A DNA stretch of 64,000 nucleotides from Candidatus Thorarchaeota archaeon. Lineage in GTDB: Archaea; Asgardarchaeota; Thorarchaeia; Thorarchaeales; Thorarchaeaceae. Under the pieces are notes generated by a model, which did not search any database, had not been told where the DNA came from, and saw only the letters and a program-made list of their open reading frames with translations. The stretch is from positions 156,530 to 220,529 of the forward strand of contig JAFGAR010000028.1 in assembly GCA_016933575.1 (NCBI GenBank). Direction: 5' to 3'. Of this stretch, positions 1 through 64,000 are shown in pieces (position 1 is the first letter of the stretch; each line of letters begins with the position of its first letter). Both the position numbers and the translations under genes were made by a program.

Positions 1-123
1 ACGACACGCGGCGTATAGAAAGTTCTCATCATAATCGATATCAAAAGCATCAACACTTAGCTCGGATACAGTCTCATGACTGATGAGATTTAAATCATTC
101 TTCCCCGTCGATGAGTGGTCCAT
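1..123 (-). CDS. hypothetical protein, N-terminal fragment (gene runs off the left edge)
   Basis: The reverse-strand frame is open from an ATG (complement of 121-123) to the window edge. It gives 41 codons: MDHSSTGKNDLNLISHETVSELSVDAFDIDYDENFLYAACR. It is too short for the ORF track and for any functional call. Confidence 0.25.
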   Translation of the reverse strand, partial: MDHSSTGKNDLNLISHETVSELSVDAFDIDYDENFLYAACR

Positions 124-328
124 AATATTACCACCGATACAATGGCTCTAATAACATGATTTAGGACAACTTATGGCAGTTTCCTTTTGCACAAAAACAC
201 CCTAACGTGCGATTTATCGAACTTAGAACGGGAGAATACATGACACAATCGTTGAAAAGGGAGAAACCACACACAGAAAGCACTTAAGACATTTACAGGT
301 GAAAGCCATATTAGATGGAGGTAGGTCT

Positions 329-3019
329 ATGGACAGTCACGGATGGAGACGCGAACTGGACAAGTTTGCGGAATTGAAAGGAATCCTAGTGTCAGTCAAT
401 CCGATACTAGAAGAACAGGCTAATCGCCAAGTCCGAAACCTCTATGATATCTTTGCTAGTTTAAGCAAGCTAGAGAATGATCTCACTAACGCGGGCTTGC
501 TAAAGAAACGAAAAGTTCAGACTGAAGTTGATAAAACTACTAGTGAGCTTGAGGATGCATTCATGAGAGCCACTCGTGACTTTGCTGAACTATTCAGGAA
601 AGAGCATAGAGATGTAGTTGCGATTATACCCAAATTACAGGCAATTAAACCTGCAGAATCAAAGTCAATCTCGACTATTAGTTTTCCCGGGATTGGCGCA
701 GGGGATATGAAAGACTTTGAGAAATTGATGGAATTTGCCAAGTCATATTCAAAGTTGTATCTGATTATTTTTGAAGATGTATCTCGAGAGGTCAAGTCTG
801 TCTTGGATGAGAACAAGGCTACAGTAGACACCTATGAGAGACATGTCACCATCGACAAGAGTGAGGTATCAACAACAGTATCTAATGAGGATGTCGCGGG
901 TCTCACAATGCGAGACTTGATCATTCTGAATGACAAGCTCATGGAAGACCGGAAATACCTCAATAGTCGGAAAGATGAAGTCAGCAAGATGCTGGGTTCA
1001 TCTTTGGTTAGTGATACTGAATCACTACAGGCATCCGTTGAAACAGCTGCAAGATTGGGACTGGACCTACCAATGGAATTCTCCCAGCAACTGCGAATCA
1101 TAGCTAGAGATGCATCAAAAGCACAAGATCTGACCTCTCTGGTAAGTCTTGAGAACCAGCTCCACACCTCCAAGATAAAGATGGCAAACATGTTGAGAGA
1201 TAAAATCATCAACATCAAGCATGAGGTCACTCAGAAGATTGTAGATGGGGGAATACCAACTACCTCAGAAGTCATTCCAAATCCACCATCTGTATCAGTC
1301 GAAGGGGAAGGTATTGCAGGATTATTATCAAGTTATCAGCGGATGGTAGAGTGGGAAGGTCAAGTAAGAATCGCACTACGTGAAAGACTCTACGAGTTAC
1401 TTGATGATGTTGAGAAAGCCTCTGAAGTCCCCGATGACACTGGTATTAAAGATGTCATCACAGTGAGACAATACATAGCTGATTCAAAGAAGAGTCTGAA
1501 ATCAGCAGACATTGATGAAATGGTGAGAATCTACATCAAAGTCAAAGCTATGGATGAAGAATACCGTAAAGCCATCATCGATAGTATACGAAATTACCTA
1601 ACACGATTCAATGAATTGGCAACTTCAGCAGACCGCGTGCTAGATCATGCCCAGTTAAGCAAGAAGGCTCCCAAAGTCGAAGAGATGGAGGGTGGAATAA
1701 CCTATCTACTTGAGTCACTCTCAACTTTGCGACAAGCTGTAGAGAGTGGAGTAGCAACATTTCGTGAAGCCTGTCAGCAAGAGATTGATGCTATTGTCCA
1801 TGACCTTCAAACAGTCAAACCTGCTTATGCTGAAATCTTCATGCCAATTATTGTAGAACTTGATGAAGGATCCAACAGAATTCAGGTCATGGATGACTTT
1901 ACAGAGATCAAATCAGAGATGCGTTCTATCAAAGAAACAATGCTTGCAAAGGCAAAGGATTCTTTGGAGAACCTGCGCTACAGATTAGGTGTAAAGATTC
2001 GACTCGCTGCTGCGAAGCTCATGGGTGCAGGTGTCGAGATACCTCCCGAAGTACAAGAGGCAATCAGTGAATTGAATAGTATCGGTGTGGCTGCAGACAA
2101 TGTTTTTGCCTTGCCTGCAATCGCAAGAAAGATGATTGAGATATATGAAAAGAAGATCTCGAACAATGTCATTGATCAGCTAGAGTCGGAGGTCGATTCA
2201 CTCATCACCTCCCTTGAGAAGGCAAAAAGCATTGGTGTCAAGGTTGAAAAGGAATTGAAGATGCTCACTTCTTTGAAGGAGAAACCTCCCACAGAGCTCG
2301 AAGAAGCCGCGGATGCCTTTGACAAACTAATGAACCTGACAACATCCCCACAGGTGCACAAGAAGATAAGAGACCGGGTTGATGAGGCCTATCTCCAGAT
2401 CAAGAACGCAGTAGGGCTCTTCGAAGAACAGGGGATGTCTGAGTTCGTTGAAAGGTTAAAGATGCTAATTGACCAAGTACCAGCTAAGCTGGAAAATGAG
2501 TCACCTCATGTTAATGATGCCCTTGATGTTTGCCTGACCCTAGCAAATATCCAGGAAGAGATGCTCAGTGTGATAAAGAACATCTCAAACATGAGTGGAG
2601 AAAGGCACGACCGTGAACTTAGAGAGAAAAGCCAATATTACTCAACAATTGAACGAGTTGTTGAAAACCATCAAGACCAATTCAGCAAAATCGTATTCAA
2701 CATAAACAAGATGAAAGAATTAGAATCAACACTTAATGTTCTATCTAATCTTGATGAAACAATCACATGTTTCCATGAACTTGAAAATATGAGGAAATCG
2801 TGGCTCGAGAAATCAATAGCAATGGATGACTGGCACAAGTCATTAAGAATGTTTATGACTGGTTTCAGTCCTGCAGCAAAGGCTGATGAACGAGACAAGT
2901 TCATTGAAGATGCAATACGAAAAATCAAAGAGACCTATAGTAGAGAAGACATCAGTTCTTATCTCAGCTGGGCGGTAAGGGAAAGCGCTCAAGCATTGGT
3001 CGGCGCAAGAAAAACATAG
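329..3019 (+). CDS. large all-helical / coiled-coil-like protein, first gene of the CetZ-like operon (function unknown)
   Basis: The ORF opens at GTG 299 (906 codons). In-frame ATG 329 is preceded by GGAGG (317-321) with a 7-nt spacer, so 329 is the likelier start. The translation is E/K/L/I/S/D-rich with long amphipathic-helix stretches. It has no TM segment, P-loop or catalytic motif that I recognise. Stop TAG 3017-3019 overlaps the AGGAG that precedes the next gene. Confidence 0.8.
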   Translation: MDSHGWRRELDKFAELKGILVSVNPILEEQANRQVRNLYDIFASLSKLENDLTNAGLLKKRKVQTEVDKTTSELEDAFMRATRDFAELFRKEHRDVVAIIPKLQAIKPAESKSISTISFPGIGAGDMKDFEKLMEFAKSYSKLYLIIFEDVSREVKSVLDENKATVDTYERHVTIDKSEVSTTVSNEDVAGLTMRDLIILNDKLMEDRKYLNSRKDEVSKMLGSSLVSDTESLQASVETAARLGLDLPMEFSQQLRIIARDASKAQDLTSLVSLENQLHTSKIKMANMLRDKIINIKHEVTQKIVDGGIPTTSEVIPNPPSVSVEGEGIAGLLSSYQRMVEWEGQVRIALRERLYELLDDVEKASEVPDDTGIKDVITVRQYIADSKKSLKSADIDEMVRIYIKVKAMDEEYRKAIIDSIRNYLTRFNELATSADRVLDHAQLSKKAPKVEEMEGGITYLLESLSTLRQAVESGVATFREACQQEIDAIVHDLQTVKPAYAEIFMPIIVELDEGSNRIQVMDDFTEIKSEMRSIKETMLAKAKDSLENLRYRLGVKIRLAAAKLMGAGVEIPPEVQEAISELNSIGVAADNVFALPAIARKMIEIYEKKISNNVIDQLESEVDSLITSLEKAKSIGVKVEKELKMLTSLKEKPPTELEEAADAFDKLMNLTTSPQVHKKIRDRVDEAYLQIKNAVGLFEEQGMSEFVERLKMLIDQVPAKLENESPHVNDALDVCLTLANIQEEMLSVIKNISNMSGERHDRELREKSQYYSTIERVVENHQDQFSKIVFNINKMKELESTLNVLSNLDETITCFHELENMRKSWLEKSIAMDDWHKSLRMFMTGFSPAAKADERDKFIEDAIRKIKETYSREDISSYLSWAVRESAQALVGARKT

Positions 3020-3031
3020 GAGTAGCAGTCA

Positions 3032-4417
3032 ATGTTTGGAACCAATCCTGGTGTAGATAGTGATGACACAACCAAAGCAGCTGAAGTTTTTGCAATCGGA
3101 ATAGGAGAATGTGGGTCTAATATTGTAGGTTCATACCTCCAGACTAGCCGCGATAATAAACTGCCATCACGTGTTCGAGGATACCTCCTCATCAATACAG
3201 ATAGAGCAGACCTCACCAAGGTCAGGCAAAAATACAAGATACCCAAGGAAAACACCCTCTTGTATGGCGCGTCTGAGATAGGTGTCGGTGGTCGTTTCAT
3301 GGATGGGTATAATGCAATCATGGAATCCAAGGACATCATCTTCGACCAGTTGAGTAATCTAGGATTTGAGGGTGTATCGGGATTCTGTATCTTTACATCC
3401 TTGGGTGGTGGTACCGGATGCGGCGGAGCTCCTGCTTTAATTGAGCTTCTAAAACAGAGATTCCAAGAAGAAGAAGGTCGCCGTATCTTCGTGTACGTTG
3501 TAGGTATTCTGCCCTTTGAAGGCCAGTCCAGCGAAGCTTTGAACTCAATATGGGCAGTATCTAAACTGCTTCGGGCTCAACTTCAGGAACGAGGCGCAGA
3601 CCTGACTATCTTACTTTCAAACCGAACTATGCTGAAGAGGATTCTTCAATGGAGAAAAGGAGATACTGTGGACTATCTACGAAGAGAACTCGATGTAGAT
3701 ATTGCAGATATTGACTCCATCGAGTCGATGGTACCATCAACCCTCGATGAAGCGAGTGATCTTGAGGCGAGAACAGAACAAGCATTCGTTGAATTGGTGA
3801 ACCCACTCGCTCTGGATGTTGTTGAGGCAATGCTTTCGCCAGGAGTCTGGGAAAGTCATAAAGATGTATTTCCAACAACCGACCTAGCAGATTATTCACG
3901 AAAACTGGACCCAGTAGTGGTACCAGCTCTCTATACTGACATTGGTCTAATCCCTGATGCCGGTAGCATGCCAAAGCAGCTAAGAACAATGATAGACTAT
4001 GCAGTGAAGGAGTGTTCCTATGCAGACGTTGGAGAAGAACCCAATGCTGAATCTGTCTACTATGTTCTTTCAGGACCGACTCATATTGCTAAAGCTGAGT
4101 TTGGTATGCATGTGAAAGAAGCTCTTGACAAATTCATTGCTCCAGGTGCTGCAATCACACCATGTTATGTCCAATATCATGTTCCTGATGCAAAGACAAA
4201 CCTGCTTTTATTGCTCGGACTTCCGAAGATACCAGAGCTTGTCACTATCATCAATGAAGCAACACAACTGGTCAATCTTCATAGCGGAGCATCTCCACTA
4301 AAACAGGGCTGGTTTATGAGATCTAAAGGAACATCTCGAAAGGAACTTGTAGATGCCATTAATGACTTCCGTGAGCTCTTCAGTTATTACATGACTCCTG
4401 GAGAGACTATGCAATAA
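3032..4417 (+). CDS. FtsZ/tubulin-superfamily GTPase, CetZ-like (divergent)
   Basis: The translation carries the full set of tubulin/FtsZ motifs: T1 GIGECGSN (aa 23-30), LINTDRADL, T3-like GVGGRFMDG, T4 signature SLGGGTGCGGAPALIELLK, T5-like ILPFEGQ, T6-like LLSNRTM and T7-like TTDLADY. The GGGTGxGGAP form resembles CetZ/FtsZ more than eukaryotic tubulin. AGGAG lies 9 nt upstream of the ATG. Confidence 0.85.
   Translation: MFGTNPGVDSDDTTKAAEVFAIGIGECGSNIVGSYLQTSRDNKLPSRVRGYLLINTDRADLTKVRQKYKIPKENTLLYGASEIGVGGRFMDGYNAIMESKDIIFDQLSNLGFEGVSGFCIFTSLGGGTGCGGAPALIELLKQRFQEEEGRRIFVYVVGILPFEGQSSEALNSIWAVSKLLRAQLQERGADLTILLSNRTMLKRILQWRKGDTVDYLRRELDVDIADIDSIESMVPSTLDEASDLEARTEQAFVELVNPLALDVVEAMLSPGVWESHKDVFPTTDLADYSRKLDPVVVPALYTDIGLIPDAGSMPKQLRTMIDYAVKECSYADVGEEPNAESVYYVLSGPTHIAKAEFGMHVKEALDKFIAPGAAITPCYVQYHVPDAKTNLLLLLGLPKIPELVTIINEATQLVNLHSGASPLKQGWFMRSKGTSRKELVDAINDFRELFSYYMTPGETMQ
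3404..3427 (+). other. tubulin/FtsZ signature (T4) motif GGGTGCGG coding segment
   Basis: Codons 125-132 of the 3032-4417 ORF read ggt ggt ggt acc gga tgc ggc gga. This translates to GGGTGCGG, matching the [SAG]GGTG[SA]G-type signature but with Cys in the variable position. Confidence 0.8.
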
Positions 4418-4431
4418 TGGAGTGTGAATAA

Positions 4432-5502
4432 TTGTCTGATGGTGACTCCTCATCCTTTCAATACGATGACCTCATTGATAGGCTACTCCTAATTGTAACT
4501 CTCAATTCCACATTGATCCATTTCTTGTTGAGTTCTCAAGTTGAAGGATACATTGATCCTGATCGAGTGGACTCACTGACCCAAGGATTGGTAAGAACGA
4601 GAAAGTGGATGGAAGAAGCCACAACAATGAAAGGTGTACCCCCTTCAACTCAAAATATTTTGAGTCTGATTGTCAAGCGACTTGCACAAGTTGAGAGTCT
4701 GCTACCAAAACTATCAGACAAAGCCAAGTTGGCTGAGAAGACTCCAGCACAGGAGATTCTCTCATTACTTGATGGAGCCCAAGTAAAGACGAAGGTCTCT
4801 TCAGAAGGTGCGTCACTGGAAGCAAGTTCTGAGACTGAGTTGGTTCCTCTTGTAGGAGCTGAGCCTGCAAAGACTTTGGAGGCATATAGAAAGGTCGATG
4901 TAGAGGACGACCAATTTGGGTTGATTGGCCAGACCCAGCGGCTAATCCAGCAATATTCGCCACGTTGTCATATTTTATTGCCGACCTTTTGGCTTGAAGC
5001 ACTTCGAGAGATTCACAAATACAGATCTGAATCTCCATACTTTGGAGATGTTATTGAGCTTCCAGCAAGAATCATTGTAAAGGTGACAAAAAGCCTTCTC
5101 ACAGAAGCACCAGGGGCAAGACTGTTACAAGACTTGATGAAGAATCGACAACAAGAGAGCTATCTCAATAGTTCAGAGATGGAACGTATCGAGCGAGCAG
5201 TTGCAAAATACTTCCAAGGTGTTGAAGCAGTTCTAAAAGAAGACACACTGAATGTCAAGGACAAGATTCTTGAGGCTCAGACTGCATTCGATGGATTTGG
5301 ATGGGGTGGACCAGAGCTAGAGAAACGCCTGATTAAGCGGATAAATCAAGAATGTGAAGAGTCGCTCCAGAATGCTGAATCTGCAACTGATGAAGCAAGA
5401 CAGGTCATTTATGCTGAAATTACAAAGTTGATGAGTAAACTTCAACACGCAATTCTTGCAGAATCACGACCTCGTGAAATCCTCTCGCAAATGAAGCCAT
5501 AG
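4432..5502 (+). CDS. helical protein of unknown function, third gene of the CetZ-like operon
   Basis: A 356-codon ORF starting at TTG 4432. GGAG (4419-4422) lies 9 nt upstream, the same spacing as for the preceding gene. There is no in-frame ATG near the 5' end. The product is charged and helix-rich with one moderately hydrophobic N-terminal helix (RLLLIVTLNSTLIHFLLSS). No recognisable motif. Confidence 0.7.
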   Translation: MSDGDSSSFQYDDLIDRLLLIVTLNSTLIHFLLSSQVEGYIDPDRVDSLTQGLVRTRKWMEEATTMKGVPPSTQNILSLIVKRLAQVESLLPKLSDKAKLAEKTPAQEILSLLDGAQVKTKVSSEGASLEASSETELVPLVGAEPAKTLEAYRKVDVEDDQFGLIGQTQRLIQQYSPRCHILLPTFWLEALREIHKYRSESPYFGDVIELPARIIVKVTKSLLTEAPGARLLQDLMKNRQQESYLNSSEMERIERAVAKYFQGVEAVLKEDTLNVKDKILEAQTAFDGFGWGGPELEKRLIKRINQECEESLQNAESATDEARQVIYAEITKLMSKLQHAILAESRPREILSQMKP

Positions 5503-5590
5503 ATAGTATTTCGATGCCCAGTAGATATGTATAGACGTAGTTGATATAAGGGATTATTACAATTTCAAGTAAAATCACTGAAGAGGATAA

Positions 5591-7000
5591 ATGATGTCTG
5601 GATTAAGAACCATGTTGAATCCTAAGGTGACAGCTGTGGTTGGAGTATCAACATCTAACCCATTTTCACCAGGGAATGTTATATTTCGAAAACTTGCATT
5701 TGAAAATGCACTTCCCACATATCCAATCAATCCGAAAGGCGGCTTTGTAGAAGGAGTGGAGGTCTACAAATCAATTACCGAAGCTCCAAATGATATCGAA
5801 CTTGTGGTAATATCAGTACCTGCAAAATATGTACCTGGAGTCTTGACGGAGTGCGGAGAAAAAGGAATCAAAGCTGTCATTGTTGTTTCAGGTGGTTTTA
5901 GCGAAATTGGCGAAAGTGGCACCCAATTGCAATCTGAAATAGTTGAGATTGCTAATAAATTCAAGATCTCAATGGTCGGTCCAAACTGCATTGGGGTCTA
6001 TGTACCAGACCTCCTTGATACTTTCTTTCTACCTTCAGAACGAGTTGCAAGATCAAGAAGAGGACATGCTGCGATTATTTCACAAAGCGGAGGCTGGCTA
6101 ATAGAGAGATTAGAAGAGTTCGCAGATAGAAGGGTTGGTATTGCAGCAGCAGTCTCAATTGGGAATGCTGCACAGATTAAGGTAGCAGATTTTATTGAGC
6201 ATTTTGGTAACGATAAAAATGTCAATGTCATTCTTTGTTATATTGAAGGTTTTGGACCAAATGAAGGACGTTATTTTGTTGAAGTCTGCTCTAAAATTGC
6301 ACTGAAGAAACCAGTCGTTGTTCTAAAGGGAGGAGAATCGGAAGCTGGACACAGGGCGACACAGAGTCATACATCCTCGTTAGCTGGAGATCAAGCTATT
6401 GCAAAAGCAGCCTTCAATCAGTACGGTGTAATCCATGCATTAGACGAAGATGAGGTCATGGCTTATGCTAAGATATTCTCCTTTACGCCCAAGTATATGA
6501 AGACAAATAGAATTGGTACACTCTCTGTCAGTGGTGGTCATGGTGTCATTGCAAGTGATGAAGCCTCAGCATATGGTCTTGAATTCCCACCCTTCTCAGA
6601 AGAAGAACAGAGGGCAATGAGGGAGGTCATGACACCTGCATATCAAAACATTGCGTCTTTCAGAAATCCATGTGACTTGACAGGTAGTGCCTCGGATATT
6701 GATTATGAGAACGTCCTTGATATCATGCTGACGTTTAATTCCATTGATGCGGGTCTCTTACTATTGCTTCCATACGCACCTGGAATCTCTTTGCAGATTG
6801 GTGCACGAGTGGCAAATGTGTCTAAACGCCACGATAAGGCAGTGGTAGCCTATGTACCTGACCTTGAAAAATATGAAGTAATTATTAGGGGCTTTGAACT
6901 GAACGGAATTGCGGTTGCAGATACCATCGAAGAAGCAGTTCAAATGCTAAATGGTATTAGGAGAAGGACTAGGTATTTTCAGCGGATTGGCGTAATTTAG
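5591..7000 (+). CDS. ADP-forming acetyl-CoA synthetase alpha-type subunit / succinyl-CoA-synthetase-like CoA-binding protein
   Basis: It has an N-terminal CoA-binding fold, VGPNCIG and SQSGG motifs, and a phosphohistidine-loop-like GHRATQSHTSSLAGD. At 469 aa it matches the length typical of ACD alpha. No ATP-grasp beta subunit is adjacent. Confidence 0.7.
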   Translation: MMSGLRTMLNPKVTAVVGVSTSNPFSPGNVIFRKLAFENALPTYPINPKGGFVEGVEVYKSITEAPNDIELVVISVPAKYVPGVLTECGEKGIKAVIVVSGGFSEIGESGTQLQSEIVEIANKFKISMVGPNCIGVYVPDLLDTFFLPSERVARSRRGHAAIISQSGGWLIERLEEFADRRVGIAAAVSIGNAAQIKVADFIEHFGNDKNVNVILCYIEGFGPNEGRYFVEVCSKIALKKPVVVLKGGESEAGHRATQSHTSSLAGDQAIAKAAFNQYGVIHALDEDEVMAYAKIFSFTPKYMKTNRIGTLSVSGGHGVIASDEASAYGLEFPPFSEEEQRAMREVMTPAYQNIASFRNPCDLTGSASDIDYENVLDIMLTFNSIDAGLLLLLPYAPGISLQIGARVANVSKRHDKAVVAYVPDLEKYEVIIRGFELNGIAVADTIEEAVQMLNGIRRRTRYFQRIGVI

Positions 7001-8130
7001 GTCCCACTAGCAACTCTTTTGTAATCAATATCAAGGGATTGGAGAGCTTCAACCAGTTTACCTTTCAATATGAGTTGTCTTGAGGAGAAGTCTGTAACTG
7101 ATGAACAACCAGTCAGATACATAGCTGCCTTCAGCCCATCCAGTATCTTTTCAATTTCTACAACAACATCCAAGCTAGAGCCATAGACAGCAGGTCGTAA
7201 GAGTGGAAGAGCTACACCAGCTGAGATTGCTCCAAGACTGAGTGCTTTTGCAATATCAAGACCGGATCGAATCCCACCAGTGGCTATTACATCAAGTTCA
7301 GTAGAATCTAAGACCATGATAATGCTTAATGCAGTAGGAATACCCCAATCCCAGAATTCAAGCCCAAGCTGTGCTTTCACCTCATCCGACTCTCGAAGCG
7401 CTCTGAAATATTCAACACCAGCCCAGCTAGTGCCACCGACTCCCCCAACATCGACGCCATCTACTCCAATTTCTTCAAGACTACGTGCCACCTCAGATGA
7501 TATCCCTGCACCTGTTTCTTTCACAATCACTGGAACATCAACAGCATCAACGATAGCAGCAATTCCTTCAAGAAATCCTTCCGAGTTGCAATCGCCTTCT
7601 GGTTGGATTGCCTCCTGCAGAGGATTCAGATGAACAGCAAGAATATCTGCTTCAATCATGGAAACTGCATCCTCAGCGAGATCAACATGAGTTGCGCCGA
7701 TATTTGCTATTACAGGAACCGAAGGAGCACGTTCTCTCACAATTGTAAAAGTGTCAGCAAGATCAGGATTTTCAATACCAGACCGTTGACTTCCCACTCC
7801 AATGGGAATACCTAGTTCTTCAGCTGCTATTGCTAGTTTTTCATTTATTGAGAGAGTACGAGGATGACCGCCAGTCATCGCTGCAATAACAAGTGGAGCA
7901 TTCGCCCTAAGACCGAAGAAAATGGATGTTAGATTGATTTTCTCCATATCGATTTCAGGAAGTGCATTATGAACGAATTCAATATCCTCAAACATTGTAG
8001 TTTTCCGACATTGAACGTCTTCCTCCAGACAGATCTCGATGTGTTCAATCTTCCTGCGTTTAGTCAGAGAAGCTTCAGTTATATCAGTATCAGATTCATC
8101 AAGATCATCAGGTTTGTTGTGGACCATCAA
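6997..8130 (-). CDS. fni: isopentenyl-diphosphate delta-isomerase, type 2 (FMN-dependent)
   Basis: The motifs IAAMTGG, VKETGAG and GVDVGGVGGTSWAGVE are typical of type-2 IDI TIM-barrel enzymes. Its stop codon overlaps the stop of the convergent gene (6997-7000). Confidence 0.85.
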   Translation of the reverse strand: MMVHNKPDDLDESDTDITEASLTKRRKIEHIEICLEEDVQCRKTTMFEDIEFVHNALPEIDMEKINLTSIFFGLRANAPLVIAAMTGGHPRTLSINEKLAIAAEELGIPIGVGSQRSGIENPDLADTFTIVRERAPSVPVIANIGATHVDLAEDAVSMIEADILAVHLNPLQEAIQPEGDCNSEGFLEGIAAIVDAVDVPVIVKETGAGISSEVARSLEEIGVDGVDVGGVGGTSWAGVEYFRALRESDEVKAQLGLEFWDWGIPTALSIIMVLDSTELDVIATGGIRSGLDIAKALSLGAISAGVALPLLRPAVYGSSLDVVVEIEKILDGLKAAMYLTGCSSVTDFSSRQLILKGKLVEALQSLDIDYKRVASGT

Positions 8131-8273
8131 TCTTCCTCCATGGGTAGAAGATAAGATGCCATTAATGCAGATAGAAGTTGCGGTTCATATCAAGAATGAG
8201 TCACTCCATGTAAGCTTGCGTGATAGGAAGCTTTTATTCAGACTTGACGAATGAATCTGACAACGTGGCGAAA

Positions 8274-8816
8274 ATGGCAGACGAAGAGAAATTTCGAATA
8301 GAAGAACCTGAAGAAGAAAAGGAAGAGAAAAAGGGTCTCTTCAGACCACTACCAAAGACAGAACAGACTTTCAAGAGCTCAGGTGGGAAACGCCCACAAC
8401 CTGTTGTAAAACTACTAGGATTCTCAATGTATGAGAAGAATAGAGATCTCCTCTTGCTCATTCTAATACCCATTCTTAGCGCACTTATTAACACTTCAAT
8501 ATACTCCTTTGTTGTCGTAAGTATTTTTGAAAATGATGCTATGTTCCTATTCTTCATGCCTGCCATAGCAGCTATACCAATTGGTCTTGTAGTATCAGAA
8601 ACAGGGAAGGCACTAATTGGAGGCTTTTTGAGTGCATTCTTTTTCTTTGTATTCTTTGTACTCTTTCTCACTTCTCCAGCTCTTATGGTACCGCAACTTG
8701 GATTAGGGAATTTTCTAGTTAGTGGAATCACATTGACTGTCGGGTATTTCATTTTCGTAACAGTAGCAAGCCTACTTGGAGCAGTAATTGGCACAATTGT
8801 CAGGGAATTTGGTTAG
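8274..8816 (+). CDS. membrane protein with acidic/lysine-rich cytoplasmic N-tail and about 4 TM helices
   Basis: The ORF opens at GTG 8220. ATG 8274 (MADEEKFRIEEPEEEKEEKK...) is the first ATG. The C-terminal two thirds is clearly hydrophobic-helical. The antisense ORF 8234-8794 is judged a shadow. Confidence 0.55.
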   Translation: MADEEKFRIEEPEEEKEEKKGLFRPLPKTEQTFKSSGGKRPQPVVKLLGFSMYEKNRDLLLLILIPILSALINTSIYSFVVVSIFENDAMFLFFMPAIAAIPIGLVVSETGKALIGGFLSAFFFFVFFVLFLTSPALMVPQLGLGNFLVSGITLTVGYFIFVTVASLLGAVIGTIVREFG

Positions 8817-8921
8817 AGGTAGATTTGTTACGACCATCTCCCAGAGTGCAATAGAGCCATTCAGGAGGCTGTTTCCGAGATGAGGAGATTTTATTAGGGG
8901 AGTTCTTAACGCGACGTTCGC

Positions 8922-9527
8922 ATGAAGAGGATAGGCGTCCTAATCAGCGGGAGAGGTACAAATCTTCAAGCACTTATTGATGCTGGATGCCGCGGGGATC
9001 TAGGTGGAAAAATCGTAGTTGTCATTAGCAACAAAAACAATGCACTTGGCGTGGAACGTGCAAGAAGAGCTGGAATACAAGTTGAAATAATTACTAAACG
9101 CATGTTTCCAGATCGAATTGAGTTTGATAAAGCTCTTATCAAGATATTAAACGAACAGAGAGTAGATTTGGTTGTCCTTGCAGGTTACATGAGAATGTTC
9201 ACTGAACAATTCATCACCGAGTTTTCTTCACGGATAATAAATGTGCATCCTTCACTACTGCCCTCGTTTAAAGGAGTAAAGGCACAATGGCAGGCTGTCG
9301 AATATGGAACCCGCGTGTCTGGGTGCACAACACACTTCGTTACGCTGGAAATGGATTCAGGACCTATAATTCTTCAACGAGCGATTCCAGTGTTTTTTGA
9401 TGATGATGGAGAAACATTGTCTAATAGAATCTTACCAGAAGAACATAGAATATTGGTGAAGAGTGTAAGGCTGTTTTGTGAAGACAAATTGAGAATAGAG
9501 GGCGAAAGGGTTCTCATATTGGAGTAG
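8922..9527 (+). CDS. purN: phosphoribosylglycinamide formyltransferase
   Basis: The N-terminus RIGVLISGRGTNLQALIDA and the NVHPSLLPSFKG motif are typical of PurN. Length is 201 aa. Confidence 0.9.
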   Translation: MKRIGVLISGRGTNLQALIDAGCRGDLGGKIVVVISNKNNALGVERARRAGIQVEIITKRMFPDRIEFDKALIKILNEQRVDLVVLAGYMRMFTEQFITEFSSRIINVHPSLLPSFKGVKAQWQAVEYGTRVSGCTTHFVTLEMDSGPIILQRAIPVFFDDDGETLSNRILPEEHRILVKSVRLFCEDKLRIEGERVLILE

Positions 9528-9536
9528 TGGTCAATA

Positions 9537-10937
9537 ATGTGTGGTGTGTTAGGAATATTGGGCAATTATCCTCTTACAATGGCGAGAGGCTTACTTCTCT
9601 TGCTTGCCCATAGAGGACAGGATGCGTCAGGACTTCTTTGGGTAGTCGGTAATGAGGCAACTTCTAGTAAATCAATAGGGAATCCGGATCGCATCTTTGT
9701 ACCGGAAATTGCTTCAAGCCAAATCTTGGGTAGCACACGATACCCGACAACTGGGAAACGTGTTGCTTCTGAGGAGGACTTGGATACCTTTGTTGGTCCG
9801 TTCAATGTAGGAGACCTTTCACTAACACATAATGGAAACATCACAAACATGCATTCCATTAGCAACCTGAAGTTTGATTGCGATACTGAATTCATTGCAG
9901 TAAAATTAACGCAAAATCTCACTGAAAACAATGGTAACCTACCCAGTGCATTCTCAGCTCTGCAATCAGAGGTAGATGGAGCATTCAGTCTTGTGGGAGT
10001 TTACAGAGGGAAACTCTTTGCCTACCGAGATAGTCATGGTTTCAAACCACTTGTGTTCGGTCGTAGCAAACAGAAGACAATAGTAGCATCAGAATCCACC
10101 GTTCTAGACATGGCAGGAGTTCCTCTTGAGAGAGATGTCTATCCCGGAGAGCTGTTAATATTTGGAGATGGCGGAACCATGGAATCATATTCCATCTCCC
10201 AGAGCCTGACACATTCGCACTGTTTCTTTGAATACGTATACTTCGCACATCCAGCTGCGACCTTAGAGAACCAATTAGTATATGATGTAAGATTCCGACT
10301 TGGTAGAGTCTTGGCTCAGACTTTCCTTAAGATGAACCTAGAACGACCGGATTATGTAGTTCCGGTTCCAGATACAAGTCGACCTGCGGCACAAGCCATG
10401 GCAGAAACACTCTCAGTTCCAATGAGAGAGATCATCTTGAAGAATCGATACTTGGGGCGAACTTTCATAGTGCGCTCTCAAGAGGAAAGAGATGCCATGG
10501 CTAGAAGCAAATATCTCTATTTGGATGATAAGATTCGAGGAAAGATCATTCTCGTTGTTGATGATAGTATTGTCCGAGGTACCACTGCAAAGATGATTGT
10601 TGCAGATCTAAAGAAACGCGGAGCAGCGAAGGTGTATTTTGCTGTCACATGTCCTCCGCAGACGCACCCCTGCTATTATGGGATTGATATCTCAACAGAT
10701 ACTGAACTTATTGCGTCAACAACAGAAATTGAAGCAATTGCAGAGTATATTGAAGCTGATGCACTCATCTATCAAGAAGAGCATACTCTATCAAATGCTA
10801 TTGGACTCAAGGACCTTTGTCTTGCATGCCTTAATGGAGAATATCCGACAGAACATGCGCGTAGGATTAGAGAAGAGTTGCAGGAACAAGGCGCATCATC
10901 TATTGAGCGCGATTATGAGAGGGATTTCTCAAAATGA
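9537..10937 (+). CDS. purF: amidophosphoribosyltransferase
   Basis: The MCGVLGI N-terminus provides the Ntn cysteine. PVPDTSRPAA and DDSIVRGTT are PRTase motifs. The stop overlaps the next start (ATGA, 10934-10937). Confidence 0.95.
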   Translation: MCGVLGILGNYPLTMARGLLLLLAHRGQDASGLLWVVGNEATSSKSIGNPDRIFVPEIASSQILGSTRYPTTGKRVASEEDLDTFVGPFNVGDLSLTHNGNITNMHSISNLKFDCDTEFIAVKLTQNLTENNGNLPSAFSALQSEVDGAFSLVGVYRGKLFAYRDSHGFKPLVFGRSKQKTIVASESTVLDMAGVPLERDVYPGELLIFGDGGTMESYSISQSLTHSHCFFEYVYFAHPAATLENQLVYDVRFRLGRVLAQTFLKMNLERPDYVVPVPDTSRPAAQAMAETLSVPMREIILKNRYLGRTFIVRSQEERDAMARSKYLYLDDKIRGKIILVVDDSIVRGTTAKMIVADLKKRGAAKVYFAVTCPPQTHPCYYGIDISTDTELIASTTEIEAIAEYIEADALIYQEEHTLSNAIGLKDLCLACLNGEYPTEHARRIREELQEQGASSIERDYERDFSK

Positions 10938-11887
10938 AGATTGGTACGCTTGCAAGTCATAGTGCTCTTAACATTATCACTGGAGCAAAAGCTGAGGGTT
11001 TTGAAACTGCATTGTATTGCACTCCAGATAGAATACCTTTCTACAAATCGTTTGGCCTTGGTGATTCTATTATTGAGTTAGAATCATTTGATGAGCTGCT
11101 TGAGCTGGATCTCTCAGATGTTATCATCATCCCTCATGGTTCATTTGTGGCATATATTGGAGCAGATAGAATTCTCAAATCGGACCTCCAAATATTTGGC
11201 AACAAAGAACTGCTAAAATGGGAAGAGGATAGAAACTTAAAATCGCAGATGATGATTGAAGCAGGTTTGAATGTTCCACGTGAGTATAAACACTTGGATG
11301 AGATAGATAGTCCAGTTATAGTGAAAACGCATGGAGCAGCAGGTGGAGAAGGTTATTTCATTGCTGCAAATAAAAAGGAGATCGAAGAGAATCTAGACCC
11401 GAGCAAAAAATACTCTTTCCAAGAATATATCGTTGGTACAAAGATCTTTACAACTTATTTCAATTCGATTGCTCAAGATAGACTAGAGATCTTTGGAGCA
11501 GATATCAGATACGAAACAGATGCTGATGCAAACCTAAGGTTCGATGATAGACCATCCTTTATTGTGATTGGCAACCTCCCCGTTGTTCTTCGTGAGTCAA
11601 CGCTTGCTCAATACTTTGACATGGGTGTGGGATTTGTCAATGCTTTCCAAAAACTAGTAGGACAGAAACTTGTGGGTCCATTCTGTATTGAAACCATTAT
11701 TGATAGAAATCAGAAGATCTACTCTTTCGAGTTCAGTGGTCGTATCGTTGCTGGGACAAATGTCTGGATGCCAACATCACCATATTCCTTTACTCTCTTT
11801 GGAGAACAGATGTGGATGGGTAGAAGAATAGCTCTCGAAATAAAGCAATTGATGGCTTCGAGTATGTTAGATGAGGTGTTGAGGTGA
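10934..11887 (+). CDS. purP: PurP-type 5-formaminoimidazole-4-carboxamide ribonucleotide (FAICAR) synthetase, ATP-grasp
   Basis: The N-terminus IGTLASHSALNIITGAKAEGF and the ATP-grasp-like body resemble archaeal PurP. Its position inside the purine operon supports the call. Confidence 0.75.
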   Translation: MKIGTLASHSALNIITGAKAEGFETALYCTPDRIPFYKSFGLGDSIIELESFDELLELDLSDVIIIPHGSFVAYIGADRILKSDLQIFGNKELLKWEEDRNLKSQMMIEAGLNVPREYKHLDEIDSPVIVKTHGAAGGEGYFIAANKKEIEENLDPSKKYSFQEYIVGTKIFTTYFNSIAQDRLEIFGADIRYETDADANLRFDDRPSFIVIGNLPVVLRESTLAQYFDMGVGFVNAFQKLVGQKLVGPFCIETIIDRNQKIYSFEFSGRIVAGTNVWMPTSPYSFTLFGEQMWMGRRIALEIKQLMASSMLDEVLR

Positions 11888-11981
11888 TTTTGTTGAATCT
11901 TGATATTGAGCGCAAGACTTACAAACGGGGCAAGCTTGAAGACCATAAAGGGAGAACTTTGATTCTACTTTTGGAGGTTGG

Positions 11982-13058
11982 ATGATGAGGCTTCCAACTA
12001 TTGGTATGCTGGGTTCTCATAGCGCAGAGGAGATAGGTGTTTCAGCAAAAGCCAATGGATTTCAGACAGTCGTGGTATGTCAAAAAGGACGTGACAAACT
12101 CTATACAAAGTACAACAAGCATCTGTTCGACGAAGTGATTCTCTTAGATAATTTCAGAGATATGATTGAAGAGGAAACTCAGGAAAGGCTTCGTGAACTG
12201 GATACACTATGGATTCCTAATCGCTCATTTTCAGTGTATGTTGGATATGAAAAAATTGAGAGAGACTTCAAAATACCAATGTACGGAAACAGGAATATGC
12301 TGAGAGTAGAGGAGAGAGGACTTGAGAGGGATCAATACTGGTTACTAAAAGAATCAGGAATAAGAATCCCCAAGGCGTTCCGTCCAGACACGATAGATAG
12401 ATTGGCAATTATCAAAGTACAACAAAAAGGGTTACCTCTTGAAAGAGCATTTTTCTACGCCAACTCTCCTGCTGATTATGATAAGACAAGTAAGGCTATG
12501 ATTAAGCAGGGACTGATTTCCGAGAGGGATTTAGAAGAAGCAACCATTGAGGAGTTTGTAATAGCTCCTAGATTCAATGCTAACTTTCAAGCGTACGCAA
12601 TGAATGATTATTTTGGAGACCTTGATCTCGTAGGTTTTGATGACAGAGTACAAACAAGTCTTGGAGGTCTCTTGAACTTGCCAGCTAGTGAACAGCTTAA
12701 ACTGGATATCACAGTGATGAATGAAGAAGTTGGACATAAGGGAGTGACCATGCGAGAATCAAAGAAACCACTGGTATACGACGCTGCTGAGAAATTATTG
12801 GCAGGTGTTGCAAAGAATTTCCCACCTCGAATGTTGGGACTTTTCTCACTGCAAGGGGCAATCACAGAAGATTCAGAATTCGTTGTTTTTGATTTGAGCC
12901 CAAGAGTTCCTGGAGCCCCTTGCATAGGACCTACAAGCCCTGAGATGAGAAGATTGTCCTTGAAGTTTAGAAAGGACGTTCATTCACCATTGGACCTGTG
13001 CATGTTTGATATTATGAAAGCTGCCGAGGAGGAAAGGCTCTCTGAGGCATCAACGTAA
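11982..13058 (+). CDS. PurP-family paralog (ATP-grasp, FAICAR synthetase-like)
   Basis: The N-terminus IGMLGSHSAEEIGVSAKANGF is parallel to that of the preceding gene. It is a 358-aa tandem paralog. Its stop overlaps the next start (TAATG, 13056-13060). Confidence 0.7.
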   Translation: MMRLPTIGMLGSHSAEEIGVSAKANGFQTVVVCQKGRDKLYTKYNKHLFDEVILLDNFRDMIEEETQERLRELDTLWIPNRSFSVYVGYEKIERDFKIPMYGNRNMLRVEERGLERDQYWLLKESGIRIPKAFRPDTIDRLAIIKVQQKGLPLERAFFYANSPADYDKTSKAMIKQGLISERDLEEATIEEFVIAPRFNANFQAYAMNDYFGDLDLVGFDDRVQTSLGGLLNLPASEQLKLDITVMNEEVGHKGVTMRESKKPLVYDAAEKLLAGVAKNFPPRMLGLFSLQGAITEDSEFVVFDLSPRVPGAPCIGPTSPEMRRLSLKFRKDVHSPLDLCMFDIMKAAEEERLSEAST

Positions 13059-14050
13059 TGGAGAAGTATGAGGGAGAAAAAACTATGAAACTAATTCATA
13101 AGGGAAAAGTAAAGCGAGTTCTCGAAGATCCCGAATCAAAAGACCGTGTAGTTATCGAATTTACTGATACAGTGACCGCTGGAGATGGAGCAAAGAAACA
13201 AGAGTTCACTGGAAAGGGGAAACTTGCTTGTGACTTCTCTGAATTCCTCTTTGGTTATCTTGAAGGTAAAGGAATTGATACGCATTTCATTAAGAGACTG
13301 AAAGGACCTCAACTAATGTGCACGAAGGTAGAAATATTTCCTATCGAATTCGTTTGCCGAAATCTAGTTGCAGGTTCTTTTAGCAGACGCTATGGAACAG
13401 AGAAAGGCACTGTGCTGGATTCCCCCCTAGTGGAATATTTTATGAAAAATGATGATTTGCATGACCCGCTCATCACTGGAGAATCTATCATTCGATTAGG
13501 GCTTGTTTCTCAGAACGATTTGGAATTCATGACTAAAGTGACTCTATCTGTAAATTACTACCTCAGTGAATTATTGAAACAGCAGAAACTCACTCTCGTA
13601 GATTTCAAACTTGAGTTTGGAAAGGCAGAAAATGGTGAGATAGTTCTTGCAGATGAGATTTCTCCTGATACTATGAGGGTGTGGGATGCTACAGCGACAT
13701 CGCTCGATAAAGATGTCTTTAGAGAGGATAAGGGTGACCTCATTGCAACATACGAAAAGTTACTCACCGCTGTGAAGACTGCAAGATCTGAGGATGTTGA
13801 AGCGAGATTGGAATCAGTCTACATCATTGTGGAACCAAAGCCGGCGATAAAGAATCCTCCAGGTGAAGTGACTCGAAAAGCTCTCATTAGATTAGGCTTT
13901 GCTGAAGTCGAGGATGTACGAATGGGCAAGGTCTTCAATATCACCCTCAAGAAACCCTTGACCTCAGAGATTCTAAAGCATCTAGAAGTGATGAATGTAA
14001 AACTTCTCTCGAATCCCATTTCTGAGAAACATAAGGTGAGGTTTGAGTAG
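13058..14050 (+). CDS. purC-purS: SAICAR synthetase fused to PurS (FGAM synthase small subunit)
   Basis: The N-terminal ~240 aa is PurC-like (LIHKGKVKRV..., ADEISPDTMRVWD). The C-terminal ~85 aa is PurS-like (VYIIVEPKPAIKNPPGEVTRKALIRLGFAEVEDVRMGKVFNITLK). An alternative start is ATG 13085. Confidence 0.85.
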   Translation: MEKYEGEKTMKLIHKGKVKRVLEDPESKDRVVIEFTDTVTAGDGAKKQEFTGKGKLACDFSEFLFGYLEGKGIDTHFIKRLKGPQLMCTKVEIFPIEFVCRNLVAGSFSRRYGTEKGTVLDSPLVEYFMKNDDLHDPLITGESIIRLGLVSQNDLEFMTKVTLSVNYYLSELLKQQKLTLVDFKLEFGKAENGEIVLADEISPDTMRVWDATATSLDKDVFREDKGDLIATYEKLLTAVKTARSEDVEARLESVYIIVEPKPAIKNPPGEVTRKALIRLGFAEVEDVRMGKVFNITLKKPLTSEILKHLEVMNVKLLSNPISEKHKVRFE

Positions 14051-14745
14051 TGTCGATTGCAGTCCTCAGATTTCCTGGAACAAATAACGAAAATGATGTT
14101 CTTAGGGCTCTATCACTTATTGAGGGAGCAAAACCATATCTTGTACCTTCTCGGAAGGGACTCGCGGGTCTAGAGGATGCTGATGGTGTCTTTATTCCCG
14201 GAGGATTCTCATATGGAGATTATCTTCGGGCAGGTGCAGTTGCATCAGTGGAAACAATTACTGAAGGAGTAAGAGATCTAGCTGAAGATGGACGTCCAAT
14301 TATTGGCGTATGTAATGGTTTTCAAATACTTACTGAGATGGGATTGCTTCCAGGTGCCTTGCTTCCAAATAGGACTGCGCGTTTTGTATGTGGGTGGATC
14401 AATCTTAGGGTCTGTGAGAATCCAACGATATTTACAGAGGGATTGGAGAATGCAGTCCTTCGGCTGCCAATCGCCCATGCAGAAGGGAATTATTATTGTA
14501 CGAATGAAGATCTCACTTCTCTCAAGGATGAAGGACGCATACCGCTACGATACTGCAATGAGTTAGGAGAGATCGATGAAGCTTCTAATCCAAATGGATC
14601 CATAGGAAATATTGCAGGTGTCATTAGTCAGAATGGCAATATACTGGGACTCATGCCTCATCCTGAACGAGCAAGTAGACAGATCCTCGGTTCGGTTGAT
14701 GGTTTAGCAATATTAGAAAACTTTGTGAGGGCAACAAAATGCTGA
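14050..14745 (+). CDS. purQ: FGAM synthase glutamine amidotransferase subunit
   Basis: GTG start overlapping the upstream stop (TAGTG). GVCNGFQIL carries the nucleophile Cys, and MPHPER carries the His/Glu of the triad. Confidence 0.9.
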   Translation: MSIAVLRFPGTNNENDVLRALSLIEGAKPYLVPSRKGLAGLEDADGVFIPGGFSYGDYLRAGAVASVETITEGVRDLAEDGRPIIGVCNGFQILTEMGLLPGALLPNRTARFVCGWINLRVCENPTIFTEGLENAVLRLPIAHAEGNYYCTNEDLTSLKDEGRIPLRYCNELGEIDEASNPNGSIGNIAGVISQNGNILGLMPHPERASRQILGSVDGLAILENFVRATKC

Positions 14746-16907
14746 ACAAATCAGAATTGGAATATGCAAAGTCAGTTCTTGGTAGAGAGCCCACGCAGAC
14801 CGAACTTGGTATGCTTGATGTTCTATGGTCAGAACATTGCAGCTATAAGAGTAGTAAACGATGGTTTTACTTGTTTAAAACTGAAGGTGAAAAAGTTGCT
14901 CTTGGAATTGGCGAAGGCGCTGGACTCGTCGATATTGGTGACGGCTATCTCATAGGAGTTGCGATGGAGTCCCACAATCACCCAAGTCAGATTGACCCGT
15001 ACAATGGAGCTGCTACAGGCGTAGGTGGCATAATTAGAGATGTCATCTCACAAGGCTGTAAAGCAGTAGGTCTAATGAATTGCCTACGGTTTGGACCCCC
15101 TTCAAAACCGCGTAATGCATACCTCTTGGAGAATGTTGTCCGAGGCATCTCTGAATATGGAAATAGTGTAGGTATTCCGGTGGTTGGAGGAGAACTAGAG
15201 TTCGATGATTCGTATGATGATAACTGCCTTGTGAATGTAGTTTGTGTCGGATGGATAAAACCAGAATATATTGTACGTAGTAAAGCCAAGACCACTGGAC
15301 ATCACTTAGTTTTATTTGGTTCAACGACAGGGAGAGACGGTATCGCTGGAGTCAGTTTTGCCTCTGAGACCTTTTCTGATGATGAAGATGAGAATCGTGG
15401 TGCAGTTCAAATTGGGGATCCTTTATCAAAGAAAGTCTTGATAGACACACTTCAGGAACTCGTTGAAGAGAAACTACTAGAAGGCCTTCAAGACTTTGGT
15501 GGTGGTGGTATGACATCAGCAGCTGGGGAACTTGCATCAGCTGGTGGAACAGGAGTAGAGATTGATCTTGATAAAGTTCCTTTAAGAGAGGCAGATATGG
15601 AACCATGGGAGATAGTGATTTCCGAGTCTCAGGAGCGCATGCTCGGTATTGTCGCACCGGAAAACCTTGATCGAGTCATCCTACTTCTTGAGAAGAACGA
15701 TACTCCGTATGGTATCATTGGAAAAGTGACAGATGATAAACACTACACTGCAAAGTGGAATGGTGAGATTAAGGCTCGATTACCAATAGACCTCCTTGTC
15801 GGAGGATTTCCAGTTCCAGAAAGAGTAGAAGGAAAGATAACTCCACAGACAGAATCTATGTCATGGTTCAATGAACCTGAGGACTATAGGAGTATCTTAC
15901 TTGAACTAATTGAATCGATCAATATCTGCGATAGATCATGGGTCTATAGTCAATATGACCAACATGTGCAATCCAATACAGTTGTAGACCTTGGGGAGAA
16001 CGGTGGTGTACTTGAGTTTCCTAATGGAAGACTACTTGCTTTTACTAGTGATTGCAACTCTTTTTGGTGTCTATTAGATCCTCAACAGGGAACAGCTAAT
16101 TCAGCATGTGAATCACTCAGGAATCTTATATCTATGGGAGCAAGTCCAATCTTCATAGCGGATTGCCTAAACTTTGGAAATCCAGAACGACCTGAATCAT
16201 ATTGTCAGTTTGTGGAATCTGTACGCGGTCTCGGTCGCTTCTCTCATGACTTCAATATTCCAATTGTAGGGGGGAATGTGTCACTCTATAACGAGTCCTC
16301 TGTGGATAATCAAGCGAAACGAATCAATCCAACACCTCAGATAATGATTGCTGGCATCTTTGAAAGGAACTTCACCCCGGTTAGACGAAATCTTTGTACA
16401 CCTTGGGCAAATATTTTCCTCATCGGCGAAACGCTTCCAGAATTGAATGGCTCAGAATTCCAGAGAATCACCATTGGTCAGGTAAAGGGAATTCCACCTA
16501 GGTATCGACCTGATGAAGAAAAGAGAGGAATGAATGTCATCTTGGAGGCTCATAAGAAAGGACTCATCAGATCATGCAACAATGTAGGACGCGGTGGAAT
16601 AGCCGCTGCACTCTTGAAGATGGCTCTCAATAGTCACTATGGATTCAAACTCAATTTAGATTATATTCCAGGCACTGTGAGTAGTGTTGCTCAACGGCTT
16701 TTCTCAGAAACCTCTGGAAGGTACTTGGCAGAAGTCACAGAGAGTAATCAGCCAGAATTCCTAACAATAGTAGAGAAATATGGTTCGACAGTATGTGAAC
16801 TTGGTTTAACGATAGCAGATCCTATTGCAGATTTTGGAAGATTCAGTATACCAATGAAAGAAGTCAAGGATGCATACTCAAGGGGTCTAAGAAAATACAT
16901 GGAGTGA
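14739..16907 (+). CDS. purL: FGAM synthase II (large subunit)
   Basis: The ESHNHPSQIDPYNGAATGVGGIIRD motif and the duplicated PurM-like domains indicate PurL. Length is 722 aa, with a 7-nt overlap with purQ. Confidence 0.95.
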   Translation: MLNKSELEYAKSVLGREPTQTELGMLDVLWSEHCSYKSSKRWFYLFKTEGEKVALGIGEGAGLVDIGDGYLIGVAMESHNHPSQIDPYNGAATGVGGIIRDVISQGCKAVGLMNCLRFGPPSKPRNAYLLENVVRGISEYGNSVGIPVVGGELEFDDSYDDNCLVNVVCVGWIKPEYIVRSKAKTTGHHLVLFGSTTGRDGIAGVSFASETFSDDEDENRGAVQIGDPLSKKVLIDTLQELVEEKLLEGLQDFGGGGMTSAAGELASAGGTGVEIDLDKVPLREADMEPWEIVISESQERMLGIVAPENLDRVILLLEKNDTPYGIIGKVTDDKHYTAKWNGEIKARLPIDLLVGGFPVPERVEGKITPQTESMSWFNEPEDYRSILLELIESINICDRSWVYSQYDQHVQSNTVVDLGENGGVLEFPNGRLLAFTSDCNSFWCLLDPQQGTANSACESLRNLISMGASPIFIADCLNFGNPERPESYCQFVESVRGLGRFSHDFNIPIVGGNVSLYNESSVDNQAKRINPTPQIMIAGIFERNFTPVRRNLCTPWANIFLIGETLPELNGSEFQRITIGQVKGIPPRYRPDEEKRGMNVILEAHKKGLIRSCNNVGRGGIAAALLKMALNSHYGFKLNLDYIPGTVSSVAQRLFSETSGRYLAEVTESNQPEFLTIVEKYGSTVCELGLTIADPIADFGRFSIPMKEVKDAYSRGLRKYME

Positions 16908-16913
16908 TGCTTA

Positions 16914-18347
16914 ATGGTTGATGTATTGATCATCGCTGGGAGTAAGAGTGATGAAAGAATCGTTGAGAAAGCGACTAATGTTCTCGATGAATTGGAGATT
17001 CAATATGAAGTGAAATATGCATCTGCCCATCGAGAACCAGAAAAAGTGAAGTCTATCGTAAAAAAGAGTGAGGCAAGAGTCATTATTGCCATCGCTGGTC
17101 TGTCGGCTGCATTACCTGGAGTGGTTGCTTCTCATACCTCGAGACCTGTTATTGGTGTGCCAGTAAACGTTACCCTGGATGGATTGGATGCACTTCTTTC
17201 AATCATGCAGATGCCAAAAGGAGTTCCAGTGGCAACCGTTGGAATTGATAATGGACAGAATGCGGCATATCTTGCAGCACGGATTCTGGAAGTTAACACT
17301 AAAGAAACCACAAGAATACCAGCAACATATGCTGAAGCTGGTGTCGATGAGAGTCTAGTAGCAAAAGGACTTGAGGTTCTTGGTAAGTATGTAAGACAAT
17401 CATTCAAGCATGGCGAGATTATGCAAGACTACGGTCATTATGCTAATACCGTCAAGATTTCAGAAGATCTCTGTCTTGCTCTCTCAACAGATGGTGTTGG
17501 GAGCAAGGTGCTTGTTGCTGAACTCTCTGAAAAGTATGATACAATAGGGGAAGACTGCGTTGCGATGAATGTCAATGATCTCATTTGTATCGGAGCGACT
17601 CCTGTTGGATTTGTTGATTATCTAGCATCCGAGAAACCACTTCCTACTGAAACAATTGAGGAAATAGCAAAGGGACTACTGAAGGCGTGTGATGAATCTG
17701 AAATTCCGATTCTTGGCGGAGAAACGGCCATTCTGCCAGATATGATAAGAGGTCAGAAAGGACCGGGTCTCGATCTAGCAGGAACTGCGGTTGGGATTGC
17801 CAAACCATCAGAATTATTCGATGGAAGTAGTATTCAATCCGGTGATGTCATACTAGGAATTTCATCAAATGGTATTCATTCTAATGGTTTCACTCTGGCG
17901 CGAAAAGTTCTGTTAGCAAAATACAAACTTCAAGACAAGTTGCCATGGGGAGTAACACTAGCAGAAGAACTATTGAAACCAACTAGAATTTACGTACCTC
18001 ATTTCAAAGCAATGAAGGAGGCAAGAATTGAAATCAAGGGTCTCGCACATATCACAGGCTCTGGATTCAAGAAGATATTGAGACTTGGTCAATTGAGATT
18101 CATCATTTCAGATTATCCAGACATTCCGCCGATTTTTGATTTGATAAAGAAAACAGGAAATATCTCATGGGAAGAGATGTTCACGACATTCAATATGGGG
18201 ATAGGGCTGATTGTTGTTGTGCCAGAGAACCAGGAGGAGATGGCTAAGCGAGTTCTTTCGAATTTGGATGAAACATATCGACTAGGAATTGTCGAGGATT
18301 CTATGAAAGGCGAAGTTAGAATAGAACCATTTGGAGTGAAAATTTAG
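16914..18347 (+). CDS. purE-purM: PurE (carboxyaminoimidazole ribonucleotide mutase/carboxylase) fused to PurM (AIR synthetase)
   Basis: The N-terminal ~125 aa is PurE-like ([38 protein letters not shown]). The remaining ~345 aa is PurM-like (YAEAGVD..., [17 protein letters not shown]). It is a single uninterrupted 477-codon ORF. Confidence 0.85.
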
Positions 18348-19600
18348 TGTCGAAGGTACTTCTTATAGGAAACGGGGCTAGAGAACATGCAGTCGGAGTA
18401 GCCTTGATTCGTTCAGGAGTTGAGCTTCATACTCATATGGACAGATTGAATCCTGGTCTCGCAAAGATCTCTAAAGAGGTATCAATTGGTTCGACAACAG
18501 ATATCAAAAAACTACCAAATCTATGGGGCTATGATTATGCTTTCATTGGTCCAGAAGCGCCCTTAGCCTCAGGGGTAACAGATTTCATCACCAATCGAGG
18601 CGTACCTTGTATAGGACCAAATCAAGCAGCTGCTATGATTGAAACTAGCAAGTCCTTTGCTCGGATTGTTATCGACCAAGTGATTCCGCAAGCTAATCCA
18701 CGATTCATGGTTGTAAGAAGTATCGATGACCTCAGGAAATTCGAGAAACAGATTGGCATTGAGAATATCGTTGTGAAACCTAATGGTCTCACGGGAGGAA
18801 AAGGTGTCAAGATCTTCGGAGAACATCTGAACTCTCGAGATGAACTAGAAAAATATGCTATCGACCTTCTCACAAAGACAGGTGTAGTAGTCCTTGAAGA
18901 GAAGCTCAATGGAACTGAATTTACAGTACAAGCGTTTGCGGATGGTGGAACGCTTGAGTTCATGCCACTCGTTCGTGATTATAAACGAGCATTTGATGGC
19001 GACACAGGACCGAATACTGGTTCAATGGGATCATATTCAGCATCAGATCATGGACTGGAATATGTTTCCCAAGAAGACTTTGAGTTGGCTAAGACCATTA
19101 TGAACGCAACAATGATTGGAATCAAAAAGAAAACAGGTTCTGAGTTCAAAGGTATTCTATATGGACAGTTCATGAAAACTCAAGAAGGAGTGAAAGTAAT
19201 CGAATATAATGCAAGATTTGGCGATCCAGAAGCAATGAATGTTATGTCGATACTATCAAGCTCTATGGATGAAGTCTGCCAAAGAATAATTGATGGAAAT
19301 CTTGGCAAAGTCGATTTTGAAAAGAGTGCTACTGTCTGTGTGTATATTGTCCCTGAGGGTTATCCAGGTCCGGATGTAATCAAAGATAGCCCATTAACAA
19401 TTGATGATAGCGTGCAAAGCAATCTGTATTATGCTTCTGTATACGAAAAAGATCAACAAATATTCACGACAGGGAGTAGAGCAATTGGAGTCCTAGCGAA
19501 AGGTGATACTGTGAAAGCTGCTAGGGAGATGGCATATCAAGATGTCAAGAGAATCAAAGGGCGAGTAAGATATCGATCTGATATTGCAGCTCATTTGTAA
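18347..19600 (+). CDS. purD: phosphoribosylamine-glycine ligase (GAR synthetase)
   Basis: GTG start overlapping the upstream stop (TAGTG). The N-terminus VLLIGNGAREHA and the ATP-grasp body are typical of PurD. Length is 417 aa. Confidence 0.9.
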   Translation: MSKVLLIGNGAREHAVGVALIRSGVELHTHMDRLNPGLAKISKEVSIGSTTDIKKLPNLWGYDYAFIGPEAPLASGVTDFITNRGVPCIGPNQAAAMIETSKSFARIVIDQVIPQANPRFMVVRSIDDLRKFEKQIGIENIVVKPNGLTGGKGVKIFGEHLNSRDELEKYAIDLLTKTGVVVLEEKLNGTEFTVQAFADGGTLEFMPLVRDYKRAFDGDTGPNTGSMGSYSASDHGLEYVSQEDFELAKTIMNATMIGIKKKTGSEFKGILYGQFMKTQEGVKVIEYNARFGDPEAMNVMSILSSSMDEVCQRIIDGNLGKVDFEKSATVCVYIVPEGYPGPDVIKDSPLTIDDSVQSNLYYASVYEKDQQIFTTGSRAIGVLAKGDTVKAAREMAYQDVKRIKGRVRYRSDIAAHL

Positions 19601-19611
19601 GGAGGGATATA

Positions 19612-21165
19612 ATGGAAAAATTGCTAGTTGTTGATTATGGGGGGCAATATACTCATCTAATAGCTAGAAGATGCAGAGAACTTGGCGTCTACGCTGAAAT
19701 CATATCTCAAGATCTTGAGTTAGTAGGTGCAAATTTAGAAGGTGTGAAAGGGATCATCTTATCCGGGGGACCAAGAACTGTCACTACGGATGACATGAAT
19801 TATACATTCCAAAACAATCTCAGACTGATGTTTGATAATAATGTGAAAGCTCTGGGTATTTGTTTTGGACATCAGTTATTGGCACTATATCATGGCGCAA
19901 AACTGGAACCTGGAGGTAATCCAGAATATGGCCAGACAGTAATTAACGTGATAGACAATCATGCACTGCTTTCAGGACTTGATAGAACTCAGTCTGTATG
20001 GATGAGTCATAGTGATGAAGTACGAGAATTGACTTCTGATATGATAGGGCTTGCGGCTAGTAACTCCAATCGGATTGCTTCGTTTGCTGATAAGAATGGA
20101 AAGTATTTTGGTCTTCAGTTCCATCCTGAAGTGACACACACTGATAATGGATTATCCGTTTTGAGAGCATTTCTCAGGAATATCTGCTGCTACGAAGAAG
20201 AGTGGAAACCAGAAGACCAAGTTGGCGATATTCTGCAATATATCAATGAGACAGTGGGAGATTCGAAGGTTCTCATGGCTACTAGCGGAGGCGTTGACTC
20301 TACTGTAGCAACCGTTCTTTTAAGAAAGGGAATCGGAGAACGACTGTTTTGTGTCTTCGTTGACAATGGACTGCTAAGAGAAGGAGAGAGTGAAGAAGTA
20401 TCAAAGTCTTTCCAAAACATGGGCTTTGAGAATTTTGTTGTTGTCGACGCAAGTGATGAATTTCTTATGAAGCTCGAAGGTGTTGAGGATCCGGAAGAGA
20501 AACGTCGTGTTATTGCAGAGACCTTCATTGAAGTCTTCGAAAGAAAAGCAAAGGAATTGCAGCAAGAATATGGACAATTCGAGTTTCTAGGACAAGGAAC
20601 CATCTATCCCGACCGTGTTGAGAGTGCGGCTACTGGAAAGGACACAGCTGTCATTAAGAGTCATCATAATGTTAGACTTCCCGATTGGATGAAATTGAAA
20701 CTCATAGAACCACTAAAAGACCTCTACAAAGATGAAGTCAGACTCGTTGGTTTGAAACTGGGAATCCCAGAGAAGTTGATACATAGACAACCGTTCCCAG
20801 GACCTTCTCTAGCAATTCGAATAAGTGGACCAGTCTCAAGAGAACAACTTAAAATTCTCAGACATGCTGATTCGATTCTTCAAGAAGTATTCGAGTCTCA
20901 GACATTCTATCCAAGTATATGGCAATCTTTCTGTGTGCTACTTCCGGTAAGAACTGTAGGAGTAATGGGTGACGAGAGGACATTTGATCAAGCAATCGTA
21001 ATCAGATCCGTTGAGAGCAAGGATGCTATGACAGCATCAGTCAGCAAATTGCCTTGGGAAACACTCTTACTTGTTGCCTCACGTATTGCCAATGAGGTAA
21101 AGGGTGTTAATCGAGTGGTCTATGATCTCACATCAAAACCACCCGGAACAATAGAATGGTATTGA
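19612..21165 (+). CDS. guaA: GMP synthase (glutamine-hydrolysing), fused GATase + ATP-pyrophosphatase
   Basis: The GATase motif GICFGHQLL, the PP-loop SGGVDS and the C-terminal dimerisation domain ending PPGTIEWY identify GuaA. Confidence 0.95.
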   Translation: MEKLLVVDYGGQYTHLIARRCRELGVYAEIISQDLELVGANLEGVKGIILSGGPRTVTTDDMNYTFQNNLRLMFDNNVKALGICFGHQLLALYHGAKLEPGGNPEYGQTVINVIDNHALLSGLDRTQSVWMSHSDEVRELTSDMIGLAASNSNRIASFADKNGKYFGLQFHPEVTHTDNGLSVLRAFLRNICCYEEEWKPEDQVGDILQYINETVGDSKVLMATSGGVDSTVATVLLRKGIGERLFCVFVDNGLLREGESEEVSKSFQNMGFENFVVVDASDEFLMKLEGVEDPEEKRRVIAETFIEVFERKAKELQQEYGQFEFLGQGTIYPDRVESAATGKDTAVIKSHHNVRLPDWMKLKLIEPLKDLYKDEVRLVGLKLGIPEKLIHRQPFPGPSLAIRISGPVSREQLKILRHADSILQEVFESQTFYPSIWQSFCVLLPVRTVGVMGDERTFDQAIVIRSVESKDAMTASVSKLPWETLLLVASRIANEVKGVNRVVYDLTSKPPGTIEWY

Positions 21166-21309
21166 TGAGGTAGTTACAAAGGAATCAAGACCTTTTTGTA
21201 GGCAACAAGATACTTGATATGATAATATCAAATCGATTATTCTCTATCAATTTGTTAGAAACCACATACTTTGAAAGGAACATGCAGCTCCTACGGATGG
21301 CGTGATACA

Positions 21310-22461
21310 ATGCGAAGAAAGCTTGTCTACCCATATTCAGAATCACTCCTTGACTATGAATTCAATAAGGACCACCCTCTAAAGCCCGAGAGATTGAAAC
21401 TCACCTATTCACTTTCCAAACAACTGGGACTCATTGATAAAGTAGAACTGCTTGAACCTAAAATCGCCACAAGAGAAGACCTTGAACTATTTCACTCGCC
21501 CGATTTCGTTGATGCGGTAGAAAGAGCTGGAACGACTCTGAATCCTGAGTACAAATATGGTCTAGGGACTCCAGATAATCCAGTATTCCCGATGATATAT
21601 GAAACTGGAGAGAGATACGTGGGAGCGACATTGGACGCAATGAAGAGAATAATCGAGGGCGCTTCAAATGCATTCTGTATTTCAGGAGGGCTTCATCACG
21701 CACATAGAAATGCAGCCTCAGGTTTTTGCATCTTTAACGATATTGCCATTGCGATAAACTATCTAAAGAAGAAGAAGGGAGATAATGTACGTTGCCTCTA
21801 TTTTGATTTCGATGCACACCATGGTGATGGTGTCCAGAATGCGTTTTATCGTGATAAAAACGTCTTAACAATCTCAATACACCAAACAGGAAAAACTCTA
21901 TTTCCAGGTACTGGATTTGTCTATGAAACTGGCGGTGCAGAGGGAACTGGGTATGCTGTCAATATACCAGTAATTCCTGGTGCTGGCACACCAGAACTAA
22001 TCAAGACTTTTGATGAAATTGTAGTCCCACTCTTTAATGCCTATAGACCAGATTTACTTGTCACGCAGCTTGGAGTAGATGGACACTTTATGGACCCCTT
22101 GGCGCACCTTGCTTACACTTCCCATGGGTATGAATATGTTGTAAGAGGACTAAGAAAACTGGCTGCTGATAACTGCAAATTAGGATGGCTTGCTGTTGGC
22201 GGAGGAGGATATCATCCAGTTAATGTTGCAAGACTTTGGACACTCTTTCTGGCTGTAATGCTTGATGAAAAAATACCCATGAATATTCCTGATGAGTTCA
22301 AAGAGATGTGCGCCACGATGAGTTTTGAAAGATGCCCAGGAACAATGAGAGATGAAGACGAGATTGTCCAAATGTATTTCTCAAGGGAAGAAGTTGAACT
22401 GGACCTTGAAAGAACTCTTCGTCGATTGAAGGAACTTGTATTTCCGTATCATGGTTTGTGA
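21310..22461 (+). CDS. histone deacetylase / acetoin-utilisation (AcuC)-family deacetylase
   Basis: GGLHHA and the DFDAHHGDGVQ zinc/charge-relay motifs are typical of the HDAC family. The ORF opens at TTG 21271, and ATG 21310 (MRRKLVYPY) is the likelier start. Confidence 0.85.
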   Translation: MRRKLVYPYSESLLDYEFNKDHPLKPERLKLTYSLSKQLGLIDKVELLEPKIATREDLELFHSPDFVDAVERAGTTLNPEYKYGLGTPDNPVFPMIYETGERYVGATLDAMKRIIEGASNAFCISGGLHHAHRNAASGFCIFNDIAIAINYLKKKKGDNVRCLYFDFDAHHGDGVQNAFYRDKNVLTISIHQTGKTLFPGTGFVYETGGAEGTGYAVNIPVIPGAGTPELIKTFDEIVVPLFNAYRPDLLVTQLGVDGHFMDPLAHLAYTSHGYEYVVRGLRKLAADNCKLGWLAVGGGGYHPVNVARLWTLFLAVMLDEKIPMNIPDEFKEMCATMSFERCPGTMRDEDEIVQMYFSREEVELDLERTLRRLKELVFPYHGL

Positions 22462-22471
22462 ATCCGTCTGT

Positions 22472-23098
22472 CTAATCAGGGATTATGTTCATCTGTAGAT
22501 CAATCCATTTTCGGACCATCTTGATAACAAGATCTGAGGTTGTCGCCATAATGATTGCATCGGCATCTTCAGAAAGTAGTGAGGAGGGATCAATACCAGA
22601 GCGTGCTACACGAAGCAAAGCAGGATAGCATAACAGACCGAGACCTTGGACTACATCAAGAGAATCATCCCCAGTAATCTGCATATCTTCGCCTATCAAA
22701 TCAGTTGGTAAAGTCTTGGAATCACTATCCAATAAATCAATGAAAACTGCTTCAGATGCAACAATCGTTACATCGGGCTCTATGCATTCATCAAATACTT
22801 CCGGTTTCCCTTTGTCAAATACTAGAGTGACTTCTTCATTGGTGTCAGAGACTTTGAAACAAATACTGATGTCTCTGTACGAGTTCATCGTTGACTGCAT
22901 GTATTCTTCAAACTGCTCATCAGTAATCTGATGGAGATTTCGAGCGTCTTCCAAATTGACGTTGAGGGCTGCTCGACACCCATCTACAACAGGCCCTAAG
23001 TACTCCATGAGCATGAATTTATCATGATAGATTGTGTGCGCAATTTCAAGCAACCGTTTTTCTAAGCTAATGTGTTTATCATCATTCTTTTCTGTCAA
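22472..23098 (-). CDS. SCP2 (sterol-carrier-like) domain protein
   Basis: The central segment VTLVFDKGKPEVF...DVTIVASEAVFIDLL...LIGEDMQITGDDSL resembles the SCP2 fold pattern. This is assigned by eye only. Confidence 0.4.
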   Translation of the reverse strand: MTEKNDDKHISLEKRLLEIAHTIYHDKFMLMEYLGPVVDGCRAALNVNLEDARNLHQITDEQFEEYMQSTMNSYRDISICFKVSDTNEEVTLVFDKGKPEVFDECIEPDVTIVASEAVFIDLLDSDSKTLPTDLIGEDMQITGDDSLDVVQGLGLLCYPALLRVARSGIDPSSLLSEDADAIIMATTSDLVIKMVRKWIDLQMNIIPD

Positions 23099-23210
23099 GA
23101 TGGTTCAAAGGTATTCGCTGTATTTTGTATATAGAGATGATGATGTGTCATTTAGCTCGTCATACATTAACTGAAAAGGAACATACGCATCAATAATCTG
23201 AGGGTCTCTG

Positions 23211-23966
23211 ATGACAACGGACATTCATACACATCTGGGAACAAGTCCCAATGAAGTATATGATGTAGATGCCGATAATATGGAAGAGCAAGTAGACATG
23301 CTAATTTCAAGAATGGATACTTTTGGAATCGACAAAGCTGTATTAGTACCAGATGAACCACGAATCAAGACAACTCTGTATGTAAAAGCTGCTGAAATAT
23401 ATCCAGACCGATTATTCTCTGCTTGTTCAATCATACCTAGACCGATAGATACAGCCAACAAGAAACTGTTGGAATACATCGATTTAGGTTGTAAAGCTGT
23501 TGAACTTTCTGATGAAACATTTCATCCAAGAGACCCAGCTGCCCAAGCACTGATTAAAGCAGCAGTGAATAAGAATATGCCCATCTATTTGAAAATAGAC
23601 AATCTAACAAGCGACTATATTATGTTTCTTGACACAATTACAACTGTGTATCCAGAGGGCAAGTTTGTAATATTGAACATGGGAGGATTGTTTGGTTTTC
23701 CACAATTGATCACATTGACAGCTCGTCCAAATCTCTGGCTTGAACTTTCAACAACCTTTATCAAATTGGTTGAATCACCACTAAGAGTCTTTTTGGATTC
23801 AATTGTACAGGACATCGGAGTGAGAAAGTTAGTATTCGGTTCAGGTTATCATAGTCAATATGTCGATATGATGGCAGCTCTAAATCTAATAGATCTAAAT
23901 ATTGAAACAAGCAGATTAGTCTTGAAAGAAAATGCATGGCTAATACTTGGAGTGGATTTTTCATAG
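23211..23966 (+). CDS. amidohydrolase-superfamily metal-dependent hydrolase (TIM barrel)
   Basis: The N-terminal DIHTHLG provides the HxH metal motif. Length is 251 aa. Confidence 0.55.
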   Translation: MTTDIHTHLGTSPNEVYDVDADNMEEQVDMLISRMDTFGIDKAVLVPDEPRIKTTLYVKAAEIYPDRLFSACSIIPRPIDTANKKLLEYIDLGCKAVELSDETFHPRDPAAQALIKAAVNKNMPIYLKIDNLTSDYIMFLDTITTVYPEGKFVILNMGGLFGFPQLITLTARPNLWLELSTTFIKLVESPLRVFLDSIVQDIGVRKLVFGSGYHSQYVDMMAALNLIDLNIETSRLVLKENAWLILGVDFS

Positions 23967-23985
23967 GTATAGGAATGTCGAATAA

Positions 23986-24324
23986 CTAATCCAGATTGAA
24001 CATTCTCTTTTGAACCAGTTTCTCGATATCTTCTTGGTCAGGAAGACCAACCACCCTTGTACTGCCGACCTGAATTATTGGAAGAGCAATTATGTTGAGG
24101 GACTCAACAAGCCCAGGCTTGTCGTCAATCATAGTCTCAACCACTTCGATTTTTTGATTCAAAAATGAAAGTCTATCAACAGCTAACCTTGCTAAATCCA
24201 GTGCTTCTTGGCAAAATGCACAGTATTTACTTGTAAAGACATTGACCTTCAAAGGCTCCTCTTCAGTCAATCCATGTGACGGTTCCGCACTTGTTTCATA
24301 GGGGATTGATATCCTCTTTTGCAT
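23986..24324 (-). CDS. small thioredoxin/glutaredoxin-fold protein (CxxC)
   Basis: It has a CAFC active-site motif in a ~110-aa product. ATG (24322-24324) is preceded by GGAGGT at a 6-nt spacing. The ORF could also start at GTG 24358-24360, which overlaps the upstream stop (GTGA). Confidence 0.6.
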   Translation of the reverse strand: MQKRISIPYETSAEPSHGLTEEEPLKVNVFTSKYCAFCQEALDLARLAVDRLSFLNQKIEVVETMIDDKPGLVESLNIIALPIIQVGSTRVVGLPDQEDIEKLVQKRMFNLD

Positions 24325-24356
24325 TCCAATACCTCCAATGGAAGAGAGGTGAAATA

Positions 24357-24653
24357 TCACTCTGCAAAGACAGGAGGTTTCAAACGAATATGCTCCGAAA
24401 CTGAATCAACAGCTCGCAGGGGGATCGCCTCCCACGAGTTTACCTTTTCCTCTAGGGAGCTATTCCGCTCGACGATCACTAAGGGACCATCACTGTCGTC
24501 AAACCAGACCTTCTTAACACGTCCCAGAGGAAAGCCTCTGAAATCACAGACCAACTTGCCTTTCAGCAACCATTTCATCTCGTCGTTTTCCATGGTCCTC
24601 AACAAGTGCTCTTCGTACAACATGCACAAGAGCCTGTGTACAACCGTAGTCAT
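24357..24653 (-). CDS. PRC-barrel-like small protein
   Basis: LKGKLVCDFRGFPLGRVKKVWFDDSDGPLVIVE resembles the PRC-barrel pattern. This is a weak by-eye assignment. It lies in an operon with the flanking minus-strand genes. Confidence 0.4.
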   Translation of the reverse strand: MTTVVHRLLCMLYEEHLLRTMENDEMKWLLKGKLVCDFRGFPLGRVKKVWFDDSDGPLVIVERNSSLEEKVNSWEAIPLRAVDSVSEHIRLKPPVFAE

Positions 24654-24743
24654 TCCAGCGTAACACTAAGTCTGGGTTCAAATCGTTTTTCCTTTATCAG
24701 ACTGCTTGGACAATCAGTTTTCCAAAGAAGCCACATTCCAGTT

Positions 24744-25334
24744 CTAATTCCCTTGTTCTTCCTTTTCTTCTTCATAGCCCCAGTCAATTATTGTATCACT
24801 ATCAGAGGGAAGAAAAGTACCAGGTACGAAATACCCGCCAATGCCCATCAAGATACCTCCGATGTTCATCAATCCCCCTGAAACTATATAGAGGCGAGAG
24901 TCACTAACTTGATTCAATCCAAGGTCGATTATAGTAGAACCTTCCACACTATCTATGTGGATTGTATAATTGCCTACTGCTAAGTCAATCAATTCAGTAT
25001 ACTCATAGATTACGTTCTCAGTGCTTTGTAACTGATTAACTTCTGTTAACGTAAGATTTACTGGAGTAGTTGACATAGTAACGTTATTGAAAATTGATAG
25101 ATCGATATACACTGTTGTCTGGTTAAGGGGACGAAGAGACACGGACACCTCTAATTGAGGATAATAACCGGATTCATCAAAGATCTCGAATGTTCTCTGG
25201 TCACTTTCGATTACAGAGAAATTGATGTAGTGATATGGAGCTAATACTACAATGAGACCTCCAAGGAGGATTACTGCTGCACCGCCAAAATACAGGAATG
25301 CCTTTTTACTGAACCATATGCTACCCATCAACAT
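24744..25334 (-). CDS. bitopic membrane protein with beta-rich extracellular domain (unknown function)
   Basis: It has an N-terminal TM (FLYFGGAAVILLGGLIVVLAP), a C-terminal TM (LYIVSGGLMNIGGILMGIGGYFV) and an acidic tail. Confidence 0.55.
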   Translation of the reverse strand: MLMGSIWFSKKAFLYFGGAAVILLGGLIVVLAPYHYINFSVIESDQRTFEIFDESGYYPQLEVSVSLRPLNQTTVYIDLSIFNNVTMSTTPVNLTLTEVNQLQSTENVIYEYTELIDLAVGNYTIHIDSVEGSTIIDLGLNQVSDSRLYIVSGGLMNIGGILMGIGGYFVPGTFLPSDSDTIIDWGYEEEKEEQGN

Positions 25335-25455
25335 TCAACCGTTATATGCAGCATAATTAGGAGTTATAGATGTAACGAACGGTGTAATCATATCTTCGTT
25401 TTCTTTTTTAATGCAAAACAATCAAGTTATACGATATAATAGGAATTTGTGGTTC

Positions 25456-27126
25456 ATGGAATTCTTGAAACTTGCTGAAACATTGGATACGGTGAGTAAG
25501 ACAAGAAAGAGGAGAGAAAAGATATCAATAGTTTCAGAAGTCCTAAGAGAATTGAAAGGGGATGAGTTGAAACTTGCAGCCATATATCTTGCTGGGAAAA
25601 TATTTCCACAAAACGAGGAAAGAACTCTCAATATTTCATGGAAAGGCTTACTTGGTTCACTTCATAGAGTAATCGATTTTAGCGATGAGGACTTTGGTAA
25701 ATTCTATAACGGAGATGTAGGAGAGGCAGTAGCCTTGTTGTTTTCAGAAAAGCAAGTAACACAATCTCTACTTTTCCAAGATCCTTTGACTATCACACAT
25801 GTTGGAGAGAGTTTTGAAACAATAGCTAAACTAGAAGGAAAAGGATCTCAAAGAGAGAAGCAGTCCATTGTATCGGGTCTACTTTCTCAAGCTTCTCCAA
25901 GAGAAATAAGATATCTGGTCGCGCTAATCTTGAATGATATGAGAACAGGACTCTCAGAGGGGCTTTTAGTCGATTGTATTGCTGAAGCATTCTCCGTTAA
26001 TATTGAAGATGTGAGAAGAGCATGGAGTTTCTCTGGAGACTTGGGAGAGGTTGCAAGGGTCTCCGCAAGTAAGGAATCAAGTGGATTATCAAAAATAGAA
26101 CTGAAACCAATGGTGGCAGTAAGACCAATGCTTGCAAGTCCTGTTGATGATATTAACGATGTATTTGATGAAAAGAAGAATTCTGAGATTTCCTTTGAGT
26201 TGAAGATGGATGGCGCTAGGGTCCAGATTCACAAGTTTGGTAGAGAGATCCGTGTTTTCTCACGGAATCTGAATGATGTGACGGAGAGTCTTCCAGATAT
26301 TGTTGACAATCTCAAAAAACAAGTAAAAGCAGAAACGATTGTTCTTGATGGAGAAGTAATTGCTGTTGATTCGAAAGGAATACCATATCCATTTCAAATT
26401 GTTATGAGAAGATTTGGTCGAACCAAGGATATAGAAGAAGTGCACAAAAAAATACATCTACAACTTCATAATTTCGATATTCTATTTCTGAATGGTAAAA
26501 TGCTTGTGGATGAACCCTATTCCGGTAGAAGAAAGCAATTGGAAGGTGTAGTACCTAAGGAAATGGTAATGGAGAGAGTTGTCACTAATGATGTCCAAGT
26601 GGCAAATGGTTTCTTCGAGCACAGCAAGAAGATGGGTCATGAAGGACTAGTAGCTAAGATGCTTGATTCTCCATATGTTCCCGGAGTACGTGGAAAATAT
26701 TGGTTAAAGATTAAACATACGTTGAACACACTTGATCTTGTCATCATCGCTGCAGAATGGGGTCATGGTCGAAGAGCTAAATGGCTATCAGACTATCATC
26801 TTGCAGTCTTTGATGAAGATACTGGAGAATATGTAATGATTGGAAAGACCTTCAAAGGTCTTACTGACCAAGAATTTCAGTTAATGACGGACCGACTCCA
26901 AGAACTTAGTATTGGAGAGAAACGCAATCTTGTTAGAGTGAAACCAGAGATAGTTGTTGAGGTGCTCGCTTCTGAACTGCAGGAAAGTCCGAAGTATGCT
27001 TCGGGGATTGCGCTAAGGTTTGCACGAATCACTCGGATAAGAGATGATAAGAAACCAGATAACTGTACGACGCTTACAGAACTACAGGCAATCTATGAAA
27101 AACAATTTCACTTCAAGGCACGTTAA
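25456..27126 (+). CDS. lig: ATP-dependent DNA ligase
   Basis: The adenylation motif I is ELKMDGARVQIH (KxDG). EGLVAK is motif IV-like, and WLKIK is motif V-like. The OB domain follows. The ORF opens at 25411, and ATG 25456 (MEFLKLAETLD) matches typical ligase N-termini. Confidence 0.9.
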   Translation: MEFLKLAETLDTVSKTRKRREKISIVSEVLRELKGDELKLAAIYLAGKIFPQNEERTLNISWKGLLGSLHRVIDFSDEDFGKFYNGDVGEAVALLFSEKQVTQSLLFQDPLTITHVGESFETIAKLEGKGSQREKQSIVSGLLSQASPREIRYLVALILNDMRTGLSEGLLVDCIAEAFSVNIEDVRRAWSFSGDLGEVARVSASKESSGLSKIELKPMVAVRPMLASPVDDINDVFDEKKNSEISFELKMDGARVQIHKFGREIRVFSRNLNDVTESLPDIVDNLKKQVKAETIVLDGEVIAVDSKGIPYPFQIVMRRFGRTKDIEEVHKKIHLQLHNFDILFLNGKMLVDEPYSGRRKQLEGVVPKEMVMERVVTNDVQVANGFFEHSKKMGHEGLVAKMLDSPYVPGVRGKYWLKIKHTLNTLDLVIIAAEWGHGRRAKWLSDYHLAVFDEDTGEYVMIGKTFKGLTDQEFQLMTDRLQELSIGEKRNLVRVKPEIVVEVLASELQESPKYASGIALRFARITRIRDDKKPDNCTTLTELQAIYEKQFHFKAR

Positions 27127-27199
27127 TTTGTTTGGTTTAAATATGTCGAGCGAAACTTGATTGTGTTTGTTTCAGGTATGTTGACAGACACATGGTGGA

Positions 27200-28336
27200 G
27201 TGCCAATGGGGGTTATTAGAGAGAGGTATAAACTATCACGTCTTATTCCAAAGAATCACTTTTGCTCTATGCCAATATTTCGAGAAGAGCCTCTTATCAG
27301 TTGGCCATTTACTGATACAGTTCTCTTCACTGCTTATGATGTATATAGATCAAATGACTTCTGGCTTGATAATGTGATTAAATCAGGTCAGACATTAAAA
27401 GAGGGTCTTGTGGAATTGGGATTTCCAAAGGAAAAGACCCTAGTCGCAGATACAGGTGTGTTTGAACTCGAAGCGAAGAAAGCAGGCTTGGCACGGGATT
27501 TGGGAATCGATGTGGATTTTGAAATGTCAAATGAACAGATTTTCGAAGTGTACGAGTTATCAGGTGCAGATTATTATGTAGCTCCAGACCTCATAGTTTT
27601 GGCTACAGATAGTACAGAAGTAGTATCAAAAAAAGTCGATACGATAAAACAGAATCTTGTTGACCTCCTCAACTACATCCCAGCTTCGAAGATAATCGCA
27701 GTAATTCAAGGTCATACGAAGGTTGTGATTGATGACCTATATGATTTCTACATGCAACAGGGAATATCATGCTTCGCTATTGGCGGTGTCATTCCTCTGT
27801 ATCATCATAGTAAGGATCTACTAGAAAAAGTTCTCAAATATGTAAGAGAGCTTGCAAAGAGTCAATGGCTTCATGTCTTTGGACTTCCTATTATAGCCCT
27901 CTTGAACTATTATTTGCATGATATCAATATCGATAGTGTCGATACATCAGCACTTCTTTATCTAAGCGCACGAAGACAGTATCTTGTTAGTTCTAGGACA
28001 CAACCTGTTCGAGAGGCAATTTTTAAGAGATGCGAGTGTCTTGGATGTAGAAATCTAAGTCCTGAGATGGCATCCTATAGTCAGGAGTTTTTTATCAATC
28101 TGTATATCCATAATCTATCAGAAGCTGCGAAACTTGCAATTAGACCAAATCCAAATGTGGGTACTATTATTGATTCAAGAATGAAGGTGGATAAAATCAA
28201 ACAACACTCAAAGAAAGAGAAGACACCCAGACAGGAATATGAACCAATTGAAAAGACTACTTGGCTGACTGCTGAGGAAGTCATAAAGATGCAAAGAAAG
28301 GAAGGGGTTGGGAAGACAACCCCAGAAAATGAATAA
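27200..28336 (+). CDS. tRNA-guanine-transglycosylase-superfamily protein, catalytic barrel only (DpdA-like)
   Basis: TGT-type motifs are all present: ADTGVFELE (nucleophile Asp), VIQGHT, CFAIGGVIPLY, LHVFGLP, IDSVDTSA and the zinc site CECLGC...IHNL. There is no PUA or C-terminal arcTGT domain. It has a basic C-terminal tail. Confidence 0.7.
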   Translation: MPMGVIRERYKLSRLIPKNHFCSMPIFREEPLISWPFTDTVLFTAYDVYRSNDFWLDNVIKSGQTLKEGLVELGFPKEKTLVADTGVFELEAKKAGLARDLGIDVDFEMSNEQIFEVYELSGADYYVAPDLIVLATDSTEVVSKKVDTIKQNLVDLLNYIPASKIIAVIQGHTKVVIDDLYDFYMQQGISCFAIGGVIPLYHHSKDLLEKVLKYVRELAKSQWLHVFGLPIIALLNYYLHDINIDSVDTSALLYLSARRQYLVSSRTQPVREAIFKRCECLGCRNLSPEMASYSQEFFINLYIHNLSEAAKLAIRPNPNVGTIIDSRMKVDKIKQHSKKEKTPRQEYEPIEKTTWLTAEEVIKMQRKEGVGKTTPENE

Positions 28337-28783
28337 TCATTTCATCCAAGCGTAGATACCGAGTAAGTGGAAAAAGAATGCCACAGCAACAAGACTACCA
28401 CCAATTGCACCATATCCCAGTAATTCCCCACCATTGATCGATAGATAAAACTCCGCAAGAGGACCTACTGAACCAATAATGATAAGCACCTCACCAAGGA
28501 GAATGACTTCTCTTTTGATAATTGCTAGACCTATGATGAGAATTATTGGGAATGCTGCAATCTGGACAAGGAAAATTGTTGCATTTGCCACCTCAAGACT
28601 GATAATCAAACCACCAAGATAGAATAACAGAATACCAAAAATCGGAAAGACTCTTCGATACTTGTTGAATGATGATGTTGAAGTCATTTTTGGATCGCTT
28701 ATTTCCATGTCAGTAACCATCCCTAATTTTGTCAGTAACGAATCATTCACACTTAAATCTACTACGGAAATATAATCACTCAA
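28337..28783 (-). CDS. small polytopic membrane protein
   Basis: The 148-aa product has about 4 hydrophobic helices after a short soluble N-terminus. Confidence 0.5.
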   Translation of the reverse strand: MSDYISVVDLSVNDSLLTKLGMVTDMEISDPKMTSTSSFNKYRRVFPIFGILLFYLGGLIISLEVANATIFLVQIAAFPIILIIGLAIIKREVILLGEVLIIIGSVGPLAEFYLSINGGELLGYGAIGGSLVAVAFFFHLLGIYAWMK

Positions 28784-28862
28784 AATACTTTAGTACTAAG
28801 TCGCAGACCACAGCCTTTATAGGCAACACTGGTCGGCAATTTGAATAAGGAGCCATTCAGCT

Positions 28863-29252
28863 ATGTGGCTAGAGATATTCCTAATTCCATTCGTCCTCGC
28901 ATTAGTGCTATTCATCATCTTTTGGATAGTCCACGAGGGTTCTCGTTGGCAAAAACATCCGCAACTTGGGATTTTTGCTAGGATTATACAGGCTTCACCA
29001 GGTAGGGCCTTTCTCATATTTCTGGTGCTTACAATTGCATTCATTCCACTGGGTCTTCTTTTAATGACTGGTATGTGGATTGACAAGATTGCAATCGGGA
29101 TTACACCAGAAAAGTCCGATGTTGTGAACGTCATGTTGCTTACGTTCCTAGTACTTGCAGGAGCATTTGCAGTGATGTATGGAGCATACGGAACTTGGAG
29201 ACAGGCTTCAAGGGCAGAAGCTGAGTTGAAGGTACGTCCGTCTTCAGCATAA
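28863..29252 (+). CDS. small polytopic membrane protein
   Basis: The 129-aa product has 4 clear TM helices. It is preferred over the overlapping antisense ORF 28817-29263, whose translation has no membrane or domain character. Confidence 0.5.
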   Translation: MWLEIFLIPFVLALVLFIIFWIVHEGSRWQKHPQLGIFARIIQASPGRAFLIFLVLTIAFIPLGLLLMTGMWIDKIAIGITPEKSDVVNVMLLTFLVLAGAFAVMYGAYGTWRQASRAEAELKVRPSSA

Positions 29253-29263
29253 TCAGAAAACAA

Positions 29264-29302
29264 AATGGCTGATAGACCAAGTAGTTTGGCATTTCAGCCA
29301 TT
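29264..29302. terminator. perfect 9-bp inverted repeat (AATGGCTGA...TCAGCCATT) between convergent genes
   Basis: The arms at 29264-29272 and 29294-29302 are exact reverse complements. The hairpin starts 12 nt after the 28863-29252 stop. A terminator role is inferred only. Confidence 0.3.
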
Positions 29303-29361
29303 GTTCAAGTTTTTAGAAGAGTTAAGTAGGATGATTACTCTCGTTAGGTCGAAGTAAGACA

Positions 29362-30189
29362 TCATAATTCAGAATGTCTTTCATCTGAATCGAGTTCTTT
29401 TAATTTTTGGAGAATTGTGTTCTTCAATCCTCGAATCTTTTGAATAGCAGGAGTGTTTTCATCGAGGTCTATTGGAGCAGTTGCAAGACGATCTGCCGTT
29501 CGGATGTTTTCATCATATGGAATAATGCCTAAAAGAGGAATATTGTGTGATTCGAGTATACTCTCTATGAAGTGCTCATCCTCTGTATTCATGACCTTAT
29601 TCCCTATTGCGAAGACTCTGTTGAGTCCAATATCTGCTGCTAAGCCTCTAATTCTATCGATGGTATCAAGGGACCTTCTTCCGGGCTCCACTACAGCTAG
29701 GAGTATGTCCATGCCCTTTGTTGTACCGCGTCCAAGATTCTCAATCCCAGCATCCATGTCCATGATGAAAGCTTCATCACTCTCAAGACTCAAATGGCCA
29801 ATGAGAGCTTTTAGCAATGCTGCTGAGGGGCACATACAACCTTGTCCCCCCATGTTGACGGTGCCAGCAACAAGTAAGCTCACATTATCAGGACCTTCAA
29901 CAGCATGAAGGGCTGTTAGGTCGTCAACACTTGGGCGAACTTGAAAGAAATTTCCCAGAACCTCAACCCATTTCATATCAGTTTTTGCACGAACTAGTTC
30001 CTCATTCTCCAAAAGCGGTTCGATACCACTAGCCACATCTTCGTCAATTCCAATTGCTGACCATAGATTGTAATTTGGGTCAGCATCTATTGCTAGTATC
30101 CTAAAACCATCCCGACCAAGTAGCCGGGCGAGGGTTCCAGTAATTGTGGTCTTGCCAACGCCGCCTTTGCCAGTGACTGCAATCTTCAT
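29362..30189 (-). CDS. CooC/AcsF-type MinD-family nickel-insertion ATPase
   Basis: It has the deviant Walker A KIAVTGKGGVGKTT and the CooC-type CxC motif GGQGCMCP. Confidence 0.8.
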   Translation of the reverse strand: MKIAVTGKGGVGKTTITGTLARLLGRDGFRILAIDADPNYNLWSAIGIDEDVASGIEPLLENEELVRAKTDMKWVEVLGNFFQVRPSVDDLTALHAVEGPDNVSLLVAGTVNMGGQGCMCPSAALLKALIGHLSLESDEAFIMDMDAGIENLGRGTTKGMDILLAVVEPGRRSLDTIDRIRGLAADIGLNRVFAIGNKVMNTEDEHFIESILESHNIPLLGIIPYDENIRTADRLATAPIDLDENTPAIQKIRGLKNTILQKLKELDSDERHSEL

Positions 30190-30262
30190 CAGTTAGAAGT
30201 AAGTTCATCATCAATAAGAGACTGTTGGTCTGAAATCTTCAGTTAATGAGATTCTGTCAAAT

Positions 30263-30853
30263 CTACTGCAGAAGGATTAGACTCACATACAAAATTACGA
30301 TGGGGACTAGGAAACATACTAGTGCCTCAATAACTCTCGATTTGTTTTTTACAAATGGAATCAAGAAACCTACCCTATCGCGATAGGTATCCCATTCAGA
30401 TTCATACAATTTCTTCAGATAGTTTTCTTCGATCCATGCGATTCCGACATATGCACCTAGCATCGCTATCCAGAGTAACATTGTTTCCCAATCACTCAAC
30501 CAACCTATACCCAAGGTATGATGTAAAATCCAAACACTCTGATAAGTTAGAATGGCTGTAAATATTGTCACACTGAAATATTGAGGGTGGCGTACAAATC
30601 TATAAGGTCCGGTAGTGACAAGTCCTGTCTGTTTCTTACGACGCCAGAGATATAGAACACAGTATAACAGGAGTAGTAGTGGCCCAAATATTGCTACTAG
30701 ATTATAGATATCACTGGGATATACTGTTGATTGCAAATTACCAATCAGTCCGATCAGATATAGTAGAAATGGCAGAGTCATGATTCCACCCCAGAACGGA
30801 GGGATTGAAGAAGCAAGAGGAAGTAAATAGCTTGTCGCACTAAGTATACCCAT
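30263..30853 (-). CDS. isoprenylcysteine carboxyl / phospholipid methyltransferase-family membrane protein
   Basis: The product is polytopic and has the GPYRFVRHPQYFS motif typical of ICMT/PEMT-family enzymes. Confidence 0.7.
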   Translation of the reverse strand: MGILSATSYLLPLASSIPPFWGGIMTLPFLLYLIGLIGNLQSTVYPSDIYNLVAIFGPLLLLLYCVLYLWRRKKQTGLVTTGPYRFVRHPQYFSVTIFTAILTYQSVWILHHTLGIGWLSDWETMLLWIAMLGAYVGIAWIEENYLKKLYESEWDTYRDRVGFLIPFVKNKSRVIEALVCFLVPIVILYVSLILLQ

Positions 30854-31077
30854 TTTTACTGTTCACTCTTATCACCACTTCGTAGTTCTGGATCATTTAC
30901 GTCACTCATATTCTTCGCCAGTCGAGCTGTAATCTGGGATTAGATAAATAATAGTATCTGCGTAGTTGGCAGGATATACATCATTAGTTACAAAACCAAA
31001 TGAGTACTCCATATGTTTCAACCAGAAGTCCATAACAATAGTTAATAGCATCTACTACTATATTCCTTAGAACAGAT

Positions 31078-33183
31078 ATGAAACAGACTGAGAAAGAAAG
31101 AAGAACTAATAGGCTTGCCTTGGAGAAGAGTCCTTACTTACTTCAGCATGCGACCAATCCTGTTGATTGGTATCCTTGGAATGATGAAGCTTTTGAGAGA
31201 GCAAAAAAGGAGAATAAACCAATCTTTCTTTCTATTGGATACAGTACATGCCATTGGTGTCACGTAATGGCTCACGAGTCCTTCGAAGACGACGAAGTGG
31301 CGGGTATTATGAATGACACCTTTGTTAATATCAAAGTGGACCGTGAGGAGAGACCAGATATCGACGGAGTGTACATGCAAGTTGCCCAGATGACTACAGG
31401 CCGAGGCGGATGGCCACTCACCATTATCATGACGCCGGACAAGAAACCATTCTTTGCGGGTACGTACATTCCAAAAAAAACAAGGTACGATACAATTGGT
31501 ATGCTTGATCTTATACCACGAATTTCTCAGTTATGGGGTCAGGATCAAGAAAATATTAGCGAAGTGACGAAGAGGATCGAAACAGCCCTAGCTGGAACAA
31601 CTGCGAGTGAAGCAGGAACTGATCTTAAAGAAGATGCAATTCAAGAGGCTTTCAGTCAGTTTTCACAGAGATACGATGAGAAAAATGGCGGATTTGGAAC
31701 TGCACCAAAATTTCCCTCACCTCATAATCTAATGTTTCTACTCAGATACTGGAAAAGGTCAGATGATGCGTGGGCACTGAAGATGGTGGAACATACTCTG
31801 ATTGAGATGCGTAAAGGCGGAATCTTTGACCATGTTGGTTTTGGTTTTCATAGATATTCCACAGATGCTAATTGGATGCTTCCTCACTTTGAGAAGATGC
31901 TCTATGACCAGGCTAGTTTGATGGCAATTTATGCTGAAGTATATCAAATCACAAAAAATCCCCTTTTCAAACAGGTTGTACTTGAGATCTATGAGTATCT
32001 AACACGAGACCTGATGCATAAAGATGGTGTGTTTTATTCTGCTGTAGATGCTGACAGTGAGGGAGTAGAAGGCAAATTCTATGTCTGGACTCAACAGGAA
32101 CTCAAAGAAATTTTAGAGCCTAACGAGTATGAATTGGCAATAAATCTGTTCAATATAAAGGAAGAAGGCAATTTCAGAGATGAAGCTACTGGTGAGGAAA
32201 CTAGACAGAATATCCCATACCTCAGAACGGATGTTCAAGACCTAGTAAAAGCGATGAAGATTAATCCTGAAGAGGCAAGAGAAAGGGTAGAGATAGTTAG
32301 ACAAAAAATGTTCAAGAAACGCGAAACGAGGATTCACCCGCACACAGATGAAAAGATACTTGCTGATTGGAATGGTTATATGATCTCCTCGCTTGCGAAA
32401 GCAGGCGCAATCCTGAACAATCAGAAGCTTGTTGAGACCGCAGAAAAAGCTATGAACTTTGTTTTGGAGAATCTAAGAGATGACAGGGGAAATCTCTTTC
32501 ATAGATATCGCGAAGGAGAGACCGCTCATAGAGCCTTTCTTGATGATTATGCATATTTGGTCATGGGACTTATTGACCTCTATGAGGCTACATTCAAGCC
32601 ATTATATCTCAAACTCGCCAAAACACTAAATCAGGACATGTTAGACCATTTCTGGGATGAAAAGGAAGGTGGACTCTTCTTCACAGGCACATATTCAGAA
32701 GAGTTGATTGTGCGAAGAAAAGATGCATATGACGGAGCAATACCATCTGGGAACTCAATTGCAATGTCTAATCTCATTCGACTTGCAAGACTCCTTGGAG
32801 ATAGTGAATTAGAAGACAGAGCAATTGAAATCAGTAGAGTCTTTTCAAATGATATCAATAGAATGCATTCAGCTTACTCGATGATGTTGCTTGCCCTTGA
32901 TTTCATGATTGGACCATCATTCGAGATAGTAATTGCAGGAAAACCAGAGAATAAGGACACACAGAATATGATAGATGCGATTCGTGACAGATTTATCCCA
33001 AGAAAAGTCATTCTTCTAAGAGGAACTCCAGAGCTATCAAAATCGATAACACAGCTTGCCCCATTCAGTAAATATCACGAACCAATCCAAGGCAAAGCAA
33101 CTGCTCATGTGTGTGTAGATCATAACTGTAGATTGCCTACAACAGATGTTCAGCAGATGCTAGTGCTACTTGGTGAAGAATAG
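31078..33183 (+). CDS. thioredoxin-domain protein of the DUF255/YyaL family with alpha/alpha-toroid C-terminal domain
   Basis: [47 protein letters not shown] is the hallmark N-terminus of this family. Length is 701 aa. Confidence 0.85.
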
Positions 33184-33193
33184 TCACAGGATT

Positions 33194-34675
33194 TTATTGA
33201 GATGGCTTTTTCCGAGTCCACCAGATCAGGACAACAACTGCAACAACAATTGCTCCTCCTGCAAAGGCAATCACAGGACCATACAATGTAAGAAAATTGT
33301 TTGGCCAGATTTTTTCCAATGCCAATCCAGCATCTCTCCAAGAGTCCGCGATTCCAAGAAGATTTGCACAGATGTCGTTCAGATCGTCACTATAGGGTGC
33401 AAAGGCTGCGTCAATGTTTCCGGTCGCATTGTATGACTCTGCGATAGCTTTGAATGTTGTCGCAACATATCCTGTTATCTGAGTAAAGTTTGTAGGATAT
33501 ATGAGAGTTGAATTATCTACGATTTCTTCAAAGTATGGAAGAGCTCGGTCTCCAGCTTCTATGAATTCAGATAGGTTCGTATCAGTCATTAGAGTAGGAA
33601 GACTAGCTAATGCAGCTCTATAGGATAGATATTGCAGAGTTACTTGAGCTTCAAGCCCTAGTCCAATGAAAAGAATAGCGGCAGATTTGAACTGAACTTC
33701 GTCCTGAATGCCATCAAAGACATTCAAGTATGATTTGATTCCAGCTTCATCCATATCCTCACTCATTGTTCGAAATGCCATTTCTCCAAATTTCCCATAA
33801 TATGCATTTGCACTATTTGGGGAGTAGATGGTTCCAACACCCAGAAGCTTGTCACGTATCAGAGGACCTAATGAATCGTCAACAGAGGCAAGCGCTGGAC
33901 CAGATGGCAAGAATGTATTGGAGATGTAGTACCGATTCGACCATGCATTGTTTAATGCGGTGTAGGTGATTTTTGTGTAGTTACCACGCCCATCAATAGG
34001 GTAACCAAAGTCATCACCAAAAGACCCAACGCCGGGGTCAATAATTGTCGCAGTACCTTCAGTATCATTGTATCCCACAATGAGTATTCCATGACCACCA
34101 CCACTGAGGTCTGCCTCTCTGAGGATATCATAATCTGATGCAGGAAGCCATGTTGGATCGACGCTGACCAAGAGAGGATAACCTGAATCAATAGTTGTCC
34201 GCATTAGATCAAAAGCATCATCTTCACCATGGATTATGCCTACTGTTAGTCCTTCACTCTCCCAGACTTGGATATTCTGCTCGACATAAGGAACAGTATC
34301 TCCAAGGTAAATTGTATAGTTGACACCATAGAGATCTGCTAGGAATTTTGTTGGTTCAGCTTGAGTATAGAGAGCACCGGGGAACATTAGGAGTGTGTCA
34401 TTGATTTGAAAATATGCGAAGGAGAAACCTACTGTTGTTGCTGCGAGTACATCATGCAAATCCAATTGGACTCCCGCATATTGCATAGCCATAGCTGTCG
34501 CGGCCCAGGCACAAAGACCGTTAATCTCTTGCCACACATAAGATGTCGCTGGCAATAATCCTTCATCAGATTGGACAAATGTTGTGGAGGATTGTTCGTT
34601 TGATGAGATTCCAGCAATTTGGGGTGTGATCAAGATAAGAGCTGTTAACATAACAAGTAGGGCCAATTTTCTCAT
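33194..34675 (-). CDS. secreted, C-terminally membrane-anchored papain-fold (C39-like) cysteine peptidase
   Basis: It has an N-terminal signal peptide (MRKLALLVMLTALILITPQIAG). Candidate catalytic residues are Cys in NGLCAWAATAMAMQYAG and His in GGGHGILIVGYND. There are many N-x-S/T sequons. The C-terminal TM is followed by a basic stop-transfer sequence (IVVAVVVLIWWTRKK). Confidence 0.6.
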   Translation of the reverse strand: MRKLALLVMLTALILITPQIAGISSNEQSSTTFVQSDEGLLPATSYVWQEINGLCAWAATAMAMQYAGVQLDLHDVLAATTVGFSFAYFQINDTLLMFPGALYTQAEPTKFLADLYGVNYTIYLGDTVPYVEQNIQVWESEGLTVGIIHGEDDAFDLMRTTIDSGYPLLVSVDPTWLPASDYDILREADLSGGGHGILIVGYNDTEGTATIIDPGVGSFGDDFGYPIDGRGNYTKITYTALNNAWSNRYYISNTFLPSGPALASVDDSLGPLIRDKLLGVGTIYSPNSANAYYGKFGEMAFRTMSEDMDEAGIKSYLNVFDGIQDEVQFKSAAILFIGLGLEAQVTLQYLSYRAALASLPTLMTDTNLSEFIEAGDRALPYFEEIVDNSTLIYPTNFTQITGYVATTFKAIAESYNATGNIDAAFAPYSDDLNDICANLLGIADSWRDAGLALEKIWPNNFLTLYGPVIAFAGGAIVVAVVVLIWWTRKKPSQ

Positions 34676-34749
34676 GAGCGATTCTCCATATTTATCTCAA
34701 GTTAGAGATATCATAAGCTTGTCGATAGTATACCCTTTGTCCGATTAGT

Positions 34750-35238
34750 GTGAAATCCAGACTGACAACAATTATTTCTCCCTTTGTAAATCAATTAATT
34801 ATTCTGGAGGAACAATCTCAAGTGAAGCCTAACAATATCCTTGTGGCTGCATTTCTACTAGTCATCATCGGGGTAGCACTTGCCGCTGTATATTTTGACG
34901 ACTTTCAGGGAGTTGTCCCGGGTAGTATAGATACGAACGCTACATTTTCAGGCAATATACAATATGAGGGTGAAACAAGATGTCACTCTATCCGAGTCCA
35001 AGAAAATGCTACGAGAATTCATTGTATCTTGACTTGTGGTGGAAGTGATTTTGATCTTTACGGTAGACTAAGTGTGACTCCTACAACCTTTGAGTATGAT
35101 TTTCGGGGTTATGAGAGCGGCGGGGAGGATCTCTATTATGATGAACCAGCAGAGGGCATCTGGCACCTTATGGTCAGGTCATATTCCGGAATTGGTCATT
35201 ACGACTTGATGATAGAAATCGAATATAGCTCATTATAG
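34750..35238 (+). CDS. membrane-anchored pre-peptidase C-terminal (PPC)-like domain protein
   Basis: GTG start and a single TM (ILVAAFLLVIIGVALAAVYF). A ~100-aa beta-rich domain follows, with GGSDFDLYG and WHLMVRSYSG patterns reminiscent of PPC domains. It ends 28 nt upstream of the radical SAM gene. Confidence 0.5.
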   Translation: MKSRLTTIISPFVNQLIILEEQSQVKPNNILVAAFLLVIIGVALAAVYFDDFQGVVPGSIDTNATFSGNIQYEGETRCHSIRVQENATRIHCILTCGGSDFDLYGRLSVTPTTFEYDFRGYESGGEDLYYDEPAEGIWHLMVRSYSGIGHYDLMIEIEYSSL

Positions 35239-35266
35239 AACAATTCGTTCACGAAAGGCAAACTTT

Positions 35267-36394
35267 ATGCAATGTTCAGAAGTTGTGCTGTTACCAAGGA
35301 GTAAGAGTTTCTTGAATTATCACCTCATATTGACAAGAAGATGTAACCTGAACTGTGCCTATTGTCATGGAGGAGAAGAGACAGGTCCAGATACCGAGAT
35401 TAGTTATTCTCTTGATGAACTCATTGCCTTTCTGAAGAAGGATCAAGATATCCAATTGATGCTTTATGGAGGTGAACCAACACTTCGTATTCCACTTATT
35501 GTAGAGCTAATGGATACCTTTCCGAATGCACGATTTATGCTTCAGACAAATGCACTCCTCATGAATAATATCCCTAGAGAATATGTAAACAGGTTCCACT
35601 CGATACTTGTTTCAATTGACGGACCTGAAAATGTGACTGATGGATACAGATCCAAGGGAGTATACAAACGAGTTCTTGAAAATGTAAGATGGTTGAGACG
35701 GTATAATTTTGCGGGGGATATTGTTGCCCGGATGGCAGTTTCGCAAGAGTCTGATATTTACAGAGATGTTCGTCATCTATTAGAGCTAGGAGACCCATCG
35801 TTTGACCACGTCCATTGGCAATTGAATGCTATCTGGGCGGCTGATGAAAACTGGGTGGATTTTGATGGTTGGATTGAAAAATCATACAATCCAGGAATTA
35901 CCAGATTAGTAACTGAATGGATTGACCGAATGAGTGAGGGAATTGTCGAAGGGATTGTTCCATTCATTCCTATTGCTTATTCGCTTCTCACAGGTCAAGG
36001 GGCTTCTTTGAGATGCGGTTCGGGAATCGATACATTTGCTATCCATGTTGATGGCACTATTGGTGTCTGTCCTATTTCTCCGGATTGGGATTTTTCACTT
36101 GTTGGAGATATCAGAAAAACAGATCCATCAAACTTACGCAGTATAATGAAGGTAGATGAACCATGTCCCTCTTGTGATGTATTTGCTATCTGTGGAGGAA
36201 GATGTCTTTTTGCAAATAAGGAACGTCTCTGGGGTGACATAGGATTCGAGAGGGTCTGCGGGACAGTCAAACACATGATTAACGAAATTAGAGAAAGGAT
36301 ACCTATAATCAGGACGATGATAGATGGAGAAATTATAGCTCTTGAGGATTTTAAATATCCTGAATACAATAATGGGTGTGAAATCATCCCTTAA
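35267..36394 (+). CDS. radical SAM enzyme with C-terminal SPASM domain (peptide/protein maturase-like)
   Basis: The CNLNCAYC cluster motif (CxxxCxxC) lies at nt 35342-35365. An exact SPASM core CPSCDVFAICGGRC (Cx2Cx5Cx3C) lies at nt 36164-36205, preceded by CGSGIDTFAIHVDGTIGVC. Confidence 0.85.
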   Translation: MQCSEVVLLPRSKSFLNYHLILTRRCNLNCAYCHGGEETGPDTEISYSLDELIAFLKKDQDIQLMLYGGEPTLRIPLIVELMDTFPNARFMLQTNALLMNNIPREYVNRFHSILVSIDGPENVTDGYRSKGVYKRVLENVRWLRRYNFAGDIVARMAVSQESDIYRDVRHLLELGDPSFDHVHWQLNAIWAADENWVDFDGWIEKSYNPGITRLVTEWIDRMSEGIVEGIVPFIPIAYSLLTGQGASLRCGSGIDTFAIHVDGTIGVCPISPDWDFSLVGDIRKTDPSNLRSIMKVDEPCPSCDVFAICGGRCLFANKERLWGDIGFERVCGTVKHMINEIRERIPIIRTMIDGEIIALEDFKYPEYNNGCEIIP

Positions 36395-36777
36395 ACATCA
36401 TCATCTACTTGTTCATCAACAAGTTCCTTCTGCATAACCACAATTTCCTCGCCAAGACGTTCAAGACGCCCTGTTTCAGTATAGCCAATTCGTTCATAGA
36501 ATGAAAGCTGCATCTCAACAGCGCCATACACTTCAATCTCAATAACAGTTGCACCCATATGGGACATGCGATTCTCTGCGTACTCGACCAACATGGACCC
36601 AATTCTTCGTCCTCTGAAACTGCTTCGAACAGCAACTCGGGATATCACTCCTACATGTCCACTCAGTCTTACTCGCATAGTACCTACTACATTATCACCG
36701 ACCAATGCAACATATTGATCACCCATCTGAATGTGGCGTGCAATCTTACCAAGACCTTCTTCAAGAGCAGCAGGCAT
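36391..36777 (-). CDS. GNAT-family N-acetyltransferase
   Basis: VAVRSSFRGRRIGSMLVEYAE is acetyl-CoA binding motif A. Length is 128 aa. Its stop overlaps the stop of the convergent radical SAM gene (TTAA, 36391-36394). Confidence 0.75.
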   Translation of the reverse strand: MPAALEEGLGKIARHIQMGDQYVALVGDNVVGTMRVRLSGHVGVISRVAVRSSFRGRRIGSMLVEYAENRMSHMGATVIEIEVYGAVEMQLSFYERIGYTETGRLERLGEEIVVMQKELVDEQVDDDV

Positions 36778-37015
36778 TCTAGAGAGCTGTTTCTTGACTG
36801 GTTCATAAGCTTCAGTGATTATCTCTTTGATGACGTCGACTTCGCTAAGATTTGCACGACGTATGGTGACTTCAGCATAGTTGTAAATTGGAGATTCCTC
36901 CTAATAGATGCAATTCTATTAATTGCAGTTATTAATCATAAATTATTTGGAGCCGGAACAATTTTCTTATTCTGGTCTCAAGATTGAGCTAGAGATTGTA
37001 TGGAGTGACTATGTT

Positions 37016-37501
37016 ATGACTATTACGATTAGACCAACACAAGAAGAAGATTGCGATTGGGTGACAGGAATATTGATTGACAACTGGGCTTCCAATATTG
37101 TAGTAACTAGGGGAATAAGCTACGAGGCTGATCGACTTCCTGGTCTAATCGCTGAAATTGGTGGCAAACCTGTTGGACTCCTCACGTACAGTATAAAGAA
37201 GAGTGAACTAGAAATCATTACGATGAACGCTCTCGAAAAGGGAAAGGGCGTAGGTACAGCCCTAATTGATGAGGTGGAGAAAATTGCCAAGCGGAATGAA
37301 TGCCATCGAATCTGGTTAATCACTACCAATGACAATATTGACGCAATTAGATTCTACCAACGAAGGGGATTTGAAATTGCGAAGGTTCACAGATATGCCA
37401 TTGAAGAATCCCGAAAATTGAAACCTCAACTGCCATCCGTTGGAAAATATGGGATTCCTATTCGAGATGAGATTGAAATGGAAAGAAATCTCGAAGAGTG
37501 A
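37016..37501 (+). CDS. GNAT-family N-acetyltransferase
   Basis: LEKGKGVGTALIDEVEKIAK is motif A, and FYQRRGFE is motif B. The first ATG is at 37016 (MTITIRP), and the ORF opens further upstream at 36923. Confidence 0.75.
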   Translation: MTITIRPTQEEDCDWVTGILIDNWASNIVVTRGISYEADRLPGLIAEIGGKPVGLLTYSIKKSELEIITMNALEKGKGVGTALIDEVEKIAKRNECHRIWLITTNDNIDAIRFYQRRGFEIAKVHRYAIEESRKLKPQLPSVGKYGIPIRDEIEMERNLEE

Positions 37502-37554
37502 AGAAACGTACGTTTAAATTCCTCAAAGTCAAACGAGTGAGAGGAGGCCTTCTA

Positions 37555-37701
37555 ATGGCTGATGAAGAAAAAGATGATGTTGTCGAATCACAAAAACTCA
37601 GTAAGAAAGATAGAAGAGAGATTGAGGAAGGTGCATGTGTGAACTGTGCCTTAGCAAGTTTTATTGTGACGATCTTGATGATGCTTGCAATGGTTCTGTA
37701 G
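37555..37701 (+). CDS. 48-aa tail-anchored small protein
   Basis: ATG 37555 is preceded by GAGGAGG (37541-47). The product has an acidic/basic N-half and a C-terminal TM (CALASFIVTILMMLAMVL). Confidence 0.4.
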   Translation: MADEEKDDVVESQKLSKKDRREIEEGACVNCALASFIVTILMMLAMVL

Positions 37702-37712
37702 ATGGTTGAAAA

Positions 37713-38078
37713 ATGACATTTCTCATAGACCCCTTCCTTCTGATGGGATTCTCAATCATTTCATGTTGGATAGAAAAGCGATTGAAAAATAAGACACAGA
37801 AACCAATAGGAACAATACTAGCAATATTTAGCCTCTGTGTCATCATTTTCACAAGTACATCACTATATCTCAACCTATGGTATATGGATTGGTTCTGGCT
37901 ACCTTTCTCTCCGGTTATTACTTCTGGGAGAGACCTAATGATCAATTCGGGTCTCTTTACTTTTGAATCAGTTAATACAGCAGGACTGATTGATACTCTA
38001 GCAGCAATGCAAATCATTCTTTATCCGCTATGGACATACTTAGGTTTGAGAATTTGGAGAACTAGATACAGAGAATAA
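37713..38078 (+). CDS. small polytopic membrane protein
   Basis: The 121-aa product has 3-4 hydrophobic helices. Confidence 0.5.
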   Translation: MTFLIDPFLLMGFSIISCWIEKRLKNKTQKPIGTILAIFSLCVIIFTSTSLYLNLWYMDWFWLPFSPVITSGRDLMINSGLFTFESVNTAGLIDTLAAMQIILYPLWTYLGLRIWRTRYRE

Positions 38079-38102
38079 AAGATTAGAAAAAAAGAGAAGA
38101 GA

Positions 38103-38121
38103 GAGGGTCGTATGGACCCTC
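38103..38121. terminator. GC-rich hairpin GAGGGTC-GTATG-GACCCTC between convergent genes
   Basis: A perfect 7-bp stem with a 5-nt loop sits midway between the stops at 38078 (+) and 38133 (-). It is preceded by an A-rich tract, which reads as T-rich on the minus strand. Confidence 0.35.
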
Positions 38122-38132
38122 AATAGTATATT

Positions 38133-39533
38133 CTAATCCTCGTCCTCTTCATCTTCACCAAAACGCTTTGCTTTGCCTAAGCGTCTGCTTTTATCAATTG
38201 TAAGACGGTCTGAATCAGGGGCAGAGAGATCGTGTCCAGGTCGACCCTTCTCGATTCCCTCAGCTCGTTCGCTTGGCCAGGTCTTACCGGGTTCTGGAAC
38301 TTTCTTGGAAATATCCTCATCAACTTCATCAGGTGTTAAGACCTTGCCTTCTGCCTTCGCTCTTTCAATAATGCGTTCAGTTCGCTCATGAGTCAGATAA
38401 TAAAGAGCTGTGAAGATTGCTGTAAGTGGGAAGGCAATTAATTTCGCAACGTCCCGGAATAGAAACAAGACAAATGGGTCTGCGAGAATACCAGTCTGGA
38501 ACCAACCACCAATTAGGGTGCCAGGTACTGCTGATACACTGATGATACTGTCAACAAAGAAGAATCCACTGGCTAGGAAGAATGTCAATAATGGACCAAA
38601 GTCACCAGTTCTTGCTCTAGATTCTTCAACTGAGTCAGTTACAGTTCTACCAATGCCACTCATTGCATAAGCTAAGAAGAACAAGGTCATGAAGATATCA
38701 ACAGGACCGAGTCCAGACACTGCGGTTCTGCGCATTACATTGAATAGAAAATATCCTGCATAGATAGATATGAAGATAGTTAGAATCGCAATGTTTAGGG
38801 CAGCTCCTCTACCAGAGTATCTGAGGAATGCTAATAGCATAACTACAGCAAATAAGCCCATTGCGGCATAAGCAATAAGCAGTGTTGTTGCCTGCAATTG
38901 AAGATTAGTAATTGCTTGACCAAGCATTGGTAGTCCTTGAACAATGGTTCCAATCCCTGCAATATCATAAGGAATTAGCCAGACTGCGGCTAAAGCTTCA
39001 ACCGCGATGATTCCAACACCTATTAGCAATATAATGAAACTCCCAATCCCAAGCAGTACTCCTCCTTTCTTTGGTTCAGCAAGAGTTGCGACTCTGAGAC
39101 TAGTCCGAGTAGACAGATATGCTTGGAACGCAATCCACCCAACCCAACAAAGCATAGCGAAGAAGAGAAGTGGAGCGGGACCTGCGAGAATTGATAAAAA
39201 GACAGAGATAGCAAAAGAAACTACCATCCAACTTAATCCTTTCATTTCTGTGACTCTACCACGTCCTCGGCGAGTTATCCAAAGCTTATCCAACTTCAAA
39301 CCAATCAAGAAGCTTCCGAGTCCAAAATAGATTGTACCTGTGGAGCCGATATATGCGAAGAAATAGACTAATGCCAATTCAAAATCGGTGCCAACAGTTA
39401 TTGTCATCAACCACGAAACAAAAAGTGCAAGAAACGTGGTGGCTACGAACACAATAGTATAAGCAAGGTATCTTCGAGTTCGAAAGAACACGCCGAGACC
39501 ACTGATAATTCCTGAGAGAATAGGTATTTGCAA
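38133..39533 (-). CDS. large polytopic membrane protein (about 10-11 TM) with charged C-terminal tail, unknown family
   Basis: The 466-aa translation is dominated by hydrophobic helices and ends in an acidic tail (GEDEEDED). No transporter signature was recognised. Confidence 0.65.
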   Translation of the reverse strand: MQIPILSGIISGLGVFFRTRRYLAYTIVFVATTFLALFVSWLMTITVGTDFELALVYFFAYIGSTGTIYFGLGSFLIGLKLDKLWITRRGRGRVTEMKGLSWMVVSFAISVFLSILAGPAPLLFFAMLCWVGWIAFQAYLSTRTSLRVATLAEPKKGGVLLGIGSFIILLIGVGIIAVEALAAVWLIPYDIAGIGTIVQGLPMLGQAITNLQLQATTLLIAYAAMGLFAVVMLLAFLRYSGRGAALNIAILTIFISIYAGYFLFNVMRRTAVSGLGPVDIFMTLFFLAYAMSGIGRTVTDSVEESRARTGDFGPLLTFFLASGFFFVDSIISVSAVPGTLIGGWFQTGILADPFVLFLFRDVAKLIAFPLTAIFTALYYLTHERTERIIERAKAEGKVLTPDEVDEDISKKVPEPGKTWPSERAEGIEKGRPGHDLSAPDSDRLTIDKSRRLGKAKRFGEDEEDED

Positions 39534-39672
39534 TACAGCAACCTCCCTTGTTAGTTCTCGTAAGTAGCTGGAAGGATTTAAGCCTTCGGAGAATATAGTT
39601 TCTATTTCTCTGGTGAAAGATAATAAGGTAATATTTCTATCAATAATAGCCTCATAGGGAGTTGAGCACCCA

Positions 39673-42600
39673 ATGGCTATACGAGTTCTGATGGTCGATG
39701 ATGATACTGTTCATCTAGAATTGAGTGAACGATTTCTGAAGCGACAAAGTCCAGATTACGAGATTGTTTCTGTTGAAACTTCAGATGATGCAATAAGACT
39801 TCTTGAAGAAAATGGTTTTGATGCGGCTGTCTGTGATATTGATCTCGCGGAGCAGACCAAGACGGGTCTAAATATTCTAGAACATGTTAGAAGTAGGAGT
39901 GATGATATTCCTTTCATTATCTTTACTGGAAAGAGCAGAGAGGAGTTTGCTATCCAAGCGCTCAACCTTGGGGCGGACTACTATATTCGAAAGAGCTCAA
40001 CAAATATCGAGGGACTCTATGCAGAACTCTCCTATTACATCCTTACTGCGGTTGCAAAACGGCGGACAGAACGAGCTCTGAGAGATTCAGAACAAAAATT
40101 ACGCGAGAGTGAAGCAAGGCTTGCAGAAGCTCAACGTATCTCACACTCAGGTAGTTGGGTATGGAATATTGTAGAGAATAAGGAAATTTGGTCCGATGAG
40201 ATCTACCGAATCTTTGGACTAGCTCCACAGGAATTCCTTGCGACATATGAAGCATTCTTGGAATCAGTACACCCTGAAGATAGAGAACTGGTGAAGAATT
40301 CAGTAGAAGCAGCCATCAAAAATCAAGAACCCTATAGTATAGACCATAGAATAGTTAGACCAGATGGTGCAATAAGACATGTGCATGAAGAGGGGGAGGT
40401 TACCTTTGATGCAGATGGTACAGCTGTCAGAATGATGGGAACGGTACAAGACACTACAGATCGGATCATAATTGAAGAACTCCTCCGTGAAGAAAGAGAC
40501 CGGGCTCGAAAATATCTGCAATTGACGAATACGATGATAGTGGCTCTTGATACGTCATTCAATGTGACTATGATTAACCGAAAAGGCTGTGAAATTTTAG
40601 AATATACAGAGGAAGAGATTCTTGGTAAGAATTGGATTCAATTCTTTCTACCAGAGAGTGGACGAAATGAGGCAGAAGAGTATCTCAAGTCCCTGCTTGA
40701 TTCAAATGGAAATATTGGACCGTGTTGTAGTTTCAAGATACTCACACGAACAGGAACAGAAAAAACAATCCTATGTCATGACACGGTTCTTTTTGATGAT
40801 GAAGGAGATATATCCTCAATTCTCTGTTCAGCTCAGCTGATTCCTGAAACAGGAAACATCGACCAACCAGAGATTACACTCATAACTCAATCATTGCGAG
40901 CTAGAGAGGAATGGTGGCAAGGAGTATTTGATCACGCCCCAGGTGCTATTGGAATATTCAATTCAGAGGGCCTATTGATTGATGCAAATAAAGCAGCAGT
41001 AGAGATGCTTGGCGTAAAGAATCGAGAAACACTTCTCGGTCTAAGTCTCTTCAGGGATTCCAACTTGCCTAAGCACGTCCTTGAGAGTGTACAACGAGGA
41101 GAGGTTCATAGATTCGACTATAAATGGGACTTTGGATATGTGTCAAGAAGAGGAATCCTTCCAACAACAAGGACTGAAGTCATCTATATGGATGTCGTTC
41201 TGTCACCACTTCAGGATACTAATGGACAATCAAGAGGCTATGTCCTTCATGCAACCGATATGACACATCGTCGGCGTACAGAACAAGCACTGAAAGCAAA
41301 TGAAGAAATGTTCCGGACAATATTTGATGAATCACCAATCTGTATCGAATTGTTCGACTCGGATGGTATACAAATAGGAGCGAATAAAGCAAGCCTAGAA
41401 CTCTTTGGTCAGGAGAGTATAGAAGATTCAATTGGCTTTGATCTATTTGGAGATCCCAACACACCAGATTTTGTTAAGGAACACCTTCGAAAAGGTGCTG
41501 CAGTGAAAGCACAGACTCGTTTTGATTTTTCGAAAGTTCATTTACATGACCTATACAAGACAAAGAAGACTGGGATTCTTCATCTCGACGCAGTTTTTTC
41601 CCCGCTTCATTATGGCTCAGAAGAGGGATTACAAGGATATATCATCCATATTCAGGATATTACAGATCGACATCTTGCAGAGCAAGCCTTGATGGAGAGC
41701 AGGGAGAGTTACAAGGAGTTATACAATAATGCACTAATTGGTCTATTTCGTGTTAGAATCTCAGATAGCATGATTCTGGAGTGTAATGAATACTTTGCCA
41801 AAATCTTCAGTCATGATGACAGACAGTCGATTATTGACGGTATGAGCTTTTTCAAAGATTTCCTATTACGTCCTTCATTATGGAATGAACTCAAAGAAAC
41901 TTTGAAGAAACAAGAGCGCGTTATCACAGAGCTTCAAGTGACTTCGAAAGATAGCAAAAAACTCTGGATGAGGTTCTCATTACGCATAGCGACTGAAAAG
42001 GGACATATCGAAGGTGTGATGTCAGATATCACACAACAAAAACTTGCACTTGAGATGCTTCGAAACCAAAAAGAGGAACTTAGTGAATTTGCGCATTCGA
42101 TGAGTCACGATCTTAAGAATATCTTACACAACATGCAGGGTTTTCTAGAACTAGCTGAGGACGAGAATAATCTAACTCACTTGAAGAGACTTCACAGTCT
42201 CATCAATGACACTATTGATCTGTTGAATCATTCAGTTCTTCTTGCAGATGCGGGACTTGTTGTAGAAGAAGACCTAACGGACGTTAATCTTGATGTTCTT
42301 GTTAGAGATGTTGCGGAATCGATCATTCCAGACACTATTGGCTATAACCAGGACAGTCTACCAGTCGTCAAGGCTGATGTAACAAAAGTGAGTCAAATCT
42401 TCAGAAACCTATTCGATAATGCTGTGAAACATGGAAAACCGAGGACCATTGAAGTCAGAAGTTACATTCGAGAAGGTAACATCTGTGTTGCGGTTTCAAA
42501 TGATGGAAAAGACATATCCGATGAAATTCGACCGAAATTATTCTCAAGGGGATTCACAACTAGCAAGACAGGTCAAGGGTTTGGATTATCTATCGTAAAA

Positions 42601-42696
42601 CGTATTGCTGAGGCGCATAAATGGACCATTCATCTTGTTGACACTAAAAAGACGACTTTTGAGCTACGTATGCCTATCAATAATTCAGGAATGTAG
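39673..42696 (+). CDS. hybrid sensor: N-terminal response-regulator receiver + multiple PAS domains + HisKA/HATPase histidine kinase
   Basis: Receiver motifs are VLMVDDD and AAVCDIDL. There are at least four PAS-like repeats (for example ITDRHLAEQAL and MTHRRRTEQAL linkers). The H-box is FAHSMSHDLKN, the N-box is NLFDNAVKHG, and the G-box is GQGFGLSIV. No TM segment. Confidence 0.9.
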   Translation: MAIRVLMVDDDTVHLELSERFLKRQSPDYEIVSVETSDDAIRLLEENGFDAAVCDIDLAEQTKTGLNILEHVRSRSDDIPFIIFTGKSREEFAIQALNLGADYYIRKSSTNIEGLYAELSYYILTAVAKRRTERALRDSEQKLRESEARLAEAQRISHSGSWVWNIVENKEIWSDEIYRIFGLAPQEFLATYEAFLESVHPEDRELVKNSVEAAIKNQEPYSIDHRIVRPDGAIRHVHEEGEVTFDADGTAVRMMGTVQDTTDRIIIEELLREERDRARKYLQLTNTMIVALDTSFNVTMINRKGCEILEYTEEEILGKNWIQFFLPESGRNEAEEYLKSLLDSNGNIGPCCSFKILTRTGTEKTILCHDTVLFDDEGDISSILCSAQLIPETGNIDQPEITLITQSLRAREEWWQGVFDHAPGAIGIFNSEGLLIDANKAAVEMLGVKNRETLLGLSLFRDSNLPKHVLESVQRGEVHRFDYKWDFGYVSRRGILPTTRTEVIYMDVVLSPLQDTNGQSRGYVLHATDMTHRRRTEQALKANEEMFRTIFDESPICIELFDSDGIQIGANKASLELFGQESIEDSIGFDLFGDPNTPDFVKEHLRKGAAVKAQTRFDFSKVHLHDLYKTKKTGILHLDAVFSPLHYGSEEGLQGYIIHIQDITDRHLAEQALMESRESYKELYNNALIGLFRVRISDSMILECNEYFAKIFSHDDRQSIIDGMSFFKDFLLRPSLWNELKETLKKQERVITELQVTSKDSKKLWMRFSLRIATEKGHIEGVMSDITQQKLALEMLRNQKEELSEFAHSMSHDLKNILHNMQGFLELAEDENNLTHLKRLHSLINDTIDLLNHSVLLADAGLVVEEDLTDVNLDVLVRDVAESIIPDTIGYNQDSLPVVKADVTKVSQIFRNLFDNAVKHGKPRTIEVRSYIREGNICVAVSNDGKDISDEIRPKLFSRGFTTSKTGQGFGLSIVKRIAEAHKWTIHLVDTKKTTFELRMPINNSGM

Positions 42697-42977
42697 CTGG
42701 GAGCGAAAAAAGAAGAACCATTCACTCGGATACACAATACAACATCCTTAATAGGTTAAAATGGAAAACAACAATTGTGGTCAGTGGAATGGTAGGGCTT
42801 CGTTTTGTAACATGCCCTCATTACATAACTCCCCCCCCTCCAGTGATGTGGAATGCCCATATCGCGGGGAATACCACATAGCTCTACTGTCCCTGGCCAC
42901 ACCTATTCTCAGAATTGATTCCAGTCGCGAAGATGTTATATCTTCCAATTATCTTGGAAAACATTGAATTACTAAAA

Positions 42978-43643
42978 ATGCATTCAAAGGTTGGAAACTT
43001 GAAGAAAGCCACAATCATTCTCATTATGTTAGTTATCATTGGTGGTTTTGCAGTCGTTCTATATCAAATGCATGAAATCAATGAAAATACCTTTGATACA
43101 GGAGGACGTTATGATCCAAGTGTCCTAGACTACATGGGAGTGATTTATGCCAACAGGTCTGACATCGAGGGTTTCAATGAAGGATACAGCGGATCTACTG
43201 CATGCCCATGGGGATTCGTCCACAATGGGATTGATTATTTCTACTTCAACAACTCTGATGTCATTGCAGCAGCACCGGGATTGGTTGAAAAGATAGAATT
43301 ACATGATTGGGGATTAGAAGCACAGCATCGTTATACTATTAGTGTAGAAATCAGGTTCAATGCCTCTGTGAACCTACTGTACAATTTTGAACCTTGGACA
43401 AACTCTACAGACGAGCAGGCCCAACAAGTAGAGATGTTCAATATCGAAGTTGGGAGCTGGGTAACTAAGGGTGATGTTATAGCAAAATTTCTCCATGCAG
43501 GAGAAGGAGCGCACATTCATTTTGGAATTTACCAAGATGGCGAGGCGAGAGATCCAACTTTGTACCTATCAACTGATGGATACAATGAACTCTTAGAAAT
43601 GATCCATGATTTCCATCCGACATGGGAGATTAGTTATCCATAA
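42978..43643 (+). CDS. membrane-anchored M23-family metallopeptidase
   Basis: ATG 42978 is followed by a TM (IILIMLVIIGGFAVVLY). HNGIDY is the HxxxD-type motif, and GAHIHFG is the HxH motif. Confidence 0.7.
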   Translation: MHSKVGNLKKATIILIMLVIIGGFAVVLYQMHEINENTFDTGGRYDPSVLDYMGVIYANRSDIEGFNEGYSGSTACPWGFVHNGIDYFYFNNSDVIAAAPGLVEKIELHDWGLEAQHRYTISVEIRFNASVNLLYNFEPWTNSTDEQAQQVEMFNIEVGSWVTKGDVIAKFLHAGEGAHIHFGIYQDGEARDPTLYLSTDGYNELLEMIHDFHPTWEISYP

Positions 43644-43774
43644 TCAGATTCATATTTTCATGATCAGGAATTTTGATGGAATGTGCTATCACTGACCATA
43701 CCTTTGAGCATTTCCCCTCTTTTGCTTAGTTCTAAATCTTATAATTTGGAATTCCAAGTCCTTTCTTGATAAAA

Positions 43775-44215
43775 ATGGAAAGTAGATCTTTGTTCAATTA
43801 CAGAATCAGGATTATCATAATTATCATCAGTATGATCATTGTCTTCATTTTGCCCTATGGGTACCATGTCGACCTTGGTCCAGGGCCTAATGGATTCATG
43901 TCAATCACATGGGAATGTCCTGAAACGGAAAGCAGTCCGATTCCATTTTCTGCCCTTGAGTATTTCATCTACTACCTCTACCGTCTTGTAGTATTAAATG
44001 CAATTTTGAAATTCTCACACGGACAGATGAACATGAAAAGGCTCATTCAGCATGGAATTGTTGGAGAGATTATTCCAATACTCATTTCTATTCCTGGCAT
44101 TTTGTTTCTCAATGAAGAAGGAGAGAACTATATTCCAATTATGATTCCAATACCATTTCTGTTGTTATTTACCCTATTGTTGGCACTGTACAAATACAAG
44201 GTTAGAAATTATTGA
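43775..44215 (+). CDS. small polytopic membrane protein
   Basis: The first ATG is at 43775, and the ORF opens at TTG 43766. There are about 4 hydrophobic helices. Confidence 0.5.
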   Translation: MESRSLFNYRIRIIIIIISMIIVFILPYGYHVDLGPGPNGFMSITWECPETESSPIPFSALEYFIYYLYRLVVLNAILKFSHGQMNMKRLIQHGIVGEIIPILISIPGILFLNEEGENYIPIMIPIPFLLLFTLLLALYKYKVRNY

Positions 44216-44283
44216 TAATCCTGCAGGAATAAACCAAATCTCATGTAGCTTTAATCGAGAGATCTTTCAATAGAAACCAAAGG

Positions 44284-45522
44284 TCATAGGTTGGTTTGGC
44301 TATCTCTGCCTTTTACAAAGAAGAGATAAAACAATACGATGCTGGCAGAATATAAGATACCAGCCAACACAAATGGAAGATTCAAGAAACCAGCAGCTAA
44401 TAGAACTCCACCGATGTTCAATCCGAACGCTCTTGATAGAGAATCACCAGCATTGATGACACCCATTGCAGTGGACCTTTCTTCTTTATTCAAGCCCTCC
44501 ATGAAAAATACATCCATCACCGGCCATGCAATATTCATGAATAGGGCTCTCATCACAAATCCAATTGCTGCAATAGACAGCATTGGAGACCAAGACAACA
44601 AGAAAAGGAAAGGAACAGAGAGTGCTTGAAACCAGATGATAGTACCTAATTTCCCAAATCTGTCAACAATTGCTGGAGACACAAAATTACCAGAGGCCAT
44701 TACTAATGTGTTAATAGCAAAAATGATACCAATAGTGATTTCATCAGCTTGAAAGGCTCTGTTAAAGAAGACATTGACAAATTGGATGAACAACCCTGCT
44801 CCAAATCCAGATATTGCCCAAGCAAGAGTGTATTTGCCAATAAAACCACGATTGTGGATATTAGAAAACTTCAGAGATATTTTTTGAACTTCTATGGGTT
44901 TATCGACTGCTAGTGGAATAATTGACAATGCAGCAAGCCCAAGGGGTATTAACGCAATCCAAAGAGAGAGTCGGTAAGCTGAGAGTAGATCAATTGCGAC
45001 ACCTAATCGAGACCATAGTGTTGGTAAGAAACCCCCAGCCAAAGAGCCTAAGAGACTGGCAATTAGAAAGAAAGCATAACGAATGCTGAACACATGTACA
45101 CGCTCTTCATTGGATGTAATGTGAGCTGTGTACGGTTGCCAGCAGACATTTGTGAAACCAAAACCCAAGCCATAGAGAATCTGTGACAATAGAAGGAATA
45201 ATGGTTCTAAAGTTGTGTATTGAATCAGAACTCCGATAAAAATAACGATGTATCCTCCAAGTAGTATTTTCTTCCTTGAGAATCTATCAGCAATTAACCC
45301 TGCAAAGATTGCGAGTCCTCCAGCTATGAACATTGATATCGAGAGGAAAAAACCAAGAAAGTCTTCACTAAATCCAGCCTCTAAGAGATATAGATTGAAA
45401 ATTACATCGCTTATTCCAAAAGCAAAGGCGGAGAACATCCAGCTTACAATGGTCAAGCGGGCGTCTCTATTAATGAGTCTGACCTTATCGAAATAATTCA
45501 AACGTACAGACCCAGACGACAT
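44284..45522 (-). CDS. MFS transporter
   Basis: The product has 12 TM-like helices and the loop 2-3 motif GLIADRFSRKK. Confidence 0.8.
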   Translation of the reverse strand: MSSGSVRLNYFDKVRLINRDARLTIVSWMFSAFAFGISDVIFNLYLLEAGFSEDFLGFFLSISMFIAGGLAIFAGLIADRFSRKKILLGGYIVIFIGVLIQYTTLEPLFLLLSQILYGLGFGFTNVCWQPYTAHITSNEERVHVFSIRYAFFLIASLLGSLAGGFLPTLWSRLGVAIDLLSAYRLSLWIALIPLGLAALSIIPLAVDKPIEVQKISLKFSNIHNRGFIGKYTLAWAISGFGAGLFIQFVNVFFNRAFQADEITIGIIFAINTLVMASGNFVSPAIVDRFGKLGTIIWFQALSVPFLFLLSWSPMLSIAAIGFVMRALFMNIAWPVMDVFFMEGLNKEERSTAMGVINAGDSLSRAFGLNIGGVLLAAGFLNLPFVLAGILYSASIVLFYLFFVKGRDSQTNL

Positions 45523-45610
45523 ACACGAATCGATTCAATGGGAACTTTTGTCTGTTTTGAATTGAGTAGAAAATTTATACTAATTTAAACCCGCGATGTA
45601 ACTCATGGAT

Positions 45611-46501
45611 CTAGTGCGCGATGAACTTTAAGACCGAGCCAGCACCAATGGATTTGAAAATACTCTCAAAACCGTACATAAGTGCAGCTTGGCCTTTCAA
45701 TCCAGTACAATGACAAGGAGCAAGGGTGGTGAGTGGATATTTAGATAGGTGTTCTACCGTCTTGGATAACCGCTCCTTTGAAGCATCATGTAAATGCAGA
45801 CCACCAACTATTCCAGTGATGGATCTAGAACTTATAAGATTGGAAACATGCTTTGCAGTATTGACTATGCCTGAATGACAACATCCTGCGAGAATTACGA
45901 TTGAATCATCTTTCAAATGAAATGCGAGAGATAGGTCATCATCGATCAAGTCTGGTATTCTCTTTCCATCTTTGAGGGTCTGTATCTCAGTTAAGCGACC
46001 TGTCAACTTCTCAAAATCGTTAGTTCGAGGTACTTCACCGGTTGTCATGACTCCAGTAGTGATAGTGTAAGGTTCTGTTGATGTAATGACATCAGTTCGA
46101 TTCTCGAGTTCTGAGAGTTTGAAATAGTTATGAATCCCAATCTGATGTTCCTTGCCAGCTTTGTCTTGGATTATCTTTGGACTGAGAGCTTGAGGGTGGC
46201 ATAATACTGGAGTTTGTTTGCCAATCATATTGAGAATCTCCATGACACCTCCCACATGGTCCCAGTGTCCATGACTCAAGACTATCATCTCAATTGTCGT
46301 TGGATCGACCTCAGCAATACGAAGATTATGACGAAGAGCTGGTGTAGAACTTGCAGTATCAAATAGAATGCGTTTCTTGCTAGAGTCATCATATACTATA
46401 TCCACTAGAGCTGAGAAACCAGCCTCCCCTAGATACTCGCTTAAGTCCACTTTACCGTCAGCAAGAATTGTGATTGTTATCTCTTCTATTCCTCTTTTCA
46501 T
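45611..46501 (-). CDS. metallo-beta-lactamase-fold protein (COG1237-like)
   Basis: The motifs SHGHWDHVGG, GGLHL and the C-terminal PCHCTG resemble the archaeal MBL family. That family includes the MJ0301-type enzyme. The substrate cannot be called. Confidence 0.7.
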   Translation of the reverse strand: MKRGIEEITITILADGKVDLSEYLGEAGFSALVDIVYDDSSKKRILFDTASSTPALRHNLRIAEVDPTTIEMIVLSHGHWDHVGGVMEILNMIGKQTPVLCHPQALSPKIIQDKAGKEHQIGIHNYFKLSELENRTDVITSTEPYTITTGVMTTGEVPRTNDFEKLTGRLTEIQTLKDGKRIPDLIDDDLSLAFHLKDDSIVILAGCCHSGIVNTAKHVSNLISSRSITGIVGGLHLHDASKERLSKTVEHLSKYPLTTLAPCHCTGLKGQAALMYGFESIFKSIGAGSVLKFIAH

Positions 46502-46615
46502 CACTAACAATTCCAGGAAGTTCTCAGGTATATTGGAATATTGATAGTATTTACATTATTCGTAAAATAGCAATTAGAGGGAATTTATTAAGCGAAAGGG
46601 AGAGTCAAGATAGAT

Positions 46616-47632
46616 ATGAGAGAAACCAATGTCCTGTTCATCTGGGAAGTAAGAGAGGAACTTCAAAAATATCTTCGCCAGGGACTACAAGAAGTGGAGG
46701 GTGTTAATCTTATCTTTCCAACAGACACCTCCAATGAAGCACTTCTTCATTTAGCACCTAGAGCTGACATTCTCATTGGATGGAGACCAGCACGAGAACT
46801 TCTGGATGCAGCTACACGCTTTCAGCTATTCATCAATCCAGGAGTTGGAGTCCAGCATCTTATCAACACCTTTAGAGAACTTGCTGAAACTCGAGATATT
46901 GTCTTGATTAATGGACATGGGAATACATACTTTACTGCACAACATGCAGTAGCTATGCTACTTGCTCTCACGAATAAAATAATTCCACATCATAATTGGA
47001 TGAAACAGGGGCTTTGGAGAAAAGGAGATGAAGATGCAAAGTCAAAGCCTCTTAGAGACCTACGAATTGGACTTCTTGGGTATGGGGCAGTGAATCAGAA
47101 GGTGCATAGATTTCTCTCAGGATTCAATGTCGAATTTCTCATCCTTAGAAGATCAAAGAGCGGAAGAAGAAGACTACCAACTAAGGTAAAACAATATTCT
47201 ACTAATGAATTAGATATGTTTCTGAAAGAAACAGACATTCTGTTTGTTGCGGTTCCGCAGACTGAAGAAACTGTTGGTATGATTGGTAGGAAGGAATTCG
47301 AACTTCTTGGGAGAGATAGTTTAGTTGTGAATATTGCTAGAGGCGTGGTCATTGATGAAGAAACATTCTTTGAAGCTCTTTCAAAGAAAATCATTGCGGG
47401 AGCTGCAATTGATGTCTGGTATGACTATAATCCTGAGGTAGATTCAGAGGGTCGTAAGTTCCCATCAAGATTTCCGTTTCATTCATTAGAGAATGTGGTG
47501 CTATCGCCGCATCGCGGCGCGTCACCTATGGATGACCTGAAAAGATGGGATGAAGTGGTTGTGAACATCCGCAAATTCGCAGAGGAACAGTATGACTTCA
47601 TCAATATCGTTCAATTAGACAGAGGCTATTAG
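46616..47632 (+). CDS. D-isomer-specific 2-hydroxyacid dehydrogenase family, NAD-binding
   Basis: GLLGYGAVNQKV is the GxGxxG motif. It also has the ARGVVIDEE, AAIDVW and SPHRG catalytic-region motifs. Confidence 0.85.
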   Translation: MRETNVLFIWEVREELQKYLRQGLQEVEGVNLIFPTDTSNEALLHLAPRADILIGWRPARELLDAATRFQLFINPGVGVQHLINTFRELAETRDIVLINGHGNTYFTAQHAVAMLLALTNKIIPHHNWMKQGLWRKGDEDAKSKPLRDLRIGLLGYGAVNQKVHRFLSGFNVEFLILRRSKSGRRRLPTKVKQYSTNELDMFLKETDILFVAVPQTEETVGMIGRKEFELLGRDSLVVNIARGVVIDEETFFEALSKKIIAGAAIDVWYDYNPEVDSEGRKFPSRFPFHSLENVVLSPHRGASPMDDLKRWDEVVVNIRKFAEEQYDFINIVQLDRGY

Positions 47633-48516
47633 ACTTCCTCCAATTCATCAAGCTTAAGTGTTAACTTTCGAGGGTTTGCTAGTAGACTGATTTCATATCT
47701 GTGCAATGTAGGGTTTTTCTTATCCTTCTTCCAGAGATGGAAGCCTTTGTTTATCTTCTCTCTAATCTTTCCTCTATAAGCTATCATAATCGAGAAGCAT
47801 TGGAGTACTCGGCAGAACCACTCGTTTTCAGCGAGTACTGGATCCTTTATCTTGACTGAGAACTCGCCACCAAAATCACCAAATTTACTATCAATGCTTG
47901 CCACAGTTTCATGCCCATTCAGTCTGATGATATTAAAATCATCACCAAGAGTAGCACGCGCTCCTTCAATCCTAAAGGCCTCAAATGTATTCTTGGGTCC
48001 TAGTATATAGAAAGCATAATTCTCTGTGGAGAGACCTCCTCGCCTGAATTGCTTGACCCAGGTGATAATCTCAGTATCTTTCGTTATCACTGTGAAGGCG
48101 ATGAGTGGTTCATCTGAAGCAAAACTTGAAGCATATTCTTCCGCAAGCATTTCCTCCATAGAAGCAATCCAGCCACCACTATTTGAAAAGAGTTTGACGA
48201 CCAATCGCTTGTCTAAATCATCAACCTCAGACCACAGGGACTGTCGTAATATGATAAAACCAATCTTCTCTAATGATGTCAGCTTTTCTTTTTCATCGGT
48301 CCGTTTGGTCTCCATGATTTCACCGACAATATCAGCATCCCTTGAGAATTGCCGACTCTTTGAACGCCACATCTCATCCTGACGATATCCAATTTCCTCT
48401 CCGTGGAAACCTGTTGAGTATAGGTCTTGTGAGAACACCCGATAGATTGGACCAACTTTTCGCTCATTCTTATTCTTGGACAACTCAATCACACATCTTC
48501 TGATTATAACAATCAA
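47629..48516 (-). CDS. hypothetical protein (295 aa)
   Basis: It is a long ORF with a plausible globular composition and no recognisable motif. It shares a 4-nt 3' overlap with the convergent dehydrogenase gene. Confidence 0.55.
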   Translation of the reverse strand: MIVIIRRCVIELSKNKNERKVGPIYRVFSQDLYSTGFHGEEIGYRQDEMWRSKSRQFSRDADIVGEIMETKRTDEKEKLTSLEKIGFIILRQSLWSEVDDLDKRLVVKLFSNSGGWIASMEEMLAEEYASSFASDEPLIAFTVITKDTEIITWVKQFRRGGLSTENYAFYILGPKNTFEAFRIEGARATLGDDFNIIRLNGHETVASIDSKFGDFGGEFSVKIKDPVLAENEWFCRVLQCFSIMIAYRGKIREKINKGFHLWKKDKKNPTLHRYEISLLANPRKLTLKLDELEEV

Positions 48517-48710
48517 TGATAAGTCTTAGTTTCTGCTTATGTCTAAGGATTCAGTAAGATGCCCGACCCACCAAATCCAATGTCTGTTCGATCCCCATGA
48601 GATACAGTAGACAATGAGAGGAATAGCCCTTAGGGCAATTCCTTCAACTATTATGCGAACATATGCAACCCAGAACCTTCATATGTAGCATGTGCTGACA
48701 GCGGCACCCG

Positions 48711-50327
48711 TTGGACATGATAGCTGAACTCACTATTGTCTTTCAGATAATCGGCGGTCTTGCCCTCTTCATGTATGGCGTGACCCTTCTTAGGGAAACA
48801 CTAGGTAAGATATCAGGAAGACGTGTAGTGAGAATATTAGAAAAAGTGAGTGATGACCCTATCAGAGGAATGGGAGCAGGGACTGCAGCAACTGTCATGA
48901 CTCAAAGCTCAAGCATTACAGTGTTGACACTCATTGGTTTTGTCAATGCAGGTATGATGACCTTTAGGCAATCGGTCAATGTCATGCTGGGATCAGAGAT
49001 AGGCACAACAGTGACAGCTCAGCTTGTTTCATTTGATATAGGTGGCATATTTTGGCCATTGGTTGCTATTGGATTTTTCATGAAGATGTTCTCAAAGAGG
49101 GAGAGAATAAAGCTAATTGGAACAGTTGTCTTTAGCTTAGGACTATTATTCCTAGCAATGGATTTCATGAAACAAGGAGCAGCTCCTCTGACAACAGACT
49201 ATCCCTTCTTTAGAAGTCTCATAAATGATTATGGAGCAATACCAATTTTAGGAATTCTAATTGGTGCACTTATTGCTGGAGTCACTCAGAGTAGTTCTGC
49301 AACCACCAGTCTCGTCATTGCAATGGGAGCTGTTGGTGCTATCGATTTAGGACCAGGAATTGCACTAGTTATGGGGGCAAATATTGGAACCTGTTTTCTA
49401 GAACTATTTGCAGGTATCGGTGCAACAACCCCAGCAAAGCGGACAGCAGTAGCGCAAGCCATTATCAATGTTATAGGAGTAAGTATATTCCTGCCATTCT
49501 TAGAGCCCTTTTCAAACGTAGTTCTAGCGACTTCTCCAGATCTTCCACATCAGATCGCTAATGCCCATACGATATTCAATGTGATTGTAAGCCTAATCTT
49601 CATTCCACTTGTTGGGTGCCTGGTCAAGTTTTGCGAGAGAATCATTCCAGACAAAGAGGGAGAGGTCATTGGAAAGCATTTCTTTGACGATGAGATGTTG
49701 CATCTTCCTCAGGCGGCATTACTAGAATCTGAACGCGAAACGATTAGAACTGCTGAAAAAACGATTGACATGATTGCATTAAGTAAGAGTGCTTTACTAA
49801 CCAAGAATATCGATGACGCTAGAAAGGTAATGCAGTACGAAGATGAAGTTGATGTAAGTTGTCGTGATACCGAAGACTTCATAGATAAAATTCGAGAGGA
49901 AGAACTCAATAATGAAGATATAATCTGGAGAATCAAGCTTCTTGCTATTCTCACTGATATAGAACGAGTAGGAGACCTAGCATCGAACATCGGTGAGTTT
50001 GTAATTGATAAATTGAAGAACGGAATCATCTTCTCCAAACAAGGGATAAAAGATCTTGCAGAGATGTTTGATCTCGTTATTGAAACCTACACGACTGCCA
50101 TTAGTTCATTGAAGACCAAGAACAAGGATCTTGCCAAAACTGCTGAGAAACTTGAAGATGAAGTTGATATCTTGGAAAGAAAATTGAAGGCATCCCATGT
50201 CAAACGTGTAAGTGAGGGAATTTGCGACCCTCAAGCTGACCAAATTTTTGTAGAAACCTTGAGGAATCTAGAAAGAATTAGTGATCATGCAGACAATATT
50301 GCCTATGATGTCATTATGGACACATGA
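48711..50327 (+). CDS. Na+/phosphate cotransporter (NptA-type) with C-terminal PhoU-like repeats
   Basis: The N-terminus QIIGGLALFMYGVTLL and duplicated Na_Pi_cotrans-like membrane halves are followed by two PhoU-like helical repeats (ERVGDLASNI and ERISDHADNI). Start is TTG 48711 or ATG 48717. Confidence 0.85.
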   Translation: MDMIAELTIVFQIIGGLALFMYGVTLLRETLGKISGRRVVRILEKVSDDPIRGMGAGTAATVMTQSSSITVLTLIGFVNAGMMTFRQSVNVMLGSEIGTTVTAQLVSFDIGGIFWPLVAIGFFMKMFSKRERIKLIGTVVFSLGLLFLAMDFMKQGAAPLTTDYPFFRSLINDYGAIPILGILIGALIAGVTQSSSATTSLVIAMGAVGAIDLGPGIALVMGANIGTCFLELFAGIGATTPAKRTAVAQAIINVIGVSIFLPFLEPFSNVVLATSPDLPHQIANAHTIFNVIVSLIFIPLVGCLVKFCERIIPDKEGEVIGKHFFDDEMLHLPQAALLESERETIRTAEKTIDMIALSKSALLTKNIDDARKVMQYEDEVDVSCRDTEDFIDKIREEELNNEDIIWRIKLLAILTDIERVGDLASNIGEFVIDKLKNGIIFSKQGIKDLAEMFDLVIETYTTAISSLKTKNKDLAKTAEKLEDEVDILERKLKASHVKRVSEGICDPQADQIFVETLRNLERISDHADNIAYDVIMDT

Positions 50328-50331
50328 ATGT

Positions 50332-51783
50332 CTATTCACTCTTATCCTGCTCAGAAATCTTTCTTCGTTCCAATATTCCAGCATGTGTCATTCGTTTTGG
50401 AGAGAGTGCTAGATCTAGCCACTCCTCATCCATTAGACCCTCTTCAAGTATAATTTCTCGAATTGGTCTTCCTGTAAAGAGTGCAGTCTTGGCCACTCTG
50501 GAAGCCGCCTTATACCCAATGATTGGATTTAGAGCAGTGACTAGACCCACACTGCGATGTACAATGTCTAATCCTGTATGATTGGGTTCAATCCCACGAA
50601 TACAACGTTCAGTGAGAATAGGAATGCAGTTCTTTAGAACCTTCAATGCCTGAAAGAAATTGTATGCGATCACAGGTTCAAAGGCATTCAATTCTAATTG
50701 ACCAGATTGTGAAGCAACCGTTATCACAAGATCATGTCCCATGACCTGAAAGGCAACTTGTGTGACCATCTCAGGAATGACCGGATTCACTTTACCAGGC
50801 ATTATTGATGATCCAGGTTGGACTGGTGGTAAGGTTATTTCATGAAATCCACCAATAGGACCTGAGGATAGAAGAATTAGGTCACCACAAATCTTCCCTA
50901 AATTAGTCGCTAACACTCGGAGAAGGCCTGAAGCATGCACAAACTCATCAGAATTTTGAGTGTCATCGATCAGATTCTCAGCTGTGGTCAATTCAGCAAT
51001 ACCAGTCACTTCGATGAGATGCTTTTCTGCAAGGTCGATATAATCCGGATCAGCGTTGAGTGATGTGCCAATGGCTGTGGCTCCAATGTTATGGGTCTTC
51101 AGAACATTGATGGCAGATGTTATACGGGTAAGGTCTCTTTTCAAAGCTGCGGACCATGCTCCAAACTCCTGACCAAGAGTGATAGGAACTGCATCCTGCA
51201 TTTCAGTTCGTCCGAGTTTTAGAATGTCCTTGAACTTCTCTGCTTTCTCATCTAGAGCATCAATGAGGTTATTGAGATTGATAGATAATTCTCTAAGCCC
51301 AAAGATAGTTGCAATCTTGATTGCTGTTGGATAGACGTCATTAGTTGATTGGGAGAGATTCACGTGGTCATGGGCAGAGATTGGACTCGTTGAATTTCTT
51401 GCTTCCCCAAGAATCTCATTTGCTCTGGAAGCAATGACCTCGTTGGCACACATATTAGTTGATGTACCTGCACCGCCTTGAAGCATATCAACTTTGAATT
51501 GACCTTCTAGCTCTCCAGAGATTATTTCATCACATGCCTGTATTATTGCCTTAGCATATTCTGAATCAAGATGACCTAGGTCGAGATTTGCCATAGCACA
51601 AGCTTTCTTCACCATCGCAAGAGCTCTGATTAATGTTGGATAGTTATAGAGATGAACGAGTGAAACTCCAAAATTTTCCTGAGCTCTGAGAGTCTGAATT
51701 CCCCAGTATGCATCTTTGGGAATTAGTCGGACTCCAAGAAGGTCACTCTCTTCCCGATATTCCATTTCTTCCATGATGACCAA
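50332..51783 (-). CDS. aspartate ammonia-lyase / class II fumarate hydratase family lyase
   Basis: It has the GSSIMPGKVNP signature loop. The N-terminus YWGIQTLRAQENF is closer to the aspartase pattern. Confidence 0.85.
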   Translation of the reverse strand: MVIMEEMEYREESDLLGVRLIPKDAYWGIQTLRAQENFGVSLVHLYNYPTLIRALAMVKKACAMANLDLGHLDSEYAKAIIQACDEIISGELEGQFKVDMLQGGAGTSTNMCANEVIASRANEILGEARNSTSPISAHDHVNLSQSTNDVYPTAIKIATIFGLRELSINLNNLIDALDEKAEKFKDILKLGRTEMQDAVPITLGQEFGAWSAALKRDLTRITSAINVLKTHNIGATAIGTSLNADPDYIDLAEKHLIEVTGIAELTTAENLIDDTQNSDEFVHASGLLRVLATNLGKICGDLILLSSGPIGGFHEITLPPVQPGSSIMPGKVNPVIPEMVTQVAFQVMGHDLVITVASQSGQLELNAFEPVIAYNFFQALKVLKNCIPILTERCIRGIEPNHTGLDIVHRSVGLVTALNPIIGYKAASRVAKTALFTGRPIREIILEEGLMDEEWLDLALSPKRMTHAGILERRKISEQDKSE

Positions 51784-51841
51784 GCTCCAATCAAGGTGTC
51801 TAGAGGTATGACGTTTGATTGATTAATGCCTTGGTTAATCA

Positions 51842-53428
51842 TTAAAAACCTGCAGCTTGTCCATCCTTCCGATAATCAGAACCTGCAATCCAAGCATCTT
51901 CCAATCTAAGGATTGCCTGTCCACCACCAAATCCTGATGCAGTTTCGTGAATTAACACATGGCCCATTCTTCGAAGCTGACCTTGAACTTCAGGTGGAAT
52001 CCCATTTTCAAGTGCGACCAGGTTCCGTTCATGATCATGGTCAAATCGCGGGTAATCAAGAGCTTCCTGTGGACCCATGTGATAATCCGCAAGATTACTT
52101 ACAAATTGGGCATGCGCTTGAGCTTGGTGAGAGCCTCCCATAATACCAAATACCCCTTGGATATTGCCATCTTGATATAATGCGCCAGGAATTATCGTAT
52201 GAAAAGGTAATTTCTTTGGTGCAAAGCAATTTGGATGGGTAGGGTCAAGTGAAAACAGACATCCTCGATTTTGTAGCTTGATGCCATATCTGGGAACAAC
52301 AAGGCCACTCCCAAAACCCAAGTATAGGCTGTTTATGAATGACACAGCTCCACCAGCTCCATCAGCTGTCGCGAGATATACGGTATCACTATCAGTGGGA
52401 ATACCAGAAGGATATTCAGTCATAGCCCGGTTTCGATTAATGAGCTTTGTACGTTCCACTGCATACTCCTTGGAAAGAAGTGCTTCTAGAGGAATCTCAT
52501 AGAATGACGGATCTGTATTATGCTGATGCAAATCGCCATAGGCTAGTTTCTTTGCCTCAATCATTAGATGGTATCGTTCTGCTGTAAGAGATGAGCTTGT
52601 GGGAAAATCAAATTGCTCCATCAAATTGAGCATGATAAGTGCAGCAAAACCTTGGCCATTTGGAGGATGCTCAAAGACGTCCAATCCTCTATAATTGGTT
52701 GACACAGCTACGGTCTCCACAGTTTTATGTGATTCAAGATCATCCATCGTGAGAAAACCATCATGTTCTTGAACAGTCTTTACAATAGATGCACCAATAT
52801 TCCCACCATAGAACACGTGGGGACCATCAGATGCAACCATCTCAAATACTTCAGCAAGACCAGGATTCTTCAATATCTCGCCAACTCGGGGAGAACGACC
52901 ATCAATCGTATAGATTCGTTTTGCTTCATCATTTATGAGAGAATGGACTGCCAAAGGCCAAACTTGCGCAATAATCGGAGAAACAGGGAATCCATTCCGT
53001 GCATAGTAAATTGCAGGTTCAAGAACCTCACTGAATTCAAGAGATCCATATTTTTCTACTAGATAATACCACATATGCATTGCACCGGGTACTGATACAG
53101 AGGCACCCCCACGAACAGGCATGGAGGTCCAGCCTCTTTCTAGTAAATCGTCAAGTGTGATAAGAGAACCCGATCTTCCAGAACCATTGATGCTGACGGG
53201 TCGGCTTTTCCCTGGAAGGTGAACAAGAGCAAATGCATCACCACCACAACCTGTACTAAAAGGTTCTACAATATCCAATACAGCAGCAGTTGCAACTGCT
53301 GCATCAATACTATTCCCCCCTTTACGGAGTATCTTCAAGCCAGCTTGTGTTGCTAACGGCTGTGAGGACGCGACAACACCATGTTGCGCTATGACATCAG
53401 ACCTACCTGTTGACCTCCGCCAGAACAT
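51842..53428 (-). CDS. ggt: gamma-glutamyltransferase family protein
   Basis: The N-terminus GVVASSQPLATQAGLKILRKGGNSIDAAVA is typical of GGT. The autoprocessing-site region is SDTVYLATAD. Length is 528 aa. Confidence 0.8.
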   Translation of the reverse strand: MFWRRSTGRSDVIAQHGVVASSQPLATQAGLKILRKGGNSIDAAVATAAVLDIVEPFSTGCGGDAFALVHLPGKSRPVSINGSGRSGSLITLDDLLERGWTSMPVRGGASVSVPGAMHMWYYLVEKYGSLEFSEVLEPAIYYARNGFPVSPIIAQVWPLAVHSLINDEAKRIYTIDGRSPRVGEILKNPGLAEVFEMVASDGPHVFYGGNIGASIVKTVQEHDGFLTMDDLESHKTVETVAVSTNYRGLDVFEHPPNGQGFAALIMLNLMEQFDFPTSSSLTAERYHLMIEAKKLAYGDLHQHNTDPSFYEIPLEALLSKEYAVERTKLINRNRAMTEYPSGIPTDSDTVYLATADGAGGAVSFINSLYLGFGSGLVVPRYGIKLQNRGCLFSLDPTHPNCFAPKKLPFHTIIPGALYQDGNIQGVFGIMGGSHQAQAHAQFVSNLADYHMGPQEALDYPRFDHDHERNLVALENGIPPEVQGQLRRMGHVLIHETASGFGGGQAILRLEDAWIAGSDYRKDGQAAGF

Positions 53429-53431
53429 CTC

Positions 53432-54823
53432 TTAGACCTCCGTTGGATAACCTTTCGATACCCAACCTTTGTATCCTTCAATTGGAACTGCAATATCGGT
53501 GAAACCATTTCTATGTAAGATACTTGCTGCAGCAGTTCCACGGAATCCTGAGGGGCAAAGTGGTGCAATCGAAACGTTTCCGTCAATCGATGTTGCAGTT
53601 TCATCCAAAAGTGTCAGAGGAGATGAGATGGCACCGGGGATGTGATTTTGACTGAATTCATGGGGTTCTCGTACATCAACCACTCGAATCGAGTTTGTAT
53701 CAACTCTCTTCTTCAATTCTTCAGTAGAGAGAGTTCTTATAGATTCTACTGGTCGTCCGCTCTGTATCCAAGTATCAATTCCATTTTTCAAGAAACCTAC
53801 TATATCATCGAGACCAACTCGTACAAGATAACTCCAAGCTTGTCCAAGGTCCTTGCGATTTCCTAAAATCAAAGAGAACGTCTGTTCTGCCTTCAATGTC
53901 CATCCTGCTAATAGACCCATGTTTGTTAGACTCAAGTTTATAGTTCTAGGGATGAACTGCATCAAAAATTCTTTGGCTTGACGAGTATCTATTCCACGAT
54001 GATTATCATCTTCAATGTTATTCGCAAGAGATACTGCATCAAGTTCCTGTGGAGGGCTTCTGGTGTTTAAAAGGAGAGGACCTATTGTATTCAATTTTTC
54101 ACAGCGTTTGAAATATGAAGTCCGTGTCAGTCTCTGTGCTGTCTTTGCTGAAACAAACTCTTCCTCATCCATCTTAAGCCACATGTTATTTGATCTCTCA
54201 AATCCGATTGTTGAAAATTCTCTATCCCCAATTGCGCCACCACAGACTGAACCAGCACCATGACCAGGATGAATTATTACTCCATCTCCAATAGGGAGCA
54301 GCTTTTCGTGTAAACTACGAAAGAGCTTACGCGACATTTCTTCGTGTTTGTTGATATCGACAAGATCAGTTCTTCCAACTTCGTTAACAAAGAGTGTATC
54401 TCCAGTGAATGCAATTATGGGATCAGGTCCTGAGGATTTGTCGGATACAACATAGCATATACTATCATCAGTATGACCAGGTGTATTCAAACAGGTGATG
54501 TGCATTTTTCCAGCGTTAAAGGTTTCACCGTCAGCAATAGCATGTTCACCAAACTTGAAAGATATAGCATTACTATGGCCAATCTCAACGTCAGGAACCA
54601 AGGATTGGAGCTCAAGAGAACCTATCACATAATCCTCGTTCCTGTGAGTCTCGAAAACATAACGGATATCAACGCCTTCTCTCAATGCAAGCTCAGCATA
54701 GATAGAAGCATCTCGTCGAGGATCTATCACGACTGCTTCTCCATCAGAGCTCACAAAATAAGAGAGAGCTGCTAGTCCTTCAGACCTAACTGTGGTTATC
54801 CTCATTAGACAGATCACTATCAA
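53432..54823 (-). CDS. metallo-beta-lactamase-fold protein fused to a rhodanese domain (persulfide-dioxygenase-like architecture)
   Basis: MBL motifs are TPGHTDDS, GDTLFVNEVGRTDL and PGHGAGSVCGG. The C-terminal rhodanese domain has the active-site loop CPSGFRG. The first metal motif reads ETHRNEDY rather than HxHxDH. Confidence 0.8.
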   Translation of the reverse strand: MIVICLMRITTVRSEGLAALSYFVSSDGEAVVIDPRRDASIYAELALREGVDIRYVFETHRNEDYVIGSLELQSLVPDVEIGHSNAISFKFGEHAIADGETFNAGKMHITCLNTPGHTDDSICYVVSDKSSGPDPIIAFTGDTLFVNEVGRTDLVDINKHEEMSRKLFRSLHEKLLPIGDGVIIHPGHGAGSVCGGAIGDREFSTIGFERSNNMWLKMDEEEFVSAKTAQRLTRTSYFKRCEKLNTIGPLLLNTRSPPQELDAVSLANNIEDDNHRGIDTRQAKEFLMQFIPRTINLSLTNMGLLAGWTLKAEQTFSLILGNRKDLGQAWSYLVRVGLDDIVGFLKNGIDTWIQSGRPVESIRTLSTEELKKRVDTNSIRVVDVREPHEFSQNHIPGAISSPLTLLDETATSIDGNVSIAPLCPSGFRGTAAASILHRNGFTDIAVPIEGYKGWVSKGYPTEV

Positions 54824-54900
54824 AGATTCTATCTTCCCTCCTTTAAGTTATGAGGTATAATACGAGTTGTGAGAAATGTTCCAAAGGACAAAGATTAAAC

Positions 54901-55413
54901 ATGACATTAACTGAGAAATCATGGTGTTCGGTAATGGGAGATAATCCTGAAGCTAGGAGAACCAATAACGATGAGGGTATAATTGTCCAAGCATCGCTAG
55001 ATATCCTCAGGAAAGCAGCTGGAAAGGTGTTGTTTGAATTCAATGAGATGCTAGTTTCCTTCGACGGTGAAGAAAAATCGATAGAGGAAGAAATCGGAAT
55101 AGGAGATACAATTCTTTTTGAAGAGGATATTAGTCCTTGTCCCGCACAGATTGCTGTAACAAAAATCACTGAGGAACTTTGGTACATTATCTCTACTTCA
55201 GAGATTCCTCAAGGTGGATATCCCTCTGGTCGAGATGCAATGCGAGCAGCTCAAGCAGAAGAGAAGAGAATTCAACTATTCAAGGATTTCCTGCAAAAAA
55301 CTGCAGGAGTGAAGAAGGTTGAAGATGTCCGGAATTGGCAACCAGATATGCGTGCTGAAGCTGCTGATGTACTAGATATAATCAACACAGCATCTAGAAA
55401 ATGGGCTCACTGA
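54901..55413 (+). CDS. hypothetical acidic protein
   Basis: The ORF opens at 54850, and the first ATG is at 54901. No motif was recognised. Confidence 0.45.
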   Translation: MTLTEKSWCSVMGDNPEARRTNNDEGIIVQASLDILRKAAGKVLFEFNEMLVSFDGEEKSIEEEIGIGDTILFEEDISPCPAQIAVTKITEELWYIISTSEIPQGGYPSGRDAMRAAQAEEKRIQLFKDFLQKTAGVKKVEDVRNWQPDMRAEAADVLDIINTASRKWAH

Positions 55414-55471
55414 CACATTCTTCGTCACTTTTATTACGTTAAGAAATCAGCAGAGAATAGGAGTCTATCTC

Positions 55472-56038
55472 ATGGAGACCGCACGTCAAGCATTGAAGTG
55501 GAATCAAAGGTCTGAACTAGTTAAGACAGTTTTTGTCATTCTTATTATAGTTGGAGCTACACTTAGTGCGTTTGGCATATTCACTATCGCAATGGGAACC
55601 TCAAATCCATTAGTTGTTGTAGAGAGTGAATCCATGATACCGAACCTTAACAGAGGGGATCTCTTAGTTCTGCAGTCTCGAGCACCTGAAGACATCAATG
55701 TTGGTGATATTGTGGTCTACAATGCATACTGGCATGACAAACCTATTGTACATCGAGTTGTCCAAAGAGTGCTTGTAGGAGATGAATATCATTACTATAC
55801 TCAGGGGGATAACAATAGTCTAATGGATCCTGAGTATCGCGTCTATGAGGATATCATTGGAGTTGTGATCCTTGCAATTCCCCTTATCGGTCATGTTACT
55901 CTGTTTCTTCATGAACCATATGGATTGGCAATAGTGATTGTCATCTTTGTTGCCCTTCTTATTTTACCGGAATTTGTCTTCAAAGAGAAGGAAGACGAAG
56001 AAGAGATGCCTTCTGAAGAACAATCACCCAATGCCTGA
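55472..56038 (+). CDS. signal peptidase I, archaeal/eukaryal Sec11 (S26B) type
   Basis: It has an N-terminal TM, the catalytic Ser box VVESESMIPNL, the His box PIVHRV, a GDNN motif, a C-terminal TM and an acidic tail. Confidence 0.8.
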   Translation: METARQALKWNQRSELVKTVFVILIIVGATLSAFGIFTIAMGTSNPLVVVESESMIPNLNRGDLLVLQSRAPEDINVGDIVVYNAYWHDKPIVHRVVQRVLVGDEYHYYTQGDNNSLMDPEYRVYEDIIGVVILAIPLIGHVTLFLHEPYGLAIVIVIFVALLILPEFVFKEKEDEEEMPSEEQSPNA

Positions 56039-56098
56039 AAGGGAGTTTGTTAGAAAAAATGGCCAAGGGAGTCATGTGGTTCTAGCTAGAAGTCTAGT

Positions 56099-57667
56099 TC
56101 ATTCTCCAAATAATCCATCAATCAAACCTGTAATGGACTCAGAGTATCCATGTGGAAGTCTTCCTTCACTTGCGTCCTTAACAAGTTTCGTTGCTGAATC
56201 TGTATTCATTCTGAGGATTAGTTGACGTGATCCAATCTCTTCAGATAGAGCATCAAACTTCGCGCCTTTCGTATCAGCTGGCACTGCAATTATTGCTGAT
56301 TCAATAGCGCCACTATCAATTAAACTCTTCAGACGTTTCTCAGCATAATACGCAGCAACCCCCCCACTGCGGTTCCAGTCCTTAATATTTGGAATGTCAA
56401 TGCCGATTCTTTTTGTAACATCAGTCTTGGTAAGTTCTACAAGTACTGCTTTCTGTGCTAGGTCCCCATCTGAACCTATCTGAAGTTGTACCGCAATTCC
56501 AAGTGGCGCACCTGCAAGTTTTAGTGTTTCGACAATAGAATTGGACACAACGTTTGCAGTCAGCTTAATCACATAGTCATCTTGCTCTGCAACTTCTTCA
56601 ATAGGTTTGTCGAATAGAATAGTGTCCAGTCTTGGAATTAGATGTTTGATTGCCTCTCTAGGAATACCAGTGGAGTGCTGGAATGCTGCATCAATGTCAC
56701 TCTCGCTGAAAGGAAACAACAAATCTGGAGGAGGTTCTACATTTTGTTGTTGCCAATATTTGCTCATACTTTCATTTACAAAAGCAAATACATCTTCTCT
56801 CGAGAATTTCGCTAACTCTACAGGAGTTTCCATACGAGACCTAGTAGGTCCATCAGCAAGGTTGTAGATTCTGTCCCACACATCAGTCAGACAAGAAGCC
56901 ACGATTACGATATTCTTTGATTCATTGTAGATTCGTTTTAACACTTCTAGAAAATGGCGTTCACCATCTTCACCATACGTATTGTACGGTCCCTCCATCT
57001 CATCAACAAACAACAAGAGAGGAACTTCTGAACCCTCTGCAAGTAGTTTGATTGTTGCCAGGGTGACATCATCCTCTTCCAGAATAGTTCGTACGCCCAA
57101 ACGATCCAATTCGCTATCGTTGAGAGCATCTCCTAGTAACCACCTTCGAGCTAAATCGTGTGTTGAAGGATCAAGACGATATCGAAGAAGAACCTTGACA
57201 ACATCAGAAGAGATTCCAGGGTAATCAACAATTAAACGCTCGAGAGCATATGTATAGTCGTACATCTCATGTGTAACGCCTTTCAAACCCCCGAACTTTG
57301 TTATTAGCATGTCAACAGCTTGTTCGAATAGTCTATCACCTGCTTCATCAACTATGCAGGCATGAAGATGCAGAGGAACTCGTACAGGAGAAGGTGGAGA
57401 GGGAACATAGACTGCAAGGAATCTGCCAGCAGCGAAATATTCCTCTTGGTCTTTCATTACCCAAAATAAGTGTGTCTTCCCAATCCCTGCCCCACCTAAG
57501 ATTGGTTGGAATCGTGGCGTGGAATCATGCATTGTAAATCGTACTACTCGGAAGATTGCACGATCTGCATTCTTGTGAGGATTCGGAACATCAATATCAT
57601 CCTTAATATCACCACGAGAAACGAATCGCTTTAGTGGTGGATTCTCTCTTAGAATATCAAGATACAT
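56099..57667 (-). CDS. P-loop AAA+-like ATPase (Orc1/Cdc6- or AAA_16-like core) with unassigned C-terminal domain
   Basis: Walker A is GGAGIGKT (about nt 57473-57496, minus strand). Walker B is LLLFVDEMEG, and a sensor-like IVIVASCLTD follows. The lid-like STGIPREAIKHL resembles the Cdc6 GDARxAI motif. The C-terminal ~170 aa is unassigned. Confidence 0.75.
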   Translation of the reverse strand: MYLDILRENPPLKRFVSRGDIKDDIDVPNPHKNADRAIFRVVRFTMHDSTPRFQPILGGAGIGKTHLFWVMKDQEEYFAAGRFLAVYVPSPPSPVRVPLHLHACIVDEAGDRLFEQAVDMLITKFGGLKGVTHEMYDYTYALERLIVDYPGISSDVVKVLLRYRLDPSTHDLARRWLLGDALNDSELDRLGVRTILEEDDVTLATIKLLAEGSEVPLLLFVDEMEGPYNTYGEDGERHFLEVLKRIYNESKNIVIVASCLTDVWDRIYNLADGPTRSRMETPVELAKFSREDVFAFVNESMSKYWQQQNVEPPPDLLFPFSESDIDAAFQHSTGIPREAIKHLIPRLDTILFDKPIEEVAEQDDYVIKLTANVVSNSIVETLKLAGAPLGIAVQLQIGSDGDLAQKAVLVELTKTDVTKRIGIDIPNIKDWNRSGGVAAYYAEKRLKSLIDSGAIESAIIAVPADTKGAKFDALSEEIGSRQLILRMNTDSATKLVKDASEGRLPHGYSESITGLIDGLFGE

Positions 57668-57853
57668 ATTCTTATCAAAAGTTTCCGAAAATTCCGATGG
57701 TGGATTAATTGTAAACTACCTCCTAACTATCTCACAGATGAAGCTACACAGATTTGAATGTACCGAAGCTCCTGACATGATACCAGCAAAATTATCTGAT
57801 TGAATCATGCTTAAACAGGATGGTGACGCTTTTAATTGATTGATTCAAACCTT

Positions 57854-58204
57854 ATGAACAATGTCCTTGATAATCTAAATGTTGGAATAGTGATTATAGA
57901 CACCAAAGATACCATCATTCTCTTTAACAAAAAAGCAGGAGAAATGCTCCAACAAGATCCTAAGACTAGAATTGGTACATCAATCCTAAGATGCCATGGT
58001 GAAGTTTCTGAACAACCTGTATTGAAGATGATAGGCGATCTCAAGGAAAAGATCATGCCTCACTATGAGGGATGGGTGAACTTCAAAGGTCGTATGCTCT
58101 ATGAATATATCTACCCGATCTGGGGGCCAGATGGTACCTTTCAGGGTATTGTTGAGGAGCTTCATGATGCAGCTGAAAAAGCAGGTTATTTGAAGATGAG
58201 GTGA
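57854..58204 (+). CDS. stand-alone PAS-domain protein
   Basis: ATG 57854 begins MNNVLDNLNVGIVIIDTKDTIILFNKKAGEML, which is a typical PAS N-cap and core. Length is ~116 aa. Confidence 0.6.
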   Translation: MNNVLDNLNVGIVIIDTKDTIILFNKKAGEMLQQDPKTRIGTSILRCHGEVSEQPVLKMIGDLKEKIMPHYEGWVNFKGRMLYEYIYPIWGPDGTFQGIVEELHDAAEKAGYLKMR

Positions 58205-58355
58205 GAGTGGAAGGAAATACACATTTCGGGTCTTGGAGAAAAAGCTCCACGAAGCCCACACGAACACATCATGTAGTTTCCTTAAAAATTCCTTACTGAA
58301 ACAGTTATGAATACCTCAACTATCAGCACCCTTAGCTCAGGATAGTGAATGAATC

Positions 58356-59660
58356 TTGGAACGTGAACCAGATTGGGACTTTGAGAATGGTATCTCAGAC
58401 AGTTCTAAGATAATTGGACTATCAGTCCTTACAGCCCTCAGCAGATTGAGTAATTCCTTCCGTGAAATAGTCCTTTTCCTCTTTGTCGCGTTCATCTTCA
58501 ATAGTACGGATGTGAACATAGATGCATTCTATGGGTTTATTGTAGCGATTGCAGGGTATGTCCAAGCTATAGCCCTCTTTCCAGCTGGATCTTTGAGTGA
58601 CAAAATGGGGAGAGGCTTAGCTATTCTAATCGGAGGTGTAGTATCTGGTGTAGGACTCATCCTGATGCCATTTGCTTTAGACACGACTTCAATACTCCTA
58701 CTCTATGCATTGACTGGTGTCGGTTCAGGTTTCACAATGACCTCGATTAAGACTCTGGTTGCAGACTATACGGAGAGAGGAGAGGAGCGGACACGCTCAT
58801 ACGGAATCACAATGGCCGCTGGCACAATGGCTGCAGTTGTAGGACCTCTCATCGCAGGATTCATTCTTGATCCAATTGCACTACCAGGTATCAATCCAGA
58901 GATGGTGAGATACACTATCACATTTTTCATGTGGGGTATCTTGAGAATTGCTACTGGAATTGCGGGTCTAGTCACAGAACGGTGGTTAAAGAAAAATATC
59001 ATTCGTAAGAGAGTTGCAACTACAATCATAATTGAAGAGAAACCAAAGAATATTCCTGATGCAAGAAATGATACTGTGACTTCATCACTCTTTGGAATCA
59101 GCCGTTTGATTATGGGTTTTAGCTCTGGCATGGTTGTGCCATATATCATACCTTGGATATACGACTCATTCAATCCGAGTGAGATTGTTCTGGGAAGTCT
59201 TCCTGCAATATCAAATATCACTCTGGCATCAGGCGCTCTGCTTGTTGGTCTGTCGAGTGAGAGAGTTGGCAAAGTCAAAATGATAACAATTCTCTATACA
59301 CTTGCTCCTATCCTAACAATAGGGCTTGTCTATTCACCTTTCTTATTGATGGCTGTGTTCTATGTAGCACGAATGGGCGTAGCAAACATGGCTCAACCCG
59401 CATTTGATTCATTATTTATGGGTGAAATCAGCCAAACTCGAAGGGGAAGGTCATTGGCACTAACAAGGGTAATGTGGACATTCCCACGTCAAACAGGTAC
59501 TCTTGCTTCGTCATTCTTGTTAGCAATTGGGCTTCTCGGAACAACAGCACAATTTGGAGTAATCGTCTTTCCATTGGCAATGGCATTGTATCCTCTCAGT
59601 GTCATACCGATGTACGCTGCTGTAAGACGTAACAAACGATTGAACAATTATGGCGATTGA
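58356..59660 (+). CDS. MFS transporter
   Basis: The product has about 12 TM helices and the motif GSLSDKMGRG. The TTG start is uncertain. Confidence 0.75.
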   Translation: MEREPDWDFENGISDSSKIIGLSVLTALSRLSNSFREIVLFLFVAFIFNSTDVNIDAFYGFIVAIAGYVQAIALFPAGSLSDKMGRGLAILIGGVVSGVGLILMPFALDTTSILLLYALTGVGSGFTMTSIKTLVADYTERGEERTRSYGITMAAGTMAAVVGPLIAGFILDPIALPGINPEMVRYTITFFMWGILRIATGIAGLVTERWLKKNIIRKRVATTIIIEEKPKNIPDARNDTVTSSLFGISRLIMGFSSGMVVPYIIPWIYDSFNPSEIVLGSLPAISNITLASGALLVGLSSERVGKVKMITILYTLAPILTIGLVYSPFLLMAVFYVARMGVANMAQPAFDSLFMGEISQTRRGRSLALTRVMWTFPRQTGTLASSFLLAIGLLGTTAQFGVIVFPLAMALYPLSVIPMYAAVRRNKRLNNYGD

Positions 59661-60235
59661 ATTTTCATTTGTACTGTGAATTCAGGATTCGCTTCTTGAA
59701 ATTCATATCGCAAAATATCCATGAACAACAGATTAGTGTATCTTCCATCTAAGAACTCAGACTCACGAAACAGACCTATGCGCTTAAACCCAACCTTCTC
59801 GTATACATGTATTGCACGAGCATTTTCCTCCATCGTATCAAGGTAGATACTGTGAAGACCCAGAATATTGAATCCGACCCATAGAATCACTCTGATAGCA
59901 TCTGTGCCATACCCTCTAGAGAGATGCTCAGGATTATGAATCGATATACCCATCTCAGCTCTATTGTGTGGTTTTTTGATGTCTTCAAGATGAACAAAAC
60001 CAAGAAATTCGTCTGTATATTTATCAGCAATAGAAAGTTCAAGAAGACCATCTTTCCATGGATCAGAGGAGCCACGCTTCATTATCCAATCCTCAAGATA
60101 GACCCGAGATCTTGGAATAGGAGCCCCAAGAAAACGGCGAATCTCAAGAGCGTTGAAATATTTCACTAGTAGGTCGAAATCAGATTCTTGGACAGCCCTA
60201 AGGCACACAAGATTTCCAAAGTACATGAGAATCAT
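59648..60235 (-). CDS. GNAT-family (RimJ/RimL-like) N-acetyltransferase
   Basis: LRAVQESDFDLL is followed by the acetyltransferase core with RGYGTDAIRVIL and YEKVGFKRIG. It has a 13-nt 3' overlap with the convergent MFS gene. Confidence 0.75.
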   Translation of the reverse strand: MILMYFGNLVCLRAVQESDFDLLVKYFNALEIRRFLGAPIPRSRVYLEDWIMKRGSSDPWKDGLLELSIADKYTDEFLGFVHLEDIKKPHNRAEMGISIHNPEHLSRGYGTDAIRVILWVGFNILGLHSIYLDTMEENARAIHVYEKVGFKRIGLFRESEFLDGRYTNLLFMDILRYEFQEANPEFTVQMKIQSP

Positions 60236-60273
60236 CTAATTCAAGAAACTTCACACTGAAAAACAAATCTCTG

Positions 60274-60410
60274 CAGTCCGGTGAAGTTCGCTCCACCGGA
60301 CTGTGAGGAGGGAGTGGGTAGTTGAATACAGTGATACTCCAGGATGACCCACTCACAATGTGAGAACAACCTGTGATATTATTATCACGAATGAATATAA
60401 GAGACAGGTT
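60274..60410. ncRNA. hairpin-dense intergenic element (candidate structured leader or small RNA; strand unresolved)
   Basis: Exact inverted repeats are present. (1) CAGTCCGGTG/CACCGGACTG at 60274-60303. (2) GAGTGGGT/ACCCACTC at 60312-60354. (3) CTCAC/GTGAG at 60352-60364, overlapping the 3' arm of the previous stem. (4) AACCTGT/ACAGGTT at 60368-60410, enclosing GTGATA/TATCAC at 60373-60388. Confidence 0.3.
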
Positions 60411-60434
60411 CAACGCCAAATTCAAACAATCATT

Positions 60435-60484
60435 TTATAAAATACCAGTATGAAATTTGCACTAGCTGTAATCCTTATAAAATA
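60435..60484. promoter_or_regulatory. two identical TATA-box-like 10-mers TTATAAAATA spaced 40 bp apart
   Basis: The copies lie at 60435-60444 and 60475-60484 in the divergent GNAT/pirin intergenic region. The second is about 30 nt upstream of ATG 60515, consistent with a near-leaderless pirin mRNA. Promoter function is inferred. Confidence 0.3.
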
Positions 60485-60514
60485 ACTATAGTGAATATGA
60501 TGGAGAGAATAACG

Positions 60515-61363
60515 ATGAATCAAATTCGTGGAATCAAGACTATCTTGCGAGGTAGAGAAACTAAGGATGGAGCTGGAGTACGCTTAACACGCATTTTCTC
60601 TAACAATGAGGTAGAGCTAACAGACCCTTTCCTTCTATTAGATTTCTTTGGATCGGACAATCCAGAAGAGTACATAGCAGGATTTCCATGGCACCCTCAT
60701 AGAGGTATTGAAACTATAACATACATGCTCAGCGGAGAAGTGAGACATGAAGATAGCCTCGGAAATAGTGGAGTAATTGAATCGGGGGACTGTCAATGGA
60801 TGACAGCAGGAAGTGGCATAATCCATCAGGAAATGCCTCGTCTTACTGAAGGTATGATGAAGGGATTTCAGTTATGGGCTAATCTTCCCAAGTCAAACAA
60901 GATGATGAATCCACGTTACCGAGATATCAAGGAAAGTGATATTCCAGAAGTCCTTTTAGATAATGGAACACAAATCAAAATAATTGCAGGGGAAGTAAAT
61001 GGAATTCGAGGTCCAGTAGAAGAAATAGTTACTGAACCAGAATATCTTGATATTATACTATCTCCAAGAACAGAATTCCAACACACAATAAAGAGAGGGC
61101 ATAATGCATTTGTATATGTCTTTGAAGGTCAGGGATATTTCGATGAAGGAAAGAAGGTATCTGTTGAAACAAACAGGTTAGTGATCTTTGAAGATGGTGA
61201 CATGGTTATTGCATCTTCTGGCGATTGTCATATGCGATTCCTCCTTATATCTGGAAAACCAATAGGTGAACCGATTGCTTGGTACGGACCAATTGTTATG
61301 AATACGCGAGAAGAGCTTGATATTGCCTTTCGAGAATATCGTGATGGCAACTTCATCAAATAA
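60515..61363 (+). CDS. pirin-family cupin protein
   Basis: WHPHRGIETITYML is the pirin metal motif, within a bicupin of ~283 aa. The ORF opens at GTG 60491. ATG 60515 (MNQIRGIK) is favoured by the TATA position. Confidence 0.85.
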   Translation: MNQIRGIKTILRGRETKDGAGVRLTRIFSNNEVELTDPFLLLDFFGSDNPEEYIAGFPWHPHRGIETITYMLSGEVRHEDSLGNSGVIESGDCQWMTAGSGIIHQEMPRLTEGMMKGFQLWANLPKSNKMMNPRYRDIKESDIPEVLLDNGTQIKIIAGEVNGIRGPVEEIVTEPEYLDIILSPRTEFQHTIKRGHNAFVYVFEGQGYFDEGKKVSVETNRLVIFEDGDMVIASSGDCHMRFLLISGKPIGEPIAWYGPIVMNTREELDIAFREYRDGNFIK

Positions 61364-62021
61364 ATATGGAAAGAATGTGGTTCAATCGCGTCTGAATTCT
61401 ATTCATTATATCATTGCGTCGAGACCAATAAGGCTCCTCAATTTGGTTTCGGCGAAATCGTTTTTGCATCATAGGAAATGCATACTCAAGCTCCTTTTCT
61501 GCATCAGGATTATGGATATCACTAAGTGCAAGTAGAGTATAGAAATATGGAAATCCCTTCCAACTACCGTTTCCATCTCTGTGCTTAACAAGTTCAGATA
61601 GCAATCCCGCAAGTTTGGCCTGCGACTCTTTTGCAGACAAGTAGCGCATGTACGATACTGTGGAATGTTTGCACTCACCAGTCGAACAGAATTCTGAAAA
61701 GCATTGTCGCTGAATCCATTTGTCAACTCGGTGAATGCATTCAGAAACATAGTCAGCTCTGGACTTCGACAAAAGCAAGGCTCTCGCAGCCTCTAGAGTG
61801 AGAATATTCTTTGCGGCTAGTTGCGTCTGAATTTTTTCGCCCGTGTATAATCTGGATTTTAGACCACTCACATTTCTCGTTTCGATAAAGACTCCTTCAT
61901 CTGAGCCATAGGCAAGTTGCTGGTTAATAATGAAACGGAGCACATTATCATTGTCGTTGGAAATTCCAGCTCGCCATGCTTCTTCTATAACGAGAATGGC
62001 TTCTGTCAAGCTATCAAACAT
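61356..62021 (-). CDS. hypothetical helical protein, possibly alpha/alpha-toroid (prenyltransferase/terpene-cyclase-repeat-like)
   Basis: KHRDGNGSWKGFPYFYTLLAL and QQLAYGSDEGVF resemble the DGxW-type repeats of alpha-toroid proteins. A Cys/His cluster QCFSEFCSTGECKH is present. The assignment is weak. Confidence 0.45.
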   Translation of the reverse strand: MFDSLTEAILVIEEAWRAGISNDNDNVLRFIINQQLAYGSDEGVFIETRNVSGLKSRLYTGEKIQTQLAAKNILTLEAARALLLSKSRADYVSECIHRVDKWIQRQCFSEFCSTGECKHSTVSYMRYLSAKESQAKLAGLLSELVKHRDGNGSWKGFPYFYTLLALSDIHNPDAEKELEYAFPMMQKRFRRNQIEEPYWSRRNDIMNRIQTRLNHILSIFI

Positions 62022-62162
62022 ATCTAAGAATATAGTTGTATATCTATTATCGGTTTGACTCGGCCTGACCGAGTGTCATAATATGTTTTCAAGAATGCAA
62101 TAATCCTTATCTTGTGTCCTGTCAAGACATACTTGGAGTTCGTACAAAGGACCGATGAGCGC

Positions 62163-62744
62163 ATGAATGCTAAATTGTTTGTAGAACCACAGGGAAAGGC
62201 CAGGGAGCAAGTTGTCTTAGAATCATGTGTCCCGCTTGATATGAAACTATTCCGACAGTGGATGAAATCATGGATTCCAAATAAGGAGTTCAAGAAGTGG
62301 AATAAAGATTTGAGGTCGATAAAAGCGCTTGGTGAGATTAGACCAGGGAAAATTGTTGAAGCAACAAGACTCGATTCTGACGGGGCTTCTCAATTGAAAG
62401 GTGATTTCTTTGCGTGCCGCTCGTATATCACTGAAAGTACTGGCGCAAAGAAGAAACTCCCATTGGTGTTGATTGTTCGACTCAAGACGATGATTGACTA
62501 TGACTACTTTGCATCTAAAATGGCTCTAAATACTGACCAAGATGCTGAGATCAAGGAAGCTCTGAAAGAAGATGTCTGGGCACCTATTGCGGTCTGGCAT
62601 CCACAGACTGTTGATAGGAAACAGGTGATAAATGCTGTAGATGTTCTTGCTCATGCAATCCAATACACGAAGGCTCTATTTTTCCAAGATCTAAAGAGTG
62701 GGGATTTTTGTGAGTTCATTGAAACTGAGATACTCAAAAGATAA
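62163..62744 (+). CDS. hypothetical protein
   Basis: The ORF opens at TTG 62112, and the first ATG is at 62163 (MNAKLFVEPQ). No motif was recognised. Confidence 0.5.
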   Translation: MNAKLFVEPQGKAREQVVLESCVPLDMKLFRQWMKSWIPNKEFKKWNKDLRSIKALGEIRPGKIVEATRLDSDGASQLKGDFFACRSYITESTGAKKKLPLVLIVRLKTMIDYDYFASKMALNTDQDAEIKEALKEDVWAPIAVWHPQTVDRKQVINAVDVLAHAIQYTKALFFQDLKSGDFCEFIETEILKR

Positions 62745-62821
62745 CCACTTTCCCAGAGAGGGTAAGTCTTTTCTGCAAGTAATGCATTTTTCATAGCTTG
62801 GTTTTTGAGATGGTGGAGGCT

Positions 62822-64000
62822 ATGCAGATACCAGAGAACAAAGTTGGAATTCTGGTCGTATTATTCATCCTCTTTACAGTTTATTCAGCTAGTATCCACG
62901 GCGAAAGTGAAGGGAATTATGACAGCTCCACATTCGTACCAATCAATCTCCAATACAATGAGAAATCGGAAGTTGGCATCTTATCTGAAACTGGAAATGA
63001 GTTATTCGAGGATAACTTCACATCAATTCCACTGGGATTCAACATATCATTATGGAACATCTCGACGCAGAGTGATCCACCAATCATCTGGGAGGATGGA
63101 GAATGGTTGGTCTTGGAAGCCGAGCCTCTAACTTACTCGATTCTGAAATCAGTGACGAATGTGGGAAGTAATGTAATAGCAGAATTCAATATTACGTATA
63201 CAGAGGGCCTCTGTTACTTTGGTATTGGGTGGGGAGATAGATTAGTGGATTCTAGTAGCAATTGGAGATCGAATCTAAGACAATCAGAGAACGGTGTTTT
63301 CATCGATTATTGGGACAATGAGCTTTGCCTCGTAACATACTGCAATGGAGAGAGAGTAGCAGCACCAATCCATAACTTGACTTTGAATCGAGAACATGTA
63401 TTTACGATCGAGTGGCGCTCAACACTAGTTCGTCTGTTCATTGATAATCAAGTCAGAGGTACCATAAGTCGCAGGATACCTCAGAATCCCCTTCCATTTG
63501 TAATAACAACATCAGGTCATTATGAAACATCAAAGAAAGATCAATTGCGAATAAATTGCGTTAAAGTGTCATATCTTACAATTCCCTGCTCAACTCGACC
63601 GAGTATTGAACTTGTGTGGCCTATGAACCAAAGTCAAATCACAACTCATGACTCAATCGATTTTGATGTGATTAATTCTAATGGAGTTCTACTCTATTCA
63701 TGGAATAAGCAAGATAATGCAACAACTAATTCACCTTGGGATATTCCAGTCATATCAAGCCTTGGGAGTGCTATTCTAGAGGTCTTTGTTGAGAGTGAAT
63801 CAAGCATTTGGAATTCAATGACTCTTCAATATGAAATCGTTCATGATAAGTCAAGTTTCATGTGTCCCATGATGAGACAGAATCCTATAATTGATGGGAT
63901 AATAGATGTGAATGAGAAGCAACAAACCAATGAATTATTCTGCAAATGTATGAATGAAAATAGAGAGACAGAGGATATCACGATTCATTTTGGATTTCCA
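62822..64000 (+). CDS. secreted glycoprotein with ConA-like/LamG (GH16-like beta-sandwich) domain, partial (continues beyond the right edge)
   Basis: This ORF is not in the supplied track because it has no stop. I translated 393 codons from ATG 62822 to nt 64000 without finding one. It has a signal peptide (VGILVVLFILFTVYSASIHG) and 7 N-x-S/T sequons. HVFTIEWRSTLVRLFIDNQVRG resembles the GH16/LamG core strand pattern. Confidence 0.65.
   Translation, partial: MQIPENKVGILVVLFILFTVYSASIHGESEGNYDSSTFVPINLQYNEKSEVGILSETGNELFEDNFTSIPLGFNISLWNISTQSDPPIIWEDGEWLVLEAEPLTYSILKSVTNVGSNVIAEFNITYTEGLCYFGIGWGDRLVDSSSNWRSNLRQSENGVFIDYWDNELCLVTYCNGERVAAPIHNLTLNREHVFTIEWRSTLVRLFIDNQVRGTISRRIPQNPLPFVITTSGHYETSKKDQLRINCVKVSYLTIPCSTRPSIELVWPMNQSQITTHDSIDFDVINSNGVLLYSWNKQDNATTNSPWDIPVISSLGSAILEVFVESESSIWNSMTLQYEIVHDKSSFMCPMMRQNPIIDGIIDVNEKQQTNELFCKCMNENRETEDITIHFGFP

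Follow-up and report, generated by a model that had tools for sequence, protein, structure and literature searches.

Does a tubulin/FtsZ-superfamily GTPase gene of an Asgard archaeon, lying closely between two genes for large helical proteins, form a dedicated cytoskeletal module with them, and to which group does the GTPase belong? The question arises from a preliminary description of one locus in the window, a 64,000-nucleotide stretch of a Candidatus Thorarchaeota archaeon genome (contig JAFGAR010000028.1, positions 156,530 to 220,529).

Gene organization

The locus contains three plus-strand genes, here called A, B and C, with gaps of 12 and 14 nt as determined from the ORF list and the sequence. 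Their features are listed below in window coordinates.

317-321, + strand: GGAGG, ribosome-binding site of gene A, 7 nt ahead of its ATG (sequence reading)
329-3019, + strand: gene A, 896 aa, acidic, all-alpha; family confined to the A-B-C operon
2801-2998, + strand: best-conserved block of A (residues ~825-890), from invariant columns in alignment A2
3018-3022, + strand: AGGAG, ribosome-binding site of gene B, overlapping the stop codon of A (TAG, 3017-3019), with the ATG of B 9 nt on (sequence reading)
3032-4417, + strand: gene B, 461 aa; tubulin/FtsZ-superfamily GTPase of the Asgard-specific 'Asg.Tub' (CetZ-like) family
3095-3121, + strand: T1 loop of B, GIGECGSN (residues 22-30), invariant or nearly so in 23 orthologues
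3404-3427, + strand: G-box/tubulin signature of B, GGGTGCGG (residues 125-132), invariant in alignment A1
3872-3910, + strand: T7-like loop of B, P-TTDLAD-YSRKLD (residues 281-293), from profile alignment
4419-4422, + strand: GGAG, ribosome-binding site of gene C, with the TTG start of C 9 nt on (sequence reading)
4432-5502, + strand: gene C (TTG start), 356 aa, acidic, helical; orthologues of 354-359 aa
4879-5499, + strand: C-terminal globular domain of C, with motifs LLPTFW, EAPGARLLQ and FDGFGWGGPELEKR (invariant columns)

When the sequence was re-read, the A-B spacer (3020-3031) was exactly 12 nt and the B-C spacer (4418-4431) exactly 14 nt, and the ribosome-binding sites 9 nt ahead of B and C were present as first described. 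The mechanical ORF list opens gene A at a GTG (299-3019). The ATG at 329 is the likely start, because GGAGG lies ahead of it and the resulting 896 aa product matches orthologues of 895-898 aa. In 75 related loci with both junctions measurable, the median spacers were 13 nt (A-B) and 16 nt (B-C), and GGAG/GGTG-like motifs preceded nearly all B and C starts. Since the short spacers and motifs recur in these loci, the A-B-C arrangement is not attributable to chance, and the spacing suggests that the three genes are co-transcribed. Housekeeping genes surround the locus, including a purine biosynthesis cluster, a DNA ligase and a type 2 IPP-isomerase-like gene. Proteins A, B and C have acidic pI values of about 5 (5.2 for both A and C); this acidity gives no positive hint about their targets.

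Conservation of the triad in Asgard archaea

The A-B-C module lies on the chromosome and occurs widely among Asgard lineages. Its order was intact in every related locus having flanking DNA (n = 89), with A orthologues directly upstream of B and C orthologues directly downstream throughout. These loci come from MAGs labelled Thor-, Sif-, Hermod-, Borr-, Baldr-, Heimdall-, Hodarchaeales and Asgardarchaeia. Of 86 loci surveyed by tblastn, 78 had the three genes in A-B-C order on a single strand. Among the eight exceptions, seven stop at a contig edge, and in the eighth, Heimdall LC-3, the C orthologue was identified by hhalign (E 1e-12, residues 151-355). Baldrarchaeia also carries the triad, with hhalign matches at E 9e-42 for A and E 4.5e-19 for C, the latter covering residues 156-356. 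The synteny around orthologues thus agrees with the conserved, tightly coupled three-gene operon that had been proposed. The outer flanks vary from lineage to lineage while A-B-C stays, which points to selection for the linkage itself.

The B family is present in 127 species-level genomes, and identity follows taxonomy, which indicates vertical inheritance. Between Asgard classes, B retains 49-63% identity; for the genomes concerned, the values are 20-30% in A and 25-30% in C, a pattern expected of a polymer subunit with faster-evolving accessory proteins. Proteins A and C belong to this operon only, and the genes that neighbour the closest other tubulin-like families bear no relation to either. 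The conserved triad appears to be what is new here.

GTPase motifs and predicted fold of protein B

The middle gene had been described as encoding a tubulin/FtsZ-family GTPase, and this was upheld by a match to Pfam Tubulin PF00091 (74.5 bits, cut-off 33, residues 18-202) and by the presence of GIGECGSN, GGGTGCGG and TTDLAD. Judged by these motifs and matches, B is a genuine member of the superfamily; its G-box is intact, and it has an acidic loop resembling T7. Alignment A1, in which the motifs were followed, comprises 23 orthologues of 49-89% identity. The GGGTGCGG motif aligns to GGGTGSGG of CetZ and was counted as an instance of the superfamily signature GGGTG[ST]G (T4), with Cys in place of Ser/Thr.

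In the orthologue alignment, TTDLAD (residues 282-287) is invariant, as are T283, D284, D287, L292 and D293. The T283-D284-x-x-D287 stretch sits 27 residues past the H7 Asn (N257) and, when the C-terminal halves are compared, aligns opposite the V-x-D-x-x-D-I segment of CetZ. The second domain of B is thus predicted to hold a T7 (synergy) loop with an acidic residue, and D284 and D287 are candidate catalytic acids by comparison with the superfamily. A two-domain fold (GTPase plus activation domain) is likewise predicted from the hhalign match between B and the CetZ profile, which extends over both domains (probability 99.85%, E 1.6e-30, 343 columns; B residues 19-414 against CetZ 3-359). The C-terminal half alone gave a weak local match to CetZ (probability 74.6%, E 2.7e-5).

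Relationship of B to other tubulin-superfamily groups

By sequence, the nearest solved structures to B are CetZ2/CetZ/CetZ1, followed by OdinTubulin, AtubA and gamma-tubulin. The closest of these (Haloferax volcanii CetZ1/CetZ2 and Methanosaeta CetZ; 4b45, 4b46, 3zid) were matched at E 2.5e-11 to 7e-7 and have profile homology over both domains and the H7 and T7 spacing in common with B. However, B falls outside the CetZ family proper (Duggin et al. 2015; Brown and Duggin 2023). Bona fide CetZs were used to build a CetZ HMM, which matches 4b46 at 482 bits; with this HMM the B family scored 98-126 bits, about as much as FtsZ, compared with 277-496 for real CetZs. In the reverse test, the B-family HMM gave CetZs 36-65 bits and the B family 492 or more. 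CetZ proteins are euryarchaeal and have not been reported with partners of the A and C type; B, unlike CetZ, carries a variable acidic insert of ~45 residues (~205-250) and a conserved C-terminal extension (W427-F428...K432-G433...LFxYY). The initial CetZ/FtsZ-tubulin label therefore stands for the superfamily and fails for CetZ proper.

Assignment of B to FtsZ was rejected at 35.9 bits against the TIGR00065 equivalog (cut-off 295.2), with no FtsZ_C match. Eukaryote-like tubulins (alpha/beta/gamma, BtubAB, OdinTubulin, AtubAB) were also rejected, since B matched at about 25 bits over the N-terminal domain only, with no Tubulin_C match. The tubulin T7 motif reads N-x-D-L-x-E-F-x-x-N-L-V-P, and the T7 segment of B, TTDLADYSRKLDPVVVP, resembles it. 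The eukaryote-like Asgard tubulins (OdinTubulin 7evb; AtubA/B 9f6t, 9tqj; Heim alpha/beta-tubulin 24rt) share superfamily and host phylum with B. Atub/Odin tubulins occur in few Asgard genomes only (2026 review, PMC12993045), unlike the B family, which is widespread in the phylum.

On its sequence, then, B fits none of the canonical CetZ, FtsZ and eukaryote-like tubulin types. It is a member of 'Asg.Tub', a highly conserved group with sharp boundaries that is confined to Asgard archaea. This group was named from four sequences by Santana-Molina et al. 2023 (Front Microbiol, PMC9871819) as a 'novel CetZ-like group in Asgardarchaeota', and its C-terminal HMM is reported there to match no other group and to have only limited similarity to CetZ. 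One founding sequence, OLS26264.1 (Heimdall LC-3, P0115), falls within the B family; those of Thor SMTZ1-83, Thor AB-25 and Heimdall B3-JM-08 share GIGECGSN, GGGTGCGG and TTD[LI] with B. Among 1.84 billion proteins clustered at 50%, the family has two full-length representatives only, and B-family HMM scores fall from 492 to 152 and then to 73 bits or less, a gap that isolates the family.

The genes beside archaeal tubulin-like groups were described as unknown, mostly with coiled-coil regions, and for Asg.Tub no function was given and partners were neither named nor analysed (PMC9871819). Asg.Tub also figures in a 2026 AtubAB preprint (10.64898/2026.02.15.705738), where it serves only as an outgroup under the description 'a small CetZ-related Asgard archaeal clade'. 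Beyond the four published sequences, the present analysis covers 127 species-level genomes, defines two partner families whose AlphaFold models match no solved fold, and finds the triad invariant across lineages. The module had been presented as uncharacterised; no paper was found calling it characterised, although its GTPase family already bears the name 'Asg.Tub / CetZ-like' (PMC9871819).

Proteins A and C

Both flanking proteins are predicted to be almost wholly alpha-helical and soluble, with no transmembrane segment. The AlphaFold2 model of A (pLDDT 85.7, pTM 0.39) has ~30 helices, many of 30-50 residues, arranged as a chain of helical bundles. A is 870-1396 aa long, with a mid region, lying between two conserved arms, whose length depends on lineage. 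Within the most conserved block (residues ~825-890), W835-H836-K837, R872, D874, Y878-L879 and W881 are invariant from Thor to Hermod and Asgardarchaeia, and the block also aligns in Heimdall and Baldr orthologues. It is a candidate interaction surface.

Protein C comprises an N-terminal three-helix region (11-113), a disordered linker (~106-145) and a compact C-terminal helical domain (~150-356). Its AlphaFold2 model has a pLDDT of 78.6, mostly above 90 in the C-terminal domain and below 50 in the linker. The C-terminal domain is the only part of C that can be aligned out to Heimdall LC-3 and Baldrarchaeia.

Neither A nor C matched Pfam, NCBIfam, PADLOC, PHROG or PDB sequences, and neither gave a PDB match by Foldseek at E<0.1. 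No membrane-binding, DNA-binding or enzymatic signature was found in either. Judged from these searches and from confident AlphaFold models, A and C lie outside any known family or fold. An SMC/Rad50-type coiled-coil ATPase, in which ABC-type ATPase heads flank the coiled coil, was rejected for A, as no SMC_N, AAA or Rad50 match was obtained in A and five divergent orthologues and the model is all helical. Membership of A in the gamma-tubulin complex proteins (GCP/Spc97-98), which have GRIP1/GRIP2 helical domains, was rejected on the lack of a Pfam GCP match and on Foldseek results with GCP chains (probability 0.02-0.04, TM-score ~0.1). These lengths and null results agree with the preliminary description of soluble products of about 896 and 356 aa without an assignable motif, and the profile and structure searches also placed them apart from SMC/Rad50, S-layer or other known families. 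Of their supposed helix/coiled-coil character, the helical part was retained; classical long coiled coils gave way to a bundle chain in A and a bipartite layout in C in the AlphaFold models.

Comparison with other modules and alternative explanations

Several tubulin-family systems have dedicated operon partners, among them TubZ-TubR-TubY, BtubA/B-BtubC, artubulin-Snf7 and FtsZ-SepF/ZapA. The Halo_adaptin cluster includes a CetZ-like protein (PMC10936438). All of these share with the triad the logic of a polymer gene placed beside lineage-specific binding, anchoring or regulating proteins. However, A and C are not homologous to TubR/TubY, BtubC, Snf7, SepF/ZapA or the Halo_adaptin partners, as no Pfam or PDB match was obtained, and they hold no DNA-binding domain, TPR-containing BtubC-like protein or ESCRT-III fold.

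Fortuitous adjacency of three unrelated genes is effectively refuted by the synteny, since MAGs bearing the labels of at least eight Asgard lineages share the gene order, the strand and the very short spacers but differ in the outer flanks. DNA segregation is highly improbable. Divergent prokaryotic tubulins such as TubZ and PhuZ move DNA with operon-encoded adaptors, and the triad might in principle do so for a chromosome or mobile element. However, the acidic A and C (pI 5.2) have no HTH/RHH or other DNA-binding domain, no iterated centromere-like repeats lie upstream or downstream of the locus, and no PHROG or PADLOC matches of note were obtained; the locus is chromosomal among housekeeping genes, and its identity pattern indicates vertical inheritance. 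A TubZRC-type partition system was rejected, as neither a TubR-like HTH adaptor nor centromeric repeats were found.

An accessory or alternative division system, with a B ring at the division site beside FtsZ1/FtsZ2, C as a ZipA/SepF-like tether and A as a ZapA/EzrA-like organiser, is considered unlikely. It fits the superfamily of B, and the layout of C (helical N-terminus, flexible linker, globular C-terminal domain) recalls the general architecture of ZipA; EzrA is a long helical FtsZ regulator of bacteria, comparable to the role A would take. On the other hand, B reaches 35.9 bits against an FtsZ equivalog cut-off of 295 and is without FtsZ_C, C orthologues have no consistent transmembrane anchor (maximum hydrophobicity 0.67 to 1.82), no division genes are linked in any examined locus, and Asgard archaea already encode FtsZ1/2 and SepF (PMC10936438). 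It is also quite improbable that A and C are assembly factors or regulators, comparable to tubulin-folding cofactors or sequestering proteins, that hold B non-polymeric or control nucleation. The strict one-to-one genetic coupling would suit an obligate stoichiometric complex, and no feature of A or C ties them to membranes or DNA. However, a size of 870-1396 aa and a centre of variable length between conserved arms would suit a structural spacer better than a chaperone, and no likeness to known tubulin cofactors or GCPs was detected (Foldseek GCP probability 0.04 or less).

Proposed function

The reading we favour, and consider somewhat probable, is an Asgard-specific one-operon cytoskeletal module in which B would form a GTP-dependent filament, with A as its rod-like scaffold and C as a bipartite adaptor. 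Subunits of B would most likely join head to tail and build protofilaments in a GTP-dependent manner. Entry of the T7-like loop (D284/D287) of one subunit into the GTP pocket of its neighbour would set off hydrolysis, as it does in FtsZ, CetZ and tubulin. A and C would be dedicated partners made in step with B via the short SD-containing spacers, and the three proteins are presumed to associate physically. A would be a long, soluble, acidic helical-bundle rod with conserved N- and C-terminal arms and a mid part of lineage-dependent length, serving as scaffold, cross-linker or spacer by binding along filaments or between them. C, whose variable N-terminal helices are joined by a flexible linker to a conserved globular domain at the C-terminus, may act as an adaptor linking the filament to A or another cellular structure, and the C-terminal extension of B is a possible docking site. 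A filament with scaffold and adaptor could serve cell shape or protrusions, division or segregation.

More tentatively, the triad may constitute a third cytoskeleton of the tubulin superfamily, separate from the FtsZ divisome and the rare AtubAB microtubules and ancestral to a large part of the Asgard phylum, in which the filament is organised by two partners with previously unseen folds. If this is true, the triad would underlie an Asgard-specific feature of cell architecture, for example protrusions, the control of cell shape or the organisation of the cell interior.

Results

Three plus-strand genes at the left end of the window

Three genes at the left end of the window, henceforth referred to as A, B and C and together as the triad, encode a tubulin/FtsZ-superfamily GTPase (B) flanked by a large upstream partner (A) and a smaller downstream partner (C). 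The coordinates and motifs assigned to these genes in the preliminary description were found to be correct, with intergenic spacers of 12 nt (A-B) and 14 nt (B-C).

299/329-3019, + strand, gene A; likely start ATG 329, giving 896 aa, the length of its orthologues
317-321, + strand, GGAGG upstream of the gene A start, read from the sequence
3018-3022, + strand, AGGAG 9 nt from the start codon of gene B
3032-4417, + strand, gene B; 461 aa
4419-4422, + strand, GGAG 9 nt from the start codon of gene C
4432-5502, + strand, gene C; TTG start, 356 aa (orthologues 354-359 aa)

With a GC content of ~41%, the window represents unremarkable chromosomal DNA from a Thorarchaeota-like Asgard archaeon, and the closest relatives of A, B and C all come from Thorarchaeota MAGs. 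Neighbouring genes encode an ADP-forming acyl-CoA-synthetase-like protein, an FMN-dependent dehydrogenase-family protein (for which a match to Pfam FMN_dh and our own reading make type 2 IPP isomerase the probable identity), a purine biosynthesis cluster, a DNA ligase and a PAS histidine kinase. No second copies of A, B or C were found elsewhere in the window. Gene A begins shortly after the window start, and within positions 1-298 a minus-strand gene seems to begin near 123 and to continue past the window end. Upstream of gene A, the only repeat seen was a weak direct one of 10 nt (227-236 and 256-265). At 39673-42696, a 1007-aa hybrid sensor with a receiver domain, several PAS domains, HisKA and HATPase is ordinary signalling equipment without relation to the triad.

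Gene B encodes a tubulin-superfamily GTPase outside CetZ

Gene B matched Pfam Tubulin (PF00091) at 74.5 bits (E 1.8e-20) and the FtsZ equivalog at 35.9 bits, against a cut-off of 295; no match to an FtsZ_C or Tubulin_C domain was obtained. The following motifs were invariant or nearly so in an alignment of 23 orthologues (49-89% identity).

T1 loop: GIGECGSN
G-box: GGGTGCGG
S-N pair: counterpart of the CetZ D-N
H7 asparagine: N257
T7-like segment: T-T-D-L-A-D, with D284 and D287

Judged from its sequence, B is thus a tubulin-superfamily GTPase in which the nucleotide-binding and T7-like catalytic motifs are intact. The solved structures nearest to it in sequence searches are three CetZ proteins (4b46, 2.5e-11; 3zid, 8e-8; 4b45, 7e-7), followed by OdinTubulin, AtubA, gamma-tubulin and BtubA/B at ~1e-5 to 1e-4 and more weakly by FtsZ, with all of these alignments confined to the N-terminal domain. 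Profile-profile comparison with a CetZ profile built from bona fide CetZs, which matches 4b46 at 482 bits, extended the alignment across both domains (B residues 19-414; probability 99.85%, E 1.6e-30). The C-terminal halves alone aligned weakly, with the T7 segments facing each other. A variable acidic insert of ~45 residues (window 3644-3781, B residues ~205-250) follows the GTPase domain and precedes helix H7; it is absent from the CetZ profile and caused a misalignment near the T7 loop in the automatic profile comparison.

Bona fide CetZs scored 277-496 bits with the CetZ HMM and the B family 98-126 bits, about the same level as FtsZ. With the B-family HMM, conversely, members of the family scored at least 492 bits and all CetZs 36-65 bits, with one isolated relative in between at 152 bits. 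By these profile scores B is outside CetZ in the family sense. Only two of 1.84 billion cluster representatives (50% identity) are full-length B-family sequences, so the family is sharply bounded and unusually conserved.

The family has a name in the literature. Santana-Molina et al. 2023 (PMC9871819) reported Asg.Tub as a "novel CetZ-like group in Asgardarchaeota" with an unstable placement between CetZ and tubulins, and their supplement lists four founding sequences: Thor SMTZ1-83, Thor AB-25, Heimdall LC-3 (OLS26264.1) and Heimdall B3-JM-08. OLS26264.1 is P0115, the LC-3 member of our B family, and the three other founders share the B motifs; B therefore belongs to Asg.Tub. A "small CetZ-related Asgard archaeal clade" serves only as an outgroup in a 2026 AtubAB preprint (10.64898/2026.02.15.705738), and a 2026 review of Asgard biology (PMC12993045) is silent on the Asg.Tub group. 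Beyond the 2023 phylogenetic mention and the 2026 outgroup use, literature searches found no characterisation of B or its neighbours. The preliminary description had presented B as a CetZ/FtsZ-tubulin-family GTPase and implied that it was entirely novel: its placement in the tubulin superfamily stands, but the CetZ label does not, and the family, though uncharacterised, had already been named.

The triad is conserved across Asgard lineages

On the contigs of distant B homologues, a large protein, B and a protein of ~300-390 aa were encoded in every case on one strand with tiny spacers.

Table. Lengths (aa) of A, B and C in distant Asgard lineages
Heimdall (as labelled): A 1169, B 454, C 341
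Hermod-like MAG: A 874, B 449, C 336
Asgardarchaeia (as labelled): A 870, B 389 (+42), C 296
Heimdall LC-3: A 1396, B 454, C 392
Baldrarchaeia (as labelled): A 1023, B 454, C 299

The flanking proteins are homologous to A (BLASTP 2e-24 and 1e-119) and C (3e-18 and 8e-38), and the distant partners were recovered by hhalign (Baldr A, 9e-42; Baldr C, 4.5e-19; LC-3 C, 1e-12). When GTDB species were scanned with one genome each, 127 genomes were found to encode B relatives. Loci were retrieved from the best 80 of these, comprising MAGs labelled Thor, Sif, Hermod, Borr, 'Odin', Promethearchaeota and Heimdall; none of the 80 is named Lokiarchaeum or Prometheoarchaeum. The order A-B-C was detected by tblastn in 78 of 86 loci examined. 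Seven of the other eight are at contig ends, and the eighth is LC-3, where the C orthologue is the one found by hhalign. Median spacers were 13 nt (A-B) and 16 nt (B-C) in the 75 loci with both junctions measurable, in which nearly every start of B and of C has a GGAG/GGTG motif ahead of it. The genes flanking the triad vary between lineages. Fortuitous adjacency, the outcome against which the preliminary description had proposed a synteny test, fails on this retained order and the differing outer genes, and the A-B-C linkage is clearly under selection. Between Asgard classes, identity is 49-63% for B, 20-30% for A and 25-30% for C, the conservation pattern expected of a polymer subunit whose accessory proteins evolve faster.

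In the Asgardarchaeia MAG locus (L005:8001-9323), the called B gene stops after 389 aa and a 42-aa ORF comes next, yet the tblastn match to B continues to 9308, which probably reflects a frameshift or an error of assembly, not a truncated protein. Unusually long A-B or B-C gaps in three further loci (L048, L062 and L081) may have similar causes. Heimdall and Asgardarchaeia loci were observed to carry Arf/Ras-family small GTPase genes upstream of the triad, at distances of 0.3-7 kb (L001:102-1037, L005:4532-5113, L006:1-468). A conserved link to Arf-family small GTPases was rejected because such a gene is present by tblastn in only 5/86 loci, and the proximity is therefore probably a by-product of small-GTPase abundance in these genomes.

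Neighbours of other tubulin-like families

The nearest other tubulin-like families, represented by the proteins P0364, P0373 and P0374, have neighbours that differ from those of B. None of these is A- or C-like, so partners common to all were rejected, and A and C are specific to the module of B.

P0364 (L087:8001-9374) is a lone 457-aa B relative, far below family members and above CetZs on the family profile (152 bits), and may be a sister lineage of Asg.Tub. On the 17-kb archaeal contig that carries its gene, genes for SMC-ScpA and dihydroorotate dehydrogenase lie upstream of it. An A-like gene is absent from that contig, and a 262-aa ORF overlapping P0364 has at most a weak 'F-x-W...L' motif in common with C (probability ~20%). 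The cluster around P0373 (435 aa, tubulin-like; L089:150-13226) contains ThiF/JAB-like genes, three overlapping unknown genes (680, 222 and 648 aa) and a gene for a PQQ-like beta-propeller protein of 913 aa. These partners are unrelated to A and C, and the cluster is reminiscent of the adaptin-like or ubiquitin-linked clusters of a haloarchaeal CetZ-like protein (PMC10936438). P0374 (L090:6001-7839) is a 612-aa tubulin-domain protein with a long extension past the GTPase fold; its gene adjoins purine-biosynthesis genes, and members of its family are labelled Bathyarchaeota.

Genes A and C encode two partner families without known relatives

A, C and nine divergent orthologues gave no match to Pfam or NCBIfam, and searches of A and C against PADLOC, PHROGs and, with profiles, PDB sequences returned nothing meaningful. 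Each triad protein has an acidic pI (4.85-5.2 across the three) and no transmembrane segment. A and C were rejected as homologues of each other (hhalign probability 0.5%).

AlphaFold2 models of A and C were built from shallow, Thorarchaeota-only alignments (44 sequences for A). The model of A (pLDDT 85.7, pTM 0.39) is all helix, with ~30 helices, many of 30-50 residues, and describes a predicted elongated, flexibly jointed series of helical bundles, not one long coiled coil. Foldseek returned nothing from the PDB at E<0.1 in a full-length search, which could miss domain-level matches of a flexible rod. Its top matches were dynein tails, vinculin and GCPs at TM-scores of ~0.1, and a GCP/Spc97-98-like gamma-tubulin-complex protein, vinculin, a dynein tail and a spectrin rod were accordingly rejected as identities for A. 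Two arms of A are conserved, N-terminal (~40-420) and C-terminal (~490-890), around a central insert of variable length (~+270 residues in Heimdall, +500 in LC-3); the extra length of the Heimdall and LC-3 proteins thus appears to behave as a central insertion. The Baldr protein has an N-terminal extension. Internal repeats were detected neither by hhalign of six segments nor by BLAST self-comparison of four orthologues. The best-conserved block is at the C-terminus (W835-H836-K837 ... R872, D874, Y878-L879, W881).

The model of C (pLDDT 78.6), for which Foldseek found no fold match in the PDB, comprises three parts.

Residues 11-113: three N-terminal helices
Residues ~106-145: disordered linker (pLDDT below 50)
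Residues ~150-356: compact helical C-terminal domain (pLDDT mostly above 90)

Conservation as far as Baldr and LC-3 is limited to the C-terminal domain. The N-terminal helix is hydrophobic in the window copy (Kyte-Doolittle 1.59), ranges from 0.67 to 1.82 across orthologues and contains conserved polar positions (N, S/T, H). A ZipA-like membrane anchor was rejected on this inconsistent hydrophobicity and on the polar positions, which suit a bundle helix better than a transmembrane segment.

Discussion

As read from sequence, A-B-C forms a conserved and tightly spaced three-gene operon that joins a tubulin-superfamily GTPase to two partner families without known relatives. The invariant triad across Asgard lineages and its two orphan-fold partners appear to be undescribed so far. 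The preliminary description had proposed an operon in which a CetZ/FtsZ-tubulin-family GTPase would form a filament with scaffold or adaptor proteins. This interpretation is partly supported: the conserved operon and its GTPase are borne out, the CetZ label and implied complete novelty of the GTPase are not. By analogy with established superfamily members, B would form GTP-dependent protofilaments. A is a candidate rod-like scaffold, cross-linker or spacer, and C a candidate bipartite adaptor that might dock on the conserved C-terminal extension of B.

Readings in which A and C are assembly or regulatory cofactors of B, or in which the triad is an accessory system of cell division, are less well supported. 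The same holds for a TubZRC-like partition system, against which stand the lack of DNA-binding domains, the acidity of A and C, the absence of centromere-like repeats and the chromosomal, housekeeping-gene context of the triad. A partition, phage or defence origin was rejected on the missing repeat arrays, the housekeeping neighbours and the lack of meaningful PADLOC or PHROG matches.

Among known prokaryotes, eukaryotes have their nearest relatives in the Asgard archaea, whose cytoskeleton (Lokiactin, AtubAB microtubules, FtsZ1/2 and ESCRT) is under study for its bearing on eukaryogenesis. The B family is widespread across Asgard lineages, whereas a 2026 review places eukaryote-like tubulins in only a few Asgard genomes (PMC12993045). 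The triad offers a defined, compact three-gene target for experimental reconstitution, and with A and C two sizeable families without known fold join the candidate cytoskeleton-associated factors. If the module proves structural, it would alter which cytoskeletal systems are credited to the ancestor of Asgard archaea; should B fail to polymerise, it would illustrate how a tubulin fold can be taken over for another task.

Follow-up and report, generated by a model that had tools for sequence, protein, structure and literature searches.

The closest described relatives of the protein analysed here are the members of Asg.Tub, a CetZ-like clade of Asgard archaea named in 2023 by Santana-Molina, del Saz-Navarro & Devos (Front Microbiol, PMC9871819). 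The clade was defined from four sequences (OLS26264.1, PWI48967.1, KXH77455.1 and OLS30664.1) and its distribution was called sparse (PMC9871819). In the published trees it falls outside the supported node of canonical CetZ, and its place, somewhere between CetZ and tubulin, is unstable. An HMM of its C-terminal region had no cross-match with the C-terminal HMM of CetZ, and an affiliation to tubulin was argued against (PMC9871819). The sections of that paper cited here describe the genes next to Asg.Tub just as unknown genes with coiled-coil regions, and give no function for the clade (PMC9871819). The distribution of true tubulins among archaea has itself been described as patchy or restricted (PMC9856176, PMC9871819).

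We analysed a stretch of 64,000 nucleotides from a Candidatus Thorarchaeota archaeon (assembly GCA_016933575.1, contig JAFGAR010000028.1, positions 156,530 to 220,529), hereafter the window, with a focus on one gene that we call AsgTub. Its homologue P0115 is the OLS26264.1 of the authors' alignment and shares 49% identity with AsgTub over 97% of the query. KXH77455.1 and OLS30664.1, the Thorarchaeales sequences of the authors' C-terminal alignment, are near-identical to AsgTub from residue ~224 to the end. Clustering at 50% reduced the family to two clusters of full-length proteins, which score 686 and 499 bits; the next relative scores 159 bits and all further ones 76 or less. We called membership from the sequence identity and from this 499-to-159-bit gap, which bounds the family. 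By these sequence measures, AsgTub is a member of the Asg.Tub clade and not a new family. The earlier note had allowed that close homologues might already be described as an established family. This is true of the clade, but not of the cysteine in T4 and the insertion described below, neither of which is mentioned in the cited sections of its description (PMC9871819).

The family, which spans Asgard classes, is present in at least 124 species genomes and is thus far more widespread than first reported. This spread is new, as are the T4 cysteine and the H6-H7 insertion as hallmarks of the family, and the arrangement of AsgTub in a cassette of homologous genes (UP-AsgTub-DN). The identity of the tubulin across Asgard classes is 49-62%, against just 20-30% for the neighbour genes. 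Such slow evolution of AsgTub would reflect a constraint typical of polymer formers. Some database records name members of the family 'Tubulin-like protein CetZ'. The features of the gene are as follows.

3032..4417 (+): AsgTub, tubulin/FtsZ-superfamily GTPase of 461 aa (translation, Pfam, homologues, AF2 model).
3098..3121 (+): T1 loop GIGECGSN, aa 23-30, with Cys27 (alignment).
3404..3433 (+): T4 signature GGGTGCGGAP, aa 125-134, with Cys130 (alignment of homologues).
3512..3526 (+): T5-like PFEGQ, aa 161-165, in which P161, F162 and Q165 are invariant.
3617..3625 (+): T6, S-N197-R, with an invariant N197 that aligns with FtsZ N165 and with the Asn of the CetZ-like protein.
3653..3769 (+): family-specific insertion in the H6-H7 linker, aa 208-246 (spacing, AF2 model, entropy).
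3770..3844 (+): helix H7, aa 247-271, with conserved Asn257 (AF2 helix 243-271).
3872..3895 (+): T7 loop and start of H8, PTTDLADY, aa 281-288, in which T283, D284 and D287 are invariant.
3908..4390 (+): C-terminal domain, aa 293-400 (S7-S10, H9 and H10), followed by three helices, aa 401-453 (AF2 model).

The open reading frame and its 461-aa product are exactly those given in the earlier note, whose motif positions all agree with the translation and the alignment. The reading of the product as a divergent tubulin-superfamily GTPase is borne out by the Pfam Tubulin domain PF00091, which matches residues 18-202 far above chance (E = 1.8e-20; 74.5 bits for a cut-off of 33). The T1 loop, conserved as G[IVML]GECGSN in 108/116 homologues, is tubulin/CetZ-like and differs from the glycine-rich FtsZ-like GGGGGN: the same site reads GVGQCGN in the CetZ of M. 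thermophila (3zid) and GVGGGGGN in the FtsZ of E. coli. The motif LINTDRADL occupies residues 53-61. The glycine-rich signature of the superfamily, GGGTG[S/T/A]G, is found at residues 125-132 as GGGTGCGG. Its backbone-forming glycines and its Thr are invariant among the homologues, and its sixth residue is Cys in 113 of the 116, Ser in two and Ala in one. Hence, the cysteine noticed in this signature is real and family-wide. At this site CetZ1, CetZ2 and AtubA have Ser, and E. coli FtsZ has Thr. Cys130 is a conservative swap for the Ser/Thr of the phosphate-binding T4 loop, unlikely to abolish GTP binding. The same cysteine is also present in the remote relatives P0243, P0254 and P0255, of which P0243 belongs, with P0423, to a rare sister lineage. 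We considered whether Cys27 and Cys130 could form a redox-switch pair. One homologue lacks C27 and keeps C130 (P0035) and another lacks C130 and keeps C27 (P0094), so the two are lost independently and their coupling is unsupported.

An alignment spanning 49-89% identity revealed the invariant residues of the family: G23/G25/G28/N30, G84/G86/G87, G125-G129/G131/G132, P161/F162/Q165, N197, N257 and T283/D284/D287. N257 aligns with FtsZ N186 in 8/8 aligned superfamily members, and D284-L-A-D287 matches D209-F-A-D212 of E. coli FtsZ in the alignment, which makes D284 and D287 the putative catalytic acids. As judged from its motifs, AsgTub is intact: T1, T3, T4, T5, T6 and the H7 Asn, which serve GTP binding, are all kept. 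A search of the window by tblastn with E. coli FtsZ revealed no second tubulin/FtsZ gene.

The distance from N197 to D284 is 87 residues in AsgTub, 44 in the real E. coli FtsZ sequence (N165 to D209) and 46 in a CetZ-like protein, in line with the earlier claim of a spacing roughly double that of FtsZ. The same T6-to-T7 distance is 77-96 residues in 115-116 homologues. We placed the extra segment using three independent anchors, N197, N257 and D284, relative to FtsZ and to the CetZ-like protein. The segment is real and accounts for 39-42 aa relative to both. The T6-Asn and the H7-Asn are separated by 60 residues in AsgTub, 21 in FtsZ and 18 in the CetZ-like protein (P0261). The insertion is thus between T6 and T7, as had been proposed, but it is not spread across that interval: it lies wholly between the T6 Asn and Asn257 of H7. 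Its place is H6 or the H6-H7 linker, ahead of H7. All members of the AsgTub family have it. Its first part (residues 208-224) is moderately conserved, with an entropy of 1.9 bits for about 1.0 in the core, and its second part (225-246) is acidic and variable both in sequence and in length (2.6 bits). The acidity seen in the single sequence extends to the family, where the median net charge is -4. The AF2 model has a pLDDT below 50 at residues 209-216, 223-227, 229-231 and 235-241, i.e. over most of the insertion. From the known fold of the superfamily, we infer that the insertion is near the nucleotide-side surface of the N-domain.

The model of AsgTub (pLDDT 81.5, pTM 0.83) follows the canonical order S1-S6 / H7 / T7 / H8 / S7-S10 and, as predicted, is a complete two-domain tubulin fold joined by the core helix H7. 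The C-terminal half taken alone (residues 249-461) has no PDB sequence match at E <= 10, and for this reason we anchored T7 by the topology of the model, by the DxAD motif and by a MAFFT alignment. The T7 motif sits between H7 and H8. The acids that the earlier note had considered as retained are invariant and occupy the expected position at H7, the T7 loop and H8, so that a true T7 located elsewhere, at the normal spacing, is not supported by either the topology or the alignment. Comparing the full-length model by Foldseek retrieved OdinTubulin, gamma- and beta-tubulin, CetZ1, CetZ2 and CetZ, all with E about 1e-17. Tubulins lead by E-value and query coverage (query-normalised TM-score of 0.59-0.64), and CetZ proteins have target-normalised TM-scores of 0.70-0.79, the top one being CetZ1. 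CetZ and tubulins fit the model equally well. Hence, the fold does not discriminate between them.

The nearest solved structures by sequence are CetZ proteins: CetZ1 (4b46, E = 6.7e-11) and CetZ2 (4b45) of H. volcanii, and the CetZ of Methanosaeta thermophila (3zid). The alignment is limited to the N-terminal GTPase domain of AsgTub (residues ~14-198). CetZ and AsgTub have in common a tubulin-like T1 (GxGxCG/AG), an acidic T7 (DxxD/E) and a helical extension past the C-terminal domain. They differ at T4, where CetZ has Ser and AsgTub Cys, and in the spacing from the T6-Asn to the H7-Asn (about 18 in the CetZ-like protein, 60 in AsgTub). Their C-terminal domains show no detectable sequence similarity, so that the homology with CetZ does not extend over the full length to a shared C-terminal domain. 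The two also differ in their genomic context and in their range, CetZ being found in Euryarchaeota and Asg.Tub in Asgard (PMC9871819).

AsgTub shares with FtsZ (E. coli FtsZ, L088) the D-[FL]-A-D of T7 and the conserved Asn of T6 and H7. By analogy with FtsZ, a polymerisation-activated GTPase would be its expected mode of action. Unlike FtsZ, it has a T1 that is not glycine-rich, a Cys for the Thr of T4, some 40 additional residues ahead of H7 and three helices at its C-terminus. The archaeal tubulins AtubA (9f6t) and OdinTubulin (7evh) gave weak profile matches to the N-domain only (E = 2.5e-5 to 7.5e-5). The T1 Cys of AsgTub is like that of beta-tubulin, its T5/H5 'ExxN' aligns with the EPYN of AtubA, and its C-terminal helices resemble H11/H12 of tubulin. 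Its T7, however, is FtsZ-like, where tubulin has GxxNxD...E/K. AsgTub had no match to Tubulin_C in Pfam, and thus lacks both this domain and the sequence similarity over two domains that characterise a bona fide tubulin.

AsgTub nearly always stands in the middle of a tight three-gene cassette, which we describe from the following features of the window.

329..3019 (+): UP, upstream partner gene, 896 aa from the ATG at 329 (match to P0121; GGAGGT ahead of the start).
3018..3022 (+): AGGAG, a ribosome-binding-like motif that overlaps the stop codon of UP (sequence); the gap between UP and AsgTub is 12 nt.
4419..4422 (+): GGAG in the 14-nt gap between AsgTub and DN (sequence).
4432..5502 (+): DN, downstream partner gene, 356 aa, with a TTG start (homologue after the tubulin in nearly all loci).

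The mechanical reading frame of UP opens at a GTG at 299. We start the gene at the ATG at 329, where it has GGAGGT at 317-322 and is 100% identical to P0121 (896 aa). Motifs of the Shine-Dalgarno type precede each of UP, AsgTub and DN in the window. The order and the strand of the three genes are kept wherever flanks exist, over 87 loci from Thor-, Hermod-, Borr-, Sif- and Heimdall-/Hodarchaeales and from MAGs labelled 'Odin' and 'Asgardarchaeia'. In most related loci UP and AsgTub either overlap slightly or lie between a few and about 19 nt apart. Practically all related loci with enough flank have a UP homologue directly ahead of the tubulin gene, although UP is seemingly truncated in a few assemblies. 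DN is missing in at least one Heimdall-type locus (L007). The apparent fusions of AsgTub with DN in L041, L045 and L075 were rejected, their junctions carrying real TAG or TAA stops. The genes around the cassette are housekeeping ones (ADP-forming acetyl-CoA synthetase, IPP isomerase and a full purine operon).

The homologues of UP are 870-1400 aa long. The AF2 model of UP is all helix (pLDDT 84, pTM 0.36), and we describe UP as an orphan protein, predicted to be all-alpha and elongated. It has no Pfam match, no PDB sequence or profile match and, by hhalign, no internal repeats. Its model retrieved nothing from the PDB by Foldseek (best E = 0.37). We rejected the identification of UP as a GCP-like, spectrin-like or MAP-like protein, since Pfam and PDB profile searches were empty and GCP chains reached only E = 3.3-5 at a probability of 0.02. 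The homologues of DN are ~340 aa, orphan and helical; in them a variable linker joins two conserved parts, an N-terminal helix and a C-terminal domain. The motifs NSTLIH, YSxRxHxLLPxFW, EAPxARLLQDL and FxWGxPxLEKR are conserved among them, as is an MKP at the C-terminus. DN has no match in Pfam and no PDB sequence match; its best PDB candidate as a known adaptor, BLOC-1 subunit 2, is not significant (E = 0.065). It is not a second, degenerate tubulin either, as it has no similarity to AsgTub.

The reading that we favour, at a probability of about 0.6, is that AsgTub forms GTP-dependent filaments and has two dedicated partners, UP and DN. In FtsZ, CetZ and tubulin, the active site of one subunit is completed by the acidic T7 loop of the next. 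Since AsgTub keeps both the GTP-binding elements and an acidic T7 (DLAD), it most likely assembles into head-to-tail filaments in which hydrolysis would be turned on by polymerisation, with D284 and D287 activating the GTPase of the adjoining subunit. The gene would be co-transcribed with UP and DN. The long, rod-like, all-helical UP and the two-domain helical DN most likely attach to the filament or to its subunit and serve there as a scaffold, a cross-linker or an adaptor. These roles are guesses, because neither protein has a homologue or a fold that we could recognise. The flexible, acidic insertion of ~40 residues and the conserved C-terminal helices would be the most plausible surface for partner docking or for modulating filament contacts. 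The effect of the insertion on longitudinal contacts could also be to hinder them instead of helping. TubZ-TubR-TubY, in which a tubulin-superfamily polymer comes with small adjoining regulators, has the same concept as the AsgTub cassette. This is also the case of BtubA/B-BtubC, where a polymer of the superfamily is encoded beside accessory proteins, which attach to the filament and regulate it (PMC9871819). Searches in Pfam, PDB and Foldseek gave no homology of BtubC, TubR or TubY to UP or DN. Moreover, BtubC/TubZ-type systems are plasmid-borne or horizontally acquired, whereas the AsgTub cassette is chromosomal and seemingly vertical across a phylum-level group. We tentatively extend this reading, at odds somewhat below even, to UP-AsgTub-DN being an unrecognised cytoskeletal module specific to Asgard archaea, widespread and perhaps ancestral, whose CetZ/tubulin-like filament would be built, bundled or anchored by UP and DN docking on the insertion or on the C-terminal helices.

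Some of these observations could be explained otherwise. AsgTub might be a non-polymerising GTPase in a stable hetero-complex with UP and/or DN, serving as a cap, nucleator or regulatory switch, in a loose parallel to gamma-tubulin, which is held by large helical GCP proteins. The constant pairing with a large all-helical protein would fit, gamma-tubulin is among the leading structural matches, and a large insertion on the nucleotide side of the N-domain could block the longitudinal interface. We nevertheless regard such a complex as unlikely: CetZ and tubulin fit the model equally with gamma-tubulin, UP resembles GCP neither by Foldseek of its model nor by Pfam domains, and the invariant DxxD of T7 makes sense chiefly if one subunit activates the next. 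AsgTub could also be the Asgard orthologue of the euryarchaeal CetZ, with a role in cell shape like that of CetZ1 and flanking genes unlinked in function. The best sequence matches among solved structures, the top target-normalised TM-score (0.79, with CetZ1) and the name given in database records all point in this direction. Yet, the similarity is confined to the N-terminal GTPase domain, the insertion and the T4 Cys are not in the CetZ sequences compared here, and the published phylogeny and C-terminal HMM set Asg.Tub apart (PMC9871819). The synteny with UP and DN also holds down to 49% identity across Asgard classes, which makes a chance linkage hard to accept. Orthology with CetZ is thus quite doubtful in our view.

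The FtsZ-like DLAD of T7 and a weak match of residues 12-142 to TIGR00065 (ftsZ) are what one would expect of a divergent FtsZ acting directly in cell division. This match scores 35.9 bits for a cut-off of 295.2, too low for the equivalog, Pfam gives no match to FtsZ_C, and T1 reads GIGECGSN. The neighbourhood of the cassette has no division genes, and the literature places canonical FtsZ1/FtsZ2 elsewhere in the genomes of Asgard archaea generally. A direct role in division is therefore very improbable. The superficial likeness of the cassette to tubZ-tubR-tubY, three genes with small unknown partners, would also suggest a segregation GTPase of the TubZ/PhuZ type, from an integrated plasmid or virus. 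AsgTub had no match by tblastn in 72,556 plasmids and 50,697 phage records, and the cassette lies in a chromosomal housekeeping context within a window of flat GC content. Across the 124 or more species genomes that have the family, its divergence appears consistent with vertical inheritance, and no DNA-binding domain was detected in UP or DN. This origin in a mobile element, the least probable of the explanations considered, is close to refuted.

Under the favoured reading of a filament with two partners, the wide spread of AsgTub, its slow evolution and its two orphan partner genes make it a well-defined and testable candidate for an unexplored filament system. To our knowledge, Asg.Tub has been uncharacterised since its naming and used only as an outgroup in trees, and recent work on the Asgard cytoskeleton centred on actin, FtsZ1/2 and the rare true tubulins (Odin, AtubA/B). 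If the extended reading of an unrecognised Asgard module is true, the closest archaeal relatives of eukaryotes would have a third tubulin-superfamily system beside FtsZ1/2 and the Atub/Odin tubulins, and the filament-associated proteins of this module would resemble nothing known. Nothing known is overturned. AsgTub shares its fold, its motifs and its likely mode of action with the rest of the superfamily. We also considered Arf/Ras-like small GTPases as a fourth component of the cassette and rejected them: tblastn found them in just 5/88 loci, and the window has none. Where they do occur close to the cassette, it is in Heimdall-type or related loci (L001/L002, L005, L006 and L007).

The ORF at 3032–4417 (+ strand) is genuine, and its translation confirmed the 461-residue length and all motif positions in the earlier note. 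This protein, AsgTub, matches the Pfam Tubulin/FtsZ GTPase-domain model over residues 18–202 (E = 1.8e-20, 74.5 bits for a cut-off of 33). Its AlphaFold model, built from a 20-sequence alignment, has a pLDDT of 81.5 and a pTM of 0.83.

Motifs and predicted structural elements of AsgTub (residues; S, strand; H, helix)
23–30, loop T1, GIGECGSN
125–134, loop T4, GGGTGCGGAP
161–165, PFEGQ
191–196, S6
197, loop T6, Asn of S-N197-R
197–207, H6
208–242, mostly low-confidence stretch with two short helices (pLDDT largely below 50)
243–271, H7, long
284 and 287, loop T7, acidic residues of TTD284-LA-D287-Y
from 285, H8, preceded by a loop
after H8, S7–S10 with H9 and H10
401–453, three C-terminal helices

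The distance between T6 and T7 is indeed about double that of FtsZ: N197 lies 87 residues from D284 and 90 from D287, against 44 (N165–D209) and 47 (N165–D212) in the actual E. coli sequence. We located the extra residues in an alignment of eight sequences, including E. coli FtsZ and the CetZ-like protein P0261, using as anchors the T6 Asn, the H7 Asn (N257 in AsgTub, N186 in FtsZ) and the T7 acidic motif, all invariant or motif positions. The two Asn are 21 residues apart in FtsZ, 18 in P0261 and 60 in AsgTub, while the H7 Asn and the T7 Asp are separated by 23, 28 and 27 residues, respectively. Hence, the entire excess of 39–42 residues precedes H7, in H6 or the H6–H7 linker, and the H7-to-T7 segment has a normal length. 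The insertion of about 45 residues described earlier is therefore real and slightly shorter, but it does not lie at H7 itself. The AlphaFold model agrees with this placement. No other site qualified as a true T7 with normal spacing: D-L-A-D, the counterpart of FtsZ D209-F-A-D212, sits between H7 and H8. In FtsZ the catalytic acids occupy the junction of the T7 loop and H8, and the order of the predicted elements puts D284 and D287 there too.

The insertion is heterogeneous. Residues 208–224 are moderately conserved (entropy of 1.9 bits, for about 1.0 in the GTPase core), and residues 225–246 match the termini in variability (2.6 bits) and differ in length among homologues. The latter are acidic (median net charge −4), as had been noticed. 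Near the C-terminus of the protein encoded at 3032–4417, residues 447–456 form a conserved aromatic motif, ELF[SG]YY[MI]xP; only a short variable tail lies beyond it. FtsZ carries short C-terminal peptides that bind partners, and the motif, as a sequence, is reminiscent of these.

A search among 5.8 billion proteins yielded 153 homologues, and every named one is from Asgard archaea. Identity to AsgTub is 85–93% in Thor and 49–63% in Hermod, Borr, Sif, Heimdall/Hodarchaeales and 'Asgardarchaeia'. When one genome per species was scanned, relatives were present in at least 124 genomes, and the 80 loci retained all belong to MAGs of Asgard or unclassified archaea. In a full HMMER scan, 1.84 billion cluster representatives yielded two full-length clusters, at 686 and 499 bits (the latter Baldr-/Odin-labelled), above 159 bits for a sister lineage and 76 bits or less for all others. 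By this drop in score, the family is sharply bounded. Among 116 homologues, T1 is G[IVML]GECGSN in 108, T7 is almost always TTDLADY or TTDIGDF, and the T6-to-T7 distance ranges from 77 to 96. The Cys reported in the T4 signature is a family trait (113 Cys, 2 Ser, 1 Ala). Cys130 is a sterically conservative change in the phosphate-binding loop, and we saw no evidence of a special role for it. A coupling between Cys130 and Cys27 was considered and rejected.

This Cys also occurs outside the family, in the sister lineage (proteins P0243 and P0423) and in two further remote lineages, P0254 and P0255; the CetZ, FtsZ and AtubA sequences compared here have Ser or Thr. The sister lineage is rare, with two members about 28% identical (159 bits against the family profile; P0243 is at L089:8001–9374), and its T4 Cys lies within AGGTGCGG. 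Its H6–H7 linker is longer by only about 10 residues, which suggests an origin of the full insertion at the base of the family or inside it. The lineage lacks an UP-like gene upstream (UP being the gene directly upstream of AsgTub). Downstream, an overlapping gene encodes 262 residues that may match the C-terminal motif of DN, the product of the gene directly downstream of AsgTub (weak hhalign hit, probability 46%). P0254 (L090:8001–9308), of a tubulin-superfamily lineage, has a Cys-containing T4, GGGTGCGS, and no linker insertion. Nearby are, among others, a 913-residue beta-propeller protein, a ubiquitin-like modification set (ThiF/E1, UQ_con/E2, JAB, YukD-like) and several unknown proteins, which recalls haloarchaeal adaptin-like/CetZ-like systems (PMC10936438).

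The earlier note allowed that such homologues might already be described, and they are, as the clade Asg.Tub of Santana-Molina et al. (PMC9871819). The supplementary alignment of that study includes OLS26264.1, which is our homologue P0115, and two Thorarchaeales proteins nearly identical in sequence to AsgTub, so clade identity is shown rather than assumed. AsgTub is thus a typical member of a known clade and not a new kind of protein. The study rests on four sequences with a distribution called sparse, places the clade unstably between CetZ and tubulin, concluding that it is closer to CetZ, and says of the neighbouring genes only that they are unknown and have coiled-coil regions. We found no functional or structural study of Asg.Tub in the literature. 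What our analysis adds is the wide distribution of the family, the precise location and make-up of the insertion, the Cys shared across the family and the sharp boundary.

Among solved structures, CetZ proteins are closest in sequence: CetZ1 (4b46, E = 6.7e-11), M. thermophila CetZ (3zid) and CetZ2 (4b45). The alignment to them is confined to the N-terminal domain, and the C-terminal half alone had no match in a sequence search of the PDB. With the model, Foldseek retrieved OdinTubulin, gamma-tubulin, beta-tubulin and three CetZ structures alike (E about 1e-17). Tubulins cover more of the model (query-normalised TM-score 0.63), and CetZ1 is the structure most completely matched by it (target-normalised 0.79). 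AsgTub fails the FtsZ equivalog model (35.9 vs 295 bits), and neither FtsZ_C nor Tubulin_C was detected with Pfam. Its motifs are a mosaic: the T1 Cys is as in beta-tubulin and one CetZ, the T5/H5 'ExxN' aligns with tubulin EPYN, and T7 is of the FtsZ type.

Our chief addition is a conserved cassette in which two orphan proteins, the putative partners, accompany AsgTub.

The cassette genes flanking AsgTub
329–3019, + strand, UP, 896 residues
4432–5502, + strand, DN, 356 residues

The mechanical UP ORF begins at GTG 299; the protein collection has the 896-residue form, whose ATG at 329 is preceded by GGAGGT. Gaps are 12 nt (UP–AsgTub) and 14 nt (AsgTub–DN), and a Shine–Dalgarno-like motif precedes each start. 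Tblastn of the three proteins against 87 related loci found gene order and orientation conserved at every locus with flanks, from Thor to Heimdall. Identities between classes are 49–62% for the tubulin but only 20–30% for UP and 25–30% for DN; AsgTub is under strong purifying selection relative to its neighbours. DN homologues have an N-terminal helix (LIxxLLxxxTxNSTLIH), a variable linker and a C-terminal domain that carries YSxRxHxLLPxFW, EAPxARLLQDL, FxWGxPxLEKR and, at its end, MKP. A 392-residue Heimdall LC_3 protein is a DN homologue although BLAST missed it. UP is most conserved in its C-terminal 120 or so residues, and its AF2 model is all-alpha; a pLDDT of 84 with a pTM of 0.36 indicates an elongated, non-globular arrangement of confidently predicted helices. 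No relative of UP or DN was found in Pfam, PDB sequences or PDB folds.

Some loci deviate. DN is absent from L007, UP is seemingly truncated or frameshifted in L086 and in the closed Thorarchaeota chromosome L026, a 513-nt gap separates UP from the tubulin gene in L049 (5967–6482), and gaps of 300–380 nt precede DN in L063 (7851–8229) and L067 (7689–8005). The departures other than that of L007 may be assembly errors, insertions or genuine decay. Genes for small GTPases of the Arf/Ras family occur a few kb or less from the cassette in Heimdall-type and related loci (L001:102–1037; L005:4532–5113, directly upstream of UP; L006:1–468; L007:9516–11729, 12134–13000 and 15544–17338). By tblastn they occur in only 5 of 88 loci, and none is in the window. 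Their proximity is probably lineage-specific or due to chance, since Asgard genomes encode so many small GTPases.

AsgTub has intact nucleotide-binding loops, an invariant T7 DxxD and, in the predicted model, a complete tubulin fold, and the tight three-gene synteny is preserved across Asgard classes. By analogy with the established behaviour of FtsZ, CetZ and tubulin, AsgTub would bind GTP and assemble head-to-tail, with D287 (and D284) of one subunit activating hydrolysis in the next. Synteny suggests that UP and DN would be dedicated partners (scaffold, cross-linker or adaptor). Given their position and composition, the insertion, which is flexible and acidic, or the conserved C-terminal helices with their LF[SG]YY end may be a docking site or tune filament contacts. 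We put the probability of a GTP-dependent AsgTub filament with partners UP and DN at roughly 0.6. The main rival, a non-polymerising complex of the same three proteins, seems improbable. The GCP analogy behind it found no support in a fold search with the UP model. The filament mechanism would be unsurprising, and AsgTub is a good concrete target for research on the Asgard cytoskeleton.

The surroundings are ordinary chromosome with flat GC content, and include a complete purine operon as well as genes for ADP-forming acetyl-CoA synthetase, type 2 IPP isomerase and DNA ligase. AsgTub had no plasmid or phage relatives in the collections searched.

Other features of the window
8922–21165, + strand, co-directional purine-biosynthesis cluster (purN-like formyltransferase, purF, two PurP-type (DUF1246/DUF1297), purQ, purL, purD, guaA)
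13058–14050, in this cluster, apparent fusion of SAICAR synthetase and PurS
16914–18347, in this cluster, apparent fusion of AIR carboxylase and AIR synthetase (purE-purM)
29362–30189, − strand, MinD/ParA/CbiA-type P-loop ATPase, about 25 kb from the cassette

Five ORFs of 196–522 residues lack a Pfam match at E <= 1e-4 (8220–8816, +; 24744–25334, 38133–39533, 47629–48516 and 56099–57667, all −). They may be further Asgard-specific orphans, or some may not be genes; across from 8220–8816, the opposite strand has an overlapping ORF of about the same size.
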